From an uncultured Bacteroidales bacterium (lineage in GTDB: Bacteria > Bacteroidota > Bacteroidia > Bacteroidales > GCA-2748055), in NCBI GenBank assembly GCA_963710385.1, contig CAVQAB010000002.1:11880-75879 (forward strand): 64,000 bases of DNA, in the 5' to 3' direction. Positions 1-64,000 of this stretch are shown piece after piece. The translations under genes were made by a program, and so were the position numbers. Every line of letters starts with the position of its first letter. Positions within the stretch are counted from its first letter, which is position 1. Under the pieces are notes generated by a model. That model was not told the origin of the DNA. It did no database searches and was given only the letters and a program-made list of their open reading frames with translations.

Positions 1-17
1 TTATACCTGCAGAAAAT

Positions 18-2012
18 GTGATGGAACTATCCAGGATAAGTGAGACATTCAGGATCTTTAACGACAGCATATTCCATGGAGGAAACCTGGCCTTAAGACC
101 AACTGGCCTGACCGGCGATGGGGTCATGGCTCTTCCTGATGCCCGGCTCGAGTCGGATTATTTCAGGTACGGATCACGGACCATCCAGGCTGATTCGTCC
201 GGTGTTCAACTGAAGGATAAGTCTTTACAGGAATTCCCGTTCCTTACCAGTAATGTAAATATTCAAATTGACCTGGATAAGCGATTGGGTGAATTCAGGG
301 CCAATGGAGATGCTACACTGATTGAGTTGCCCTACAATCTCTATGAGACCCGTCTAGATCAGATCACATGGTTTATGAACCGCGATGAAGTGGCCCTTAC
401 CCAGAATAAGTACATCCCTCAAAATAGTGTGGATATAGGGATCGATTCTTTAGCATCCAATGGACCAACATATCTCTCCACGCATCCACAACAGGATGAA
501 CTGAATTTCATAGCGCCTGTTGCCACTTATAATTACCGTACCCGAATGTTGCATGCCAGCCGAGTACCCTTTATTGAGGTCGCTGATGCATATGTAATTC
601 CTCATGGGGGTGAGGTGGAGGTCGGATATCAGGCTTCCATGAGTATGTTGGATCATGCCACTGTAATCGCAAACCAGTTGAACAGGCAGCATCTCATACG
701 AGAGGCTTCCATTGGTATAAATGGTGCAAAAGACTATAAAGGATCGGGCTATTATGATTACCGCGATGCCTTTGGCAACAGTCACCAGATCTATTTTGAC
801 CGCATTTGGGTAGATACCACCCTGCAAAGTAATTCCAGAGGAGAGATAGCTCCCGATGATCCCTTTATGCTGAGTCCCTTCTTTGATTTCCAGGGAGAAG
901 TATTTCTCAAGGCCACAAGTCCGTACCTTACTTTTGACGGGGGGACCAGGATTGTTCACGATTGCAATATCTCCAAAGACTGGCTTCGCATCACATCGAC
1001 CATAGATCCTTCGGAAATTCGGATTCCCATTAAAGAACAGATGCAGAATGTTGCATTGAACAGGATCTATGCAGGATCATTGATCACCAGGGATTCAACA
1101 CATATATATTCCACTTTCCTTTCGGGCCGAAAAGATTATTTTGACGCGAACATTACCCGGGCAAGCGGTATTCTCTTTTATGAACCTGAAAGGGAGAGTT
1201 ACATCATCTCCACACCAGAGAAGATCGCAGATTCAACTCGTCCTGGCAATTATTTAAGGTTGGAAACAGCCACTTGCAGAGTCTATGGAGAGGGTCCCAT
1301 CGATCTGACTCTTGATTATGGACAGGTGAAAATGATGTCCGCCGGAAATGCCCAACATATGGTGAGCGAAGATGAATTCTCGGCACACCTGGTTCTTGGC
1401 CTCAATTTCCATTTCTCAAATGAAGCACTGCAGGTGATGGGGAGTGAGATAGACAGCCTGCCAGACCTGGAACCTGTTGATCTGACCCGTCACCGATACC
1501 AGCTGGCCATGCGTGATTTGCTGGGCCTGGATCTTGCAAGGAAGCTGGAACGGGAACTTGCGTTGACCGGGATGTATGAAGAGATTCCACAAGCCTGGAA
1601 GAATACCATCTTTTTCAGTGAACTACCCCTGAAATGGAACCAGGATACACGATCCTTCCGTTACAATGGAAAAGTGGGGATCGGGAATATTGGTGATATT
1701 CAAGTGAATAAGAAGGTGGATGCATATGTTGAACTGGTGGAGAAAGGATCCGGGGATATTTTTGATATATACCTGGAAGTGGATCGAAATACCTGGTACT
1801 ATATGGCTTATTCACCTGGCGGATTGCAGGTACTCTCTTCCAACCGTGAGTTCAATGACATTGTTTATGACCTGAAGGCCGCCGACCGAAGGGTAAGGGC
1901 TAAATTGGGAGAGGCACAATATGTTTACAGCCTCGCAGCACAGCGCAGACTGGAATTATTTCTTGCCCGGTTCCTTGAAATTGAGGAGGGTGGAGAGAGC
2001 GAAGTTTTCTAG
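18..2012 (+). CDS. C-terminal part (at least 664 aa) of a large conserved hypothetical protein. The frame is open to the window edge, so the 5' end is probably missing.
   Basis: Longest ORF in the region, with no stop in this frame from nt 3 onward. I cannot name a family motif. Confidence 0.5.
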   Translation: MMELSRISETFRIFNDSIFHGGNLALRPTGLTGDGVMALPDARLESDYFRYGSRTIQADSSGVQLKDKSLQEFPFLTSNVNIQIDLDKRLGEFRANGDATLIELPYNLYETRLDQITWFMNRDEVALTQNKYIPQNSVDIGIDSLASNGPTYLSTHPQQDELNFIAPVATYNYRTRMLHASRVPFIEVADAYVIPHGGEVEVGYQASMSMLDHATVIANQLNRQHLIREASIGINGAKDYKGSGYYDYRDAFGNSHQIYFDRIWVDTTLQSNSRGEIAPDDPFMLSPFFDFQGEVFLKATSPYLTFDGGTRIVHDCNISKDWLRITSTIDPSEIRIPIKEQMQNVALNRIYAGSLITRDSTHIYSTFLSGRKDYFDANITRASGILFYEPERESYIISTPEKIADSTRPGNYLRLETATCRVYGEGPIDLTLDYGQVKMMSAGNAQHMVSEDEFSAHLVLGLNFHFSNEALQVMGSEIDSLPDLEPVDLTRHRYQLAMRDLLGLDLARKLERELALTGMYEEIPQAWKNTIFFSELPLKWNQDTRSFRYNGKVGIGNIGDIQVNKKVDAYVELVEKGSGDIFDIYLEVDRNTWYYMAYSPGGLQVLSSNREFNDIVYDLKAADRRVRAKLGEAQYVYSLAAQRRLELFLARFLEIEEGGESEVF

Positions 2013-2034
2013 TGTAAGCCCGGTCCCGTATTTT

Positions 2035-2544
2035 TCACAACTGACGTGCTGACCTGGAGCCCAGTTCGATAACGTCCACGTTATCAATACGACCATTGTC
2101 CACTTCAAACCGTATCAGTGTCCGCACGTGATGCAAGCCATAGCGTCCCGCCGCTCCGGGATTCATATGAAGAAATCCATTTTGTTTATCGGGCATCACC
2201 TTAAGGATATGAGAGTGTCCCGAGATAAAGAGTCCAGGCGAATGAGAGAAGATGCCCGGTTTTACCCGGGAATCATAGTGGCCGGGATAGCCACCGATGT
2301 GGGTCATCCAAATATCCAGGCCCTCCCTGACCTGACGCTGGTGCGCTGGATACCTGGAGCGAATGGATGTTCCATCAATGTTCCCATAGACTGCCACCAA
2401 GGGGCTGATGCGGGAGAGCATCTTCACTACATGATCATCTCCAATATCGCCGGCATGCCAGATCTCATCACATTCACCAAAATGATGAGCAATTCGCGGA
2501 TCATAAAAACCATGGGTATCTGAGAGGAGACCAATTCTGAACAC
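2035..2544 (-). CDS. Metallophosphoesterase, YfcE/MJ0936-like phosphodiesterase family
   Basis: Intact 169-aa ORF with the calcineurin-like motif series 'LSDTHG', 'HAGDIGD', 'YGNIDG' and 'SGHSH'. Confidence 0.85.
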   Translation of the reverse strand: MFRIGLLSDTHGFYDPRIAHHFGECDEIWHAGDIGDDHVVKMLSRISPLVAVYGNIDGTSIRSRYPAHQRQVREGLDIWMTHIGGYPGHYDSRVKPGIFSHSPGLFISGHSHILKVMPDKQNGFLHMNPGAAGRYGLHHVRTLIRFEVDNGRIDNVDVIELGSRSARQL

Positions 2545-2596
2545 AGCATTGAAATTTGGCCGGTTAATTTACTAATTTTAGATTCAAATCGGTGAC

Positions 2597-3299
2597 ATGA
2601 ACCTTTTTTACACTCCCCATATTGAGGGCGATATTTTTGAACTGGATGAAAAGGAATCGAAGCACTCTGTGCGTGTACTTCGCTTAACTGTTGGTGATCA
2701 GGTAATTCTGGTGGATGGACTAGGAGGATGGTATGAGGCAGTCATTGAAGATGATCATCCCAAAAAATGCCGGCTCAAAGTTCTTTCTCATACTACTGAA
2801 TATCAACCCCTTTCCTATGGATTACATCTGGCGGTTTCACCTATAAAAAATACAGATCGATTCGAGTGGTTCCTTGAAAAATCGACTGAAATTGGGATCA
2901 CTGAGGTTACACCCCTCCTCTGTCACCGCACAGAACGAAAACAGGTAAAAATGGAACGGCTTGAACGTATTATCATTTCCGCCATGAAACAATCCCAGAG
3001 GGCTTATAAACCGATCCTTCATGATCCTGTCAACCTGGTGAATTTTATTGGCATGGATCATCAGTGGCACTAAAGGCATTGCACATTGCCATGCAACAGA
3101 CCGAAAGGGAGTGAATGATCTAAACCGGTCCCATCGCTACACATTGCTTGTGGGGCCAGAAGGAGATTTCACGGAAGAAGAGGTGAAATCGGCCATCAAA
3201 GCTGGCTACGTACCCTTCCACCTGGGAGAGTCGAGATTGAGAACAGAGACCGCAGGAGTATACATCTGCTCAGCTGTTCATTTCCTCCATCAAATTTAG
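2597..3299 (+). pseudogene. rsmE: 16S rRNA (uracil1498-N3)-methyltransferase RsmE, split by one frameshift near 3050-3070
   Basis: ORFs 2597-3073 and 3048-3299 together give a full RsmE. The N-terminal PUA-like part contains 'HSVRVLRL'. The C-terminal part contains 'LLVGPEGDFTEEE' and 'LGESRLRTETA'. Confidence 0.85.
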
Positions 3300-3346
3300 G
3301 TAATAACTACTTGGATTTTAGTGCTTAGGACCAGGAGCCAGGCACT

Positions 3347-3373
3347 AAAAAAGGGACCAGGGGCCCCTTTTTT
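3347..3373. terminator. Possible bidirectional intrinsic terminator between the convergent rsmE gene and the sigma-factor unit
   Basis: AAAAAAGGG..CCCTTTTTT inverted repeat with a GC-rich centre, flanked by an A-run and a T-run. Confidence 0.4.
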
Positions 3374-3559
3374 CTAGATTTTCCGTAAAACGGATTGTAC
3401 AAGTCTGTCACCTGGATCAATCACCAGAGGTTCCAATAATTTGTTTAAAAAGTTGTCTTCTAATTCTTGATCCAGTAATTCCGGGTTGTCGGTTGATACG
3501 TTTGATTCATCAAATCCATCCACCCGGTGAAATAGGGTAGAAACTTTTACCATAGGCAA
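3374..3559 (-). CDS. Small acidic hypothetical protein (61 aa) downstream of the ECF sigma factor
   Basis: ORF only. It lies 69 nt after the sigma stop on the same strand. It has no TM segment and no zinc-finger anti-sigma motif. Confidence 0.3.
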   Translation of the reverse strand: MPMVKVSTLFHRVDGFDESNVSTDNPELLDQELEDNFLNKLLEPLVIDPGDRLVQSVLRKI

Positions 3560-3628
3560 TTTTAGTTAGGTTTTCATATATAGAACGCCCAACCCGCTGG
3601 ATTATTGTGAAAAAAATGTGAAAGAATC

Positions 3629-4168
3629 TTAATAAACCGTAAGAGTGAGGTCTTTTTCCTTGATCAGTTTTCTGAGATTAATCAGTGCATAGCGCATCCG
3701 GCCCAGGGCTGTATTGATACTCACATCGGTCTGGTCGGCTATCTCCTTGAAGCTTAGTCCCCCGTAATGCCTGAGAAGAACCACTTCGCGCTGGTCATCC
3801 GGGAGTTCATTGATCAGGGATCGGATTTCCGCTTTGATCTGGCTGCTCACAATAAGCTCTTCGATGTTGTCATCCGAAAGCTTTTTGCTGTTGAACAGAT
3901 CTACCTCTGTATCGTCGTTGGAGACCGAATTCATCTGTTTCTCCTTCCTGAAATGGTCAATGATCAGGTTATGGGCAATGCGAATCACCCAGGAAAGAAA
4001 CCTGCCATTGTCCCTGTATTTACCGCCACGCAGGGATTGGATTACTTTTATAAAGGTTTCCTGAAATAGATCCTCAGCCAGTGGCTGATTCTTAATGGTA
4101 AGCAATATATAAGTATACACCTTGCTACGGTGCCGGTTAATTAAGGATCTCAATGGCTGATTGATCAC
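3629..4168 (-). CDS. RNA polymerase ECF-type sigma-70 family factor. The N-terminus is probably truncated by an indel near 4146.
   Basis: Region 2 contains 'AEDLFQETFIKV' and region 4 contains 'LSFKEIADQTDVSINTALGRMRYA'. Just upstream, in another frame, I read 'KKSLLNDQDLVQAYIKGDQSAIEIL'. Removing one extra A joins this to 'INRHRSKVYTYIL', which suggests a real start at a TTG near 4220. Confidence 0.85.
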   Translation of the reverse strand: MINQPLRSLINRHRSKVYTYILLTIKNQPLAEDLFQETFIKVIQSLRGGKYRDNGRFLSWVIRIAHNLIIDHFRKEKQMNSVSNDDTEVDLFNSKKLSDDNIEELIVSSQIKAEIRSLINELPDDQREVVLLRHYGGLSFKEIADQTDVSINTALGRMRYALINLRKLIKEKDLTLTVY

Positions 4169-4359
4169 CTTTGATATATGCTTGAACCAAATCCTGGTCG
4201 TTCAATAAACTCTTTTTCAAAACTCTCGTTCCTGTTGGTTAAGCGTAGAGGTGTTCCTATAGGCAGGTTGTTTTAGTGTTGATTTATTAAGATTGCAATT
4301 AAGCAAAAATAATTGTTATTACAAAATGTAGCTACTTTTACGCGCTGCACTAAGGTTTC

Positions 4360-7177
4360 ATGCAAATTATGCCAGCTATCAACGACCAGGAAATACATAT
4401 AAAAGGAGCCAGGGTTCACAACCTGAAAAATGTGGAATTAAGGATTCCCACGAGACCAGATGGTGGTGATTACCGGCCTATCAGGTTCGGGTAAATCCTC
4501 CCTGGCATTTGATACGCTTTATGCTGAGGGTCAGCGACGTTATGTGGAGAGTCTGTCAGCTTATGCCAGGCAATTTCTGGGTCGGATCGATAAACCGGAT
4601 GTGGACTTTATCCATGGCATCCCACCGGCGGTGGCCCTGGAACAGACGGGTGAATACCCGGAATCCCCGTTCCACGGTTGGTACTTCCACGGAGATCTAT
4701 GATTATATCAAGCTGCTGTTTGCCCGGATAGGTAAAACCTATTCCCCGGTTTCAGGTAAACTGGTCAAGAAGCATTCAGTTACCGATGTGGTGGATTATA
4801 TCCTTGAAGCAGAACGGAGGAAAGCAGACTGGTGATCCTCTCAACGGTTTGCCTGAAGGCAGAAAAGGATCTTGATTATCAGCTGGATATCTTTATTCAG
4901 CAGGGCATGACCCGTGCCATGGTGGATAACAAGATTATTCAGTTGGAAGATCTGAAAGATGGGAGAACCAAGCCCTGAACACTTACTTGCTTAGATCTGG
5001 TGGTGGACAGGATTGTGGTTCAGAAGGATGAAGAATCGGTGAGCAGGTTTGGAGATTCGGTTCAGACTGCTCTGCAGATGGGGCATGGCCATTGCATGAT
5101 CTGGGATCCTGAAAATGGAAAAATCTGAGGAGTTTTCCACCCGGTTTGAAGCCGATGGAATGGAGTTTGAGGAACCTTCAGAACACCTGTTCAGTTTTAA
5201 CAATCCACTTGGTGCCTGTCCTGTCTGTGAAGGATATGGAAAGGTCATGGGTATTGATGAGGATCTGGTTATTCCCGACAAGCGACTTTCGGTTTATGAT
5301 GATGCGGTGGTATGCTGGAAAGGGGAGAAGATGAAGAGGTGGAAGGAAAGCCTGGTGATGAAGGCTGATCAGTTTGATTTTCCTATTCATACACCCTATT
5401 ATCAGTTGACCGATGAACAGCGTAATCTGCTTTGGAAAGGAAACAGGTATTTCAGAGGGATTGAACCGTTTTTTCAAACACCTGGAAGAGAAAGAAATAC
5501 AAGATACAGTACAGGGTGATGCTTTCCCGTTACCGAGGGAAGACCATCTGTCCGGAATGCAACGGAAGCCGATTGAGAAAGGAAGCCAGACTATGTGAAG
5601 GTGGGAGGAAAGACCATCAGTGATCTGGTGAAACTTGCCCGTGTCGGAGCTGGAAGGATTCTTTGAGAAGCTGAAACTCAGCCAAGAAAGGAAACTGAAA
5701 TTTCAGAACGTCTGCTGAAGGAGATCAACAGCCGACTGCATTTTATGACCAGTGTGGGCTTGGTTACCTGACGCTGAATCGCTTATCATCTACCCTGTCG
5801 GGAGGGGAGAGTCAGCGGATCAACCTGGCCACTTCCCTGGGAAGCAGCCTGGTGGGCTCACTCTATATCCTGGATGAACCCAGCATTGGATTGCATTCCA
5901 CGGGATACAGAACAGCTGATCGGTGTACTCAGGGAGCTGCAGCAACTGGGCAATACAGTGGTGATCGTAGAACATGATGAAGAGATCATCAGGTCTGTCA
6001 GACCATGTGATTGATATGGGTCCCATGGCAGGAAGGCATGGGGGTGAAGTGGTTTTTCAGGGAGACCACAAGGCGCTTCTGAAGGAGAAGAAGAGTCTTA
6101 CAGCCAGGTATATGAATGGATTGGAAATGATTCCAGGTCCCACAGACACGGCGAAAATGGAACAACTACCTGGAGTTGAAAGGGGCCCGGGAAAACAATC
6201 TAACGGGAATCGATGTGAAGTTTCCCTTGAATATCATGACAGTGGTCACCGGAGTAAGCGGATCGGGAAAATCCAGCCTGGTAAGTTCTATCCTCTATCC
6301 GGCACTCAATAAACAATCTGAATGGTTCAGGTGAAAAACCAGGGAAACATGACCTCCTGACCGGGGATCTGCACCTGTTGGACCGGGTAGAATTTGTGGA
6401 CCAGAATCCCATAGGAAAATCTTCCCGTTCAAATCCGGTAACCTATCTGAAAGCTTTTGATGAGATCCGAAAACTGTATGCCGCTCAGCAGGCTTCGAAA
6501 ATCAATGGATTATAAGGCTTCCCATTTTTCGTTTAATATTGATGGAGGCAGGTGTGATGAATGCCAGGGAGAGGGTGAGATCAAGGTGGAGATGCAGTTC
6601 ATGGCCGATGTAAGGCTTATCTGCGACAGTTGTCATGGCAAGCGTTTCAAGGATGATATTCTCCAGGTTGCTTATAAGGAGAAAAGTATTTTCGATGTAC
6701 TTGAAATGACCATCAATGAGGCCATTGAGTTTTTCAGCAAATCGGAGGAGAGCTACTGAAAAAAGAATCGTAAAGAAGATTAAGCCTCTTCAGCAGGTGG
6801 GTCTTGGATATGTGAAGCTGGGACAGTCTTCCAGTACCCTAAGCGGGGGGGAGAGTCAGCGGATCAAACTGGCTTTTTTCCTGAGCAAAGAATCGGAGGA
6901 GGAGAAAGTTCTTTTCATCTTCGATGAACCGACCACTGGTTTGCACATGCATGATATTTCATTGCTGCTATCATCCTTTGAATCGTTACTGGGGAAAGGT
7001 CATTCAGTCCTGGTTATTGAGCATAACCTGGAGGTGATCAAATATGCGGATTGGATCATTGACCTGGGACCGGAAGGAGGCGATCAGGGAGGCACCGTTG
7101 TTTTTGAAGGCATCCCTGAGGATATTGGACTCCATGATTCTCATACTGGAACCTACCTGCGTTCCAAACTCAATTAA
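4360..7177 (+). pseudogene. uvrA: Excinuclease ABC subunit UvrA, broken into many pieces (more than 10 frame changes plus in-frame stops)
   Basis: The pieces tile the whole UvrA sequence across three frames:
- 'IKGARVHNLKNV'
- '[38 protein letters not shown]'
- '[24 protein letters not shown]'
- 'FSFNNPLGACPVCEGYG'
- 'LSGGESQRI' (twice)
- 'FSFNIDGGRCDECQGEGEIKVEMQFMADV'
- 'FIFDEPTTGLH'
- 'IDLGPEGGDQGG'. Confidence 0.9.
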
Positions 7178-8439
7178 AAGAAGTAGTAAACTCCCGCAAG
7201 TGCCCTAAGGTTTCCTACGGTAATGGTCTGATCCGGGACAAAGAATTCATTGTAATCGCTACCGTATGCAGCCTGGGTGTATTCTAACTCAAGGGCCAAT
7301 CTAACCTTACCGGAATTATAGACAATCCGCGGTGATATCCTATACATAGTATGAATGTCTGTGGCCAGTCCGTAAACTGCATTGTTTGGGTCTGACATGG
7401 CTTCCTTGGTTCCAGAATTGTATAAGATCCCGCCAAATACGCCCACCTGGGGATTTCCATTGGTATGTAGTTCACCCCAATAGGCCATGCTTTTCAGAGG
7501 TGTGTAGGATTGCTCGCCAGTAGTGGGATTGCTTATATCTTTTATTCCAAATCCGCTGATGGCCAGTACATCGGAAATATTCTCACCATACCTGACCTGT
7601 GCTTTTAGGGTAATGGGGCCAGTGGTAATTTTGGAGAATGCCATGGCTGTGATGCCATGGACCAATTCCTGAACCTTGTAAATCTCATCAGGCCCCATCA
7701 CACTTTCCAGGCGTGGGGCAATGGTCTTATAGGCCAGGCCTGCGCCTGCGATGAAGCCAGTTCCGGTGTCAGCATTTTTTCTATTAAAATGAACCTGAAA
7801 ATGCATATCCGGAGTGGCCGAATTCCTGATGTATTTACAGTTTGGCCCGTCAACCCCTCTTGAAGTGTAGTCCACCTGTGATAATGCAGCTGCAACGATC
7901 TTCAGACTACCGAAATTGAATGTAAACCTGAGTTGTGGATTCCTGGCAAAAGATTGCATTGGAGCCCCGGTGTTAAAGGATACTGTACCTGGAAAACAAT
8001 CTGTGACGAACAGTGGATTCCAGGTATATCCTGCCAGGGATTCAAAATGGGTCCAGTTCAGTTTCACAAAAGCATGTCTCATTCTGAACAGGTTGATATT
8101 GTCATTGGCCTGGGCAAAGAAATCACCTTCGATCAAACCCGATGTCCTGGCACCAAATGCATCGGGACCCGTAATCTTTCCCGATAACCTGGACTGTATG
8201 GCCAGTATGTTATAAGTGGATTTTGAATTGATGTCATTTCCGTACTCATCCAGTTTTTCGGGTGCCGGCCAAAGAAGAAAATGACCTTCTCTTGCACATA
8301 TGGTTTGTCTGGAATCTACAAAAAAATCATTCTTGACGAATCCGGAGAATTTGATTCCAAAACCTGCCTCATCCTGAGCGCTGATGGTCAGGATGGATAA
8401 GAATGACAATAACATAGAATAGATGTGGGAGCGTTTCAT
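7174..8439 (-). CDS. Outer-membrane beta-barrel, porin-like protein
   Basis: Intact 421-aa ORF with signal peptide 'MKRSHIYSMLLSFLSILTISAQ'. It has alternating beta-strand-like sequence rich in aromatic residues and Gly, and a C-terminal 'GVYYFF'. It is the last gene of the symporter operon. Confidence 0.6.
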   Translation of the reverse strand: MKRSHIYSMLLSFLSILTISAQDEAGFGIKFSGFVKNDFFVDSRQTICAREGHFLLWPAPEKLDEYGNDINSKSTYNILAIQSRLSGKITGPDAFGARTSGLIEGDFFAQANDNINLFRMRHAFVKLNWTHFESLAGYTWNPLFVTDCFPGTVSFNTGAPMQSFARNPQLRFTFNFGSLKIVAAALSQVDYTSRGVDGPNCKYIRNSATPDMHFQVHFNRKNADTGTGFIAGAGLAYKTIAPRLESVMGPDEIYKVQELVHGITAMAFSKITTGPITLKAQVRYGENISDVLAISGFGIKDISNPTTGEQSYTPLKSMAYWGELHTNGNPQVGVFGGILYNSGTKEAMSDPNNAVYGLATDIHTMYRISPRIVYNSGKVRLALELEYTQAAYGSDYNEFFVPDQTITVGNLRALAGVYYFF

Positions 8440-8461
8440 GTCAGATTGAGTTTAATAGTTG

Positions 8462-9275
8462 CTATGGATCCTTTTCAGGAGGAAAGAGTTGTTGTATGAT
8501 ATTACGTTTTCTAACAGGTCGGTTTAATAACTTATTCAGGTTGTTTTCAGCATCCAGGTTGCGGTCCCAAAGCACCAGTGCTCTTTCATACTGCTTCACT
8601 GCATCCTCATAATTTCCCTGAAATCGGGATACCAATCCCAGATTGGTGTAGCATACAGATAACCGTCTGTTGTTTTCCAGCTGTGCTTTTTCAATTTCCC
8701 TTATCCTTGCTTCAAGGTACTCGCTTTTGAGATGAGGCTCTGAATCTTCAAGCCCTACCATGAATCCGGATTCGATCATGGCCTGAATCTGCTGTTTCGA
8801 TTTACCTTCATATCTGCTATTCCAGTTGTTATAGGTTGTGATGGCTCTATTCACATACATTTCTGCAAGTGAAACTATTGAATCAGTGGGCCATTCCCAC
8901 CAGGGATTGGATGTTTGGGGAATAGAGTCTCCGAAAAGGGCAATGGTTAGCAAAGAAGCTGCCCGGTTGTTGTCGACAACACCCAATTCGAAAGATTCCC
9001 TGTAATGTGTCGTAGATTTATATATCTGCTCAATGGAATCAAGAAGGGTGAAAATGCGGTAATAATCGCCAGATCGGGCGTATTGCATCGTAGCCAGAAT
9101 AGAGCTCACGGGCCTGAAGAATACGGGGATCAACGGCGCGATTCACATTCCCATAGTAGGACCTGGCAATCACAATGCCAATCACCACGATGATCACCAT
9201 AACCAACACCACCCTTCCTATGGAACGCCGCCTGCCAGACATCATCATCGATTTACTAACTGTGTACCTGTTCAA
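8462..9275 (-). pseudogene. Membrane-anchored TPR-like hypothetical protein, one frameshift near 9100
   Basis: ORF 9039-9275 gives an N-terminal TM helix ('VVLVMVIIVVIGIVIA'). ORF 8462-9133 continues with helical-repeat sequence ('NLGLVSRFQGNYEDAVKQYERALVLW'). Confidence 0.5.
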
Positions 9276-10928
9276 TCAGGAATTTCCTGATTTCAATTGG
9301 AGTTTCTTTGGTAAGTTTTGATACAACAATATGTACTATAATGGCCAATGGTGCGCCGATCCAGGCAAAGTACCAGGCTTCTAAGCCAATAGCTGATGAA
9401 TTCGTGAGCCGGAAGTGTAACTCCGGATTTACCCGCGATAAAGTAGGTAATTGCAATCACGGATACAATCCCACCTGTAATCAGACCGGCAATGGCCCCT
9501 GATTTGTTGGATCCGCTCCACCATATACCTAACAGGAACAGTGGGAAAATGGTACATCCTGCCAGCGAAAAGGCTACTGCAACCAGCTGACCAATCAAAG
9601 CAAAATTCTTCAGTGCAATGAGCGTCACGATGATGGCCATCAGAATGGTTCCCAGGCGGGCATAGAGCAATTGCCTTTTTGGACTGGCATCCGGATTGAT
9701 TACCTTCACATAGAGGTCATGGGCAAATGCAGATGATCCTGCTACCAGTAGACCGGATACTGTTGAAAATGCTGCTGAAACCCCGCCAGCAGCAAGTAAT
9801 CCGACAATCAGGGGATGGATGTTCCCCAGTTGAGCCGTATATACTACAATGGCATCCTTGGCAAGTGTTCCTACTTCCGGATGTGCCGAAAGAATCTTTC
9901 CGAAAGCGGCATATGCCGGTGCACTCCAGTAGAGAATACAGATGAAGAAAAGGCCCCATACTACAGACCATCTTGCATCCCTTGCCTTTGGCACTACATA
10001 GAACCGTTGAATTACGTGGGGCAGACCTGCGGTTCCTATCATCAGAGAAAAGGCAATGGCAATCCACTGGAAGAACGTCTTTCCGGTGGGAGGATCCCAC
10101 GGCATGGCAAATTCAGGTGCCGGGACAATGGCATAGTCATGCCCCAGTGAATTTATCAATTCCTTGGTTTCATTGATGGGCAAGCCAGAGATGACATCAG
10201 ATACCACGGATCCGTATCCGATCTGGGGTACCAGCCAGAAATAGTCGAATTTAGCTGTGAGGATAAACAGTGGAATCAGAAATGAAATAATGATGATCAC
10301 ATACTGGATCTGCATATTCTTGGTAACTCCCAGCATCCCGGAAATGAGTGTATAGGTCAGTACCACCAGTCCCCCAATAATTACGGCCCAGGTGTAATCA
10401 ATACCCATCACCCATTTGAACATGAGGCCGATTCCTCCAAACTGACCCACACAATAGGATATAGAGATAAGAATGGCAATGATAGCTCCTACTGCTCTTA
10501 GGTCTTTAGAATAATAGCGGTCGCCGATAAAATCGGCAGCAGTATATTTTCCGTATTTTCGGATCTGTCCGGCCATGAGGATAAGCAACAGGACATAACC
10601 ACCGGTCCAGCCTACGACATAGGCCAGTCCATGATAACCTGAACCATACATCAGTGCTGCCATTCCCAGGAAGGAAGCTGCACTCATCCAGTTGGAAGCA
10701 ATGGCCATTCCAGAACCTACCTTGGAAATTCCTCGTTCCTGCTGCATAGAAATCAGTGGTGTCCTTTGCCCGGAAGACCATGCCCACCAGCACAAATAAG
10801 ATAAGGATGGTAATCAGGATAATGGCCGGTCCGACTTTGAAACTTCCTTCAAGTTGGGTGGCTGCAGTTGCAGCGTTGGAGCAAATTGGGAAAAGACAAT
10901 ATAGATGAGTGGAAATAGTATTTTTTCA
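9256..10928 (-). pseudogene. Sodium:solute symporter (SSS family, VC_2705/ActP-like large subunit), at least 3 frameshifts
   Basis: Core ORF 9293-10795 is polytopic with SSS-like sequence ('GMAIASNWMSAASFLGMAALMYGSGYHGLAY'). The N-terminus ('LVGMVFRAKDTTDFYAAG') and C-terminus ('AWYFAWIGAPLAIIVHIVVSKL') lie in other frames. Confidence 0.8.
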
Positions 10929-10964
10929 TGATTGGAATCTTTTAATGTTGGAGCGAGGTGATAT

Positions 10965-11719
10965 TTAGTCTTCTATACCATATTTCTTATTGAACAGATC
11001 TGTTCTGACACAATATAACCAGCACAGTCCAACAAACAGGATTAGCAGGAATACTGCAGTATAGAAATAGTGAAATGGAAAACCCAGGAATTTTATATCA
11101 GTCAGGACCGACTGGTTATGAATTAAATACAATCCCATTGCTTCCACAAAAACATCCCTGCGTCTCAGCATCGAATGATTCCATGAGTGAGGATTTGACT
11201 TCAAGGGGGGCAATTCTTCCCCTTACATCCGTTGGTTGCAAGTTGAATAGATTCACCATGACGGGGATGAGTTTATTTTTTTCAGCCACATATGAAGCAT
11301 CAGAAATATCAGTGGTGGCGGCTGCGACACTTTCGAACCTGGCAACGGACTTGTTGAATTTCAAACTGCTGATTGCTTCCGGCAATTTGAAAGGCCATCC
11401 AGCTTACAGCATTGTCCAGCGCTGCTCTGTGCTCCGGATCAATTGCTACTTTCCCAAGTACTGAAAGGGCAGATTGCCCTGCATTTTGAAAATCGACCAT
11501 GGTCGGTGATCCGGCTTCAATGTTTTTCCAACTGGACTCAAACTGAGTATAAGCTGGTTCCGGAGTAGGTTTTTCCAGGATTTTCAGTAAGATCTGAAAT
11601 CCAAAGATGGCAACAGCCCATATTAGTACGAACTGCACCACCATATTCCGGTTTCGTCTGGCACTGTCTGTGGTGGGTTTGAAAAAACTAATGTGATAGT
11701 CGTTTTGTTGAGGGTCCAT
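10965..11719 (-). pseudogene. DUF4212-like symporter small subunit with a long internal insertion, 2 frameshifts
   Basis: Three overlapping ORFs (11309-11719, 11116-11385, 10965-11213) join into one gene. TM1 is 'MVVQFVLIWAVAIFGFQILL'. The C-terminal part is 'FLGFPFHYFYTAVFLLILFVGLCWLYCVRTDLFNKKYG', the usual DUF4212 ending. The gene sits directly upstream of the SSS symporter, as is typical. Confidence 0.55.
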
Positions 11720-11832
11720 GAAATTGGGTGGTAAGTTAGGAAGTAATTATGAGATAACAAAAAAAATTAAAAAAAAGGGTTATGCGCGTGCGGCGTACAA
11801 CCCAATGCTAATCTATTTAATCTTATTGATAG

Positions 11833-12280
11833 TTAGTCGTCTAAAGAACCAAACATAATGGCCACACATCCCTCTTCCGGTTCATCCACATTTCCGTCCG
11901 GGACAGGGACCTTTACCATGATTTTTAATTGCTGACTCGATTCCAGTGTGAAATCCCATTTCCATTCAAAATCCTTCAGGCTATTGTCGTACAGCACTTT
12001 GCCGTTTCTGGTGTCGACAACTTTGAACTCTATGGCGGACAGGTTACTTGCACCACATACTCCAATCCTGTAATTTCTATCTGAATAGAAGGTCTTGTAG
12101 AGCTCTGCTTCTTCACCTTCAATCAACAAGGCAGCATGATAATTACCGTCATGCTGATAGGGATTCAGTCCAGACTTTGCAGGTGTTTTTGGCGAATTGT
12201 TTGCACTGTGCATTCATTGCCACAGGCAATGCGAGCATGCAAGCAACCAGGGATAAAAAGAGTATGCCTTTCTTAGTCAT
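11833..12280 (-). pseudogene. Small secreted hypothetical protein, frameshift near 12185
   Basis: Signal peptide 'MTKKGILFLSLVACMLALPVAMNAQ' from the ATG at 12280 is in one frame. The 126-aa body (11833-12213) is in another. Confidence 0.45.
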
Positions 12281-12291
12281 GGTATATTGTA

Positions 12292-13215
12292 TTAGGATAT
12301 ATAGCTACTTCTGATTTCTTTAACTTTGGATTTCAATTCATTGAATACATCCTGTGTGATTTCAATGGATGATTCTGATTTAAGGGTGGTTACATTGGTT
12401 TCAGGATCTTCAACTGCTGTGACTTCACCCTGTTCAATGGTGATCTTATCGAAGATGGCCTTCAGGCCTTAACATCTTCAAGTACTGCCATGGCATCTTC
12501 GTCTTCAGGGGATGCTTCAAGCAGGTTGACCATAATATCAAGTGAAAGCTTCTGATCTACGATTCTTTCAACCAGTTTATTCTCTTCCAGGTTGCTTATC
12601 ATCCACCAGGTTGGTGGCAATATAGAGACCCTCCACCCAGCCTCCTACCAGAATCACCGAGGCTGTGGCCTCCAGTCCGTTCTCCTTGAGAAAGGAGCTG
12701 GAATTCATTAGTGTCTCTGAGATGATATCAATGATCACTTCCCGGTTGTTGATATTTGTCCTCAAGTCGCTGAATGGTCTCTTCATCAATGGCATCCAGA
12801 ATATTCAGACCGTCTGCCATCTCTTTGGCTGCTTCAATATAATTCAAGGTGGCCTGGGTCTGATCAAACAGACTTGCATAACTTAGATCCGTGGAGTAGA
12901 TTCCCAGGTTAAGGGCTTTGCGATTTGGCAGTAATATACCTTGAGGTATTCTCAGTGGGATTCAGGAGCTCTTCATCATATTCAGCACCTGCATTTTTGA
13001 TCAGCATGGCTGTTTCTAGAGGGGAGGGAAGTGAGTAAAAGATCCTCTTGGCAGTATTTAGTTGCTCCTGTGTTTCCGTATCAAGTTACCGGTGGCTTCA
13101 AAATCCGCCGAACCTTCACTTCTTTGGAGCCACGGTTACATCCAGTAAGAACGAAGCCGAGAAAAACGAACAGAAGAAGGAAGAATTTACCGGATAATAT
13201 TAAGTTTCGGTTCAT
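12292..13215 (-). pseudogene. Hypothetical lipoprotein of about 308 aa, at least 5 frameshifts
   Basis: The N-terminus 'MNRNLILSGKFFLLLFVFLGFVLTGC' carries a lipobox. A coherent protein can be followed across all three frames down to the stop at 12292. Confidence 0.45.
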
Positions 13216-13398
13216 AGGTTGGTTATTTAATTCACTGGGTTAATTGGATCACTTTGCAAAATCTGTGCAAGTCAAATATTTCAGAGTTGTATTCTCTTTT
13301 TAAAGCTTTCTTAATGTAGTAAAAATAATATTTTTTTTTGAATTACAAAAAGATTGTCAAACCTCTCCAAAGTCGATATTTATAAGAGATTCAGGCAT

Positions 13399-14286
13399 TT
13401 ACCTCAAAAGCGAGAACCTTTCAGTTAGTAAGGGTTCATATTCATTATCAAGTTCCTCAGTCCATCCGATCATGTACCTGGTAAAGTCACCAATTTCAAG
13501 ATCCTTCAGGGAGCGGGCATATACATCTGACATGATATCATCCGGAAAGGCCTGGGTTGCCAACCTGATTTTCCGTTTGCTCCTGCGAAAATGGGTTTCA
13601 TGAAGATCGGCAGCTCCATACAGGTGAAGAAAACTATGGGCAATTTCAGAGGGGTATTTGTAGCTGACTACGGAGAACTCCACGTCATCATTATGCAGGG
13701 TATTGATTGCCAATGAAATGTCCGACCTGAAGTAGTTGTTTACCATCAGGAGCAGGGCCACACTTTCCACCTGGTATTCATCTCTCAAGAGCGCAATGAG
13801 CCGTTCTTTGTTACTGGGACGTTTCTGTATTGGAATCCCGTCTTTCTCTTTGATATATAGGGATTCACCAATGATCTTTGAAACATAATCACCCCATCGG
13901 CTCAGGGATCCCATACCGTCGATCAGATTTTGGTCTTCCAGGATTTCATTCACGCTTCTTCTTGGAAGATTTCGCTGTATGGTGGTAAATTCATCGCCAA
14001 TGTAGTAGTCAGTTTTAATATTCAAGGTAATATCATGCTCGGTGGCCTGAGTTTCCAGCCATCTTGTTGCCACCTGGATGGAGTCAATGGTGGTGAGGAT
14101 ATCAAACTCGGACCAGGGAGAGGTGGTCCGGGTGTCCACAAATACAAAATAGAGCAAGACATCGTTTTTCAGGTCTTTACACACATTGTTATGTCTGCCA
14201 GAACGGAAATCAAAGGATGGAGTCGAAGCGGATATGGCTACCAAAAAGAGTATGAAAACTAAGAGGTTTGTAATGATACTGCGCAT
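13399..14286 (-). CDS. Secreted hypothetical protein (295 aa) with a degenerate metalloprotease-like 'HSFLH' motif
   Basis: Intact ORF with signal peptide 'MRSIITNLLVFILFLVAISAS' and the motif 'EIAHSFLHLYGAADLH'. Confidence 0.6.
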   Translation of the reverse strand: MRSIITNLLVFILFLVAISASTPSFDFRSGRHNNVCKDLKNDVLLYFVFVDTRTTSPWSEFDILTTIDSIQVATRWLETQATEHDITLNIKTDYYIGDEFTTIQRNLPRRSVNEILEDQNLIDGMGSLSRWGDYVSKIIGESLYIKEKDGIPIQKRPSNKERLIALLRDEYQVESVALLLMVNNYFRSDISLAINTLHNDDVEFSVVSYKYPSEIAHSFLHLYGAADLHETHFRRSKRKIRLATQAFPDDIMSDVYARSLKDLEIGDFTRYMIGWTEELDNEYEPLLTERFSLLR

Positions 14287-14307
14287 TACCGGTAGTTTAC
14301 AGGTTGA

Positions 14308-14976
14308 TCAAATGTACGTAAAAAGAGACACTAGGGTTTCCCTTTTCTTTTCAAAGTAGGTGCACAGGTGTCTGATTCCGCATTGTCTGCAAGCTGGTTT
14401 TCGTGCCTTGCACACATACCTGCCGTGAAGAATCAACCAATGGTGAGCAAGGGGAATCATCTCTTCCGGGATATGTCTGATCAACTGCATCTCAGTCTCA
14501 TAGGGATTCTTGGCTTTGGAGGTGAGTCCGATTCGTGCAGCCACCCTGAAGACATGGGTGTCCACTGCCATGGCGGGCTTTTGAAAGGCCACAGAAAGGA
14601 TCACATTGGCTGTTTTCCTGCCCACACCCGGAAGCTGTTGAAGTTCCTCCATTGTATCGGGTACAATCCCATTGAATCTCTCAATGAGCATGCGGGCCAT
14701 TCCTAAAAGATGTTTTGCTTTGTTATTGGGATAGGAGCAACTTTTAATCAGTTCAAATACCTGTTCCAATTCAGCTTCAGCCAGGGAATAGACATCCGGG
14801 AATCGTGTGTAGAATTCAGGAGTTATCAGATTGACTCTTTTATCGGTGCACTGGGCAGACAGGATCACAGCCACTATAAGCTCATAGGGAGTGCCATATT
14901 CCAGTTCAGTTTCAGCCACTGGCATGGCCTTAGAAAAGTATTCAATAACTTTTTCAAATCGTTCCTTTTTCTTCAT
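14308..14976 (-). CDS. nth: Endonuclease III (DNA-(apurinic or apyrimidinic site) lyase)
   Basis: HhH-GPD motif 'LPGVGRKTANV' and a C-terminal 4Fe-4S cluster motif C-x6-C-x2-C-x5-C ('CKARKPACRQCGIRHLC'). Confidence 0.92.
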   Translation of the reverse strand: MKKKERFEKVIEYFSKAMPVAETELEYGTPYELIVAVILSAQCTDKRVNLITPEFYTRFPDVYSLAEAELEQVFELIKSCSYPNNKAKHLLGMARMLIERFNGIVPDTMEELQQLPGVGRKTANVILSVAFQKPAMAVDTHVFRVAARIGLTSKAKNPYETEMQLIRHIPEEMIPLAHHWLILHGRYVCKARKPACRQCGIRHLCTYFEKKRETLVSLFTYI

Positions 14977-15127
14977 GGATAGCAGATGAGCACCTCAAAA
15001 TTGCACATTTATCTCTGATTTGTGATATGTTATTGAAGATTATGAAAAGTCCGCAACTCTTTTAAGCATCTACACCACTTGATTTTCTGGTAATAATTGC
15101 TTACGTTTACACCCTTAAATCGAGGAT

Positions 15128-15178
15128 ATGGTATTAAAAAGCCTGTCATATTACTTTTATTTTTATTCTGACAGATAG
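15128..15178 (+). promoter_or_regulatory. Leader peptide ORF 'MVLKSLSYYFYFYSDR', the aromatic amino-acid attenuation leader of the pheA operon
   Basis: ATG at 15128 preceded by GAGGA. Six consecutive Tyr/Phe codons occupy 15149-15166 and the stop is TAG at 15176-15178. A terminator follows 29 nt later, immediately before pheA. Confidence 0.7.
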
Positions 15179-15206
15179 CTGGTCGGGCTTACTTTATTCA
15201 TGTTGT

Positions 15207-15234
15207 ACCCGGCTTATGTCGGGTTTTTTGTTTT
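15207..15234 (+). terminator. Attenuator terminator hairpin with a T-run, plus an alternative antiterminator pairing
   Basis: ACCCGGC (15207-15213), loop TTAT, GTCGGGT (15218-15224), then TTTTTGTTTT. GTCGGG at 15182-15187 can instead pair with CCCGGC at 15208-15213, which would act as the antiterminator. Confidence 0.65.
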
Positions 15235-15240
15235 AAAATA

Positions 15241-16081
15241 ATGGCAAAAACAATAGCAATACAGGGTGGATACGGTGCATTTCATGAAATTGCAGCACAC
15301 CATTTTTTTGCAGGTGAAGAGATTAAGATCCTTCCCAGGAATACCTTCAGGGATATGGTAACCACACTGAAGGACCGAAACTCAGATTTTGGTATTATGG
15401 CCATTGAGAATTCTCTGGCCGGAAGCATTATTCCCAATTACAATCTGATCATCAATACCAGCATGCATATCACAGGCGAGATCTACCTGAGGATCAAACA
15501 GAACCTGGTGGCCATTACCCGGCGTGAAGATCTCAGATCTTAGGGAGGTCTATTCCCATCCCATGGCCATACTGCAATGCCAGGACTTTTTTGATACTCA
15601 TCCGGAAATCCGTCTGATTGAGAGTATTGATACAGCTTTAAGTGCAGAAGAGATTGCAGAAAAGGGTTTGACGGATACAGGAGCCATATCGAGCAAGATG
15701 GCAGCAGATAAATATGGACTGGAGATCCTTGCCAGAAGCATTGAGACCAACAAGATGAATTATACACGGTTTCTGATACTGGCTGAGAATGGAATTATCA
15801 TTCCACAGGAAGAAGTCAATAAGGCTTCTGTATACTTCACTGTGGCCCATAAGTTCGGATCTCTTTCTAAAATACTCTCCATCCTGTCCTACTATGAAAT
15901 AAACCTGGCCAAAATTCAGTCCATGCCTATTCCTGGAAAGGACTGGGAGTATATGTTTTATGTGGATGTGGAGATCAATGATTATGATATGTATAAGAAA
16001 TCCCTGGAGGCCATCAAGCCGTTTACCCCATCGTTGGGTATTCTGGGGGAGTATAGAAAAGGTGAAACAGTAATTGAATAA
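15241..16081 (+). pseudogene. pheA: Prephenate dehydratase, one frameshift near 15525
   Basis: ORFs 15241-15543 and 15524-16081 join as '...IKQNLVAI(x)PGVKISDLREVYSHPMAILQC...'. The sequence carries the 'NYTRFLIL' motif and a C-terminal ACT-like domain. Confidence 0.9.
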
Positions 16082-17177
16082 ATATGGAATTATGGTAGTT
16101 GATGTAGAGTTGGAACCGCTGACATTTGAAGGTGATTTGTTTACAAAGCCAATCTTTATGGCTGGACCCTGTAGTGCTGAGACTGAGGAACAGGTGATGA
16201 ATACTGCGGTTCCTCTGGCCGATATGGGGATTAAGATTTTCAGGGCAGGTATCTGGAAACCCCGAACCAGACCCAATGCATTTGAAGGAGTAGGATCAGA
16301 AGGACTGAAGTGGCTTCAACGGGTAAAAAAGGAGACCGGAATGCTGGTCTCCACCGAGGTGGCCAATGTAAAACATGTGTATGAAGCACTCAAATATGGA
16401 GTTGACATCATCTGGATTGGGGCACGGACCTCTGCCAATCCATTTGCTGTTCAGGATATCGCAGATAGTCTGAGGGGTGTGAATATTCCGGTAATGATCA
16501 AGAACCCGGTCAATCCTGATGTGGACCTCTGGATCGGTGCCATTGAGAGGATCAACAATGCGGGGATCAAACGAATTGCAGCCATACACCGTGGATTTTC
16601 CAGTTATGATAAAACCCTTTACCGGAATATTCCCCAATGGCAGGTTCCCATCGAACTTCGCAGACGAATTCCCAATATGCCTATCATTACTGATCCCAGT
16701 CATATATGCGGAACACGGGAATTCCTTTACGACATCTCTCAGAAAGCCATGGACCTGAATTTCGACGGTTTAATCATTGAGACCCATTGCAATCCTGACA
16801 AGGCACTGAGTGATGCAAAGCAGCAGGTAACCCCGGAAGGACTTCAAGATATCCTGAACAGGTTGATACTCAGGGATCCTGAGGTAAAGGAAGAGCTTAT
16901 GCTGACCCTGGCTGTGTTGAGGGACCAGATCGATAAGCTGGATGACAAGATCATTAACATGTTGGAGGAGAGGATGCAAGTATCTGAAAAGATTGGAGAT
17001 TACAAAAAGGAGAATAATATTACCATTCTGCAGACCAAACGCTGGGATGATATGCTAAAAAACCGAATGCGTCTGGGAATCAGGAAAGGACTCAGCGAGG
17101 AATTTATCGTTAAATTGTTCCGGTCCATTCACCAGGAATCCATCAATCACCAGACCAGTGTAATGAACAAAGAATAG
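16074..17177 (+). CDS. Bifunctional 3-deoxy-7-phosphoheptulonate (DAHP) synthase / chorismate mutase
   Basis: A type I-beta DAHP synthase core ('KPRTRPNAFEGVG', 'ITDPSH', 'IIETH') is followed by a C-terminal AroQ-type chorismate mutase helix ('LRDQIDKLDDKIINMLEERMQVSEKIGDYK'). Confidence 0.88.
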   Translation: MNKYGIMVVDVELEPLTFEGDLFTKPIFMAGPCSAETEEQVMNTAVPLADMGIKIFRAGIWKPRTRPNAFEGVGSEGLKWLQRVKKETGMLVSTEVANVKHVYEALKYGVDIIWIGARTSANPFAVQDIADSLRGVNIPVMIKNPVNPDVDLWIGAIERINNAGIKRIAAIHRGFSSYDKTLYRNIPQWQVPIELRRRIPNMPIITDPSHICGTREFLYDISQKAMDLNFDGLIIETHCNPDKALSDAKQQVTPEGLQDILNRLILRDPEVKEELMLTLAVLRDQIDKLDDKIINMLEERMQVSEKIGDYKKENNITILQTKRWDDMLKNRMRLGIRKGLSEEFIVKLFRSIHQESINHQTSVMNKE

Positions 17178-17182
17178 ATCCA

Positions 17183-18208
17183 ATGCACCAGATCAAATTG
17201 ACCACTCCCACAGGAGATACTGATATTGAAGTTGGGGAACTTCTCTCAGCCAGGATTCGTGAACTCGATCCTGCAACAGTATTTCTGGTGGATGAAAATG
17301 TGTTTAAACTGCATAAGGAGATCTTCGGCTCGTACAAATCTATAATCATACCATCAGGAGAGCCATATAAAACCATTCAAACGGTTGAAAACATCTATAA
17401 GGAGTTGGTCAGCTTTGAAGTCGACAGATCAACTTTACTGGTTGGTGTGGGAGGAGGATTGGCAACTGATGTGGCTGGATTTGTGGCATCTACCTTTCTC
17501 AGGGAAGTGCAATTCGGATTTATCAGTACCACTTTGCTGGGACAGGTCGATGCCAGCATTGGAGGAAAGAATGGAGTGAACCTGGATGGTTATAAGAATA
17601 TGATAGGAACCATTCGGCAACCCTCCTTTGTATGGTGCGACCTCTCGTTGCTGAATACCCTTCCCGGCAGAGAATATATCTCAGGAATAGCCGAAGTCAT
17701 CAAATATGGAGCCATTTGGGATAAAGAGTTTCTTCATTACCTGAAAGACCATATGTCGAATTTGCTTGCCCTTGAGATGGGTGTCCTGAAATCCGTTGTG
17801 ACCACCTGTGCCAGAATTAAGGTGGATATAGTCCAGCAGGATGAAAAGGAATCAGCCCTCAGGAAGATCTTAAATTTTGGGCATACCATTGGACACGCCA
17901 TCGAACGTGACAGGAAAGTGTTCCATGGAGAAGCTGTAGCAATTGGAATGGTTCTGGCTGCGAGGCTTTCTCAATCAATGAAGATGATATCCCCAAGGGA
18001 TTGTGACCTTATTCAAGATCTGGTTTTAGCAGCCGGATTGCCTGCCCATATGGATCTGGATCCAGAGGTGATCTTCCAGAATATTAGAAAAGACAAGAAG
18101 AAAAGCGGGGACAACATCCATTTCATCTTATTGGAAGGATTGGGTAATGCCATTATAAAAACCATACCACTGGGAGACCTAAAGCATATTCTTCATGATC
18201 TGTGTTAG
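17183..18208 (+). CDS. aroB: 3-dehydroquinate synthase
   Basis: Contains 'VGGGLATDVAGFVASTF' and 'FGHTIGHAIE'. The position in the aro operon fits. Confidence 0.9.
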   Translation: MHQIKLTTPTGDTDIEVGELLSARIRELDPATVFLVDENVFKLHKEIFGSYKSIIIPSGEPYKTIQTVENIYKELVSFEVDRSTLLVGVGGGLATDVAGFVASTFLREVQFGFISTTLLGQVDASIGGKNGVNLDGYKNMIGTIRQPSFVWCDLSLLNTLPGREYISGIAEVIKYGAIWDKEFLHYLKDHMSNLLALEMGVLKSVVTTCARIKVDIVQQDEKESALRKILNFGHTIGHAIERDRKVFHGEAVAIGMVLAARLSQSMKMISPRDCDLIQDLVLAAGLPAHMDLDPEVIFQNIRKDKKKSGDNIHFILLEGLGNAIIKTIPLGDLKHILHDLC

Positions 18209-18830
18209 CATTGCTCATATAAGCCAAATCAATCGTGTGCTTCAATCAGATGTTGCATTGGTCGAATTGAGGCTGGATCTCATAAAAGAGGATCCGCAAA
18301 AGATATATTCTCTTTTGTCGGCTGAAGTGAAAAGTGTAGCCACATGCCGACCAGATGGGTACCATGAAGCCGAAAGAATTGAATTAATAAAAGAGTGCAT
18401 CGACCTGGGGGCCTCATATGTGGACATTGAGGTCGAGTCCTCACCATCGTTTGTAAAAGAGATAACAAACCACGCAAAACGCAGCGAAACCGAAGTAATT
18501 GTCTCTTACCATAATTTTAAACTGACACCTGTGCGTCCTGATTTGATTCAGATGGTGACCAGATGTTATGATCGGGGGGGAAACATTGCAAAAATTGCAA
18601 CCAGGGTCAATTCAATGGAGGATACCCGGAATCTCTTCTCCCTCTATGATTTGCCTGGCAGGAAGGTGGTGATCGGAATGGGGAGGGAAGGTCGAATCTC
18701 CAGGATTATGGCGCCCTATTTAGGTGCAGAATTCACCTTTGCATCTCTTGAACCGGGAGGCGAAACAGCTCCTGGACAACTAAGTGTGAAACAGTTGAAT
18801 GAAATATATAAAGTGATTAATCAACCATGA
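18195..18830 (+). CDS. aroD: Type I 3-dehydroquinate dehydratase
   Basis: Contains 'VELRLD', 'YVDIEVES' and 'VIVSYHNF..TP'. The 211-aa length fits AroD. Confidence 0.8.
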   Translation: MICVSIAHISQINRVLQSDVALVELRLDLIKEDPQKIYSLLSAEVKSVATCRPDGYHEAERIELIKECIDLGASYVDIEVESSPSFVKEITNHAKRSETEVIVSYHNFKLTPVRPDLIQMVTRCYDRGGNIAKIATRVNSMEDTRNLFSLYDLPGRKVVIGMGREGRISRIMAPYLGAEFTFASLEPGGETAPGQLSVKQLNEIYKVINQP

Positions 18831-19831
18831 ACTCATTCGGTAAATTATTCAGAATCAGTATATTTGGGGAATCTCATGGTGAATCGGTAGGTATTGTCAT
18901 TGATGGCTGTCCTGCGGGGATTCCTCTGAAACATTCCGATTTTAATACCGATTTCTCCAGGCGAAAAAGCGGGGCGAAAGGGACCACGCCCAGGCGAGAA
19001 GCTGATATTCCACGCATCATGAGTGGTGTATTTAATGAGCATACCAGCGGTGCTCCCATTGCGATCATGTTCGAAAATACCAATACCCGCTCAAGGGACT
19101 ACAGCATTCTGAAGGATATGCCCAGACCGGGCCACGCTGATTTTACTGCCCATGAAAAATTCGGAGGTTACCAGGATTACCGTGGTGGGGGACATTTTTC
19201 AGGGCGTTTAACCCTCGGACTTGTGGCTGCAGGAGTTGTTGCCAAAAAGATCATTGATCCAATGCAGGTTGTTGGTTCCATCCTTGAAGTTGGGGGAAGC
19301 TCTGATATTGAATCAGCCATTGATCGGGCCATGGAACAAAAGGATTCAATCGGAGGAATCATCGAATGCAGGATTGTTAAGGTGCCCGTTGGGCTGGGTG
19401 AACCTTTCTTTGATTCAGTTGAAGCAGTGATGAGCCATATGGTCTTTTCAATTCCGGCCATCAAGGGCATTGAATTCGGATCAGGATTCAAGGCCGCAAA
19501 AATGACAGGGAGTCAACACAATGATAATATTATTGGCATCGACGGAACTACAGAAACCAACCATGCAGGGGGGATAAACGGGGGAATTACCAATGGAAAT
19601 GAGATCATATTCAGAGTGGCTGTGAAACCCACATCCAGCACACACCAGACGCAGCATACCATGAATATGAAGTCAGGATCCATGGAAGACCTTACCATTG
19701 AGGGTCGGCATGATACCTGCATCGCTCTGCGTGTACCGGTAGTGGTTGAGGCCGCCGCAGCCATAGTGATGGCCGATTTCATGCTTCAGTCGCAGCAGGT
19801 CAACAGAATTTACAAACCAAAACACGAATAG
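18827..19831 (+). CDS. aroC: Chorismate synthase
   Basis: Contains 'FGESHGESVG', 'RPGHADFT' and 'GRHDTC'. Confidence 0.9.
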   Translation: MNSFGKLFRISIFGESHGESVGIVIDGCPAGIPLKHSDFNTDFSRRKSGAKGTTPRREADIPRIMSGVFNEHTSGAPIAIMFENTNTRSRDYSILKDMPRPGHADFTAHEKFGGYQDYRGGGHFSGRLTLGLVAAGVVAKKIIDPMQVVGSILEVGGSSDIESAIDRAMEQKDSIGGIIECRIVKVPVGLGEPFFDSVEAVMSHMVFSIPAIKGIEFGSGFKAAKMTGSQHNDNIIGIDGTTETNHAGGINGGITNGNEIIFRVAVKPTSSTHQTQHTMNMKSGSMEDLTIEGRHDTCIALRVPVVVEAAAAIVMADFMLQSQQVNRIYKPKHE

Positions 19832-19836
19832 ATATT

Positions 19837-20619
19837 ATGCGAATTGCAATTATAGGAGCCGGTAACATGGGCTCATGGCTGGTAGAGTCGCTCTGCCTTG
19901 ATTATGAAGTAGGTGTATATGATGTGGACCGTAATAAATTGAAGTATTTCTTCAATTCCAGAAAGTTCTTGTACTACGAGGAAATTGCAGATTTTTCGCC
20001 CGATCTGCTGATCAATGCCGTGAGTCTGGACAAGACCATTACCCTCTTTGATGAAATCATTTCCTATCTGCCCGAGAAGTGCATCATTGCTGATATCACC
20101 TCTGTGAAAAGCGGCATGGCTGACTATTATCATAAGCTGGGCAGACGGTTTGTATCGACCCACCCCATGTTCGGGCCTACCTTTGGTAACGTGAAGGATC
20201 TAAGCAATGAGAATGCAATCATTATCACCGACTCGGATGAAGAAGGAAAAGCATTTTTCAGGGAATTTTACAGCGGATTAAATATCAAGATCCATGAATA
20301 CTCCTTTCAGGAGCATGATGAAACCATTGCCTATTCACTCTCCATACCCTTTTCTTCCACCATGGTATTTGCTGCCTGCATGAAGGAGCAGGAGGCCCCC
20401 GGTACAACCTTTAAAAAGCATTATAGTATTGCTGAAGGACTTCTGTCGGAGGATGATTACCTGCTTTCTGAGATTCTGTTGAGTCCCTACAGCCTGGATC
20501 AGGTGGAAAGAATCAGTGAACAGATGGAGTCTCTGATCGAAATGATCCGTGCACGGGACAAGGAAAAGTTAAAGGTGTTTTTCGAGATGTTAAGGAGCAA
20601 TATCGGGCTGAAATCTTAG
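19837..20619 (+). CDS. tyrA: Prephenate dehydrogenase
   Basis: Rossmann N-terminus 'IAIIGAGNMGSW' and the motif 'STHPMFGP'. It is the last gene of the aro operon. Confidence 0.8.
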   Translation: MRIAIIGAGNMGSWLVESLCLDYEVGVYDVDRNKLKYFFNSRKFLYYEEIADFSPDLLINAVSLDKTITLFDEIISYLPEKCIIADITSVKSGMADYYHKLGRRFVSTHPMFGPTFGNVKDLSNENAIIITDSDEEGKAFFREFYSGLNIKIHEYSFQEHDETIAYSLSIPFSSTMVFAACMKEQEAPGTTFKKHYSIAEGLLSEDDYLLSEILLSPYSLDQVERISEQMESLIEMIRARDKEKLKVFFEMLRSNIGLKS

Positions 20620-21931
20620 TAATAGAACCTTCGTGGTCTTTTCTTGTGATCCGGAACCGGTGGTCGATCCGGTGTCCCATGATCCAAACAATCTTTTTAC
20701 CTGATGCCAGGATCCAGGTACTATCCTTTTCCGGAACCGAAATCTTGTTATCCACGAAGAAATCACTCAGCTTCTTCATCTGGTTCATGCCCAAAGGATA
20801 GAAATAATCTCCATGCAGCCAGTGCCTGATGGTAAGAGGGAACTGAATCTCATCATGGTCCAGACATGCGATCCTTGGATCCGATGGGAATCTCTTTCAG
20901 ATCATCTCTGTCAAGTACTTCCACATCCATGGGAAATGGAAGTAGCGAGTTGAATTCAGGACCATCCAGGTAATACCTTTCGAATCTTTCCTGGGAGGAT
21001 TGAAACAGGATCAGCATGTTCTCGGTCCTTGTAAAGTTGATGGGTGGTAGAAATGGATCGCCGACCCGGTTTTGCATCTATGATCATTTCGATCCCTTCG
21101 CACTGTGATCTGGTAAATCCGAATGGAGAAAACAGTGCCTAGAACCAGGTTCTCCTGGGTGTGAGTGACTTCAATCTCCCGGTATCTATGGTGATGCGTC
21201 CAGATCCTTCTTCAAATAATTCCTTTCTGACCATTTCCACTGCTTGATTAAAAATGCCTTGTACCTCGTTGAGCCTTGACATGTTCATGGACATGGTTTC
21301 AATAAAAGCAGGATTGAGTTGTTCCAACACCGGGATCACATCATGCCGGATTTTGTTCCTCTGGTATTTGGTTTCCAGATTACTTGCATCCTGACGGAAT
21401 TTGATCTGTTGCTGGTTGCAGTATTCAATAATTTCCTGCCGGGAAGCAAGGAGCAGGGGTCGGATTATCTTTCCGTTTCGGGCAGGAATTCCGGACAATC
21501 CCCTGATACCGGTTCCTCGTGATAGATTAAGGAAAAATGTTTCAACCGAGTCATTTTTATTATGCGCAGTGGCTACAAGATCATATGAATGATCATTAAG
21601 AAGCTCCGCAAACCAGGAATATCTGAGTTCCCTGGCGGCCATCTGAACCGAAATTCCTTCTTCCTCGACTTTTACCTCAACATCGAACCGTTTTACAAAA
21701 ACCGGCATTTCCAACGATGTCACCAAGTGATCTGACAAAAGCCTCGTCAGATTCAGAATCCCCTCCGCGCAGTTGAAAATTGCAGTGCGCAATGGCACAT
21801 TGATAATCCAGTTTCCCTGAACAGATGAGCCATTACCACCGAATCGATACCACCACTTACAGCCAGCAGCAACCGGTCACCAAACTTACATAGATTGTTC
21901 TCCTGCAGATAATTTACAACTGTTCAACCAT
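20590..21931 (-). pseudogene. tilS: tRNA(Ile)-lysidine synthase TilS, at least 5 frameshifts. The 3' end is uncertain: the as-sequenced ORF runs to 20513.
   Basis: The PP-loop 'LLLAVSGGIDSVVMAHLF' lies near 21880. The core ORF is 21139-21798 ('ATAHNKNDSVETFFLNL'). The C-terminal domain pieces are 20853-21077 and 20513-20794 ('YFYPLGMNQMKKLSDFFVDNKIS'). Confidence 0.85.
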
Positions 21932-21944
21932 CAGCGCAAGTTAC

Positions 21945-21978
21945 GAAAAAAGGAGGGCTCCACGGAGCCCTCCTTTTC
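21945..21978 (-). terminator. Intrinsic terminator downstream of the peroxiredoxin gene
   Basis: Perfect 13-bp stem AAAAGGAGGGCTC / GAGCCCTCCTTTT with a 4-nt loop. A T-run follows on the minus strand. Confidence 0.8.
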
Positions 21979-22007
21979 GTTCTGTAGTGCACTATCTACT
22001 GGGAACC

Positions 22008-22641
22008 TTACTTATCACCCAGGTATGAGGCAATCGAATCTGCGTTTTCCTTTAGGGCCCTGTCACCTTTCTGCCAGTTTGCAGGACATACTTCTCCGTG
22101 TTCTTCACTGTACTGGAGTGCATCAATCAGCCTCAGGGCTTCATCCACGCTACGTCCAAGAGGCATGTCATTTACAATCTGATGGCGTACAACACCTTGC
22201 TTGTCAATCAGGAACAATCCGCGGTAGGCCTCAGGAATGCCAACAAATGTCGCTTCTCCCTCTTCGGTATAATCCCAGCTGCCTGCCAGTACATCATAAT
22301 TCTCAGCGATGGTCATTGCATTGTCAGCCACCAAGGGATACTTCACACCTTTGATTCCACCGTCCTTCAGCTCGGTTTGCAGCCATTTCCAGTGGGAAAA
22401 TTTCGAATCTACTGAACATCCAACTACGGCCACATCCCTTTTTTCAAACTCGTCCATCTTATCCTGAAATGCTATAATCTCCGTGGGACAGACAAATGTG
22501 AAATCTGCCGGATAGAAATAGAAGAGCACATACTTCTTATCCAATATACTGTTCGAGAGAAAAATCCTCGACAAATTCACCTCCATTTACTACTGCCGGG
22601 GCACTGAATGATGGTGCTTTTTTTCCAACTAATACTGCCAT
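22008..22641 (-). pseudogene. Typical 2-Cys peroxiredoxin (AhpC/Prx1 subfamily), one frameshift near 22540
   Basis: The N-terminus 'MAVLVGKKAPSFSAPAVVNGGEFVEDFSLEQYIG' is in one frame. The rest, in ORF 22008-22586, carries 'FYPADFTFVCPTE' and the resolving-Cys motif 'EVCPANW'. Confidence 0.88.
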
Positions 22642-22733
22642 TATGTTATTATTTTAAGGGTTTAACAATATCATAAAACAAACCATTGTAACAAGGGTTC
22701 ATGTGGGACCACACTTTTTTGCACCAGGTACTA

Positions 22734-24657
22734 CTATAGTCCCAGAAATTCAGGTCCCTGATTAAATACAATGTCCACAGGAATATTCAGATCCTTGAGC
22801 CGGTCCAGGTCAGCCTGTAGCTCTCCCCGGATAAATCCCTTCTCATCCACCAGCTTTTTTGCAAGTTCATAATTACCATCCCCCTGGATGACCAATATCA
22901 GATTGGCCAGGTTGTTCATGGCATTCTGCATTTGTTCGAAATTTACCTGGTATGTACCTTTTCCTATGTCTTTGGTAAAAGCACCCAACTCCTGAAAATA
23001 GTAGAACCTGATCATGTTGGCTTTACCATGAGAACTGGCAACGCCAAAGCGGATACTCCTGAAAATGCTGGCCATAAAGGTCACATAATTGTCCATCAGA
23101 TCTCTCTCTTCAAGCATTCCCTTTTCATACATCTGTGTGATCAGGTAGAGGCATAGAATGTCTGCTTTTCCCTCTTCAAGAGCGCTGTATTGTTCCTTCA
23201 GGGCTGACCGTACAGTCCCTGCTCCGTCTAATGGTCTGGTTGATTCCCAGGCCGTGGGCAACTTCATGGAACATTATATTCTCAAAGAAGGCATCAAAGG
23301 TCACGTGATCCCGTTGCTCTTCTGCGATCAGCACATTGCTAATGGGCACAAGGATCTCTTCGAACTTATACCTGATGGCATTTTTTAGCTGGAGTTTTCT
23401 GGATCCTTTACTTGCATGAACCCTTTCATCATTGGGTAGATTAATGGCAATGGTTTTGCTTCCGGCATTGCAATCACCGGCATAATAAACCACATCATAG
23501 GCTCCAAGGTCGGAATCGCTGCCAGGGATCTCCTTTTTGTAGTTTTCAGGTACCGGCAGGGTGCGTTGCATCTCAGGAAGCACTGAAGCGATGTAGGCAA
23601 GTTTTTCGCTCCACTCTTTGTCCTTAATAAGTATAAATGACTCATGGGCTGCCTTGTAGTTATAAAGTGCATCTTCATAATTCTCAATGGGTCCTACCAC
23701 AAAGTCAATGTCATTATCCTTCATATCCATCCAGGCCATATCGGATGCCAGATAGTCATCTGTGAGAAGCGCCTCGGCTCTCAATTGCAGGTATTTCTTA
23801 AAACCTTCATCCTCCGCAAGCGCTGCTGCCTGCTTTAGGAGCTCTCCTGCTTTCTCAACCTGGTCAGAGTAGGCCACATGGTAGGGTATGACCTCCAGTT
23901 TGCCATTCTGATCCCTCTTCAAAACTGTATAGAGGCTGGTCTTCAGGGGATCATTCAGCAGCTCAAATTCTTCTTTGGACATATCCTCCGGGTAAAATCC
24001 AGAACCGGCCGGTTTTGGTCCGTAGCCGGATAGATAGGGGAGGTTTCCATTGAGTCTTTCCCAGGGGCCATAATTGATTTGGAAAAACTGTAATACATCC
24101 TCGTTCATCATAGAGCTCAATGCTGCATCCCGGTCAGGGAATACCTGGATCCAATAGATCTCTTCCATAATATCTGCCACCTGGAACAGCAGACCCAGCA
24201 ACTCTTTTTGATTGTCCGACAAGTGGGAAATATCTGCGGTGAGATCCACCCGGGTAAATTCATTGGCCTTTCTCTCAACCATATGATCAAAACGCTCAAG
24301 TGTAATACTTTTCCCAAGGTTTCCTATTTCCAGGATAAGTGTTTCATCTGCCTTGGAATAAGTCATTCCGGAAACTGTCAGATCATTGTTGAGGGGAATG
24401 CTGGCACTAAAGGAAACACGATCCTCATCCTCCGTGATCAGTTCAGTGGGATACAGCTGGCCATCCAGCTCTACTGCATCATCCATCATACTCAGAAACA
24501 GTGATCTGGGTGAAGTAAATCGGAAGGCATCACCATCGGATACCTCCATAACAGGCAGAGTGCCCGCAAAAAGATCATACATGGTTTCCTTCTCATTACA
24601 ACCATGTATTAACAGAAATAACCCAGCCAGGACAGGAAATAAAGAACGTACTTTCAT
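22734..24657 (-). pseudogene. Lipoprotein zinc peptidase related to dipeptidyl-peptidase III (M49-like) with an HEXXH motif, one frameshift near 23240
   Basis: Lipobox 'LFLLIHGC'. The zinc motifs are 'MFHEVAHGLG' and, after the frame change, 'ALEEGKADI'. ORFs 23176-24657 and 22734-23267 join. Confidence 0.6.
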
Positions 24658-24684
24658 CGGTTTATAATTTAGGTTTATAGCAGT

Positions 24685-26157
24685 TTAATAAGCTTTGGCA
24701 ATAATGACTCTCTGATTTGAGGGTTTTCCGCTTACAATACATTTCCCCTGTTCCTGTTCACCGTCCAGAAGCAGACAGCGGATGGTGGCTTTGGTCTCTT
24801 TTATCCGGTTTTCGGTTTCTGTGGTTCCATCCCAATGCGCAAGGGCAAATCCCCCCTTGTTTTCAAGGACGTCAACCAATTCATCCCAGGAATCTACCCG
24901 GTGTGTATTCTCTTTCCTGAAATTCAGTGCTTTCTGGTAGATGTTTTCCTGGATCTCTTCCAGCAAATCATTGATATAGGTAGCTATTCCCACCTGCGGG
25001 AAAATATTTTTCTCAAGTGTATCCCTTCGGGCCAATTCCACAGTACCCTTTTCAACGTCCCGTGGACCAATGGCTATTCTTACGGGGACTCCCTTAAGTT
25101 CATATTCGGCAAATTTCCATCCGGGTTTATGGGTATCCCTCTCATCAAATTTTACCGAAATTCCCAGAGCAGTCAGTTGGGCTTTTATTCTATTTGCCAC
25201 TTCAGCAATGGGAGGGAATTCATCACTACCTCTGTAGATGGGAACGATCACTACCTGAATTGGTGCAACCCTGGGAGGTAAAACCAGACCGTTGTTGTCT
25301 GAATGGGCCATGATTAGTGCTCCAATCATTCGGGTGGTCATTCCCCAGGAAGTGGCCCATACATGATCCAGTTTTCCTTCCTTATTGGTGAATTGAACAT
25401 CAAAGGCTTTTGCAAAGTTCTGACCCAGAAAATGTGAGGTGCCTGCCTGGAGCGCTTTTCCATCCTGCATAAGTGCTTCAATGGTCAGGGTATCAATAGC
25501 TCCTGCAAATTTCTCCGATTCAGTTTTATTTCCAATCAACACAGGAATGCCCAGGAATTTTTCTGCGAACTCTGCATAAACCTTCACCATCTGCATGGTT
25601 TCCTCCTCGGCTTCCTGGCTGGTAGCATGTGCTGTATGTCCCTCCTGCCAAAGAAATTCAGTAGTACGAAGAAATAGCCTTGTACGCATTTCCCACCTGA
25701 CCACATTGGCCCACTGGTTGATCAGGATGGGTAGATCGCGGTAGGACTGAATCCAGTTCTTATAGGTATTCCAGATAATGGTCTCAGAGGTGGGCCGTAC
25801 AATCAATTCCTCTTCAAGTTTTGCCTCCGGATCAACGATGAGACCGCCGTTTATCTCATCAGTCTTAAGCCGGTAATGGGTGACTACTGCACACTCTTTG
25901 GCAAATCCTTCCACATGATCGGCTTCCTTGCTGAAAAAGGATTTTGGAATAAACAGGGGGAAATAAGCATTTTCATGTCCAGTGTCCTTAAACATCCTGT
26001 CCAGTTCAGCCTTCATTTTCTCCCATATGGCATACCCATAAGGTTTGATGACCATACAACCCCTGACCGCTGAGTTTTCGGCCAGGCCTGATTTCAGCAC
26101 CAGGTCGTTATACCACTGTGCATAATTTTCTTCCTTACTGGTTAATACTTTGGCCAT
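24685..26157 (-). CDS. proS: Proline--tRNA ligase (class II, archaeal/eukaryote-like short form)
   Basis: Intact 490-aa ORF. The N-terminus '[35 protein letters not shown]' is typical of this ProRS type. Class II motifs are present. Confidence 0.92.
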
Positions 26158-26249
26158 TGGTCTTGAATTAGAATTGGTGTGTAAAGGATTCCCAAAGGAG
26201 CCGTTATTTGAGCTACAAAGAAAGGAAAAAAAGGTGAAGTGGTGAAGTG

Positions 26250-28368
26250 CTAAAGCCTTAAACCAATCACAAGAACATCATCAATCTGACTCAGGTCGCC
26301 TTTCCATTCATCGAAGATCAGGCTCAGGATTCTGTGTTGCTCATCCATGGGTCTTTCACTCACTTCAAGTAAAAGGTCCTTGAAAGGACGGTATTTGAAT
26401 TTTTTACCCTGAGGTCCGCCAAACTGATCAGGGAAACCATCGGTGAACATATAGACCCGGTCGCCCTGCTTCATATCGATGGTGTACCTGGTAAAATCGG
26501 ACATCTTCTCGTAATAGGCCACCGGCATGTTGTTCCCCTTGTATTCGAGCATCTCACCATTTCTGATAATGTAGATTGGATTGTTTGCTCCTGAAAATTC
26601 CAGTTGCCTGGTTTTGGTATCATAGATGACCAGGGCCATATCAATACCATCCTTCTGTTCCCCGATTTTCCCTTCCTGCTTAAGGGTACGGGCAATGCTC
26701 AGACGCAGCTGGTTCAGGATTTCTTCGGAATGCACAACCTGCTTCTCATTGACGATTTCATGCAACATGGTGATTCCAAGCATACTCATGAGAGATCCGG
26801 GAACACCATGTCCGGTACAATCTGCAGCAGTCAAGACAATCCTGTGTTCACTTTGCGAAATCCAGTAGAAATCACCACTCACAATATCCCTGGGTTTAAA
26901 GAAGATGAAATGTTCTCCAAACAGAGTTGTCAAATACCTCATTGCGGGGGAGAACTGTATTCTGTATCTTCTTGGCGTAATCAAAACTGTATTTGATCTC
27001 TTTATTCTGTTTCTCAATCTGCTCTTTCTGGGCCTGTATCTCGAAGGTACGTTCCTGAACCTTATCCTCCAGTTCCCGGTTGACCTTATCTTTCAGGGCT
27101 GCATTTTCCCTTAGCTGGTCAATGATCCTTCGCTGTGCTACCTCTTTGCTCTTTTTAAGCAGGTTGATGCGTTCACTCAGACCAATGGAAAAAGTGAGGA
27201 TCTGTAAGGTGACCCCGAGTTCGAGGCTGTGTTTACCCAGTGAATAATCCGTGAGCGCAAAATTGATGGCCACTCCCAGGATAAGGAAAAGGTTGGCAAA
27301 GAGGAAATACCTGGCTGGCTGGAAGCTTTCCCTGGTCAGTATCATGGCCGGGACAATGGCCAGGAACAATGAACCGATGGCCGATACAATGATGATGGCC
27401 AGTCCTCCAAGCTGGATAAATACAGGAACGTTTACTCCAAGGCCCTGAAGTAACAGGATCGAAAAACTGAGGATCAGCCCACCCACAGTAAACCAGACAG
27501 CCAGCAGCAGAATGGTGTCCCACGACTGGAGCGTATTGCGTGTATCCAGGTAGGATCTCCCGAAAAGCAGAAAAAATAGCAAAAAGATCTCCCCAAGAAA
27601 AATATTAACAGGAGCAGAGGTGAAGCGGGGCGTGATTTCATAGATATATCCTTCTTTATTGATAAAGAAGAACAGAAATGCCAGAATATAAAGGATATAG
27701 AAGAGATAGCTGTTTTCCCTTCCTTTCACAAACAGCGGAATATGATAGAGGATCATGATCAGCATGATTCCAACAAAAATCCCAAATACCAGTCTTTTGG
27801 AACGGTCCTTCTCAAGAACACTCTCATGCGTGGATATGGTGAAGGTCAAATCGGAGACCACCGACTCTTCCGATAGGGAGATCCTCAGGAAAAGCGTGTC
27901 CGTTTTCCCGGGAGGCAGGTAAATTCGAAGGTCATCCGAACCACTTATATTGACATCCTTGTTTCTGGGATGAATATCAATTCCTGATTTACGAAGCGTA
28001 ACCAGCCCGTTGTCATATTTCTGAAACAGCCTGTATTCATCAAACTCAGAAAGGAGGTTGGGTTGGAGGTGAAATGAGAACTGGCGTGTGGAGCGGTTCA
28101 CAAAGTAAAAACGGAACCAGATACATCCACTTGATTGAGGGTTGACCAGAACCGGATCTGGATTACTGAAATCAATGGGTCTGAACTGATGGTCCATCAT
28201 CCCCAAAAATAGCTCTGACTGTTGTGTGGCACAATCCGGATCATCCAGATATTGAAGCTGTAAATCTGAGATGGAAACCTCCTGGACAAAATCAGATAGA
28301 ATAACCGGCTTCTGCGCAATAAGCGACTGACAAACCACTAAGAGTATAAGAAACGGTTTTAAACGCAT
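26250..28368 (-). pseudogene. 7TMR-DISM-type membrane sensor fused to a PP2C/SpoIIE serine phosphatase, one frameshift near 26950
   Basis: ORF 26896-28368 has a signal peptide, an extracellular domain, 7 TM helices and a coiled coil. ORF 26250-27017 has the PP2C motifs 'DIVSGDFYW', 'AADCTGHGVPG' and 'FTDGFPDQ'. Confidence 0.75.
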
Positions 28369-28470
28369 TCCAGTTTTTCCTTCTGAATGTAAATATATTA
28401 AAGATTCTTTTAAAGAAGTGAAATTGTGAGCTGCTATGATTTATAGTGTATATTTACCGAAAGTTAATCC

Positions 28471-30501
28471 TTGAATATGATTCCAGGCCTTCTCAATACA
28501 AGGACTCTGTCATTTTTCATTCTCATTCTCATTTGCTCATGTTCCGGAAACGTCATGCAAACCACTGTTTTTACAGATGGGTTTCAGGAGCTTGAGATTG
28601 GAGATATTCCTGGTAATTATTCAAACAATCCGGCCATATATTTTGATGCACAAAATGGTGTCATTGGAGACTGGAAGGTTGCTTCAAGCCTACGGCAGGA
28701 AGGATTCGACAGGGCCTGGGAGGTCAGGAACGATGGTGAGGAGAATTATCTGGCCCAAACCTTCACCAACCTGAATCGCAGCAATGCACCTTTAAGTTTG
28801 ATTACCCATCCGCTGATCATTTCGGGTGATTCCCTTTGGATGGATTATACCATCGATGTGGAGTTTACACCTCTGGCCAAGTTTGATAAATGCGGTGTTG
28901 TATTTAAATACCGCAATCCCACCAATTTCTTTTTCTTTGGAATTGAGGGAAATACAGTGACGCTGAAACAGATTCAACAATCTGTTACACCCCTTCGTCC
29001 CATTGAACGAATCCTGGATTACAGACCACTGGTGTGGACCCCGGGAGAGAAGCTTCATGCAACTGTCACTGTGCGACGCAAAGAGGTCTCAGTGAGTCTG
29101 AATGATTCCATCAATATGTATGCTGCAAACCTGCCCATTCAATCGGGCAGAATAGGATTGATATCGGACCTTCCAGCCAGATTCCACAGCGTGGAAGTTA
29201 AGATCCTCAAGGGTGAACAACGAAAACTTGCCCGGAAGAAAAGACAATTGGTCAGGAAGGTGGACCTGAACCTGAGCGACCATCCGGAAATGGTTCGCTG
29301 GAGAATGTATAATACGAGTGAATTTGGAACCAACCAGAATATCAGACTTGGCGATTTGACAGGTGACGGTAACAAAGAAATTGTGTTTGTGAGGCCAAAA
29401 TCTCAGGGACCTGGTATTGGTTATATCAGTGCAATGAATTTAAACGGGGAGGTAATGTGGGATTATGGAAACCCAGGTTCATTTAAAGCTGACACCGGAG
29501 ATGAACTGCCTGTACAAATCCATGACCTGGATGGTGATGGAGTACGAGAGGTGATCTTTGTCAGTGGTGGTTGGATCATGATACTGGACGGGCGGAATGG
29601 TAAGTTGGTTCGTCGGGCCCGGGTGCCGGGTTCCAAAGCTGTAAAATCTATGATATTTGCTGACTTAATGGGAATTGGACGGGATAATTGCCTCATTTTA
29701 TCTGACCGTATGCACAACCTGGTGGTACTGAACGATCGGTTGGAGTTGTTGTGGGAACAGGTCATAGAAACCGGGGCTCAGCCCATGGTTCATGACATGA
29801 ATGGCGATGGCCGGCACGAGGTTTTAATGGGATATTCTGTATTTGACCACGATGGGAACCTGATGTTCGATGTGGGTGCGTTTATTGGCGATGTGTGTAA
29901 CGGAGTCACCAGTACATGAATTGCAGGTGGGAGAGCGTACAATTCCGTGTCTCATCTATGCAGCAGGGGACTGGGGATTGCTCTATTTTGATTTTAATGG
30001 AAATCTGCTAAAACAGAATATCATGGGTCATGTTCAGTATCTGAGCGTGGCCGATTTCAATGCCGAGTTACCAGGACTCGAAGTTGCTACCTCCAATCAT
30101 TGGGGGAGTGATGGTCTTATGCACATCCTGGAATCCTCTGGCGAGGTGATCAGAAAGTTCTTATCGGTTTCAGGTGCGAACAGGTGTTTGCCGGTAAATT
30201 GGAAAGGGGATGGAGAGGAATTCTTAATGACCTCCGCAGATTCAATCATGGGAGGGATGGTTGACAGAGAGGGTCAGCCAGCAGTAATGTTCCCTTCTGA
30301 TGGTCATCCCCAAACATGTTACATGGTCCAGGATCTTAACCGGCGATACGCGGGATGAAGTGATTGTATGGGACCAGAATGAACTATGGATCTATACCCA
30401 GGATGACAATCCCAGAATGGGTAATACCTATGCTCCTGACAGGATACCAGCCGCATAACCATTCCATGTATCATATGAATCGATCACTACCGGGATGGTG
30501 A
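28471..30501 (+). pseudogene. Secreted FG-GAP/beta-propeller repeat protein with an N-terminal lectin-like (DUF1080-like) domain, at least 3 frameshifts
   Basis: Calcium-type repeats 'GDLTGDGNKEIVFV', 'HDLDGDGVREVIFV', 'HDMNGDGRHEVLMG' and 'DLTGDTRDEVIVW'. The pieces are 28471-29919, 29870-30358, and a tail ending 'YNHSMYHMNRSLPGW' at 30501. I could not establish the function; a glycan lyase or hydrolase is possible. Confidence 0.5.
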
Positions 30502-30653
30502 TTCGCTTGAATACTTTGTGAAAACCTGATCCATTCCTATTTGAATATTTATTATATTGCACACAATCATTAGATCTGAAGTCTGTTTTGGCACGAACTT
30601 TGTTTCTTATATGCTAAAACAACCAGATGCAAAAAATACCGGGAGGAAACGTC

Positions 30654-32248
30654 ATGAAAACTTTATCACTTGCCATAATTAGCGTAGCCATTGTCCTGGC
30701 ATCCTGCAGCTCTCCAAGATATGCTGCCTCTTCGGAGTATGATGATGTCTATTATAATCCGACCATGGCCCCCACACAAACAGCAGTTGTCGTAGAAGAA
30801 CCAGTGGTCACACCGCAGGCAGCCATGAATGCGCAACCCATTGCCCAGGCACCGGTGTACACCGAATCTCAGGTGAATGTAAATGATAACCTGAGTGACT
30901 ATGAAAGATACCAGATTACAAAAAGAGGCGGAGATGTTGGGCGAAAGCTATGAGCTCGACGGAAGCGAAGCCCTTTATGCAACACAATACCAGGAATACG
31001 ATTCTCTTAATCAGGTCAGTGCATATGGCCAGGAGAGTGCACCTGTAGTCGTTAATAATTATAACTACTACAGCGATCCCAATGATTATTATTATTCCTC
31101 AAACCTGAGACGGTTTTCGGATGATTATTATGGGTGGAATTATTACGATCCATATTATACAGATCTCTACTTCTATTCGGGGAGGTCCTCACACTGGGGA
31201 ATGAATATTGGATGGGGTTATCCCCGATTCGGGTTCTCTTACGGATATCCTTACTACAGCTCTTATTACGGTGGTGGCTAGGGTGGCTATTATGATCCCT
31301 GGTACTCACCCTATGGATATGGAGGATATGGAGGATACGGTGGTTATTATGGAGGTTACTATGGTGGGTATAACCCTTACTACGGAGGCTCTTACTGGAG
31401 CGGGTACCGCACATGGATATAATAATGGATATTGGAACAGCAGACACTATGGTGCAGATTATAACTACCGTTATGGAAGGTTAGACAACCGGCACTATTA
31501 TGGATACGCCAGGCCTTCTAATGCATCCTATGGCAGCTCCAAGGGTTCCACATATGTTGATCCCAAGTACAGGAGTCGTTCAAGGACTGGTCAGACTACC
31601 ACCGGCGCATCACGTGCAACCACTTCAAGGGATACGAAATCGACTGCTGCAGCAACACGCACAAACAGCGAAAGGTCCAACCAGGTGAGGACCCAGCAGA
31701 GCACCAGGGCTACAGCCAATGGTCAGGTGAATCGCTCCAACAACAGGACTGTAACAACTACCAGAACAAGGCAGCCTGCCAATGTTCAGCAGAGGAGCTC
31801 CAGCAACAACAGGAGTACTTATACGCCCAGTTACAGCAAGCCACGTTCAAGTTCAACGCCAAGTTATAACAGGAGCACCACGCCTAACAGGAGTTATTCG
31901 CAACCAGCAAATACACCGAACCGCAGCAGCAGTACTATAAACCGCTCCAGCAGTTCACCGAGCCGCAGTAGTTCCTACAGCAGGCCCAGCAGTTCCAGCC
32001 GGAGCAGCAGTTCCTATAGCCGACCCAGCAGCTCCAGCCGCAGCAGTAGTTCATACAGTCGACCCAGCAGCAGCTCAAGTCGAAGCAGCAGTTCCTATAG
32101 CCGTTCGAGCTCGCCAAGCAGAAGCAGTAGCTCTTATAGTTCGGGAAGTTCTTCGAGCCGCAGCAGCAGTTCATCGGGCCGCAGCAGCAGTTCATCAAGC
32201 CGCAGTTCAAGCAGCTCATCCAGATCATCATCCAGCTCAAGACGTTAA
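30654..32248 (+). pseudogene. Low-complexity lipoprotein with a Tyr/Gly-rich middle and a Ser/Arg-rich tail, at least 3 frameshifts
   Basis: Lipobox 'AIVLASC', then 'YDDVYYNP'. The Y-rich block includes 'YNYYSDPNDYYYSSNLRRFSDDYYGWNYYDPYYTDLYFY'. The block 'GYGGYGGYGGYYGGYYGGYNPYYGG' is in a third frame. The last 100 or so aa are almost only S, R, Y and P. Confidence 0.6.
31930..32245 (+). repeat. Tandem degenerate repeats of about 39 nt encoding (SSSYSRPSSSSRS)n, then (SSSSSR)n
   Basis: The repeat 'SRSSSSYSRPSSS' is read at least 4 times. Serines use mixed AGC/AGT/TCN codons, so conservation is at the protein level. Confidence 0.8.
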
Positions 32249-32260
32249 ACTGTTATCACT

Positions 32261-32294
32261 GCCGGGATCATTAGATCGATCCTGGCTTTTTTTT
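32261..32294 (+). terminator. Intrinsic terminator after the low-complexity lipoprotein gene
   Basis: GCCGGGATC / GATCCTGGC stem (one G-U pair) followed by T8. Confidence 0.8.
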
Positions 32295-32315
32295 ACGCTT
32301 TAAATAGATATTGCT

Positions 32316-33770
32316 ATGAAAAAAATATCGTTTATAGCCCTGCTAATCGTATGTGCATTCTTTTCACTGGAAGCGCAAAATGAGATGCAGGCCCTAAGAT
32401 ATTCCCAATACAATCCATTTGGAACTGCCAGATATGCAGCACAGGGTGGAGCCATTGGCGCACTAGGAGGAGATCTCTCATCCCGTGCAGGCAAATCCGG
32501 CAGGACTTGGATTTTACCGTTCTTCGGAATTCTCTTTCTCACCCTCGTTCTACTGGGTGAATACAACTTCCAGATTTATGAACTCATCTGCCGAAGATTC
32601 TCAAACGAAGTTCAACATCGGCAGTATTGGAATGGTGTCTGCCATTACCCGTGATAAAAGACCAGGGCATTGTGGGTATATCGTATTCTCTGGGTTACAA
32701 CTACACTGGTAAATTTCAATAACCGTACAACCATCAGGGGAATCAATACCAACAGTTCCCTGCTTGATGATTTTACCTGGCATGCCAATGAGGACCCGGA
32801 CAACCTGAGTCCTTTTTACGAACAACTGGCATTCGATGCATTTCTGATACCATATGATTCAGAAGCTGAAGAATACTGGCATGACATGCAATTGGACGGG
32901 TATGGACAGGAACAATACAGAGTGTCTGAACAATCCGGTCATATTGGGGAGTATTCACTCTCGGGGGGATTGAATTTCAGTAATCTGCTCTATTTCGGAG
33001 CTACATTAGGGATCCATTCGGTAAGATTTAATGAGGAGATCTATCATACAGAAACCGATGTGGATGATCATGTGCTTGATTTCGACGGTTTCCGTTTCAG
33101 GGAATTTAACGAAACCAGAGGTTGGGGATATACCTTCAGGATGGGAATGATCATTCGACCTATTCAATTGTTGAGGGTGGGTGCTTCATTTCAGCTCCCC
33201 ACAAACTATAATCTAACCGACATGAAATATTCGGATATAGATTCTTATTGGGATAATGGTTCCGGAATTCCCGACACCCAGGAGAGTTCCCCAGATGGCA
33301 CTTACGATTACGAGTTAAAGAGTCCGTTTCGTGTAAACGCGCATGCTTCGGTTATCTTACTAAAGATGGCGACCATTTCTGCCGGATATGAATATGTAGA
33401 CTATTCAGCAGCCCGGCTGGATGCTTATGATTACAAGTTTATTGATGAGAATGACAGAATCCGTCAGGATTTTCAGGGGACTCATAACCTGAAAGCGGGA
33501 GCTGAGTTTCGATTTAATTCATTGTATCTCAGGGCTGGGCTACAACACCTGATGAGTCCTTTCACCGATTCAAGGAACAATACAGAGCAATGGATCTATG
33601 CAAGCGGTCTGGGATTCAGGACCGGAGGAGTATTTTTTGATATTAGTTATACTCATTCAAAGATGTCGGAAGTATATGGAATGTATGCTTTCGTTCCGGG
33701 GACCAATGAAGTGTCAATCAATCAGGTCAATGGCAATAACCTGATGTTTACCATTGGATTTAAGTTCTGA
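32316..33770 (+). pseudogene. Outer-membrane beta-barrel protein, FadL/OmpP1-like (Bacteroidota type), 2 frameshifts near 32480 and 32680
   Basis: Signal peptide 'MKKISFIALLIVCAFFSLEAQ', then 'ALRYSQYNPFGTARYAAQGGAIGALGGD' and 'NPAGLGFYRSSEFSFSP'. The C-terminus is 'LMFTIGFKF'. Confidence 0.55.
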
Positions 33771-34470
33771 GGCTATTTTTGAGAATCGAAAGGGCTGCGG
33801 GTCCTTCATTGAAAAGCAGGTCAAGGATACTCATATTGCTTTGGAAACCAAGGCGGTCGGAAAATACCTGATGATATTCCAGGGGTTGGAAATCAGGATC
33901 CTCCACCGCCTGATCCTTTTTAGGATGGATAAAATCCCTGGGATCACCAGCTCCGGTAATTTCCACAAATGAACTGGAATACTCTATGGGGATCTTCATT
34001 CCCATCAACAGGAGTGTCTTCTCAATAAGTTGATGATTAAAATCCACCAGATAATCAAACTTTCGCTCATAAAACATGATCAGGTCATCTGTCATGTACT
34101 CGAAGAAAGGAGATGATGCATAGGAGGCCACCAGACCGCGCCAGTGTATTTTATTCCATGGAGTATCGTAATCAATCCGGATCTCTTTCAGGTAGTTTTT
34201 CGCACCCCGCCTTTTTTTAACAGGTATGGAAAGCGTGATTACTCCGTTAGGGCCCACAATCCTGCACCTGTTCCGATAGGTCTGTTTGGTATAATGATCA
34301 AATTGTTCAAGGATAATTTCAGGCTCCCTGATAAGACGAGCGAAGTAATTAATAGGTCCGTTATAAAGAGCCGGATATACCAACGGAAACTGAATTACCT
34401 GCTGGCTCTCACTATCCGGAACATGCGGTTCCATCTGATCTTTCCATACTCCTTGTCCATGCTTAACCAT
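33760..34470 (-). CDS. WbqC-like family protein. The start is uncertain; the ATG at 34434 is possible.
   Basis: Contains '[31 protein letters not shown]' and '[12 protein letters not shown]', which resemble the WbqC family. It follows the lepB pair, as in many Bacteroidota. Confidence 0.65.
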
Positions 34471-35811
34471 ATAAGCCGGGGCTTTCCTATGATGTGATCT
34501 AAGGGAACAAATCCCCAGAATCTGGAGTCGGCCGAATTGTGGCGGTTGTCACCCATCATGAAATAATAATCCATTTCAAAGGTGTAAGTTTCAGCCACTG
34601 TTCCATTGATATATATTTGGCCACCTTTCACTTCCAGGTCATTCTGTTCATAGGCTTCAATGATACGCCGGTACAATGGAAGGGTAAGGTCATTGAGTTC
34701 AACTGTAGTGCCCTCTTCTGGAATGGTGAGGGGTCCAAAATACTCCAGGTTCCAGGGATACCTTTCGTCATGGGGAAAAATATCCCGATCGTATTGGCCA
34801 TCAGTAAACAATTTCCTGGGCTCAACACTGACAACTCCCGGAAGGGTCCTGATCTGATCGGCATTGGCTGAATTCAGTGGAAAAGTATAGTTGGGATTAT
34901 TTCGTACATCAGTCAGATTCTTATCAATTCCAAAGTCCTCAAGGGAGCGTGGATTGATGGGAGTACCATTGGTCTCTATATCGTACCAGCGTTGAATGCC
35001 TTCAAACTCCTTTTGTTTCTCGCCGTCTACGTAAACATCATTGTTAATGACCTGCATGGTTTCCCCTGCAATGGCCACACACCTTTTAATATAGTTATCT
35101 CGGCGGTCTACTGGCCTTGTCTCCACATCAAACTTCTCGGCGATCTGTGTTCTTACATATGCTTCGTATACCTGGTAGGCGCGGGTCCTGTTATTCCTTG
35201 CTTGATCGGTGAGCATCAAGTTGTATGCTTCATCCCTGATCAGGTCGTAATAATCAAAATTCCCTTTGGCATATATCTTATGATCCGATTTCTCCAAAGC
35301 AACAGTATCCGAAGCAGGGAAGTTAAACACCACGATGTCATCCCTCTTTACCTTGCTGAATCCCTTCAGACGCTTGTATGGACGATTGATCCATTCCAGG
35401 TATGATTTTTTACCCAAAACCGTATTAGGAAGAAATGGAATGGCAAGTGGAGTGTTGGGTGTTCGCGGACCGTAGGCAGTTTTACTTACATACAGGTGGT
35501 CACCCACAAGGAGGCTGCCCTCCATGGAAGGGGTAGGGATCTTGTAATTCTGAAAGAGAAAGATGTTGATCAATGAAACAGCTACAACTGCAAAAATCAG
35601 TGCATCAAGCCATTCGACGATCACATTATTTTTCTTTTTTCTGCTTTTCCAGAAGGACCAGTTTACCTTTTTACTCACATATAATATCATAGATGATAGG
35701 TATTCCGAATAAGAACCAGAAGTTCTTAAGCCAGATGACAAAAAGGATATAGATTGCAACGGCAACTCCGAATTTGAAATATTTGTCTTTCAATAACTTA
35801 CTGATATTCAT
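34395..35811 (-). pseudogene. lepB: Signal peptidase I (long Bacteroidota form), one frameshift near 35690
   Basis: Contains '[14 protein letters not shown]', '[11 protein letters not shown]' and '[17 protein letters not shown]'. The N-terminus '[27 protein letters not shown]' is in another frame. Confidence 0.88.
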
Positions 35812-35818
35812 ATTCACT

Positions 35819-37136
35819 TTATTTTATGGAGCTAAAGATACGCTCTTTTCTTAAACCATCAATGACCGATTTGTCGGGCTCGATGGAGAACCAGACAGTG
35901 ACAGCCTTACCCAGCAGATGATCTTCAGGTACAAATCCCCAGTACCGGGAATCGGCTGAATTATGGTGGTTATCACCCATCACAAAGTAGTAATCCATTT
36001 TGATAATGTAGGTATCTGAGGCTTGGCCATTGATATATATCATCTCCATCCTTTTGTTGAAGGTCATTTTTCTCATATACATCAATAATTCGTTGATATA
36101 GAGGTAAGTTCATGCTATCTAACTGAACGGTGTCTCCTTTCGCAGGTACTTTCAGCGGACCAAAATTGTCACCGGTCCAGCGGTAATTGTTGCTGTGGGG
36201 AAATATTTCCTGATTCTGAAAGGAGAGCATGGGTTCTGAATATTGTTTAATGCTTCGCACCTGTAGGAAAGGATCTGAGGGATTGCAGATTCTCCTCTGC
36301 CAGATATAAAACGTGCAATGAGTTCACCGGATTGTATGTAACGGAAGATTTAAGGATTTTTAACGAATCGAGCAGGTCATCGGGGAGGGGATCACCTGTG
36401 GTAGTTACATAATATTTGAATTTCTGCTTGGGTATGTTTGGTTTCAAAACTCCATTAACAATGATCTTTCCATCAGTGATCTGTAAAGTATCTCCTGGTA
36501 ATCCAATGCATCTTTTCACGTAGTTTTCCCGTTTATCCACCGGGTGGGTAATAATAGTCAAATTCTGAAAGGATATAGTCCCGCCCATACTGCCTTACCA
36601 GTGAATAGTAGTTCTGTCCGGGGTATTCGCACTACCATGGTATCTCCTTCAGGAAAATTAAAGACGATGATATCGTCTCTTTTCACCTTGGAAAATCCCC
36701 TTAATCGTTTATGAGGCATTTTGAGTTTCTCAGAATAGGATTTTTTACCTGAAGGAAGCTTGTTGTGATAGAAAGGGATGGCCAGTGGGGTTTCCGGAAG
36801 ACGTGGGCCATAGGCCAGCTTGCTCACAAAAATAAAATCACCGGCCAGCAGGGTTTCCTCCATGGAAGGGGTGGGGATCTTGTAGGTTTCCACAAAGAGC
36901 ACTTTGATGGTAAAAGAGGAGGCCAGGGCCAACAGAATGATAAACAGCCATTCCATCGCCGATTGGAGGTGCCTGGGTAAGCCGTATTTACGGAAGGTCC
37001 AGTCAAATTTCCGCGTAAGCCAAATATCAAAAAGGACCAGATTAAAGATCAGTAGGAACCAGAGTTCAACCCAGATGACCAGCATGGACCAGAGCAGTGC
37101 AGAGAGGCCAAAGCCCACATATCTCCTGTAAGCCAT
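35819..37136 (-). pseudogene. lepB: Second signal peptidase I paralogue, at least 3 frameshifts
   Basis: Four overlapping ORFs (36558-37136, 36247-36588, 35973-36260, 35819-36085) carry 'IPTPSMEETLLAGD', 'YVKRCIGLPGD' and 'GDNHHNSADSRYWGFVP'. Confidence 0.85.
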
Positions 37137-37147
37137 CTTTCATGAAA

Positions 37148-37882
37148 TCAGAAGTTTAAGAGATCCTTCATTCCGAAGACTCCCTTTTTGCCCTTGATGA
37201 AATTCTGTGGCCAGAAGGGCTCCGGCAGCAAATGCATCCCTGGATTATGCATCGTGACTAAGCATAATAGCTAATCCACCTCAGATCCATAACTATGGAA
37301 TGTTTGCCTTTGACTTCTCCTTCCCTAATGGATTCAATGGGCAATCTGATCCTCTGCCATCAGGATCTCCAACTGCATCCTTTAAGGCCCAGTTTTTCAA
37401 TGCCTCATGTTGCCTCTAATGATCTGATCGGCCAGGGTAATGGCTGTTCCACTGGGGGCATCCAGTTTGTGGATATGATGCACCTCTTTCATGGATACCT
37501 TGTAATCCGGAAACTGATTCATAATCCTGGCCAGTTGGCGATTCATGGCAAAGAGGATGTTCACCCCAATACTGAAATTGCTGGCATAAAAAAAAGTACC
37601 ATTCTTTGAGATGCAATAGTTTTCAATCTCTTCAATACGCTCATTCCAGCCTGTGCTGCCCGAAACCACTGGTATTTGGTGATCGATGCAAGTGATGATG
37701 TTTCCCGGTGCTGAATCCGGAGAGGTGAATTCAATGGCTGCATCCACATTCTTTAGGTTTTCCGCATTGAAATCTGTACTATTCTCAATATCAATGATCA
37801 AGGGGAATTGGTGCCCCTGTACCTTTCCCAGAGCCTCTATGGTATGGCCCATTTTTCCATATCCTAATAGTGCAATGTTCAT
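37148..37882 (-). pseudogene. dapB: 4-hydroxy-tetrahydrodipicolinate reductase. The C-terminal third is badly disrupted by several indels and one in-frame stop.
   Basis: ORF 37397-37882 contains 'IALLGYGKMG' and 'HHIHKLDAPSGTA'. The tail pieces 'IESIREGEVKGKHS', 'SRDAFAAGALLA' and 'FIKGKKGVFGMKDLLNF' sit in different frames. Confidence 0.85.
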
Positions 37883-37980
37883 AACATGCCGCTGTATTGT
37901 TTACTGATGCGATTCAACTAACAAAAAAGGGCCGATCCGCAAGATGTGGAACAGCCCCTATATTATTTTCAGACCCTTGT

Positions 37981-38327
37981 CTACTGTACTTTCTTCACAA
38001 TGGCCTCAAAGGCATTAGGATCATTCATTGCAAGATCTGCAAGTACCTTGCGGTTGATCTCGATTCCGGATTTGCTCAATTTCCCCATGAATTCTGAATA
38101 GGACATGCCGTGTTCACGAACTGCAGCATTTATTCTCTGAATCCAGAGTGCTCTGAAATTGGATTTTTTCTTACGGCGGTCACGGTACGCATATGATAAG
38201 TCCTTTCTCATATGCATTCTTTAGATACTGTCCATACATTTTTTCTTCGACCAAATTGTCCTTTGGTCTGGTTCATTACTTTTTTTCTTCTCTGTCTTGA
38301 AGCTACTGAATTTGTTGCTTTTGGCAT
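37981..38327 (-). pseudogene. rplT: 50S ribosomal protein L20, two single-base insertions near 38221 and 38197
   Basis: '[35 protein letters not shown]' is in frame 1, 'KNAYEKGL' in frame 2 and '[25 protein letters not shown]...' in frame 3. Confidence 0.9.
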
Positions 38328-38428
38328 TTTCTTGTCTGTTTTTTGGATGCAGGCGGTCTCATTTAGACACTTTGTGCACCACATCCCGGTCAATACTTAT
38401 TTACCTGATTTTCAAAAGATTGAATTTC

Positions 38429-38626
38429 TTACTTCATGGCAAGCAAACGCTTGATATTCTGTTCATCCGCTTTGTGAACATCACCAAAATAGGTAAGGTT
38501 CCTCTTGCGTTTTTTCGATTTTTTGGTAAGAATATGGCTTTTGTAAGCGTGTTTTCTTTTGATTTTTCCAGTTCCGGTGAGCGTGAATCTCTTCTTCGCT
38601 CCCGAATTTGTTTTCATTTTTGGCAT
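38429..38626 (-). CDS. rpmI: 50S ribosomal protein L35
   Basis: '[36 protein letters not shown]' is the classic L35 sequence. Confidence 0.93.
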
Positions 38627-38642
38627 TATTCCAACAATTTAT

Positions 38643-39230
38643 CTATTCAACTACTATTTTTTCTTCACTTTGGGTGCCAGGAACATGGTCATTCGCTTTC
38701 CCTTCCAGTTTGGGAAGCTGCTCTACTTTTCCCACATCCTCAAGATCTTGTGCCAGTCTGAGCAGCAGAATTTCACCCTTTTCTTTATACAATATGGACC
38801 TTCCTTTAAAAAATACGAAGGCCTTTAATTTCGCGCCATCTTCAAGGAATTTTAAGGCATGCTTCAGTTTAAAACTGTAATCATGCTCATCAGTATTGGG
38901 TCCAAATCTGATCTCTTTCACCACAATTTTAGTGGTTTTGGCCTTCATCTCCTTCTGTTTCTTCTTCTGCTGATAAAGAAATTTCTGATAGTCGACTACT
39001 CTGCACACAGGTGGATCAGCCTTTGGCGAAATCTCAACCAGGTCAAGGTCAAGTGAATCAGCAATTTTGAGGGCTTCTGATAAGGTGACAACTCCTGGAT
39101 TATCGATATTTTCACCTACAAGCCTTACTGTGTTTGCTCGGATCGATTCATTGGTCCTGAAATGGATCCGATCTTTATTACGGTTATCGCTATTCCTCCT
39201 ACGATAATGACCTGGTCCTGCTATGACAAT
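38643..39230 (-). pseudogene. infC: Translation initiation factor IF-3, with a non-canonical start and a frameshift near 38696
   Basis: Contains '[24 protein letters not shown]' and the C-terminal domain. There is no ATG, GTG or TTG in frame after the upstream TAG; ATT at 39228-39230 follows AGGAGGAA. Removing one base restores the usual ending '[16 protein letters not shown]' (stop near 38654). Confidence 0.88.
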
Positions 39231-39287
39231 TTCCTCCTATACTTTAGTTAAACATCGGTTTCAATCGCTTCCAGTTGATTCTGCACT

Positions 39288-41190
39288 TCAGATTGTATAA
39301 AATTGTGCAAATTCATCCAGGCTCATGACCCCTTTATCACCTTCTCCCTGCCTGCGAACGGAAACTGTTTCGCCATCCTGCTCCTTTTCGCCTATGATCA
39401 GCAGATATGGAATTCGCTTTAACTCGTTATCCCTGATCTTTTTACCTATCTTTTCGCTCCGTTCGTCAATCAGGGTGCGAATATCGCAATTTTTAAGGAA
39501 ATTTGAAACTTTTTCTGCATAATCGTGAAATTTTTCACTGATGGGCAGAATCACAACCTGATCTGGAGTTAGCCACAGTGGAAATTTACCGGCTGTATGT
39601 TCGATCAACACTGCCACAAATCGTTCCATGGATCCAAAGGGTGCACGGTGGATCATCACCGGCTGGTGCTTCTGATTATCCGCACCTGTATACTCCAGTT
39701 CAAACCTCTCCGGCAGATTGTAATCCACCTGGATGGTACCCAGTTGCCATTTCCTTCCCAGTGCATCCTTTACCATGAAGTCCAGCTTAGGTCCATAGAA
39801 GGCTGCCTCTCCATATTCGACAATCGCATCCATCCCTTTCTCTTCCACTGCTTCAAGGATCGCTTCTTCAGCCTTTTCCCAATTCTCATCCGAGCCGATA
39901 TACTTCTCTGTATCTTTGGGATCCCTGAGTGACACCTGAGTGTAAAATCTTTGAAATCCAGGGTTTTAAAGATATAAAGTATGATATCGATCACCTTCAG
40001 AAATTCTTCCTTCAACTGATCAGGTCTGCAGAAAATGTGGGCATCATCCTGGGTGAATCCTCTTACTCTGGTCAGTCCATGAAGTTCACCACTCTGTTCA
40101 TAGCGGTAAACTGTTCCAAATTCTGCATACCTTATGGGTAAATCCTTATAGGAATGTGGCTTTGACTTATATATTTCACAATGATGCGGGCAATTCATTG
40201 GTTTCAAAAGAAATTCTTCACCTTCCTGGGTGTATGAATGGGTTGAAAAGAATCTTTTCCATATTTTTCATAGTGCCCGGAAGTAACATACAACTCTTTC
40301 TGACCGATGTGAGGAGTGATTACCGGCTCATAGCCATGTTCTTTCTGCACTTTTTTCAGGAAATTTTCCAATCTTTCCCGCAGTAGAGCACCTTTAGGAA
40401 ACCACAGCGGCAATCCCAGCCCCACTTTTTGCGAAAATGTAAAGAGTTCAAGCTCCTTTCCAATCTTTCGATGATCGCGCGTTTGGCTTGTTCAAGCATT
40501 TCAAGATATTCGTCAAGCATCTTCTGCTTGGGGAATGTGATGCCGTAAATGCGGGTCAGCTGTCTCCGTTTTTCATCTCCCCGCCAATAGGCACCTGCTA
40601 CACTGAGCAGTTTAATGGCCTTGATAGTTGCGGTGTCAGGCAGATGTGGACCACGGCATAAGTCAGTGAAGTTGCCCTGGTGATAGAAGGTAATGGTGCC
40701 ATCCTCCAGCTCAGTAATCAACTCTGTTTTGTATTCATCTCCCTTTTTTCCGAAGAAGCTCAAGGCTTCTCTTTTGATACTTCCTCCGGCGATAGACATT
40801 TTTTAAGGAGACCAGCTCCTTCATCTTCTTCTCAATCTTCGGCAGATCTCCGTCAGCAATCACCACGTCTACTCCAGGATCCACATCATAGTAGAATCCG
40901 TTTTCTATGGCCGGTCCAATACCGAATTTGGTGCCCGGATAGAGAGATTCAATAGCTTCTGCCATAAGGTGGGCAGAGGAGTGCCAGAAGGCATGTTTTC
41001 CATCCGGATCATCCCATTTATTTAGTTTAATGGTTGCGTCTTTCCCGAATGGGTCTTAACAAGTCCCACAGTTCATCATTTACGTTAATCGATAGTACCT
41101 CGCGGGCCAGGCTATTGCTCAGACTCCTTGCGATATCTATTCCCGTTACCCCGCTTTCAAACTCCCGCACGGATCCATCCGGAAATGTTA
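39288..41190 (-). pseudogene. thrS: Threonine--tRNA ligase, at least 5 frameshifts
   Basis: Six consecutive fragments cover the protein. They run from the N-terminal TGS-like '[24 protein letters not shown]', through '[12 protein letters not shown]' and '[16 protein letters not shown]', to '[11 protein letters not shown]' and the anticodon-binding domain. Confidence 0.92.
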
Positions 41191-41250
41191 TATTTATCAT
41201 GATATATGCTTTTTCAAAAACCTCGCAAAGATACGAAAACTAGGCGGATC

Positions 41251-43426
41251 TTACAGGTTCTCAAGGATAAAATTGGTCATGCGTGTATAAAGGTGAATGG
41301 AAGTGTTCCCGCCTCTAATACCGTGGTTTTTATTGGGGTAGAACTGCATGTCAAATTGCTTTTCAGCCTGCACCAGCGCTTCTACGAAATCCATTGAATT
41401 CTGGTAATGTACATTGTCATCTGCACTTCCATGGATCAACAGGAACCTGCCCTGGAGGCCTCGGGCAAAGTGTATGGGTGAGTTTTGATCATAGCCCTCA
41501 GGATTCTCCTGTGGAGTGCGCATAAACCGCTCTGTATAGATCGTATCGTAGTATCTCCAGTTTGTAACGGGAGCTACTGCAATCCCCATCTTATAAGTGC
41601 CCTTTCCTTTGGTCATACAGAGACTGGTCATGAATCCGCCATAACTCCAACCGAAGATTCCTATACGTTGCGCATCAATATAGTTTTGTGATCCGAACCA
41701 TTGTGCGGCTTCAACCTGGTCAATGGTTTCCAGTTTTCCAAGAGTCAGGTAGGTGGCTTTCCTGAATTCTTCTCCACGACCGTTGGTCCCCCTGTTGTCC
41801 ACGCACGCTATGATATAACCCTGCTGAACCAACATTTGGAACCAGGCTCCCCTGCGACCCCATGAATCGGTAACATTCTGTGACTCTGGTCCTCCATATA
41901 CGTAGATAAAAAGGGGATATACTTTATTTGGATCGAAATCATTGGGTTTGATCATCCATGCATTCAAATTCTGACCGCTTGCAGTAGGAACCGTAAGGAA
42001 TTCAGTTTTTGCATATCCATAATCAACAACATTACTCTGAAGTGCGGCATTTTCTTCAAGAACCCGGATCAGTTTCCCCTTCTGGTCGTGCAGGGTGATA
42101 AATGGAGGTGTGTTGGCCGATGAGTGGTTGAGAATATAATAGTTAAAGGTTGTGCTAAAATCGGCAGTGTTGGTTCCAGATTCTGTACTTAATTTCTTTT
42201 TCCTGGAACCATCCAGTTTAATGGAATAGACATGCTTTTCAATGGAAGATTCTTCATAGGAGGTATAGTAGAGCCTCTGTTGTTTTTCATCATAACCAAG
42301 GAATGCATCAACATCATACTCACCTGAAGTGATGGGATTTATCTTTCCGGTGTTGAAGTTGTAGTGGTAAAAGTGGAAATATCCCTCCTTTTCACTATTT
42401 AATGATGAAGCTTTCCCCATCTTGCAGGTAGGTACTGGTATTGTCTGATGCTTCTGAAATATATGAATCGTTCTTCTCGGAATAAACCACTGTTGAAGTT
42501 CCTGAAACAGCATGGGCATGTAATATATCCAGGCGGTTCTGTCTCCGGTTCAAGCGCATGATGCTCAGCACTTCCGGATCGCTGGTCCATTTAATTCTTG
42601 GGATGTATTGGTCCTGCTCTTCACCAATATCCATGGATGTGGCTTTGCCCGACGCAAGGTCATAGACATGGATGGTGACCACCGAATTCAACTCACCTGC
42701 TTTGGGATACTTAAACTTATAACTGGATGGATAAAGGTCACCGAACAGGGTCATATGAAACTCCTGGACATTTCGTTCATCAAAGCGGTAAAATGCAATT
42801 TTATTACCATCTGGTGACCAGCAATAAGCCTGCGAAAATCCGAACTCCTCTTCATATACCCAGTCAGGCGAACCGTTGATGATCTTATTTTTCACTCCAT
42901 CGAATGTGATCTGCATTTCCTCATCCTTAGTAAGATCTCTGACAAACAGGTTGTTATTTCGCACAAAAGCCACACGGTCTCCCCGGGGTGAAAAGGTCCC
43001 AAGTTGTTGCTTTCCTTTACTGGAGACAGGAATCAACTCCCCTGTGTCCATATCATATACGTAATACGATGCCAGATAGGAGTGGCGATAAATCTGTTCA
43101 TGCCCGGTCTCCAAAAGGACCTTATCCTCCGAAGTATTGAAACTATATCCGCTGAACTGATTAATCTCCGGGAAATCTGCAGCATCAAACAGTGTTTCGA
43201 CAATCTCACCTGTTCGGTAACTGTATTTATTAATGCGGGTTTTTTCCTGAACAGTATAGTGTACTCCATCATTCATCGAGTTTAGTCCTTCCAGTACATT
43301 GGCTGTGAATTTCTCCGCATGGTAAATGTCACTAAGGGTGATGGTGGAAGTGGACTGACCAGATAGCGATGGGGTCAATGCTATCAACAGAAGTAGTGGA
43401 TAAATTTTTTGGGATAAGCTGTTCAT
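41251..43426 (-). pseudogene. Dipeptidyl-peptidase IV (S9B family), one frameshift near 42400
   Basis: The N-terminal beta-propeller ORF is 42395-43426 and has a signal peptide. The C-terminal catalytic ORF is 41251-42519 with 'GIFGWSYGGFMTS' and 'HGSADDNVHYQNS'. Confidence 0.88.
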
Positions 43427-43541
43427 GAATCAAGAATTTGTTTATGTTGCCAAAGGAAGAAAAAACCCTGATTATATGCAATTTAAAAGTTTGGCATGCT
43501 ATTTGAATTTTCTATTGTAAATAACTAAAAAACCAATTGCC

Positions 43542-44278
43542 ATGAAACGTTTACTTATCATATTACCAAGCCTGCTCCTGGCCCTGGCAGGTTGCTACAG
43601 AGAACCTTACGCCGATGCATTTATATCTCCCAGCCCCGCTTATGTTGGGGAGGACATCCATTTTACCAATACCTCCTCGAATACCGATTATGTGGAGTGG
43701 GATATGGGTGACGGTACAAGCGCATCAGCTTTCAATGTGAGCCATTTTTACTATGATCCCGGATCTTACCATGTTAATTTGAGTGCATATGGACGCAATG
43801 GTGATGTCAGTGTTGCATCATTTGTTGTGGATGTCATTGGCTCAGAATTAGAGATTGTTGTGAGGGAGGTCCTCGATGAATATTATGTTGAAGGAGCCAG
43901 TGTTATCCTCTACACCAATTCTGGATGACTGGGCTCAATTTTGAGAATCCGGTGGCTGAAGAACAGTTTACAAACCAGTACGGTGAATGTTATTTCTCCA
44001 ACCTGAGCTACCAGACTTACTTTGTGGATGTGTGGGAAGCCAGTCATGATAACTGGGCCATGGGAGAAGAAGATCCCGGGTTATGGATCGAAACACAAGA
44101 ATTACCTGGTGGATGGGACCACACGTTCATCGCTTACGTTGACTACTACGAATCTACAACCAAGAAGGCTGCAACAGTGGCAAGGCCTGCTACAAGAGAG
44201 CTGAGAGCTCCATTGAAAAACAGAGGGGAAGAGAGGCCTATGAAGGATAATAAATTCAGTATCAAAAAAGAGAAATAA
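43542..44278 (+). pseudogene. PKD-domain lipoprotein, one frameshift near 43925
   Basis: Lipobox 'LLALAGC' and a PKD-like 'FTNTSSNTDYVEWDMGDGTSASAFNVSHFYYDPGSYHVNLSA'. The second half is ORF 43925-44278. Confidence 0.65.
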
Positions 44279-44320
44279 TTAGCAACCTACAAATCAATAT
44301 AAAAAATTAATATATTTGCA

Positions 44321-44352
44321 GCCCTGGAAGCCCTCGCGTTTCCAGGGCTTTT
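44321..44352 (+). terminator. Intrinsic terminator after the PKD lipoprotein gene
   Basis: GCCCTGGAA / TTCCAGGGC 9-bp stem with a 10-nt loop, then TTTT. Confidence 0.7.
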
Positions 44353-44358
44353 AGCTTG

Positions 44359-44509
44359 GCTCAATTTTGGCAGGCCGACCGTTAAGAAAATGTCCGGTGG
44401 ACATTTTTAGGGAGGAGCCAGCCAGAGGGTAGGCCAATTCCGCCATCCATTGTTTGGGATGAATATTTCGGTTTTGGCAATAAGTTCTTTAATAAGTTAT
44501 AACAATATT
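44359..44509 (+). repeat. tRNA-Leu-associated structured repeat, copy A
   Basis: The core 'GGCCGACCGTTAAGAAAATGTCCGGTGGACATTTTTAGGGAGGAGCCAGCC' is identical to copy B. It also contains 'AGGCCAATTCCGCCATCC'. The period to copy B is 150 nt. Confidence 0.85.
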
Positions 44510-44663
44510 GCCCAGATGGCAGGGCCGACCGTTAAGAAAATGTCCGGTGGACATTTTTAGGGAGGAGCCAGCCTGCAGGGCAGGCCAATTCCGCCATCCA
44601 ATGATTGGGATGAATATTTCGGATTTGGCGAAAGAGTTCTTTAATAAGTTAGTACATCTAAAT
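44510..44663 (+). repeat. tRNA-Leu-associated structured repeat, copy B, abutting tRNA-Leu(CAG)
   Basis: It starts with GCCCAGATGGC, which equals nt 1-11 of the following tRNA. It contains GGCCAATTCCGCCATC, whose reverse complement includes tRNA nt 6-19. Confidence 0.85.
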
Positions 44664-44750
44664 GCCCAGATGGCGGAATTGGTAGACGCGCTAGTTTCAG
44701 GGACTAGTATACGCAAGTATGTGCAGGTTCGAGTCCTGTTCTGGGCACCA
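44664..44750 (+). tRNA. tRNA-Leu (anticodon CAG), CCA encoded
   Basis: Manual fold:
- Acceptor stem GCCCAGA/TCTGGGC.
- Anticodon stem CTAGT/ACTAG with loop TTCAGGG; the anticodon is at 44698-44700.
- Long variable arm.
- T-arm GCAGG-TTCGAGT-CCTGT.
- 3' end ACCA. Confidence 0.93.
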
Positions 44751-44760
44751 GTCAATTTAA

Positions 44761-44801
44761 AAGCCTTTGTGATTTAATAGATTACAGAGGCTTACTTTTT
44801 T
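44761..44801 (+). terminator. Intrinsic terminator after tRNA-Leu(CAG)
   Basis: A 13-bp stem AAGCCTTTGTGAT / ATTACAGAGGCTT (two G-U pairs) with a 7-nt loop, followed by ACTTTTTT. Confidence 0.75.
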
Positions 44802-45030
44802 GGGGATAATCCAATGCTTAACCCTGAAATCTGTAAAAATTTATAAATTGATACTTCTATCTTTAATGCTATAAAGGACACATCAGGACCTTCCAGTTTC
44901 AATTCGAATTGATGAATGAAATTCATGAAAAAATAAATTCCTGATAGTTCATCATCAGAAAAACTTAATTTCATGTCCTGTGTTATGAATTCAAGTGGAT
45001 CAATGATCGATGTGAAGAAATGATTCAATA

Positions 45031-48000
45031 ATGAAAAAGGTTTTTTTATTTGGGATGTTGATTACTGTGGTGGTTGAAATTTACGCTCAGGAACGCATAC
45101 TTTCCACCCAGTCAGTCCAGCAAAGAAGGCAGGTGATAAGTATACTGCCGCCCGAGAAGGATAAAGAGTTCGCAGAAGCTTTCGCCCGTCGGAATAATCT
45201 TCCGGTAAGAATGAATTACAAGAATGGCACCGTTCTTGAAATCAGGAGAATTACAGAAAACGGTCTTCCACTCTATTATAAAACTCTATAATTTAAACGC
45301 AGCTAAGACACTGTCTACCAATGAAGTATGGGGTGGAGGTGCGCTTGGGTTGGACCTTTCAGGCGCCGGTATTGTTGTGGGTGTATGGGATGGTGGGGGA
45401 ATTCTTACTACACACAAGGAATTCGAAGGTAGGGCCAGGATGATCGATGGGGATAATGATCCTGACAGTCATGCGACACATGTGGCTGGAACCATTGGAG
45501 CAGCCGGTAATGAAACCAGTGCAAGAGGCATGGCAAATAAGAGCACCCTTGAAGGATATAATTGGGATAACGATAATGCAGAGATGAGCATTGCGGCACA
45601 ACAGGGATTGCTTATTTCGAACCACTCCTATGGGTATGCTCAGGGCTGGGAATACAATTATGACAAAGATCGTTGGGAATGGTGGGGAGATGAGAGCGTG
45701 AGCGAAACTGAGGACTATAAATTTGGATTCTATGGGGAAGATGCGAGGGCATGGGATGATATTGCCTATAGTAATCCCCGATATCTGATCGTTAACTCTG
45801 CCGGCAATGACAGAGGAGATGGACCTGCACAGGGAGCCAATCACTTCGTATTTTCAAACAACTCCTGGTCACCCAGTACAACCGTCAGGGATCTGGACGG
45901 AGGGATTGGTGGTTTTGATTGTCTCGGAAGCCAATCTACAGCAAAAAATATACTCACTGTTGGAGCAGTTGATGATATTCCCGGGGGTTATACAAACAAT
46001 AGTGACGTAGATTTGGCTTCTTTTTCAGCGTTTGGTCCCACAGATGATGGCAGAATTAAACCTGATATTGTGGGGAACGGGATCAATCTCTACTCAACGA
46101 ATTCAGAAAATGACACCAGCTACATTTACAATTCAGGTACATCCATGTCAAGTCCCAATATAGCAGGATCACTGGCTTTGTTGCAAGAGCACTATCGCAA
46201 AATAAAAGGAAGGTTCATGTACGCTTCATCTCTTAAGGCTATTGTAATACACACTGCAGATGAAGCAGGAAACCCGGGGCCGGATTATAAATATGGATGG
46301 GGGCTCATGAATACGGCAAAGGCAGCCAGATTGATTTCAGAGGCCGAAGGTGATGGTATCGAATACGATACACTATCAAACAATGAGTTAATAAAATCCT
46401 CTCTGTTCAGTACAGGTGAGGAATCCATTAAAGTGACCATAGTTTGGGCGGACCCTCCAGGGGAATCCTCCGAAGCACAGCTGGATCCAACCAGCAGGAA
46501 ACTAGTAAATGATCTGGATATCAGGTTAACAAGACTGATTGATGGAATGGAGTTCAAACCATATATTTTGAATCCTGTAAATCCCAATAAACCAGCCGAG
46601 TCAGGAGACAACCAGCGTGATAATGTGGAACAGATATACATAAATTCTCCTGTGAAGGGTTTCTATGAAATATCGATTTCACATAAAGCATCGCTTACAG
46701 GAAATGAACAACCGTATTGCATCATCGTATCCGGATTAAGTAAGGACTTTATAGCCAGTGGATTCATCGAGAAAACAGAAAATAATGGGGATATCATTCT
46801 CTCTTCGGCCGATATATATATTAATGACATGGAGGTTGAATGGCTCATCAATCCTGAGAATGAACAGCCGGTGTCGCTTTCTTTTGATTTTTTTGATACG
46901 GAACTGGATAATGATGTTTTATCGGTATATGACGGGGATAGTGATTTGGCTCCACTTATCGGCAGGTTCAGTGGATCTTTACCTGATTCAGATACCCTGA
47001 TACGTTCCACAGGTGGGGAATTGTTTATTACATTCAAGTCGAATGAGAGTGTTAACCGGCATGGGATTTCTCGGTAAATACTGTACGGTTGCACCGGAGG
47101 GTAACTATTCTATAATTGGTGAATCCTTTCCCTGTGAATTGTCAGTAGAGACCTTTTTTGCCATTGGACAGGAAGGTGCAAGTTATAGCTGGGCATCGGA
47201 CCAGGCATGGCAATGGACAGGAAAATCAGCCAACGGAATCGACCTGCAGATAGGTGAAATACAGGATAAGCTCCGAATGACCCCAATGAACAGGTGCGGC
47301 AATGGAGTTGAATCGACATTGGATATCATTCCACTTCAAAGTGTACCTGAACTCAACACATTTGAGGGTGATATCATGCCCTGTGCGCATCTCCCCACCA
47401 TGTTAACTGTAAATGAACATCCGGGTGTAAGCTATGAATGGGAGCTGCCTACCGATTGGCTTGGCAACAGCGAATCGGAAACATTAAATTATATACCTTC
47501 GAACACTGAAGGTGATATTATAGTAACTGCGCGCAATGCGTGTGGTGTGAGCAATCCGTTATTAATAGAACTTTCCGTGCTGGATATCCCTGATTTTGAA
47601 AGTATTCAAACGGAACAAGTCCCTCCCTGTGAATTCAGTATTCAAGAGTTCTTTGTGGATTCCAGACCGGGATATAACTACTACTGGGAGGCTCAGAATG
47701 ACTGGGAGATTCTTGGGGACACCCTATCAGATACAATTCTTGTGAGTGTAGGTGCATCAACGAATTTCCTATTTGTTACTGCCGAAAACAAATGTGGATC
47801 AAGGACTTCTAACAGGCTATTTTTAACAGCTTCTACACCGCCAGAACCATTGTTGAAGGAATCACGGACCTCCTATGGCTATCCCGAGTTAGAAGTCTCC
47901 AATTCTTCCGATTATTCACTGGTACGCTGGTATCTGAATGGTATTCCCTTGCAGGGTGATGCAAGCTTAAATAGAAGCCTTGTTGCAAACAGGAATGGAA

Positions 48001-48296
48001 CATATTCGGTGGAAGGTATTAATAACGAGGGCTGCAGTAAGCTGTCGGATAGAAGTATTCAAATTGATAACAGGAAATTTGACTTCCTGGCTTACAGGAT
48101 CAATGAAACCGCTGTGGTTGTAGAAAATTCCACATCTGCAGCAGCTGTAATCAATATTGTTTCCTTATCGGGAAAGGTCGCCTACGCTGGAGAGCTGAGT
48201 CCAGGATACAATGAAATCGGCTTTTCTGCGACTGGATTGTATATGATACAGATCAATCAGAATGGTGTAAGAAGCTCATTGAAAACGCTTTTCTAA
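45031..48296 (+). pseudogene. Subtilisin-like S8 serine protease with a CUB-like domain and a T9SS C-terminal sorting domain, 2 frameshifts near 45285 and 47050
   Basis: Signal peptide present. The catalytic triad motifs are 'GVWDGG', 'HATHVAGT' and 'GTSMSSP'. The CUB-like segment is 'FDFFDTELDNDVLSVYDGDSDLAPLIGRFSG...ELFITFKSNESV'. The C-terminal beta-sandwich tail is 'GLYMIQINQNGVRSSLKTLF'. Confidence 0.85.
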
Positions 48297-48334
48297 GCTA
48301 ATCTACCAGGGTGTCGTAATATTCAATCCTCAGT

Positions 48335-49138
48335 TCAACGCAACTCCATGGTTAAATATGTCTCATCAATGACCCCGGCCTCTCCTGATACGCGCAGGTT
48401 CAGGCTTGAAATACTCTTGAAACACTTTGAAAAGGAGGCATCCTGCAGTGATTCGATATAGAAATCACCAAATTCTTCATCTGTGAATTGATATTGAGAT
48501 GGCACATGACACATTATATTTGTAGTATCCGATGAATCAAAAACAATTTTAAACTCTCCTGACCAATAATCAGATACAATGATTGTATCACCTCCATTCG
48601 GATTGGCAATTGTCGTTAATTCATAATCGGGATAGCGTCCGTCATATATGGAAGTTTCACTGGCAGTCCATTTTCCAACCAGCTCTTCGATATCATAATT
48701 GCATATTAACTGATTCATGTAAATGGTGTAAGCCGAATCGAAAATAGAAACCACATCTCCGGTAAGACCAACGATCAACGTGTCTTTTCTGCCAACCAGA
48801 TTATCATAACTTCCAATCAGGGAAAATTTTGCGGTCAATTCCCCAGCCGGTATAGTTACTGAGGAGGGCAAATAATACTGGTCTCCATGAATCCCTGTGG
48901 AATAAAGGATCTCAAGCCCGGCAGTTATCTCAGTTGACTGGACAATTGGTATTCCCACGTGGATATCATAGGGACTATTGTTATCATCAACTTGATATTT
49001 GCCGGAAGTTCCCTCGATAAAACTGATAAAAAGCGGTCCGTCGTAAATGACTGGTTCAACTTCCCCACAGCTGTTTATAATGATCACTGATAACAATATC
49101 CAGAATATATTTATAGTTCTCTTCATGATCAATTGCAT
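48335..49138 (-). CDS. Lipoprotein encoded downstream of SusD (accessory surface protein of the locus, function unknown)
   Basis: Lipobox 'IIINSC'. It is immediately 3' of the SusD-like gene. I cannot name a confident family. Confidence 0.55.
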   Translation of the reverse strand: MQLIMKRTINIFWILLSVIIINSCGEVEPVIYDGPLFISFIEGTSGKYQVDDNNSPYDIHVGIPIVQSTEITAGLEILYSTGIHGDQYYLPSSVTIPAGELTAKFSLIGSYDNLVGRKDTLIVGLTGDVVSIFDSAYTIYMNQLICNYDIEELVGKWTASETSIYDGRYPDYELTTIANPNGGDTIIVSDYWSGEFKIVFDSSDTTNIMCHVPSQYQFTDEEFGDFYIESLQDASFSKCFKSISSLNLRVSGEAGVIDETYLTMELR

Positions 49139-49145
49139 TTATTCA

Positions 49146-50621
49146 TTAATAGCCAGGATTTGGTGTAATATTCTCATTGGCCTGGATTTCAGATTCCGGA
49201 ATGGGCCAGACCCACCTCAGATTGTCTGGACCAAGTTGCAGTTCACTCTGGCTTGGACCTGGATTTGTAATGGTACCTTCAACAGGGTGGGATACTGGTA
49301 CCCGCTGAAAACCCAATCCCTTCCTTTTCAGATCCCAATAATAGTGTCCTTCAAAACAAAGTTCCCTGATACGTTCTTCCCAGATGGCATCCTTAAGTGC
49401 TTGTCCGGTCAGATTCTCGTTGGTATGGTTAACAATCCTTGCTGATCTAAGGGTATTATAGTCGGTCAGTGCAAGAGAATACTGTTCCAGCTCAGCAAAA
49501 GCCTCTGACCTGATGAGATACATCTCAGAAAGCCTGAAAACTTTGTACATATTGGCATTGGTGGTAATATCGCTCTCATAGAAAAGCGGATTGCCCGGAT
49601 ACTTCCATACCAGGGGCCAGGACCAGCCATGATCAGTAGACTCTGTCTTTAAGGCAATGTCTGCCCTGATATCATCTGAATCGAACAGGTTGATAATCCA
49701 TTCTGCCGGAATATAGTCTGCATTAGGAAGACCCTGCGAATTGTTATAGTAATTGTAACCTATGTAACGACCATCGAAGTCTCTTCTTGTGAGGCCAATC
49801 TTGAAAATGATCTCGTTTCCCAGGTCATTCAGGAAAAGGTCTGCATAGGTTGCCGAATCCCTGGCCAGGCCGTATGCTTGATTATCAATCACTTGGGTGG
49901 CATGGGAGATGGCATCATCATAATTGCCCATATATAGGCTGACCCTGGCCATAAAAGCCTCTGCAGCGCCCGGTGTCAGAAATACACTTGCCGCGTCAGC
50001 ATCACCGTTCCCTGAGAGGAGTCCCAATGCAGTTTCTGCTTCGTCCATGATAAAAGTGTAGACCTCCTCAATGGTATTTCTTTCCGGCTCAGCCACTTCA
50101 AAATGCTCCACAATGGGAACTCCAAGATCTGTTAATGGATTTGATTGGAGATAAGCCTTGGCAAACGCTTTTACCAGATCGAAATGGGCAATGGCCCTCG
50201 CCAGCCTGGCTTCCCCCTCGACCTGATCCAAAGAAGCCTGATCTGCATCGTCGATATCAGCAAGTACATCAATAATATTACTGGCTCTCACAATTACCTT
50301 ATACATGACATCCCAGGCTGCAGTGATCTCCCCGTTATCAGCAAGGAACGACCATTTGTAAAATTCTCCAAGCTGATTGGAATATCCAATCACGGATTGC
50401 AGTTCGTCGGTTAGCACATCTGCATGGACTACAAAATACCGTCCATAATAGGCGGTGGATTTGAACCCGGAATAGACCCCATTCAAAGCTACAATCGCAT
50501 CATCGAAAGACTTTATGGCCTGGTCCGTAATTACAGAATCGGCGGGATTTTTTACAAGAAATTCCTCACAGGAAGTTAATGTGATGCTTGCCAGGGTAAT
50601 ATATAGTAGTACTTTTTTCAT
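49146..50621 (-). CDS. SusD/RagB family nutrient-binding outer-membrane lipoprotein
   Basis: Lipobox 'ITLTSC' and TPR-like helical N-terminal region sequence typical of SusD. It sits directly downstream of the SusC-like gene. Confidence 0.88.
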   Translation of the reverse strand: MKKVLLYITLASITLTSCEEFLVKNPADSVITDQAIKSFDDAIVALNGVYSGFKSTAYYGRYFVVHADVLTDELQSVIGYSNQLGEFYKWSFLADNGEITAAWDVMYKVIVRASNIIDVLADIDDADQASLDQVEGEARLARAIAHFDLVKAFAKAYLQSNPLTDLGVPIVEHFEVAEPERNTIEEVYTFIMDEAETALGLLSGNGDADAASVFLTPGAAEAFMARVSLYMGNYDDAISHATQVIDNQAYGLARDSATYADLFLNDLGNEIIFKIGLTRRDFDGRYIGYNYYNNSQGLPNADYIPAEWIINLFDSDDIRADIALKTESTDHGWSWPLVWKYPGNPLFYESDITTNANMYKVFRLSEMYLIRSEAFAELEQYSLALTDYNTLRSARIVNHTNENLTGQALKDAIWEERIRELCFEGHYYWDLKRKGLGFQRVPVSHPVEGTITNPGPSQSELQLGPDNLRWVWPIPESEIQANENITPNPGY

Positions 50622-50642
50622 TTTACTTTCAGATTTATTGAT

Positions 50643-53559
50643 TTAAAAACCTGCATCTATCCCGATTGTAAAGGTTCTCACATGAGGATATTGTCCCAGT
50701 TCATAAGCGGCATCATACTCTGGATCAAATCCCAGATATTGTGTCCATGTCAGCAGGTTCTGTCCCTGGGCATATACCCGGAATGACCTGAATATCCGTG
50801 TCATTTGAACCCATTTTTGAGGAAGTGTATAAGAAGCAGTCAGATTTTTCAGGCGCATGAAAGATGCATCTTCCAGCAACCTGGTATCAAAATAGTTATT
50901 GAAATCCGCTTTAGGGATATCAGTCACATCTCCCGGTTCCTGCCAGGCATTCAGCATGCTTGTTGACTGGCCGAATGCACCAAAAAGTCCGTTGGATTCT
51001 ATAAAAAACCTCGTATTATTTAGCATATGTCTGCCATATACCCATGAAAAGAAAGCAGAAACTGAAAAACCACGGTAAGAGGCAGTTCCCGTAAAACCAC
51101 CCTGCCAGGGAGCCACCCAGCTTTTATTCACAAATTGTGCATTACTTACCAGGAATTTATTGGTCGGATTTCCTGATTCACCCAACCAGAGTCGCTCTCC
51201 GTTTGCAGCGTTAACTCCAATGATACTCCACCATTTTCCAGGAGCCATATGGTCTTCCCACCGCATGAATCCAATCTGAATCTGGGGTGGGGGGTACCTC
51301 TTCCTTCCCATCATACAACTCAATGATTTCATTGTGGTTGTAAGCCACATTGGCATCTATATTTATTCTGAGATTCCACCGGTTGAGGATCTCCATGTTG
51401 GTGGTGACTTCGATACCTTTGTTTAACATTTTGCCTATATTATCCCAGCCTGCTGAAAAACCTGAGGTATAGGAGTAAGGTACTTCCGATAGCATGTCTG
51501 TGGTCAGTTTATGGTAAACTTCAATAATGAAACCATATTTATTTGCCAGCTGAAAATCAAGTGCCAGGCTGGATAACCTGACCTTTTCCCAAGTAAGTTC
51601 AGGATTTCCCGGGGAGGATGGAGAACTGGCATTCAAGTCATAGTAGGTGCCCCCAAAACCATAAAGTTGCAGATGGTTATAGTTGCCTATGTTATAATTA
51701 CCGGCCGTTCCGATGCTTCCTCTCAGCTTTAGCCTGGAAAGAATCTTCACACCGGATATAAATGGTTCCTTGCGAACATCCCACTGTGCTCCAACTGACC
51801 AGAAATTTGCCCAACGGTTATCTATCCCAAACCTTGAGGAGCCATCCCGGCGGAAACTACCATCCAGAAAATACTTCTTATCGAAATCATAACTTGCATT
51901 TCCAAAGAATGAAAGGACTGTGTATTCCGAGGTATTTCCAGACCAGGAAATTCCAGGTGTGGCTGTAGTAGATAGTACTTTAACAATGTCATTGGGCAGG
52001 GTGTACCCTTCGGTTTCGAAGAATTCGCTTTTAAATCCGATGGATTCTTCTCCTGCGTAGCCACCTATACTGTGTTTACCAAAATTTTGTGAATATGAAA
52101 GAAGGTTCGTGTTAGTCAGTCGAAAACTCCTTTGGAAAAATCTGTAGACCTCGCCACTATTCAGGGCTCCCCAGGCAGATTTTGGATGCAGATACCCATA
52201 ATTCACAAAATCGGAAAAGTCCCCTCCAAGCGTGGATCTGAAAGTCAACCCATCCAGAATCGTGTACTCCCCATATACATTACCAACAATCTTAAGATTG
52301 TCATTTTTCTGGTCATTCAGGTCCAGCTGCTCCAGGGGATTTTCAAACATTAGCCCGTCTTCTGTGGAGGTATAGGATCCATCATCTTTATAGGGTGCCA
52401 CATATGGATTTTCCAGGTAAGCCCTGAATGTCAGATTATAGACGTTGTTAGTCGCCAGTACAGGATTCTGAGCCTGTTCAAACCCGGCAGTTATATAGGT
52501 GCCGAACCTCATCCTGTCCGAGGCCCTGTGGTCAATGTTGATACGGGCAGTATATCTTTTCAAGTCAGACCGGTATTGAATACCATCCTGAGATAAATAT
52601 CCGCCTGTCACATAAAAAGCGGTTCTTTCATTGCCACCCCTGAAGGAGAGCTCATGACTGTTCATAGGAGCATTCCTAAAAAGCTCATTCTTCCAATTTG
52701 TATTGATCTGTCTCAGATCCGGCAGTTCGGGATCATTCTCATCCCTGATTCCAAGAGAAATCTCGTAATCCAGTTTCTGATTAGTATCCATGATATCAAA
52801 CCGGTCCGATGAAATAACCGATCCTCCCAACTTGGTGCGGTAGGTAATTTCAGTCTGCTGATTATTTTTTCCCCGTTTCGTTGTAATAATGATTACCCCA
52901 TTGGCCCCTTTTGATCCGTAAATGGATGTTGCGGAGGCATCCTTCAAAACGCTGATATTCTCTATATCATAGGCATTCAGGGCGGAAAAATCTCCTCCTG
53001 TGATCTGAACTCCGTCCATGATGTAGAGCGGACTGGTACCTGCATTCAGGGAACTGATACCCCTGATCCTCACGGTAGCACTAGCACCTGGAGCGCCGGA
53101 ATTTGTTAGCACTTGCATTCCCGCTACCTGTCCCTGGAGTGCTGCATCAAAACTGGCAACCGGGATCTGACCGATCCGGTCTGAACTTATAGTCGTAACT
53201 GATCCTGTAATGTTGCCCTTCTGCTTGGTTCCATAACCCACTACAACCACTTCATCAAGTTCTTCCCTGCTTTGAACCATAACCAGATCAATTACCTCCT
53301 GAGTGCCTAACTCTATCTCTTCAGTTTGCAAACCAACGAAAGTAAATCTTAAAATGTTGATGGAATCTGGCAGGGTCAGGGAATACCTGCCATCAAAATC
53401 GGTTATTGTCCCGATTGAGGTGCCTGCCGCAATCACACTAACACCAAGTAATGGCATATTATCCTCACCCGATATCACAACTCCGGTGAAGGTTCTATTC
53501 TGGGCGAATAGGCCTGCAAATAACAGCGTAAGGGGAATTATTAATATTAGCTTTTTCAT
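50643..53559 (-). pseudogene. SusC/RagA family TonB-linked outer-membrane transporter, one frameshift near 51222
   Basis: The N-terminal carboxypeptidase-regulatory-like domain contains 'FTGVVISGEDNMPLLGVSVI'. The plug contains 'VVVVGYGT'. The barrel ends in 'IGIDAGF'. ORFs 51211-53559 and 50643-51356 join at '...GSWKMVEY/IGVNAANGE...'. Confidence 0.9.
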
Positions 53560-53805
53560 GCAGCATATAATTTCATTTGCATTGTTCTACAGAGCACTCA
53601 ATGGCGTTAAATGTAAATAATTGTTAGGATATGACAAACTACATCTATTTAAACCTGGGTTTTAGGGTTGAGTGTTTCTAACTTTCTTTCGTCTTCAAAC
53701 CTACATTCCTGTCGTGATCATCATTCTTAACAATAAGAATCGGGAGAAATATATTTTTTAATTCTTTTAATTTTATTTGATTCTTCCAAATTTCAGTTCA
53801 ATTAC

Positions 53806-53813
53806 TATCTTTG
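53806..53813 (+). promoter_or_regulatory. Candidate Bacteroidota -7 promoter box TATCTTTG upstream of repeat copy C and tRNA-Leu(GAG)
   Basis: Exact match to the TAnnTTTG consensus, with a TTTG at 53776-53779 in an AT-rich intergenic region. This is a motif match only. Confidence 0.3.
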
Positions 53814-53898
53814 CGGCAGTTGAGGAATGATAAGGTGATGGAGTAAAATAAATGCTAAGATTAACACGTTTAACTGACGTTCTTGTTAATTTAGAAAA

Positions 53899-54044
53899 GC
53901 CCAGGTGGCAGGGCCGACCGTTAAAGAAAATGTCCTGTGGACATTTTTAGGGAGGAGCCAGCCCAAGGGGGGCCTATTCCGCCACTCATTATATAGTAGG
54001 GTTGCTGAAATGGCACAGAGTTCTTAAAATGATGAATGTTTATT
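53899..54044 (+). repeat. tRNA-Leu-associated structured repeat, copy C, abutting tRNA-Leu(GAG)
   Basis: It starts with GCCCAGGTGGC, which equals nt 1-11 of the following tRNA. The core differs from copy B at 2 of about 51 positions. It contains GGCCTATTCCGCCAC, whose reverse complement includes tRNA nt 7-19. Confidence 0.85.
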
Positions 54045-54130
54045 GCCCAGGTGGCGGAATAGGTAGACGCGCTAGGTTGAGGGCCTAGTGACCGCTTTTG
54101 GTCGTGCAAGTTCGATTCTTGTCCTGGGCA
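54045..54130 (+). tRNA. tRNA-Leu (anticodon GAG), CCA not encoded
   Basis: Manual fold:
- Acceptor stem GCCCAGG/CCTGGGC.
- Anticodon stem CTAGG/CCTAG with loop TTGAGGG; the anticodon is at 54079-54081.
- Long variable arm.
- T-arm GCAAG-TTCGATT-CTTGT. Confidence 0.92.
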
Positions 54131-54183
54131 CAATGCAGCAATTAAGCTGCACACAATAATTTTAAAGCCAGAAGCAAAAGGTC

Positions 54184-57100
54184 CTAATCAATACTGGTGT
54201 CCTTAGGCTTAAATATTAAATCAGTGATCATTTTCAGAAGTATATTTTTCTTTATTGGTTTGGCAATATAGGCGTTACAGCCAGCCTCCAAAGATAGCTC
54301 TTCGTCTCCTTCCATAGCAAAAGCTGTTTGCGCAATAATGGGTACAGTTTTATCTATTTCCCTGATCCTCATGGAAATTTCATAACCGTTCATTCCAGGA
54401 AGTTTTATGTCCATCAGAATGAGATCAAATGCACCCTCTTTAAAATACATCTGCAATGTCTCCTCACTGTTTTTCGCCCAATCAACCGCTGCCCCGGTAG
54501 CCAATAAGTATTGGTAGATTAGTTTGAAATTGATTTCGTCGTCTTCCACTACCAGGATACGTTTTCCTGTCATAATATCCTTAAATTCATTATCTGTGCC
54601 TGATTTCTCGATCAATTTTCCATCATCTGCCTTCTCAAATGGCAGAACAAAATAAAATCTTGAGCCGATGCCTTCTTTTGAATCCACCTGGATCTCTCCG
54701 CCCAAAAGGGTTACAAGGTATCTGGAAAGTGTAAGTCCCAGACCTGTTCCTCCATAGAGTTTCAGCTTATCATCCTCAATTTTTCGAAAGAGGTCAAAAA
54801 TGACCTCCTTTTTATCTTCAGATAGTCCGATCCCGGTATCTTCCACGAAAAACTCAATACCCTCTTTTACTTCTTTGAATCCCAATGTTATCCTGCCTGC
54901 TTCAGTGAATTTAACCGCATTATCCAGTAATTTTGAAAGGACCTGCTTCAACCTTATCACGTCGGTTGTTATTTCAATATCATCACCGGAGGGGACTATT
55001 GCCTTAAGTTCAATCCCTTCTTTTTCAATATTCTTCAGTCTTTTCTGGTACGTCGATTCAAGTCTTAGTATCAATTCATTCAAATTGCACATTCCCTTTT
55101 TGATATTCAATGCATTGGTTTCCAGTTTAGAAATATCCAATATATCATCGATTAATCCCAGTAGTGATTCTGCATTGGTTGATACATTATCTACGAATTC
55201 ATTTCTCGTTTCATCTGTTAATTCTTCTTCTTTGAGTAAACTTGAAAATCCCACAATAGCGTTCATGGGCGTTCTGATCTCGTGCGACATATTTTGCAGA
55301 AAAGACGTTTTGAGTTGCTCCGATAGTTCAGCTTTTGTCTTTGCCTCGATCAAGATCTTTTCAACCTTTCTCCTCTCTTTTATTATTTCCTCTTTGACAA
55401 TGATCTCCTTTGACTTTTCATCCAGATTTTTCAGCAAACGTTCCTGTACCATTTTGTGGTTCCGCTCACGGATCCTTAAGATTGAAAAAAACATGATTCC
55501 AAGAATGACAGCAATCATTCCATAGAACCAGACAGACAGGTATACTGGTTTCTTAATTTTTATCCTAAAAGCTGAATCCTCTTCACTACGGATGTCGTTT
55601 TCGGTGAATGCCCTGATTTTGAATTCATATTCCCCGTGCGAAATCATATCATAAGTGATTCTGCGATTGAAAGTAGGGTCCGACCAGCTTTTATTATAGC
55701 CTTCTAGTTTGGTGGTATAGAATACCGATTCAGGATTGGTAAAACTGATGCCAATATAGTCCACCACAAGTTCGTATTGCCCGGCCTTTAGTAATACGGG
55801 CCCTTGCGTATGATCTATCGTATCTCCATCGATCATAACTGCACTAATTTGCAGCATTGGGGAGATTATTTCCCCTTTTGATTCGGTTGAGGTGTATTGA
55901 ATGAGGCCTTCTGATGTTCCAAACCAGATGTTACCAATGCGGTCTGTGTATACCGCATTTGTATAAAACTCTGCTGAACTTTTTACCCCGTCATGTCCGC
56001 TGAAAGTCTTAACAATATTTGTTTCAGGATCAATCAATGATATCCCGCCTGAATGACTTACAACAGGTTTCCCCTCCTTCGTTAGGGCCAGGCTGTAACA
56101 GAAATCTGATAATAATCCCGATTCCCTGGTGAAGTTTTTTATGGTATCGTCGGTGATCCACCAAACCCCATTTCCCATGGATCCAGCCCAGAGGGTTTCT
56201 TGAGCATCCATTCCGAAAGAAACTATCGAATTAAATGGTCCCATCCCACTGTTTTCCAATACAGCCACTTCATCATTCTTATTGATATAGTGTATCTCTT
56301 TGCACTGGGTTGCGATCAGGACCCTGCCTTCCGGATCAATATACATTTGTTTAATATTGTTATGAGGCAAACCCTCATTTGTGGTAAACCATTTCTTTAA
56401 TCCTGAATTTCTTTTAATCAGGCACAATCCTTTTTTTGTACTGATCCAGATATCTTCCCCTTGTCCTGTAATATGATTCACTGAATTGGCAAGCTCGTCC
56501 CGAGAGATGAAAACAGGATTAAAATTTAAGTTTCCCGCCCTGGCAACATATACTCCTGATTGTTCACATCCTATCCATATGCTTCCATCACCTGAAGTAT
56601 ATATGGTGTTCACCCTGTCACCCATCTGATGTTCCGGGAGCGGATAAGCCTTCACAACCGTGTCACCAAGACGATTTATTTCCAACAGGCGATCACCTGT
56701 TGCAGCCATCAAATTATCATCAAACCCTGCAATGGCATAGTTTTCAAGCGAGTATCCATCCGAATCATAACGGTAGAATTTGAGGTTGCTATCAACATAT
56801 TTCAATAATCCTTCTCCATACATTCCGATCCAGAGATTGCCTTCAAGATCCTCAAACATGGATTTTGCGTTCTCAGATATAAGTCCCCGGTCAGCCGATA
56901 TGCTGGCTATTAATTGATAACCATTCTCCTGGTTTGGCCTGAATTGAGTCAATCCATTTCCCATTGAGTTGACCCACAGGTCACCATTTCTGTCTGTTAA
57001 ACCTCCCTGAAGGTTGTCAAGCATTCCCTTTGGGTTCTCATCAATGGCAGAGAAAAGATATGCTCCAGAGATTCCTTCCGGGCTCAGTTGATATAAACCA

Positions 57101-57774
57101 TCTTCCTGACTCACAACAATATATCCATCATTCGCAACTGGAATAATCTTGACAACTTTTGACCCGGGGTATTGGTCAAATCTTTGCAACACATTTAAGG
57201 AGGATTCTACCTGGTTATAATTGGTGAGGTACAGGTTCTCCTGCGTACCGATCAAAAACCGATCCGCACCCACGAACTCAATTTGAGTTAGTAATTCATC
57301 TTTATTCGAAAAGTCTATAACGCTGATATTGAGATTATTATTTATCAACAATACTCCCTGGTTCTGGACGGAGATCCATATAGAACCTGTTTCATCTTCT
57401 GTAAGATCCGTGACAGAGCCCTGAATATCGGATTGCACATTGAATAGCCTGAAACCTTCCTTAATCCTGAGTGAGATAGAACCGTTTTGATGACCAATCC
57501 AAATTCTTCCCTTGCTATCTTTAAAAATTTTCGTAACGAAATTATCTGCAATTCCATCTTCTGTGGTGAAGTGTTCAAAATCAAAACCGTTAAACCTGTA
57601 TAGCCCATCCGGTGTCCCAATCAACATATAGCCCTGATTATCCTGATTAATATCATAGACAAAGGGGTTTAACAATCCTTCGTTATTGCTGTACTGTCTG
57701 AAAAAATAGTATTGTCCTGTTGCGTTATAACCAACAGAGATTAGTATTATCAGTAATAAAATCCGCGATTTCAT
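54184..57774 (-). CDS. Hybrid sensor histidine kinase/response regulator with a periplasmic beta-propeller (Reg_prop) and Y_Y_Y sensor, and no DNA-binding output domain
   Basis: Intact 1196-aa ORF. It has repeated 'G.IWIG...GL' propeller units, 'YEFKIRAF', one TM helix, the H-box 'MSHEIRTPMN', the ATPase motif 'GGTGLGL' and a receiver domain with 'LILMDIKLPGMNG'. It ends right after the receiver domain. Confidence 0.88.
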   Translation of the reverse strand: MKSRILLLIILISVGYNATGQYYFFRQYSNNEGLLNPFVYDINQDNQGYMLIGTPDGLYRFNGFDFEHFTTEDGIADNFVTKIFKDSKGRIWIGHQNGSISLRIKEGFRLFNVQSDIQGSVTDLTEDETGSIWISVQNQGVLLINNNLNISVIDFSNKDELLTQIEFVGADRFLIGTQENLYLTNYNQVESSLNVLQRFDQYPGSKVVKIIPVANDGYIVVSQEDGLYQLSPEGISGAYLFSAIDENPKGMLDNLQGGLTDRNGDLWVNSMGNGLTQFRPNQENGYQLIASISADRGLISENAKSMFEDLEGNLWIGMYGEGLLKYVDSNLKFYRYDSDGYSLENYAIAGFDDNLMAATGDRLLEINRLGDTVVKAYPLPEHQMGDRVNTIYTSGDGSIWIGCEQSGVYVARAGNLNFNPVFISRDELANSVNHITGQGEDIWISTKKGLCLIKRNSGLKKWFTTNEGLPHNNIKQMYIDPEGRVLIATQCKEIHYINKNDEVAVLENSGMGPFNSIVSFGMDAQETLWAGSMGNGVWWITDDTIKNFTRESGLLSDFCYSLALTKEGKPVVSHSGGISLIDPETNIVKTFSGHDGVKSSAEFYTNAVYTDRIGNIWFGTSEGLIQYTSTESKGEIISPMLQISAVMIDGDTIDHTQGPVLLKAGQYELVVDYIGISFTNPESVFYTTKLEGYNKSWSDPTFNRRITYDMISHGEYEFKIRAFTENDIRSEEDSAFRIKIKKPVYLSVWFYGMIAVILGIMFFSILRIRERNHKMVQERLLKNLDEKSKEIIVKEEIIKERRKVEKILIEAKTKAELSEQLKTSFLQNMSHEIRTPMNAIVGFSSLLKEEELTDETRNEFVDNVSTNAESLLGLIDDILDISKLETNALNIKKGMCNLNELILRLESTYQKRLKNIEKEGIELKAIVPSGDDIEITTDVIRLKQVLSKLLDNAVKFTEAGRITLGFKEVKEGIEFFVEDTGIGLSEDKKEVIFDLFRKIEDDKLKLYGGTGLGLTLSRYLVTLLGGEIQVDSKEGIGSRFYFVLPFEKADDGKLIEKSGTDNEFKDIMTGKRILVVEDDEINFKLIYQYLLATGAAVDWAKNSEETLQMYFKEGAFDLILMDIKLPGMNGYEISMRIREIDKTVPIIAQTAFAMEGDEELSLEAGCNAYIAKPIKKNILLKMITDLIFKPKDTSID

Positions 57775-57780
57775 AAAGCT

Positions 57781-58767
57781 TTATTTTCTTGGAATGGCTT
57801 TCATTCGGAGTGATGGATTGTATACCGGTTTTCCGCCAATGGGTATTACGTAAAAGGGAAGAGATTCACCATACTGGTTCTGAACGATCACAACGACATT
57901 GTTGTTCCTGATCATTTTCGCATTGTTTTTAATGAATTGGACCTCCATGGAGGTGTTCAGTTCATTCTTTGTAATGAAGAACTCATTCTCTTTCCAATCA
58001 TTGTCACCGGAAATTGTGCATAATTCCCCTCTCTTGGCTATCGATACAACCCTGATAAATCCGTCATCATCCCAATCATAATTGAGTATCTTAACGGATG
58101 TAACCTTATCATCCAGAAAAGGATAGATCTGCGAAACATTGTTTTGATTGTTTGAAAGTCTGAATGTATATTCGTAGGTAAACACGTTCCCCCCCTCAAT
58201 GGGTTTGTTCTCATTTTTATCTGTGCTCATATAAAACCTGTAGAGATTTCCATCATCCCCACTCAATCCCAGAACAATTATTTTGAATATATATCCCCCA
58301 AGTTTTTCAACAAACTCTCCTTCCTGCTGAATAAAAGGTCCAAATGTATACCATTCATCATCAAAGCGATTGCTTCTCTCAAAACTACGGGAAGCCAGCA
58401 TATTTCCGCTGTTATAATTCCCGACAGGGTTTACCTGCCTGGCATCCTCATTGTTCCAGGCTCCGGCACCACCGTATAATGAAAATCTGACATTTGTATT
58501 GAATTCTCCCTTCATCTCATCATGCTCTCCACCTGTATCCGGATCAAATACCCGGATATAAAATGGTTCAGTATGGGAAGGAGGTACCATAAAGAAAAAA
58601 ATCTGGCAGAAATCATCGTCTCCCCAGGATTTGTCAGAATCGGCACCAAAGGTTACAAGAAAGGGTATGTTCTCGTCCACTGCGGGTGCGGGCTGAGAAT
58701 TCAGGTCAGATATATAACAACCTGATAATATGATAATGCAAATAAAATATCTAAGAATTTCCGTCAT
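57781..58767 (-). CDS. Hypothetical lipoprotein (328 aa) between the PorP/SprF gene and the hybrid kinase gene
   Basis: Intact ORF with lipobox 'IILSGC'. I recognise no family. It lies 11 nt after the porP-like stop and 6 nt before the kinase start. Confidence 0.55.
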   Translation of the reverse strand: MTEILRYFICIIILSGCYISDLNSQPAPAVDENIPFLVTFGADSDKSWGDDDFCQIFFFMVPPSHTEPFYIRVFDPDTGGEHDEMKGEFNTNVRFSLYGGAGAWNNEDARQVNPVGNYNSGNMLASRSFERSNRFDDEWYTFGPFIQQEGEFVEKLGGYIFKIIVLGLSGDDGNLYRFYMSTDKNENKPIEGGNVFTYEYTFRLSNNQNNVSQIYPFLDDKVTSVKILNYDWDDDGFIRVVSIAKRGELCTISGDNDWKENEFFITKNELNTSMEVQFIKNNAKMIRNNNVVVIVQNQYGESLPFYVIPIGGKPVYNPSLRMKAIPRK

Positions 58768-58778
58768 GGCATGATCTA

Positions 58779-59723
58779 TTAAAACCTCCTTGGTGACTGC
58801 GTCTTCTTGCTCAAAAACTGAAAATCAAATCCAATGACAACCTCATGGGTGCCAGAAGTTAAGTGATAATCATAAGATAAAGGTAGCTCATATGCATAGG
58901 CAAGCAAAAAATTCTCAAATACCCTGTAAGAAACATAAGCACCAGCCGAACCGTTGATCCTGTAGGTAGCTCCAACCGTGATTACACTCTGAAAGGTAGT
59001 TGATAATCTTACTTCTACCAGTGGGGATGCTCCTTTTGAGAGCCAGAACCCCAGGGCAGGCAGTATGGTAAGGCCTTCAGCCAGTTCGTAGGCTGCCCCG
59101 GTTTGAAAATTATAAACCCTCTCCTCCCGGTTTTGTAAACCAACCCTCTCCTCTCCGTCAGGCCGAAATTCATTCCTTAACAACAGGGGGATGGAAAAAT
59201 CAAGGTAATATTTCCTGAATGTGTAATGAAACCCGGTTCCAAAGTTTGGAAGTATTCGGTTTGTTACACTGGATTCTAACAGCGGATCGCCCGGATCAAT
59301 CCTTAACAGGTCGCTCAGGATTATCTTGTAACCACTGAATCCACCCCTGAGACCGAATGATAAAGTTGACAATGCAGAGACATTAATGGTATAAGAATAG
59401 CTTAAGAATATCCCATTTTTTGTAAGGGGGCCGGATAGCTGGCGCTGAAAATCAAAACCAATCCCGGTTTTCGGGTTACGGAGTGGCACATTGGCCGCAA
59501 AAAAGTATGATTTAGGAGCTCCGTCGAAGCCTACCCACTGCTGCCTGGTAAGCAAAACCACATCGGAGGTCCCTTCCAAACCGGCGTAGGCAGGATTAAT
59601 ACCTGGCCTAACCATTTCCTGCATGGAATATATGGGGATTTGCTGAGCGTATATCGATATGGAAACCGTTAAAATGAACAGCAGGAAGGAATATTTCAAT
59701 ATAAATATTTTAGTGCTGCTCAT
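58779..59723 (-). CDS. PorP/SprF family type IX secretion system membrane protein
   Basis: Contains 'AQQIPIYSMQEMVRPGINPAYAGL' and 'QQWVGFDGAPKSYF', typical of PorP/SprF. It starts 4 nt after the stop of a type-B CTD cargo gene. Confidence 0.85.
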   Translation of the reverse strand: MSSTKIFILKYSFLLFILTVSISIYAQQIPIYSMQEMVRPGINPAYAGLEGTSDVVLLTRQQWVGFDGAPKSYFFAANVPLRNPKTGIGFDFQRQLSGPLTKNGIFLSYSYTINVSALSTLSFGLRGGFSGYKIILSDLLRIDPGDPLLESSVTNRILPNFGTGFHYTFRKYYLDFSIPLLLRNEFRPDGEERVGLQNREERVYNFQTGAAYELAEGLTILPALGFWLSKGASPLVEVRLSTTFQSVITVGATYRINGSAGAYVSYRVFENFLLAYAYELPLSYDYHLTSGTHEVVIGFDFQFLSKKTQSPRRF

Positions 59724-59727
59724 CCCC

Positions 59728-62700
59728 CTAATCCCTTCTTAAATAAATAAAACCTTTTATGATCGCATCGGTTCCATCCAGATAAATCACATAGTAATAG
59801 GTCCCTGTGGGCAATTTCTTGCCATCATTCAGGTTGCCTGATGGAACTCCATCCCAGGAATTATCATAGTTTATCATGCGAAATACTTCCTGACCGTTCA
59901 CATTATAACACTACCAGCTCGTTATCAGGATATTGCTCGATTCCTAAAATCTCAAACCGGTCATTCAGCCCATCATCATTGGGTGTGAATGCCTCAGGAA
60001 TAACAAGTCCATAATCGGGTGTATTTTCAAGCTGTAACGATAACTTCCTGGTTAAACAGGGCTGCATTTCCATTGATATCAGTAACCGTATATGCAACAA
60101 TGGTGGTCCCTAAAGAATAAATGCCGCTGGCATCGGTTCCTCCATTGAAATCATTGACCACCGAAAGAATTCCACAATTATCAGTAAATACGGGTACTGG
60201 CGGTGTCAGGTCAATTTCAAAAGTGCCATCTTCAACAGTAACCAGGGTGTCTCTGAGCGATGAAACCACGGGCAGGCTATTATCCTGGAGTACAATACTA
60301 AACGTGCACCCGGTCTCATTTCCTGCCCCATCACGAGCCGTTAATACAATTTCCTGAATGGTACCCGATCCGCCAATCTTAGTGCCTGGTAAAGGAGATT
60401 GGGAGACGATAGGATCAGGTTCACAATTGTCATTGGCAGAGGCTGAGGCAGTATAATCCGGAATAATAAATTCACATTGTTCATCTACATATTCTGTTCT
60501 GTCAGCCGGACAGACAATTTGAGGTTCCAGGTCATCGGTTACAGTAATACTTTGAACACATGTGGCCGTATTTCCCCGCAGATCAGTAACAGTCCAGGTA
60601 ACTGGTGTTGTTCCTGCAGGATAGATACCGCTTGCGTCGGCTAATCCGTTGAAGTCATTGGTCACACTGAATATACCGCAGTTATCACTGACTTCAGGCA
60701 AAGCTACAATTACAGAAGCGCTGCAATTTCCAGGATCTACAGACTGCTCCAAATCAGGCGGACATGTAATTGTTGGTACCTGGTTGTCTTGCCAACAATT
60801 TCCTGGCTGTATGTATTTGAATTACCACAATAATCGGCGATTCTGTATGTTCGCGTTATAGTCTCGGGATTACTCATGCCATCAGATACCTCACTTTCCA
60901 AGGAAAAACTGGAAGGATCGATCCCACAATTGTCACTGGCTGATCCTCCAGCATCAACAAAGGCGGCATAATTTGCATAGGAAGGTTGTTCTGAAATATC
61001 ACATTCTGCTGTACAGGTTGCCCGGATTGGTATCAAAGGTCGGATCTATGCTGTCTTCTATATGAATTGTATGAATGATATTGACCAGGTTACCACAGCC
61101 ATCGGTTACAGTGTAGGTCCTTGTAATGACTATCGGACATATGCCTGTGTGACATCACTGTTACTGACTACCAGTGATCCATCCGGGGTACATGCATCCG
61201 TGATGGTGATGCCTCCTGCAAGTGCTTCTAGCCCGGCAACGGTGGTTTCTGCTGCAGGGGCATCACTGGCAGCACATCCTTCGATGGCCATGTCGGTGAT
61301 TGTGCCAACAACCAAAGGAACCGTCGTATCGATAATGGAAATTGTATGAGGGATATCTACAGAATTGCCACAGGCATCGGTCACACTGTAGGTCCTCGAA
61401 ATGACCACAGGACATGTGCCCGTTGTAACATCACTGCTGCTGACTGCCAACTCCCCCATCCGGTGTACAAGCATCTGTAATTGTTATAGCTCCTGCAAGA
61501 GCTTCTTAAACCGGCCACCGTGGTTTCTGCCGCTGGGGCATCACCGGTATCACATCCTTCAATTGATGTGTCGGTTATTGAACCAACAACCATAGGAGAA
61601 GTTGTATCATACAAATAAATTGTATGCAACGTATTGACGAAGTTGCCACAACCATCAGTTATTATATAGGTCCTTGTAATGATTGCCGGGCATGTTCCCA
61701 AGATGACATCATTGCTGTTAACTACCAGTGATCCATCCGGCGTGCATACATCGGTGATGGTCATTCCACCTGCAAGGGCCTCTAACCCGGCCACTGTGGT
61801 CTCTGGCGCCAGGGCAGCAGGGGCATCGCATCCTTCGATTGATGTGTCGGTTATTGAACCAACAACCACAGGAGGAGCAGTATCCTCTATTTGAATCGTA
61901 TGTTGGATATTTACGGAATTGCCACAACCGTTGGTTACAGTGTAGGTCCTCGTAATGACTATTGGGCATGTGCCCGTTGCAGCATCACTGCTGCTGACTA
62001 CTAATGCTCCATCCGCTGTACATGCATCCGTAATCGTTATAGCTCCTTCAAGGGCTTCTAACCCGGCTACCGTGGTTTCTGCTGCCGGGGCATCGCCGGC
62101 ATCACATCCTTCAATTGATGTGTCGGTTATAGAACCAACTACCATGGGAGCAGCAGTATCATCTATTTGAATCGTATGCTGGATATTTACAGCATTGCCA
62201 CAACCATCGGTTACGGTGTAGGTCCTGGTAATAACTACAGGGCATGTGCCCGTTGCAGCATCACTGCTGCTGACTAGCAGTGCTCCATCCGTTGTACAAG
62301 CATCGGTGATGGTAATGCCACCTGAAAGGGCTTCTAACCCGGTAACTGTGGTCTCTGCTGCCGGGGCATCGCCGGCATCGCATCCTTCAATTGAAGTGTA
62401 GGTTATCGAACCAACAACCACAGGAGCCGTTGTATCATCGATGTTAATAGTATGAAGGATATTTACGGCATTGCCACAACCATCGGTTACGGTGTAGGTT
62501 CTGGTAATAATTATCGGACAGGTGCCTGCCGGGACATCATTGCTGCTGACTACCAGTGATCCATCCGGTGTACATGCATCGGTGATGGTTATGCCTCCTG
62601 CAAGGGCTTCTAACCCGGCAATGGTCGTCTCTGCTGCAGGGGACTTCTCCAGCAGCACATCCTTCACTTGATGTGTCAGATATTGTTCCAACAACTTCCG

Positions 62701-64000
62701 GGGCTATTGTATCATTTATTGTTATGGTCTGGGTGAGGTTGATACTGTTACCACAATCATCAGTAACACTGTATGTCCTGATTACTGTTTCCGGGCAGCT
62801 CAATCCATCAGATACGTCACTTACAAATGCAACTGTTGGCGTGGCTGTACAATTATCTGCCTCGTCCGTTATTACAGCAACATTCGGAGCAGGTATATTC
62901 GCAGAGCAATCTATGTTCAGCGGGGCAGGGTTCGATGCAGTAGGAACGGTGGTATCATTGATAGTAATATCCTGTTGGCAGGCGGCTGTATTACCATTGT
63001 TATCAGCAATCTGGTAAGTTCGAGTTGCTGTCTCAGGACAACTCATGACCGTTTGAAACCTCACTTACCAGTATGAAGCTCGCCTCATCAATACCGCAAT
63101 TATCTGTTAATGAACCACTGTCTGTTATAAAATCAGCAGTATCAGCATAGACTGACTGCTCACTGGCTGCACATTCCGCATTGAGGTTGCCCGGACAGAT
63201 TATTACTGGATCAATGGTATCGTTCGCAACAGTTAGACCCAATGTGCCATCTAAAGAAATTTCACAATCTGTAGCCAATGCATCCCTCATCCGAATATCA
63301 TATACAGCAGCTATCAGGCCAGCGAAGGATCCCGATCCCTGCCAGGAAGCTCCGCCATTTATGGTATATTCATAAGATCCGGTTCCTCCGGAAGGGCCCG
63401 TAACCGATATGGAACCATCTGACCCTCCTGAACAGCTGACTTCCGTAGAGTTAACTGTTGCACTTAATACCGCCGGTTCAGTAATCGTAAAAGTGCTGTC
63501 CTGGTTATTGAAGGCGGTATCTGTAATCGTTACTGTATATAAACCTGCACTTAAACCACTTATATCCTCGGTCGTCGGACCATGACTCCATAAATATGTA
63601 TAGCCGGGTGAGCCACCGTGAAACTGTAATATTTATTGCACCATCATTGCCACCGTTGCATGAAACTTGTGCTAATACTCTGTCGATGGTAATGGAATTA
63701 ACTGCGAATCCGATCCCGAACTGGGTTCCTGAGGTAGATACCCCCCCTGTTAAATTAGTTCTATGGATGGTTGGAGAAACCGCATCTGAATGGGTGCCAT
63801 CCAATTCCCAGTTGCCCCCGTTTGTCCGTTTAATAACTCTTGTTGAAGGGCTTATTGAATAACTGGTAAATCCATTGGCATCCAGATCAATATTGTAACC
63901 TGTGCTTGCCAGACCATTTGCTGCGGTGAAGTCCCAATATCCGTCACTGAACTGATTTGAAATAATTTTTCCATTTTCAGATTGAGGTAAACCTTCTGAA
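59728..64000 (-). pseudogene. Giant repeat-rich cell-surface protein (adhesin-like) with HYR-type modules and a T9SS type-B C-terminal domain. It is 5'-partial (runs off the window) and has many frameshifts.
   Basis: The C-terminus reads '[27 protein letters not shown]' then (frame change) 'NGQEVFRMINYDNSWDG...LPTGTYYYVIYL'. The HYR-like modules include 'NCSASVIVALPEVSDNCGIF...GTTPVTWTVTDLRGNTATC'. The 92-aa repeats carry 'TCPxxITRTYTVTDGCGN'. Confidence 0.8.
61100..62700 (-). repeat. Six tandem repeats of about 276 nt (92 aa) inside the adhesin gene
   Basis: The landmark string CCATCCGG.GTACA.GCATC recurs at about 61181, 61456, 61733, 62010, 62286 and 62562. The spacing is 275-277 nt, and the deviations from 276 coincide with frame changes. 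Confidence 0.85.

Follow-up and report, generated by a model that had tools for sequence, protein, structure and literature searches.

Structured units precede two tRNA-Leu genes

Within the window (the whole 64-kb stretch of DNA that was analysed), the tRNA-Leu(CAG) gene (44664-44750, + strand) is preceded by two direct repeats on the same strand, unit A (44359-44509) and unit B (44510-44663), the second of which ends at the 5' end of the tRNA. The sequence-only reading had described tandem direct units with a common core at this position, and both were confirmed: a repeat search found a 51-nt core identical between units A and B (chance expectation for the 51-mer, 0 matches in shuffles) and further blocks that were 79-92% identical. 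Tandem Repeats Finder reported nothing for the region, though this separate search detected the units. The sole ORFs across the region are spurious and run through the tRNA, in line with the earlier statement that the element has no plausible ORF.

Unit B opens with a 5' arm ('decoy 1'; 44510-44520, + strand; GCCCAGATGGC) identical to tRNA nt 1-11. As TGCCCAGATGGC at 44509-44520 recurs exactly at 44663-44674, unit B begins with the first 11 nt of the tRNA, just as had been claimed. The core module follows (44523-44573, + strand), with a structure, backed by covariation and RNAalifold, that comprises helix P2 (5' strand CCGACC, 44525-44530; 3' strand GGGAGG, 44560-44565) and hairpin P3 (44537-44557, loop GGT). 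In the minimum-free-energy fold, a small variable hairpin, P5 (GCCTGC-AGG-GCAGGC, 44571-44585, + strand), lies between the core and an anti-tRNA arm (44585-44598, + strand; CCAATTCCGCCATC) that is complementary to tRNA nt 6-19. Downstream are a local hairpin, P4 (CCATCC/GGGATG, 44594-44612, + strand), and a GTTCT motif (44636-44640, + strand) 28 nt upstream of the tRNA 5' end. The 3' arm of P4 resembles tRNA nt 5-10 ('decoy 2'); the competing decoy segments proposed earlier do exist, and this second one was found in the spacer.

Unit A has the same layout, with a degenerate 5' arm (44359-44372, ggctcaattttggc), the core (44373-44423, P3 at 44387-44407), an anti-tRNA arm (44434-44447), a local hairpin P4 (about 44443-44461) and a GTTCT motif (44484-44488). 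The 9-bp hairpin AAAATGTCC/GGACATTTT was found in both units, and CCAATTCCGCCATC, present in each, is 100% complementary to tRNA nt 6-19 at 44669-44682, so that the inverted copy noted earlier in unit B extends to unit A.

Shorter core words matched only the unit A and B sites and one more site in the 64-kb window. This third unit (53899-53985, + strand) lies upstream of tRNA-Leu(GAG) (54045-54131, + strand) and comprises a 5' arm (53899-53909), P2 (53914-53919 and 53950-53955), P3 (53927-53947) and an anti-tRNA arm (53973-53985), with a GTTCT motif (54020-54024, + strand) 25 nt upstream of the tRNA. Its arms bear tRNA-Leu(GAG)'s own variants (GCCCAGGTGGC in the 5' arm; CCTATTCCGCCAC in the anti-tRNA arm versus GGAATAGG in the tRNA). 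Between the CAG and GAG loci, identity has dropped to 0.66 in the spacers and stays at 0.95 in the cores, and no core was present in the window besides these three tRNA-Leu copies.

The core is a covarying module absent from Rfam

Across its copies the module spans ~62 nt, in which helix P2 (CCGACC/GGGAGG, with tandem G·A inside) stacks under hairpin P3 with its nGU loop, the two being joined by an internal loop (GUUAAG/UA). In 79 varied copies, 95.1% of cells are paired and double changes occur at 12 of the 13 pairs, estimates of conservation that are biased upward because all loci were retrieved by exact core patterns; this level of pairing was reached by 0/500 shuffles, and slid controls gave 38-58%. 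Compensatory variants of P2 include CCGAGC/GCGA(A)GG, CCTGCC/GGCAGG, CCGACT/AGGAGG and CTCGCC/GGCGAG, and P4 recurs elsewhere as CCACC/GGTGG, CCTCC/GGAGG and CCAACC/GGTT-GG. Extended pairing at the core 3' end (GG/CC) and P5 found no consistent support across flank classes, P5 being weakly supported because its sequence and length differ between copies. Rfam 15 gave no match at gathering score for the window region and 23 loci covering every flank class, which agrees with the earlier failure to match the element to a familiar RNA family; likenesses to the kink-turn, hammerhead, twister and pistol were dropped, and no Rfam model matched. The core is a structured module, widespread among uncultured Bacteroidales and uncatalogued in Rfam.

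The tandem G·A of P2 is present only on the + strand. A tRNA-like or small RNA reading of the minus strand was considered because that strand bears tRNA nt 6-19, a CU-rich stretch and a hairpin. There, P2 would contain tandem U·C/C·U mismatches, and constant co-orientation with tRNA-Leu and upstream + strand promoters also oppose this reading, which was set aside as the primary one. Folding energies did not separate the two strands. P3 is near-purely Watson-Crick (590 Watson-Crick pairs, 4 G·T and 6 A·C), and G·U is no more frequent there than A·C, unlike the expectation for RNA.

The antisense arm changes together with its own tRNA

We found that the 3' arm is Watson-Crick-paired with tRNA nt 9-18 in at least 47/54 units at each position, and family-wide the pairing with nt 6-19 of the cis tRNA amounts to 91.2% overall. 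Double changes occur at tRNA nt 7, 13, 16 and 17, a result matched by 0-3/500 shuffles. The arm fits the cis tRNA and not other Leu tRNAs of the same genome, both at the CAG and GAG loci of the window and in a pair of loci from one MAG (L136 and L153). Within the unit, the complement of nt 12-19 has no partner. The anti-tRNA pairing suggested earlier is hence cis-specific and co-varies with the tRNA: the antisense copy of the tRNA's own 5' region stays complementary through compensatory changes. On the other side of the module, the 5' arm reproduces tRNA nt 1-11 exactly in the majority of tRNA-Leu units of related loci, and its pairing with the antisense arm (P1) is only weakly informative. 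A strand test comparing G·U with A·C on the antisense helix, as on P3, did not tell the strands apart. In the predicted fold of the full leader and tRNA (z = -5.3), the antisense arm pairs with tRNA nt 5-19 and decoy 1 pairs with the tRNA 3' strand.

These observations bear on the idea that a unit is a decaying partial tRNA-Leu duplicate, or an att-site remnant of an integrated element, with arms that are relics. The arms are indeed tRNA-derived, and partial tRNA-Gln 3' halves carrying the module do exist: L082 has a real tRNA-Gln and two such partial copies about 2 kb apart. Nevertheless the arms track changes in the tRNA and show no decay, the junction between unit and tRNA is identical at four isoacceptor loci, and the repeated piece is the 5' 11 nt, with an 'island' of only about 140 nt and no integrase, so that the att-site candidate was rejected. 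A tRNA or tRNA-like gene was likewise rejected, as ARAGORN and Rfam (RF00005) call only the two true tRNAs and none in the units; of 128 metagenomic unit copies, none was called as a tRNA. Covariation has already largely refuted the relic reading, which we consider highly unlikely.

Promoters lie upstream of the arrays

A -7 box of the canonical Bacteroidetes type (TATATTTG, 44311-44318, + strand) lies upstream of the whole CAG-locus array. It abuts the 5' arm of a terminator-like hairpin of the upstream gene (44320-44349, + strand; a 12-pair stem followed by TTTT), whose position is conserved at orthologous loci. The -7 box, followed by CAGCCC and a hairpin, is also kept in 11 related contigs at the orthologous locus, and L054, which has no element, keeps it too. 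At the GAG locus, a perfect -7-type box (TATCTTTG, 53812-53819, + strand) lies about 87 nt upstream of the unit. Other tRNAs of these contigs have TAnnTTTG about 10 nt upstream. A perfect box occurs at most 150 nt upstream of the first unit in 29/46 arrays and between unit and tRNA in only 2/46, and 13/46 arrays follow a co-oriented tRNA. Canonical promoters thus stand upstream of arrays and not between unit and tRNA, which fits the pre-tRNA leader position put forward by the sequence-only reading and suggests that the units are inside the tRNA-Leu transcription unit and are probably transcribed together with the tRNA. Immediately 5' of the tRNA or the units, TAnnTTTG showed no enrichment over shuffles, for which reason a spacer promoter (TTTG ... 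TAAGTTWG) was rejected. GTTCT was found 24-29 nt upstream of tRNA-Leu in 59/74 cases and of unit 5' ends in 43/69. Elsewhere, a 16S-23S spacer has a sense copy that stands between tRNA-Ala and 23S, a placement from which the module would be expected to occur in RNA in the sense orientation.

The earlier suggestion of a small RNA ending at the internal hairpin did not hold up. Such an RNA, independent and ~50 nt long, would start at GCCCAG and end at P3 as an intrinsic terminator, and a short T-run does follow P3 in the window copies, and GTTCT precedes unit 5' ends in the way that it precedes the tRNA. Yet P2 spans P3, needs a strand lying 3' of the hairpin and co-varies, and ATCCCGC/GCGGGAT variants lack the T-run. 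A terminator scan called no terminator-like site within the units and left P3 unflagged, so that an intrinsic terminator was rejected, and no canonical promoter stands just upstream of the units. We regard this small RNA as scarcely credible.

The core is dispersed beyond tRNA-Leu genes

The core turns up often in metagenomes from sediments and wetlands, where ~80% of cores neither adjoin a tRNA nor have complementarity to downstream sequence; with so many away from tRNA genes, the core is a dispersed module. Among the other contexts are gene 3' ends, a 16S-23S spacer, cassette-array repeats and tRNA-Gln/Glu 3' ends. The sequence-only reading had held that cores scattered at non-tRNA loci, with no complementarity to their flanks, would indicate an ordinary repeat or MITE. 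This description fits ~80% of cores and does not fit the tRNA-Leu class, which has tRNA-derived arms, the only one of the core contexts to do so.

The tRNA-Leu class was found in about 27 Bacteroidota/Bacteroidales MAG species, at CAG, GAG, TAA and CAA isoacceptor genes. In 83 module-to-tRNA-Leu pairs the tRNA is downstream and co-oriented, with 0 in the opposite arrangement; the module lies 74-94 nt upstream of the tRNA, and arrays contain 1-4 units. Copies outside the cassette arrays mostly run in sense to the ORF that precedes them (35 vs 17). The 3' ends of tRNA-Glu (L101) and tRNA-Gln (L069) have units of the same architecture, in which the module is antisense to the tRNA. Copies of the cassette-array class sit antisense to the ORFs within long repeats (about 510 nt) that separate small, unrelated, co-oriented ORFs and that begin with ..yTAAC and end with GTTAGGT. 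These copies probably derive from a single ancestral insertion, and their orientation therefore counts as one observation. Viral contigs lacked the core.

The main rival to a function in the leader is a selfish or neutral modular repeat of the BOX/REP/Correia kind that is tolerated in tRNA-Leu leaders. Recombination involving its direct repeats and the near-identical tRNA-Leu 5' ends would let it spread and expand, with the identity and complementarity of its arms maintained by homogenisation at the DNA level (gene conversion or quasi-palindrome template switching). The many flank classes of the non-tRNA majority speak for it, as do cores that are nested and in tandem, a copy number that varies from 1 to 4 among relatives, patchy presence at the CAG and GAG loci, decayed units (L151, L135), near-identical units within one contig and the purely Watson-Crick P3. 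So do an empty/filled pair (L013 vs L020/L124) flanked by a 46-nt direct repeat and a 52-nt repeat flanking the unit at tRNA-Glu; flanking direct repeats measure 11-52 nt overall, host flank included. Against such a repeat, P2 and P3 change by compensation, and partnerless core loop sequences are kept across species, the orthologous CAG locus retaining its unit where its flanking genes share only about 75% identity with the window. Template switching over a 70-nt loop with 10-14-nt arms would also be unusual. REP/BIME and BOX elements have many copies dispersed in the intergenic regions of one genome; the core is spread over many metagenomic contexts, and the 64-kb window has only its three tRNA-Leu copies, which also speaks against the repeat. 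Weighing both sides, we hold the selfish-repeat account to be somewhat unlikely.

Near the window element there is no recombinase, as had been noted before, the neighbours being peptidases and PKD-domain proteins. Clustering of the proteins on retrieved flanks yielded no family, RAYT/Y1 transposase or integrase that recurs near copies. A MITE was rejected because the ends are a direct 11-nt tRNA copy and the spacer, with no terminal inverted repeats, and an integron attC because tRNA-Leu units have no R''(RYYYAAC)/R'(GTTRRRY) boxes and no ORF. Literature searches with core sequence strings returned only chance primer matches, and those on tRNA spacer RNAs and Bacteroidetes integrons returned nothing specific. 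The earlier proposal of a tRNA-targeting insertion that regenerates the tRNA 5' end may describe the origin of the units; an empty and a filled site do occur, but they are explicable by recombination between repeats.

A related alternative places the action in DNA, with the folded + strand, as ssDNA, recognised by an enzyme encoded elsewhere. The identical and complementary arms would direct insertion beside the end of a tRNA gene, whatever the direction of transcription; they may then be programmable guides, and the ~62-nt module the handle of a non-autonomous element homing to the 5' ends of tRNA-Leu and the 3' ends of tRNA-Glu and tRNA-Gln. Consistent with this, geometry follows the gene end and not the transcription direction at L101 and L069, the folding strand in cassette arrays is opposite the ORFs, as with the attC bottom strand, single units are flanked by long direct repeats, and the P3 stem, capped by a conserved nGT loop, is purely Watson-Crick. 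However, the non-Leu examples are only two, the cassette arrays probably contribute a single observation, other copies are mostly in sense to the upstream ORF with one in sense in an rRNA operon, viral contigs have no copies and the retrieved flanks offered no candidate enzyme. Homing guided by the arms therefore strikes us as improbable; if true, it would add a new type of nucleic-acid-guided insertion.

A model for a decoy/anti-tRNA leader

The reading that we favour, with a probability of roughly 0.45, is that the units form a cis-acting structured leader or spacer RNA able to sequester the nascent tRNA 5' half, with decoys that compete for the pairing. Each unit would belong to the pre-tRNA transcript, either in its 5' leader or in an inter-tRNA spacer, and would consist, in order, of a tRNA nt 1-11 copy, the module, an arm antisense to nt 6/9-19 and a hairpin with the second decoy. 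Three partners would be available to the antisense arm, namely the 5' decoy (closing a three-way junction), the local decoy and, in the nascent tRNA, the acceptor/D-arm strand, and folding and 5' processing of tRNA-Leu would thereby be held back or timed in cis. The module itself may serve as a stable structural or protein-binding domain.

The structure, the tie to tRNA-Leu, the compensated complementarity to the cis tRNA and the promoter positions are observed; transcription through the units, action at the RNA rather than the DNA level and any effect on tRNA maturation are what we infer from context. The lack of a G·U preference over A·C in P3 counts against an RNA-level leader, and the tRNA-Glu/Gln 3'-end copies and the antisense cassette-array copies are unexplained by it. 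With 1-4 units between relatives, the arrays look likelier to reflect repeat dynamics than a tuned regulator. The units may still be a true decoy/anti-tRNA riboregulator of tRNA-Leu maturation. If the leader model is true, a bacterial tRNA gene would have a precursor with a conserved antisense segment and decoys gating folding or processing, a level of tRNA control that, to our knowledge, has not been described in bacteria. Whatever it does, the ~62-nt module is an abundant, strongly covarying structured motif missing from Rfam; cataloguing it would improve the annotation of uncultured Bacteroidota genomes, and it offers a tractable test of how a structured module spreads between non-coding contexts.

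Comparison with known systems

Pneumococcal BOX, enterobacterial REP/BIME and Neisseria Correia elements resemble the units in being short non-coding modules that form stem-loops. They too are found nested or in tandem and beside several classes of flank, and they are often transcribed together with the genes next to them. Unlike such elements, the units have no terminal inverted repeats, and no RAYT or transposase was found on retrieved flanks. We know of no BOX, REP/BIME or Correia element with arms copied direct and inverted from the adjacent gene and co-varying with it. Likeness to integron attC sites, whose bottom strand is the folding strand, is limited to the cassette-array class, in which the module lies in ORF-separating repeats with its folding strand opposite the ORFs; those repeats are about 510 nt long, as against the usual 57-141 nt of attC, and no integrase was seen on the contigs. 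Unlike attC, tRNA-Leu units do not follow ORFs.

T-box leaders (RF00230) are likewise structured leaders that act in cis, base-pair with a specific tRNA and adopt alternative helices. They pair with the anticodon and 3' NCCA of the mature tRNA in trans, and regulate genes for aminoacyl-tRNA synthetases and for amino acids, chiefly in Firmicutes. The unit, unlike a T-box, is complementary to acceptor/D-arm nt 6-19 of the cis tRNA and lies in that tRNA's own leader, preceding the tRNA gene itself. We rejected a T-box on this placement and on a cmscan of 43800-45300 (E <= 10), which returned only the tRNA and chance hits. The 3'ETS of E. coli glyW-cysT-leuZ is likewise a non-tRNA segment of a pre-tRNA-Leu with a base-pairing function of its own. 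It is an sRNA sponge, an unstructured spacer 3' of the tRNA that pairs with sRNAs in trans, whereas the unit precedes the tRNA as a conserved, folded module and is complementary to the tRNA itself.

Repeat units at two tRNA-Leu genes

Two direct repeats, unit A (44359-44509) and unit B (44510-44663), lie upstream of a tRNA-Leu(CAG) gene (44664-44750, + strand; ARAGORN and Rfam), as the sequence-only reading had claimed. The two units share an identical 51-nt core, for which 0 chance matches are expected, as well as further blocks of 79-92% identity. That reading was also right about the direct and inverted copies of the tRNA: unit B opens with the tRNA's nt 1-11 (GCCCAGATGGC), and both units carry CCAATTCCGCCATC, a perfect complement of nt 6-19. 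A third copy (53899-53985) stands upstream of tRNA-Leu(GAG) (54045-54131, + strand; ARAGORN and Rfam) and bears variants of its own tRNA, with GCCCAGGTGGC as 5′ arm and CCTATTCCGCCAC opposite GGAATAGG; within the window, the cores of the two loci are 0.95 identical and the spacers 0.66. We found no further copies in the 64 kb. Rfam matched the tRNA alone around the CAG-locus element and matched no family in any flank class of the module elsewhere, in agreement with the sequence-only reading, which could assign it to no RNA family. We confirmed that the element is not an artefact, a tRNA, a terminator or a known RNA family; that it is a tRNA duplicate or an att-site relic is very improbable. 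Elsewhere in the window, a DPP-IV/prolyl-oligopeptidase gene (41251-43426, − strand) is split between two ORFs that overlap but differ in frame: 42395-43426 encodes DPPIV_N, and 41251-42519 encodes the end of that domain together with Peptidase_S9. The split reflects either a frameshift/pseudogene or an assembly error.

An antisense arm fitted to the adjacent tRNA

A genome search with a class-specific junction word, which also gave ~6 chance matches elsewhere, placed the tRNA-Leu class in ~27 species-level Bacteroidota/Bacteroidales MAGs. All informative cases have a co-oriented tRNA-Leu (CAG, GAG, TAA or CAA) downstream, 74-94 nt from the module (the ~62-nt structured core), with 1-4 units per array. 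Among 54 distinct units, each position of tRNA nt 9-18 has a Watson-Crick partner in the 3′ (antisense) arm of 47 or more, and nt 6-8 and 19 mostly have one as well; by formal count 91.2% is paired, and nt 7, 13, 16 and 17 show double changes (controls: 0-3 of 500 shuffles; slid controls 18-47%). This arm fits the tRNA in cis and not tRNA-Leu genes elsewhere in its genome, as seen for CAG vs GAG in the window and for loci L136 vs L153 of one MAG. Because the 5′ arm supplies nt 1-11 only, the complement of nt 12-19 has no partner within the unit. The previously proposed stem between direct and inverted copies (P1) is compatible with the data but weakly informative. A small hairpin 3′ of the antisense arm (CCAYCC/GGRTGG, co-varying) has a 3′ arm that resembles tRNA nt 5-10; some lineages carry a GGAATTGG copy in its place.

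Fold of the core module

In divergent copies from a profile built on sequence alone, CCGACC faces GGGAGG in a helix (P2) whose tandem G·A/A·G is bordered on each side by two Watson-Crick pairs; compensatory variants support this helix (CCGAGC/GCGA(A)GG, CCTGCC/GGCAGG, CCGACT/AGGAGG and CTCGCC/GGCGAG). Across 79 varied copies, 95.1% of cells in P2 and hairpin P3 are paired, with both-side changes at 12 of 13 pairs, a level reached by 0 of 500 shuffles (slid controls 38-58%), and RNAalifold recovers the same helices. Since the tandem G·A forms only on the + strand, that is the folding strand. P3 takes 34 different stems in 77 unique hairpins (590 Watson-Crick, 4 G·T and 6 A·C), and such near-pure Watson-Crick pairing does not separate RNA from DNA. 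We rejected an obligatory terminator role for P3, since the T-run is missing from some variants, a terminator scan did not flag the hairpin, and P2 requires the strand 3′ of P3. The same observations leave the earlier suggestion of a short RNA ending at P3 hardly credible.

Among variant units, one on contig L024 (about 1266-1340, − strand) has a ~29-nt hairpin inserted in the P2 3′ strand, TTTTAGGG[ccaccgtcggcaagcctatggcggccaga]GGAGGAGCC; those at L151:5750-5990 have lost most of the core, and one on contig L135, upstream of 7337, is reduced to antisense arm and spacer.

Promoters and the proposed leader

The canonical Bacteroidetes −7 box, TAnnTTTG, lies ~10 nt upstream of other tRNA genes on these contigs. 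Of 46 tRNA-Leu arrays, 29 carry a perfect box no more than 150 nt upstream of their first unit, 13 are preceded within 200 nt by a co-oriented tRNA, and only 2 have a box between first unit and tRNA, which places the units in the 5′ leader or an inter-tRNA spacer; judged from these positions, they are most likely co-transcribed with tRNA-Leu. In the window, the −7 box TATATTTG (44311-44318) lies immediately next to the terminator hairpin of the upstream gene, at its 5′ arm (region 44311-44349), an arrangement kept at the orthologous locus in 11 related contigs and in the unit-free contig L054; a start a few nt past TATATTTG would shorten that hairpin in the tRNA transcript. GTTCT is fixed at 24-29 nt before the 5′ ends of tRNA-Leu (59/74) and of units (43/69), including 44636-44640, 44484-44488 and 54020-54024 in the window and related loci, and is rare upstream of other tRNAs (2/14); candidate roles are those of promoter element, processing signal and protein-binding site.

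We tentatively favour, at a probability of roughly 0.45, a co-transcribed, cis-acting structured leader/spacer domain. Its antisense arm could capture the 5′ half of nascent tRNA-Leu, and decoy segments would compete with the nascent tRNA for that arm: the 5′ arm as first decoy, and the small hairpin's 3′ arm or the GGAATTGG copy as a putative second.

The module beyond tRNA-Leu

A metagenome search by two core words gave at least 128 copies on at least 120 contigs; exact core words retrieved all loci, so conservation is overestimated. Constant within its own class, the position before tRNA-Leu does not hold for the module at large, as tRNA-Leu lies downstream of ~22 of the 128 copies listed. 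Elsewhere the module is closed by CCCCTCC/GGAGGGG, embedded in 7-8-nt tandem repeats, set within 3′ halves of tRNA-Gln, nested and in tandem with other cores, or contained in ~510-nt repeats between small, unrelated, co-oriented ORFs. A somewhat unlikely alternative to the leader domain is a modular repeat, selfish or neutral, whose uniformity is maintained by DNA-level mechanisms. Among copies of neither the tRNA nor the cassette class, the upstream ORF shares the module's orientation in 35 and not in 17; no protein family was found to recur beside module copies, and no core was found in viral contigs. One sense copy (L084:991-1051, − strand) sits in a 16S-23S spacer, 23 nt past tRNA-Ala and ahead of 23S rRNA, closed by a local stem (CACC..GCC/GGC..GGTG). 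The tandem-repeat class has many non-tRNA copies (loci L016, L008, L117, L110, L103, L102, L086, L019 and L021); its arrays, such as GGCAAAAG, GCAGAGC, CGGACTC, CTGCACAA and GTTTTGCA, lie on one or both sides of the module.

The ~510-nt structured repeats (L104:990-6385 and contigs L029, L047, L053, L049, L081 and L094) start ..yTAAC|GGCCCGG and end ..CCGTGTTAGGTG, with the module on the strand opposite the ORFs and sometimes nested inside a diverged self-copy. The ORFs include hemerythrin, GNAT, AraC+GyrI-like/Cass2, ADH, pentapeptide-repeat, metallo-beta-lactamase and isochorismatase, among others. The whole resembles integron-type cassette arrays, with the repeats as giant attC-like sites; no integrase was seen on these contigs.

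The tRNA-Leu architecture recurs at the 3′ ends of tRNA-Glu(TTC) (L101:880-1200) and tRNA-Gln(TTG) (L069:8020-8257): the gene end is repeated directly, and then come the module, the neighbouring tRNA stretch in inverted form, and a spacer. The L101 unit lies between copies of a 52-nt direct repeat that comprises the terminator and the tRNA's final 12 nt. The module runs antisense to the tRNA in both, so the geometry follows the gene end as DNA; this cuts against a pure leader model and, though from two cases only, leaves room for a DNA-level or mobile explanation. We consider a guided element or recombination site acting on DNA quite unlikely overall. Partial tRNA-Gln(CTG) 3′ halves (contigs L082, L007, L089, L119 and L120), in which the module replaces the variable loop and a conserved ~60-nt AT-rich sequence follows, look like repeated att-type fragments of a small integrated element; L082 has tRNA-Gln(CTG) at 5532-5607 and two copies near 7860-7990 and 9870-10000.

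Turnover and resemblance to known systems

Between the window and many contigs that keep the unit, the genes on either side of the CAG locus share ~75% identity, so the class is old. Units have been gained, lost, truncated and amplified among loci, decayed units persist at some, and CAG and GAG loci show varied combinations of occupancy; the GAG site is empty in contig L013 and filled in L020 and L124, flanked by a 46-nt direct repeat. Recombination of repeated segments with near-identical tRNA-Leu 5′ ends can explain spread to neighbouring loci. Tests of the tRNA-Leu element as a T-box leader or an attC site failed; for BOX/REP-type repeats the findings are mixed, with cores dispersed over many metagenomic contexts and three copies in the 64 kb. 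Its closest known counterparts, each of which it resembles only in part, are T-box leaders, tRNA-spacer RNAs with a function of their own (3′ETS-leuZ, for example), BOX/REP-type repeats and attC sites.

Follow-up and report, generated by a model that had tools for sequence, protein, structure and literature searches.

A previously undescribed hairpin repeat of Bacteroidota whose inverted arm matches the adjacent tRNA-Leu gene

Two tRNA-Leu loci and their repeat units

The window, the whole 64-kb stretch of DNA that was analysed, contains tRNA-Leu(CAG), preceded by repeat copies A and B, and tRNA-Leu(GAG), preceded by copy C (Table 1). The description of copy C in an earlier note as a third copy of the element upstream of tRNA-Leu(GAG) holds, as its arms and core were re-found; a covariance model search of the 64-kb window returned these three copies only, with E-values of 1e-15 or lower. 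As that note had also stated, the two tRNAs differ over nt 1-24 at nt 7 (A/G) and nt 17 (T/A), and the arms of copy C carry the GAG versions: the direct arm has G7, and the inverted arm, through 13 nt of exact reverse complement to tRNA nt 7-19, includes the complements of both G7 and A17. Copies A and B bear the CAG-type inverted arm, with 14 nt of exact complement to nt 6-19. The argument that a simple 11-nt target-site duplication cannot account for the arms is likewise sound, the arm of copy C reaching tRNA nt 19.

Table 1. Coordinates in the window of the tRNA-Leu genes, the repeat units and the associated upstream features.
Feature	Coordinates	Strand	Remarks
Promoter-like TAnnTTTG box TATATTTG	44311-44318	+	Sole TAnnTTTG in the CAG locus; putative promoter
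GC hairpin, then T-run	44322-44352	+	With the box, conserved tRNA-Leu operon head (44311-44352)
Copy A degenerate direct arm CTCAATTTTGG	44360-44370	+	Upstream of copy A core
Copy A core	44371-44432	+	62-nt hairpin module; model R1, 75.4 bits, E=1.8e-16
Copy A inverted arm GCCAATTCCGCCATCC	44433-44448	+	14 nt, 100% complementary to tRNA-Leu(CAG) nt 6-19
Copy A spacer	44449-44509	+	Small hairpin, TTTGGC 'anti-arm', GTTCTT motif
Copy B direct arm X	44510-44520	+	Equals tRNA-Leu(CAG) nt 1-11
Copy B core	44521-44582	+	Model R1, 86.2 bits, E=3.8e-19
Copy B inverted arm	44584-44599	+	Complementary to tRNA-Leu(CAG) nt 6-19
Copy B 'anti-arm' CGGATTTGGC	44620-44629	+	Decayed direct copy of tRNA nt 11-19; can pair with arm
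tRNA-Leu(CAG)	44664-44750	+	ARAGORN and Rfam
Promoter-like TAnnTTTG box TATCTTTG	53806-53813	+	93 nt 5' of copy C; putative promoter
Spacer S CGTTCTTGTTAATTTAGAAAA	53878-53898	+	Native inter-tRNA / pre-tRNA spacer type
Copy C, whole unit	53899-54044		Directly 5' of tRNA-Leu(GAG)
Copy C direct arm X GCCCAGGTGGC	53899-53909	+	Equals tRNA-Leu(GAG) nt 1-11, with G7
Copy C core	53910-53970	+	Covariance model R1, 72.7 bits, E=8.1e-16
Copy C inverted arm GGCCTATTCCGCCAC	53971-53985	+	Complementary to tRNA-Leu(GAG) nt 7-19
Copy C spacer	53986-54044	+	GTTCTT motif; 59% identity to copy B spacer
tRNA-Leu(GAG)	54045-54131	+	ARAGORN and Rfam

In comparing the copies, a near-invariant core and a much more diverged 3' spacer had been noted from the sequence, and both observations are borne out: the cores of B and C are identical at 50/52 positions, differing by an additional A and by a G/T substitution in the apical loop, and their spacers at 38/64. 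The extra A in copy C could be an assembly indel, as several genes of the window look frameshifted relative to those of relatives. Exact-protein database look-ups for two window genes gave no match; the closest homologue of the neighbouring kinase is 61% identical. In copy C, the core has a 10-bp apical stem with a UGU loop, a GUUAA(A) bulge and a basal helix that contains tandem G.A pairs; a direct copy of tRNA nt ~6-19, now decayed, lies in the spacer at 54000-54014. Between copies A and B, identities are 51/51 in the core, 16/16 in the arm, 7/10 in the linker that separates core from arm and 52/64 in the spacer, amounting to 0/67 differences in core and arm versus 15/74 in linker and spacer. 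The direct arm of copy A is lost, matching at 4/11 positions. The anti-arm of copy B can pair with the arm at 9/10 positions as judged by eye.

The box upstream of copy C is the sole TAnnTTTG motif in the GAG locus. The TAnnTTTG box resembles the published Bacteroidetes -7 promoter consensus, and by analogy the boxes at both loci may act as promoters. A TTAATATATTTGCA-plus-hairpin head recurs 5' of tRNA-Leu in loci L022, L059, L063, L071, L084, L155, L219 and L225. The spacer-S type is found before every unit and every tRNA; in L225, CACCA is followed by the parallel sequence CGTTCTTTAATAAG 3' of tRNA-Leu(GAG), and a GTTCT motif lies upstream of every unit. Since the units share the orientation of tRNA-Leu and follow a promoter-like box, they are probably transcribed into the precursor; with a single upstream TAnnTTTG box per locus and units inside operons, co-transcription with tRNA-Leu is plausible.

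The core and its dispersed family

The core, of about 62 nt, forms a long imperfect hairpin consisting of GG/CC pairing, a CCGACC/GGGAGG helix with tandem G.A pairs, a GUUAA bulge and an apical stem of 9-10 bp; it caps a longer stem, and each subfamily has basal arms of its own. Covariation is seen in the apical stem as double changes at 9/10 pairs (107 cells), which 0/500 shuffles match. Compensatory changes also occur in the basal helix of variant copies, where pair 9-43 changes from C-G to G-C and pair 10-42 from C-G to U-A, and in one core variant Watson-Crick pairs replace the G.A pairs. G.U pairs exceed A.C mismatches in the core (38 versus 9) and the tandem G.A pairs are likewise strand-specific; this pattern points to the sense strand as the folded one. 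The compensatory base changes support a strand-specific fold, and a hairpin of single-stranded DNA would leave an identical signal. Readings of the core as a K-turn, an integron attC site or an HDV-like fold were dismissed on sequence and geometry by inspection, not by formal tests. A small ORF starting from an SD-like GGAGG plus NTG was rejected on inspection, its frame and start not being kept between B and C or across subfamilies.

Approximately 136 core copies were found in 104 genome loci, nearly all of them from Bacteroidales or Cytophagales, with copy numbers per MAG of up to at least 15. Two cultured strains are among the carriers, and Lunatimonas salinarum KCTC 42988 and Cyclobacterium sp. 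SYSU L10401 have copies of the non-tRNA kind. All copies are intergenic (0/80 tested lie inside an ORF) and 59% are not near a tRNA; most are hairpin repeats unrelated to tRNAs and carrying other arms, the subfamilies including tRNA-Leu, REP1, REP2, GAAGAC and others. The initial framing as a tRNA-Leu element was too narrow, the core being present also at tRNA-Thr 5' ends, at tRNA-Glu and tRNA-Ser 3' ends and at non-tRNA sites. Copy C can be assigned with high confidence to the tRNA-Leu subfamily of a previously undescribed hairpin repeat widespread in Bacteroidota. The repeat is modular, occurring in versions with and without the core and as tandem modules, and its orientation relative to flanking genes is weakly biased (16 sense versus 9 antisense between co-directional gene pairs). 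In locus L064, two inverted copies flank ordinary metabolic genes.

For the interval 43800-54600, an Rfam search (cmscan, E-value mode, E up to 1) gave the two tRNAs and nothing else, and a full-text literature search with the core sequence, together with keyword searches, found no description. The core pattern had no match in viral contigs, nor did blastn against plasmid and phage collections yield any; an origin as a phage or plasmid att remnant was ruled out on this basis. Clustering of all ORFs of at least 120 aa within 8-kb windows of the 104 loci revealed no transposase, integrase or reverse transcriptase near the copies and no recurrent protein family adjoining them apart from syntenic housekeeping neighbours, namely a PKD protein, a 714-aa protein, a MutS-like protein and two-component kinases.

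Presence of the element is patchy. In an unbiased metagenome sample, 7/9 tRNA-Leu(GAG) genes of Bacteroidota type lack it on their 5' side, and the filled L084 site has an empty orthologue in L219, indicating that the element is dispensable. The CAG and GAG units within one genome have the same apical-stem variant, which differs between genomes; this indicates homogenisation or turnover at the DNA level. These features would suit a DNA-level mobile element, a possible if on balance doubtful alternative in which the core would be the mobile part of a non-autonomous element with arms templated from the target. A putative enzyme, or replication template switching, would insert the core at tRNA gene ends, and insertion would duplicate the outer gene fragment, invert the junction copy and leave the tRNA intact; re-insertion at the regenerated site would then build arrays in which cores are uniform per genome and arms are local, making concordance with the tRNA automatic. 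The dispersed, multi-copy and always intergenic family, the pair of filled and empty orthologous sites and the truncated and tandem cores seen in L008, L087 and L090 are all consistent with such an element. No mobility gene (transposase, recombinase or reverse transcriptase) recurs near the copies, however, and the single apical-stem variant of the tRNA-Leu(TAA) units in five genomes suggests vertical inheritance over a long time.

Layout at tRNA genes and the inverted arm

At tRNA-Leu, tRNA-Thr and tRNA-Glu sites the order is the same: an outer tRNA fragment, the core, an inverted copy of the junction and the intact tRNA. The copies associated with tRNA-Leu (37/37) and tRNA-Thr (2/2) are co-oriented with the tRNA and lie at its 5' end. 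The Glu and Ser copies (13/13) occupy the tRNA 3' end in the opposite orientation; at Glu sites the arm spans the junction, making the layout a mirror image of that at Leu and Thr. The tRNA-Ser sites agree with Glu in position and orientation, and the rule of an inverted arm fails there, since the segment after the core is a direct copy of the palindromic T-arm.

A unit in a tRNA operon begins with native pre-tRNA spacer and tRNA nt 1-11 (X). The core comes next, and after it the arm, which is tRNA nt ~2/6-19 in inverted copy; a small hairpin and a decayed direct copy of nt ~5-20 (the anti-arm) follow, and repeated spacer closes the unit before the next unit or the real tRNA. The anti-arm is the best local tRNA match at the same place in 13/24 units. 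Units form arrays of 1-4 and sit between the tRNAs of a single operon in L225, L022 and L100; arrays of up to four units would be odd for a regulator. Direct repeats at tRNA sites range from 11 nt to at least 120 nt and include locus-specific spacer, and none were found at REP-type copies. Mature tRNA was considered as the template for an X and arm ending at nt 1 and rejected, as the duplication continues in decayed form into the spacer at TAA loci and in arrays; it is also contradicted at 3'-end sites, where the duplication runs through the trailer.

Much of this layout is again what a mobile element might leave behind. Mirror-image layouts at the two ends of tRNA genes reflect the geometry of DNA and not of RNA, arrays are present with the distal copy A the most degenerate, and the direct, inverted and direct copies of the tRNA start resemble serial template-switching products. 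Against this, there is no target-site duplication of fixed length, the duplicated spacer and X being locus-specific in extent; a perfect core and arm between copies A and B, with a diverged linker and spacer, is not predicted by recent rebirth or by one conversion tract; and the anti-arm has been left uncorrected.

Tabulating the loci of relatives, a check proposed in the earlier note, showed that the inverted arm does follow the adjacent tRNA-Leu, with separate lineages showing double changes at nt 7, 16 and 17 (6 cells; 0/500 shuffles); tracking is seen for the CAG, GAG, TAA and CAA isoacceptors. When 24 distinct tRNA-Leu units are taken together, the helix between arm and tRNA is 91% paired. 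All 24 arms complement nt 11-17 exactly, even where the unit spacers are unalignable, and mismatches are confined to nt 6-8, 10 and 19; about one unit in three has a mismatch in the arm portion opposite nt 5-8. In locus L057 the arm agrees with the local tRNA at positions where X disagrees. The complementarity thus co-varies with the adjacent tRNA, as expected of a cis-antisense element. In the collected loci, the longest exact inverted match of tRNAs with a core is mostly 8-19 nt, while tRNAs without a core within 220 nt have inverted self-matches of mostly 9 nt or less, the few longer ones adjoining a neighbouring unit. A chance origin of the match between tRNA and arm is excluded. Repeat and tRNA would therefore be kept matched either by RNA pairing or by a DNA copying process.

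Another explanation, which we regard as unlikely, is that an old local duplication of the tRNA-Leu start trapped a repeat and that the pairing has no function, the selected tRNA being the template from which occasional gene conversion over short tracts, or template-switch correction of a quasi-palindrome, keeps the arm complementary. The units are plainly built of duplicated spacer and tRNA start, the arm is often mismatched opposite nt 5-8, many relatives do without the element, and partial-tRNA tandem repeats occur beside tRNA genes elsewhere, such as the 178-bp repeats of E. coli tyrT. The contrast between copies A and B, in which core and arm are free of the differences that linker and spacer show, speaks against neutrality, as do the exact nt 11-17 complement in otherwise diverged units and the appearance of the same architecture at Leu, Thr and Glu genes. 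The anti-arm has also decayed although its distance from the arm is shorter than that of the tRNA; templated correction, if efficient, would have repaired it, and passive templated copying is hard to reconcile with its decay.

The arrangement of arms around a structured core also resembles a guide RNA with a scaffold, a reading that seems distinctly improbable. The core would serve as a protein handle and the flanking X and arm as guides for a trans-encoded effector (a recombinase, nuclease or modification enzyme) sent to the tRNA gene or its D region, with other guides in other subfamilies. Such a class fits a strand-specific core whose variable flanks correspond to both strands of a target close by, with an overlap at the junction, the retention in copy A of an intact core and arm without X, and an order of direct guide, hairpin and inverted guide like that of the IS110 bridge RNA target-binding loop. 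However, no effector gene is linked, the supposed guide adjoins its own target, both arms simply pair together in REP-type subfamilies, the core is far shorter than known bridge or omega RNAs, and there is no Rfam or literature match. Were the core the scaffold of a new bacterial guide-RNA class, to which we give little credence, a recombinase or polymerase acting in trans might insert or renew units at the ends of tRNA genes, each time rebuilding the arms from the target, or the guide might direct modification or cleavage of the D region.

Proposed origin and role, and comparison with known systems

The best explanation, proposed tentatively and with less than even confidence, is that the repeat formed at the DNA level and that selection acts on its folded sense strand and its antisense arm, both of which probably function in the RNA precursor of tRNA-Leu. 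Both processes offered in the earlier note, selection for RNA pairing and templated copying of DNA, survive, each for a different feature: the DNA level accounts for the architecture and selection more probably for the core and arm, and it is the function of RNA pairing that we infer. The architecture must have arisen in the DNA itself; the layout may be the product of duplication or template switching at the end of a tRNA gene, with units subsequently multiplied into arrays. Purifying selection on the folded sense strand would then maintain core and arm, and is favoured over passive copying since these are conserved unevenly relative to linker and spacer.

In the precursor RNA, the arm would pair with tRNA nt 6-19, which covers the end of the acceptor stem, the D stem and the D loop, and X and the anti-arm, as mimics of the same tRNA region, could be its alternative partners. 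This may act as a cis-antisense hold or switch on the folding and 5' processing of pre-tRNA-Leu, and in that case any substitution in the tRNA D region would favour a corresponding one in the arm. Folding predictions for the leader joined to the tRNA place the arm against tRNA nt 6-19 and X against the 3' acceptor strand (z = -3.1 and -4.8). An RNA role of the pairing is purely what we infer from sequence, and a Leu-specific RNA function would leave unexplained the 59% of copies lying away from tRNAs and the Glu and Ser cores antisense to the tRNA. The weak orientation bias, the arrays, the apical-stem variants shared within a genome, the patchy presence and the mismatches opposite nt 5-8 likewise weigh against this reading.

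The repeat is of interest because its 62-nt module is conserved and structured, shows clear covariation, is missing from Rfam and has no description in the literature searched; to our knowledge, an architecture of terminal tRNA fragment, hairpin and inverted tRNA junction copy is known from no other bacterial repeat. The inverted junction copy and the tRNA next to it co-evolve. Should the pairing operate in RNA, this would be cis-antisense control of a tRNA's own maturation; if the copy is made at the DNA level, it would point to a novel target-templated insertion or repair process at tRNA genes.

Among known repeats, REP/BIME, RAYT-mobilised REPINs, enterobacterial ERIC, Correia of Neisseria and pneumococcal BOX elements are likewise short, non-coding, multi-copy, strictly intergenic imperfect palindromes, found in both orientations, modular and able to form long RNA or ssDNA hairpins; the core copies share their multi-copy, non-coding and intergenic character. 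REPINs and MITEs show the reverse of the present pattern, in which conservation lies at the apex and the basal arms change from subfamily to subfamily. There are no terminal inverted repeats conserved in all copies and no fixed-length target-site duplication, no linked RAYT or transposase was seen around the copies, and in some subfamilies the arms are derived from the adjacent tRNA. The halves of the core are loosely inverted, and no transposase-like ORF cluster recurs within the 8-kb windows.

Downstream of E. coli tyrT lie tandem 178-bp repeats (rtT RNA), each starting with the last nucleotides of tRNA-Tyr. These resemble the present units in being tandem within a tRNA operon, in combining a terminal tRNA fragment with spacer and in co-transcription with the tRNA, here predicted, but they have neither an inverted tRNA copy nor a conserved hairpin module shared with unrelated sites; the Rfam rtT model gave no match at either locus. 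Integrative elements also leave a direct repeat of a terminal tRNA fragment (attL/attR) flanking the insert, with the tRNA intact. Here, however, the interval from X to the tRNA is ~140 nt of non-coding DNA without an integrase, the duplicate includes variable spacer, there is an inverted junction copy, and Leu and Thr sites use the tRNA 5' end.

The target-binding loop of the IS110 bridge RNA consists of a direct target-like segment, a hairpin and a complementary segment. The IS110/IS1111 bridge (seek) RNA loop thus has the same segment order, with segments overlapping at the junction, but the present repeat is a single, smaller hairpin module without a donor loop, DEDD recombinase gene or other recurrent neighbouring gene, and its direct segment is continuous with the flanking DNA. 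The primer-binding sites of retroviruses and LTR retrotransposons similarly hold a short sequence exactly complementary to a host tRNA, there by recopying from the tRNA primer; here nt 6-19 and not the 3' end is matched, no reverse transcriptase is nearby and the polarity is reversed at Glu and Ser sites. Lastly, T-box and other cis-acting leader switches share a structured leader and mutually exclusive pairings involving tRNA sequence; unlike in these, there is no specifier or T-box sequence, the pairing involves the D region, and the target, if any, would be the tRNA's own precursor.

Units of the window and their surroundings

Each unit comprises a direct arm, X, which repeats tRNA nt 1-11, a hairpin core of about 62 nt, an arm that is an inverted tRNA copy, and a spacer; copies A and B lie upstream of tRNA-Leu(CAG) and copy C upstream of tRNA-Leu(GAG). 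Scanned with the core covariance model, the window yields these three copies and no others. In their first 24 nt the two tRNAs differ at nt 7 (A in CAG, G in GAG) and nt 17 (T and A, respectively). The earlier note had described copy C from the sequence alone, and segment identities, the covariance model and a comparison of self-matches all show that description to be correct: its arm complements G7 and A17, and copies A and B carry the CAG-type arm, an exact 14-nt complement of tRNA-Leu(CAG) nt 6-19. Copies B and C agree at 50/52 core positions, the differences being an additional A in C and, in the apical loop, a G/T change, and the spacer (38/64) is more diverged than the core, both as the note had it. 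Identity is 13/16 in the arm, where two of the differences face tRNA nt 7 and nt 17, 5/10 in the linker and 10/11 in X. The extra A in copy C may be an assembly error, as several window genes are frame-shifted relative to close homologues. Among the loci analysed, the longest exact inverted self-match is mostly 8-19 nt in tRNAs with a core. Where a tRNA has no core within 220 nt, such matches on either side of it are mostly at most 9 nt long, and the few that exceed this adjoin a neighbouring unit.

Positions of the tRNA-Leu genes, copy C and adjoining features in the window
Feature	Position	Remark
Split or frame-shifted ORF	39251-41261	
Split or frame-shifted ORF	41251-43426	
Split or frame-shifted ORF	43524-44275	
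Conserved operon head	44305-44352	TTAATATATTTGCA, then GC hairpin and T-run
tRNA-Leu(CAG)	44664-44750	one of two tRNA-Leu genes
Block between the tRNA-Leu genes	44751-53877	9.1 kb
Split or frame-shifted ORF	50643-53559	
Copy C direct arm X	53899-53909	tRNA nt 1-11 with G7
Copy C core	53910-53970	
Copy C arm, GGCCTATTCCGCCAC	53971-53985	exact reverse complement of tRNA-Leu(GAG) nt 7-19; 59-nt spacer follows
tRNA-Leu(GAG)	54045-54131	other tRNA-Leu gene

Each tRNA-Leu locus of the window has one TAnnTTTG box upstream of its units, a promoter-like motif that resembles the published Bacteroidetes -7 consensus. The highly conserved head of the operon, in which this box is followed directly by a GC hairpin and T-run, looks like a promoter and then a terminator-like hairpin, and recurs at eight loci from other genomes or metagenome contigs (L022, L059, L063, L071, L084, L155, L219 and L225). 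The hairpin of L219 lies 16 nt from the tRNA, which must therefore be read through it. Compared with intact homologues in related MAGs, several window genes are broken into ORFs that overlap or are frame-shifted, which suggests either assembly indel errors or a series of pseudogenes. At least six pieces, at 70-87% identity, correspond to a 714-aa protein and two to a 268-aa PKD protein; a DPPIV-like and a SusC-like gene are in two parts each. The tRNA-Leu gene pair of L225 and L226 is only 180 nt apart and has the same flanking genes as in the window (DPPIV and PKD on one side, a hybrid kinase on the other). The 9.1-kb block, whose products are an S8 peptidase carrying a CUB domain, a PKD-like and a hypothetical protein, SusD and a SusC-like protein, appears to have been inserted exactly between the tRNA-Leu(CAG) 3' end and the CGTTCTT spacer. 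Compared with L225, the window has its CAG and GAG genes in swapped order.

A widespread hairpin core

With one genome per species, 104 loci match the census pattern CCGACCGTTAA-N18-44-AGGGAGGAGCC, and a slightly looser pattern gives 136 core copies. The hosts are nearly all uncultured Bacteroidales or Bacteroidota, with a few Cytophagales; the latter include two cultured carriers, Lunatimonas salinarum KCTC 42988 (L081) and Cyclobacterium sp. SYSU L10401 (L099), whose copies include divergent variants, so experiments on the module are possible in isolates. The sole match outside Bacteroidota, on a contig labelled uncultured Ruminococcus sp. (L032), adjoins a tRNA-Met and is atypical in its 3' part; it may reflect a mis-binned contig or horizontal transfer. 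The core has no match in Rfam or in viral, plasmid and phage collections, and is a widespread, undescribed module. All copies tested are intergenic, with a weakly biased orientation relative to neighbouring genes, and no protein family recurs beside them apart from syntenic housekeeping genes. That the units specify guide RNAs whose scaffold serves an unlinked effector is, on our reading, quite improbable.

The consensus core folds into a long imperfect hairpin which, from base to tip, consists of GG/CC, CCGACC/GGGAGG with a tandem G.A/A.G pair, a 5-nt GUUAA bulge, and an apical stem of 9-10 bp with an NGU loop. Double compensatory changes occur in 9/10 apical pairs (107 cells; reached by 0/500 shuffles). 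The basal helix is fixed by the search pattern and hence invariant in the main set, and was tested on divergent copies that an HMM retrieved: a whole subfamily with CCGAGCG...AGCGA(A)GG has G-C instead of C-G at pair 9-43, L022 and L225, which read CCGACT...AAGGAGG, have U-A instead of C-G at pair 10-42, and one Lunatimonas copy has Watson-Crick pairs in place of the G.A pairs. The excess of G.U pairs over A.C mismatches (38 versus 9, the majority from one pair) and the strand-specific tandem G.A pairs indicate that the sense strand is the folded one. All this is consistent with a folded RNA; the identical signal would come from a single-stranded DNA hairpin.

No tRNA lies within 400 nt of 80/136 core copies, in which the core is the apex of a longer palindromic repeat, and the arms of that repeat distinguish the subfamilies. 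The REP1 subfamily is TCCCCTCC..GGAGGGG-TGGGGGTGGGTT, with coreless versions of its hairpin nearby, and REP2 is a palindrome of about 190 nt with satellite arrays of a GAAGACN heptamer on both sides and at least seven copies in one MAG. REP2-type loci are L019, L023, L024, L042, L085, L102 and L103 (MAG MFD10007.bin.2.59) and loci in related MAGs; an extra module, GAGCCTGCCCTGAGCGCAGCGAAG, is optional in the right arm, and coreless hairpins again occur nearby. Other non-tRNA copies have GAAGAC or GTAAAAG flanks. Cores are in tandem in L087 and truncated in L008, and L090 has a 15-nt array made of the core 5' end (positions 1650-1745: six tandem copies of AAAGGGCCGACCGTT, a complete core, then repeated 3' half-cores). 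Across genomes the apical-stem variant goes with the arm subfamily: ATCCCGCC with REP2 (3 genomes), ATTAGCC with REP1 (6 genomes) and ATGCTCC with tRNA-Leu(TAA/CAA) (5 genomes). One subfamily (L043, L062 and L098, the last with two copies separated by 4.4 kb) has as its left arm GTCAGGTTTCGAACC, which resembles a tRNA T-arm and 3' end in reverse complement, with no tRNA gene within 400 nt; tRNA-derived arms can thus occur away from tRNA genes.

Geometry, arm tracking and distribution at tRNA genes

All 37 copies at tRNA-Leu (CAG, GAG, TAA, CAA) and both copies at tRNA-Thr are upstream and co-oriented, and all 13 at tRNA-Glu or tRNA-Ser lie at the 3' end in opposite orientation. Read in core orientation, Leu, Thr and Glu sites have X (the gene's outer 11-18 nt), then the core, an inverted copy spanning the X|Y junction, a spacer and the intact gene. 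At Leu sites the junction is nt 11|12 and the arm spans -3/-9 to +7/+8; at Glu sites it spans 0/-4 to +13/+15. tRNA-Ser is the exception, its post-core segment being a direct copy of the palindromic T-arm. Between core and tRNA-Ser, L003, L028, L090 and L094 have a second small repeat family of GGGATTACC...GGTGATCCC hairpins, and in L028 more than 120 nt of tRNA-Ser trailer and 14 nt of tRNA are duplicated. In arrays, TAA loci and 3'-end sites the duplication runs past X for a further 25 to >120 nt of locus-specific spacer or trailer and is decayed near the junction. The closest syntenic relative that we found, L225, has a unit between tRNA-Leu(GAG) and tRNA-Leu(CAG) in one operon, preceded by the same CGTTCTTTA spacer that trails the upstream tRNA. 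The unit is thus a pseudo-cistron, a normal spacer and the first 11 nt of a tRNA with the remaining gene body replaced. About 35 nt before the next tRNA, the spacer also contains an anti-arm, which repeats tRNA nt ~5-20 in direct but decayed form and can pair with the arm (best local tRNA match at the same place in 13/24 units). The full pattern thus runs from direct copy and core through inverted copy and loop to a second direct copy, spacer and tRNA.

Arms track the adjacent tRNA-Leu in relatives, the check that the earlier note had proposed, across 39 units, 24 distinct ones of which were aligned. The complement of nt 9-19 is in nearly every arm of the 39, and that of nt 11-17 is exact in all 24. 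The arm follows A17 in copy C and all four L056 units, G16 in L022, C16 in L074 (with a G.U-compatible mismatch opposite U17), and the G7 and G5 variants in L022, L052, L057, L074 and copy C; in one L057 unit X has G7 and the tRNA A7, and the arm agrees with the tRNA. The arm-tRNA helix is 91% paired in the distinct units, with three pairs changed on both sides (6 cells; shuffle mean 1.0, reached by 0/500), and mismatches, one in about a third of units, occur only at nt 6-8, 10 and 19. That this concordance is a neutral by-product seems doubtful to us.

Conservation within units is uneven. Between A and B there are 0 differences over 67 nt of core and arm (51/51 and 16/16) and 15 over 74 nt of linker and spacer (7/10 and 52/64 identical); the diverged linker sits between core and arm, and X (4/11) is lost in copy A. 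This would not be expected from a single gene-conversion tract or a recent duplication, and would be expected from purifying selection on two separate segments. The decay of the anti-arm, which is nearer the arm than the tRNA is, points the same way, as hairpin-templated correction is evidently inefficient here. In six genomes CAG and GAG units share an apical-stem variant that differs between genomes, so some DNA-level homogenisation or turnover is also at work.

Metagenome contigs were also scanned for the tRNA-Leu(GAG) anticodon arm, independently of nt 1-19, giving at least 120 loci, and show the distribution to be patchy. Among the matches listed, cores are found only next to Bacteroidota-type tRNAs (starting GCCCAG), and nine such GAG genes have sufficient sequence upstream. 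A unit immediately precedes the GAG gene in two of them (L109, L130); two others have one upstream of the preceding CAG gene only (L155, L168), and the rest have none. The filled L084 site has an empty orthologue in L219, and the upstream sequence of both is the same: promoter-like box, hairpin and TGTTTTTTACATGTTG.

Candidate mechanisms and known systems

Beyond the family and fold, the geometric rule at tRNA ends, arm tracking, uneven conservation and patchiness observed here, the unit architecture was probably made at the DNA level, as one rule applies to tRNA 5' ends and, in rotated form, to tRNA-Glu 3' ends, and the direct, inverted and direct copies resemble products of serial template switching. 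The tRNA-Leu operon units, being co-oriented and downstream of the sole TAnnTTTG box per locus, are probably part of the precursor RNA, in which the arm could pair with tRNA nt 6-19 or, alternatively, with X or the anti-arm. In predicted folds of leader and tRNA, the arm pairs with nt 6-19 and X with the 3' acceptor strand (z = -3.1 and -4.8). Together these points lead us to favour, tentatively and at less than even confidence, the view that the concordance stems from a cis-antisense hold or switch acting on how pre-tRNA-Leu folds and is processed. Copies away from tRNAs, and those antisense to tRNA-Glu and tRNA-Ser, are left unexplained by this RNA model. A purely DNA-level mobile element templated by its target is a somewhat less probable alternative; it lacks an enzyme and does not predict the A/B conservation pattern.

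We class the element among bacterial intergenic palindromic repeats, with an unusual relation to tRNAs. It is like REP, BIME, REPIN, BOX, ERIC and Correia repeats in copy number, location and modularity, but differs from them in its conserved apex and variable arms. Membership among MITEs was rejected, there being no common terminal repeats and no fixed target duplication. The tyrT 178-bp repeats are alike as tandem operon spacers carrying a tRNA fragment, and integrase att duplications in leaving the tRNA intact, whereas the element has neither their content nor an integrase. By analogy, not membership, the order of direct segment, hairpin and inverted segment resembles that in the target-binding loop of IS110 bridge RNAs, and the tracking of tRNAs resembles that by retroviral primer-binding sites.
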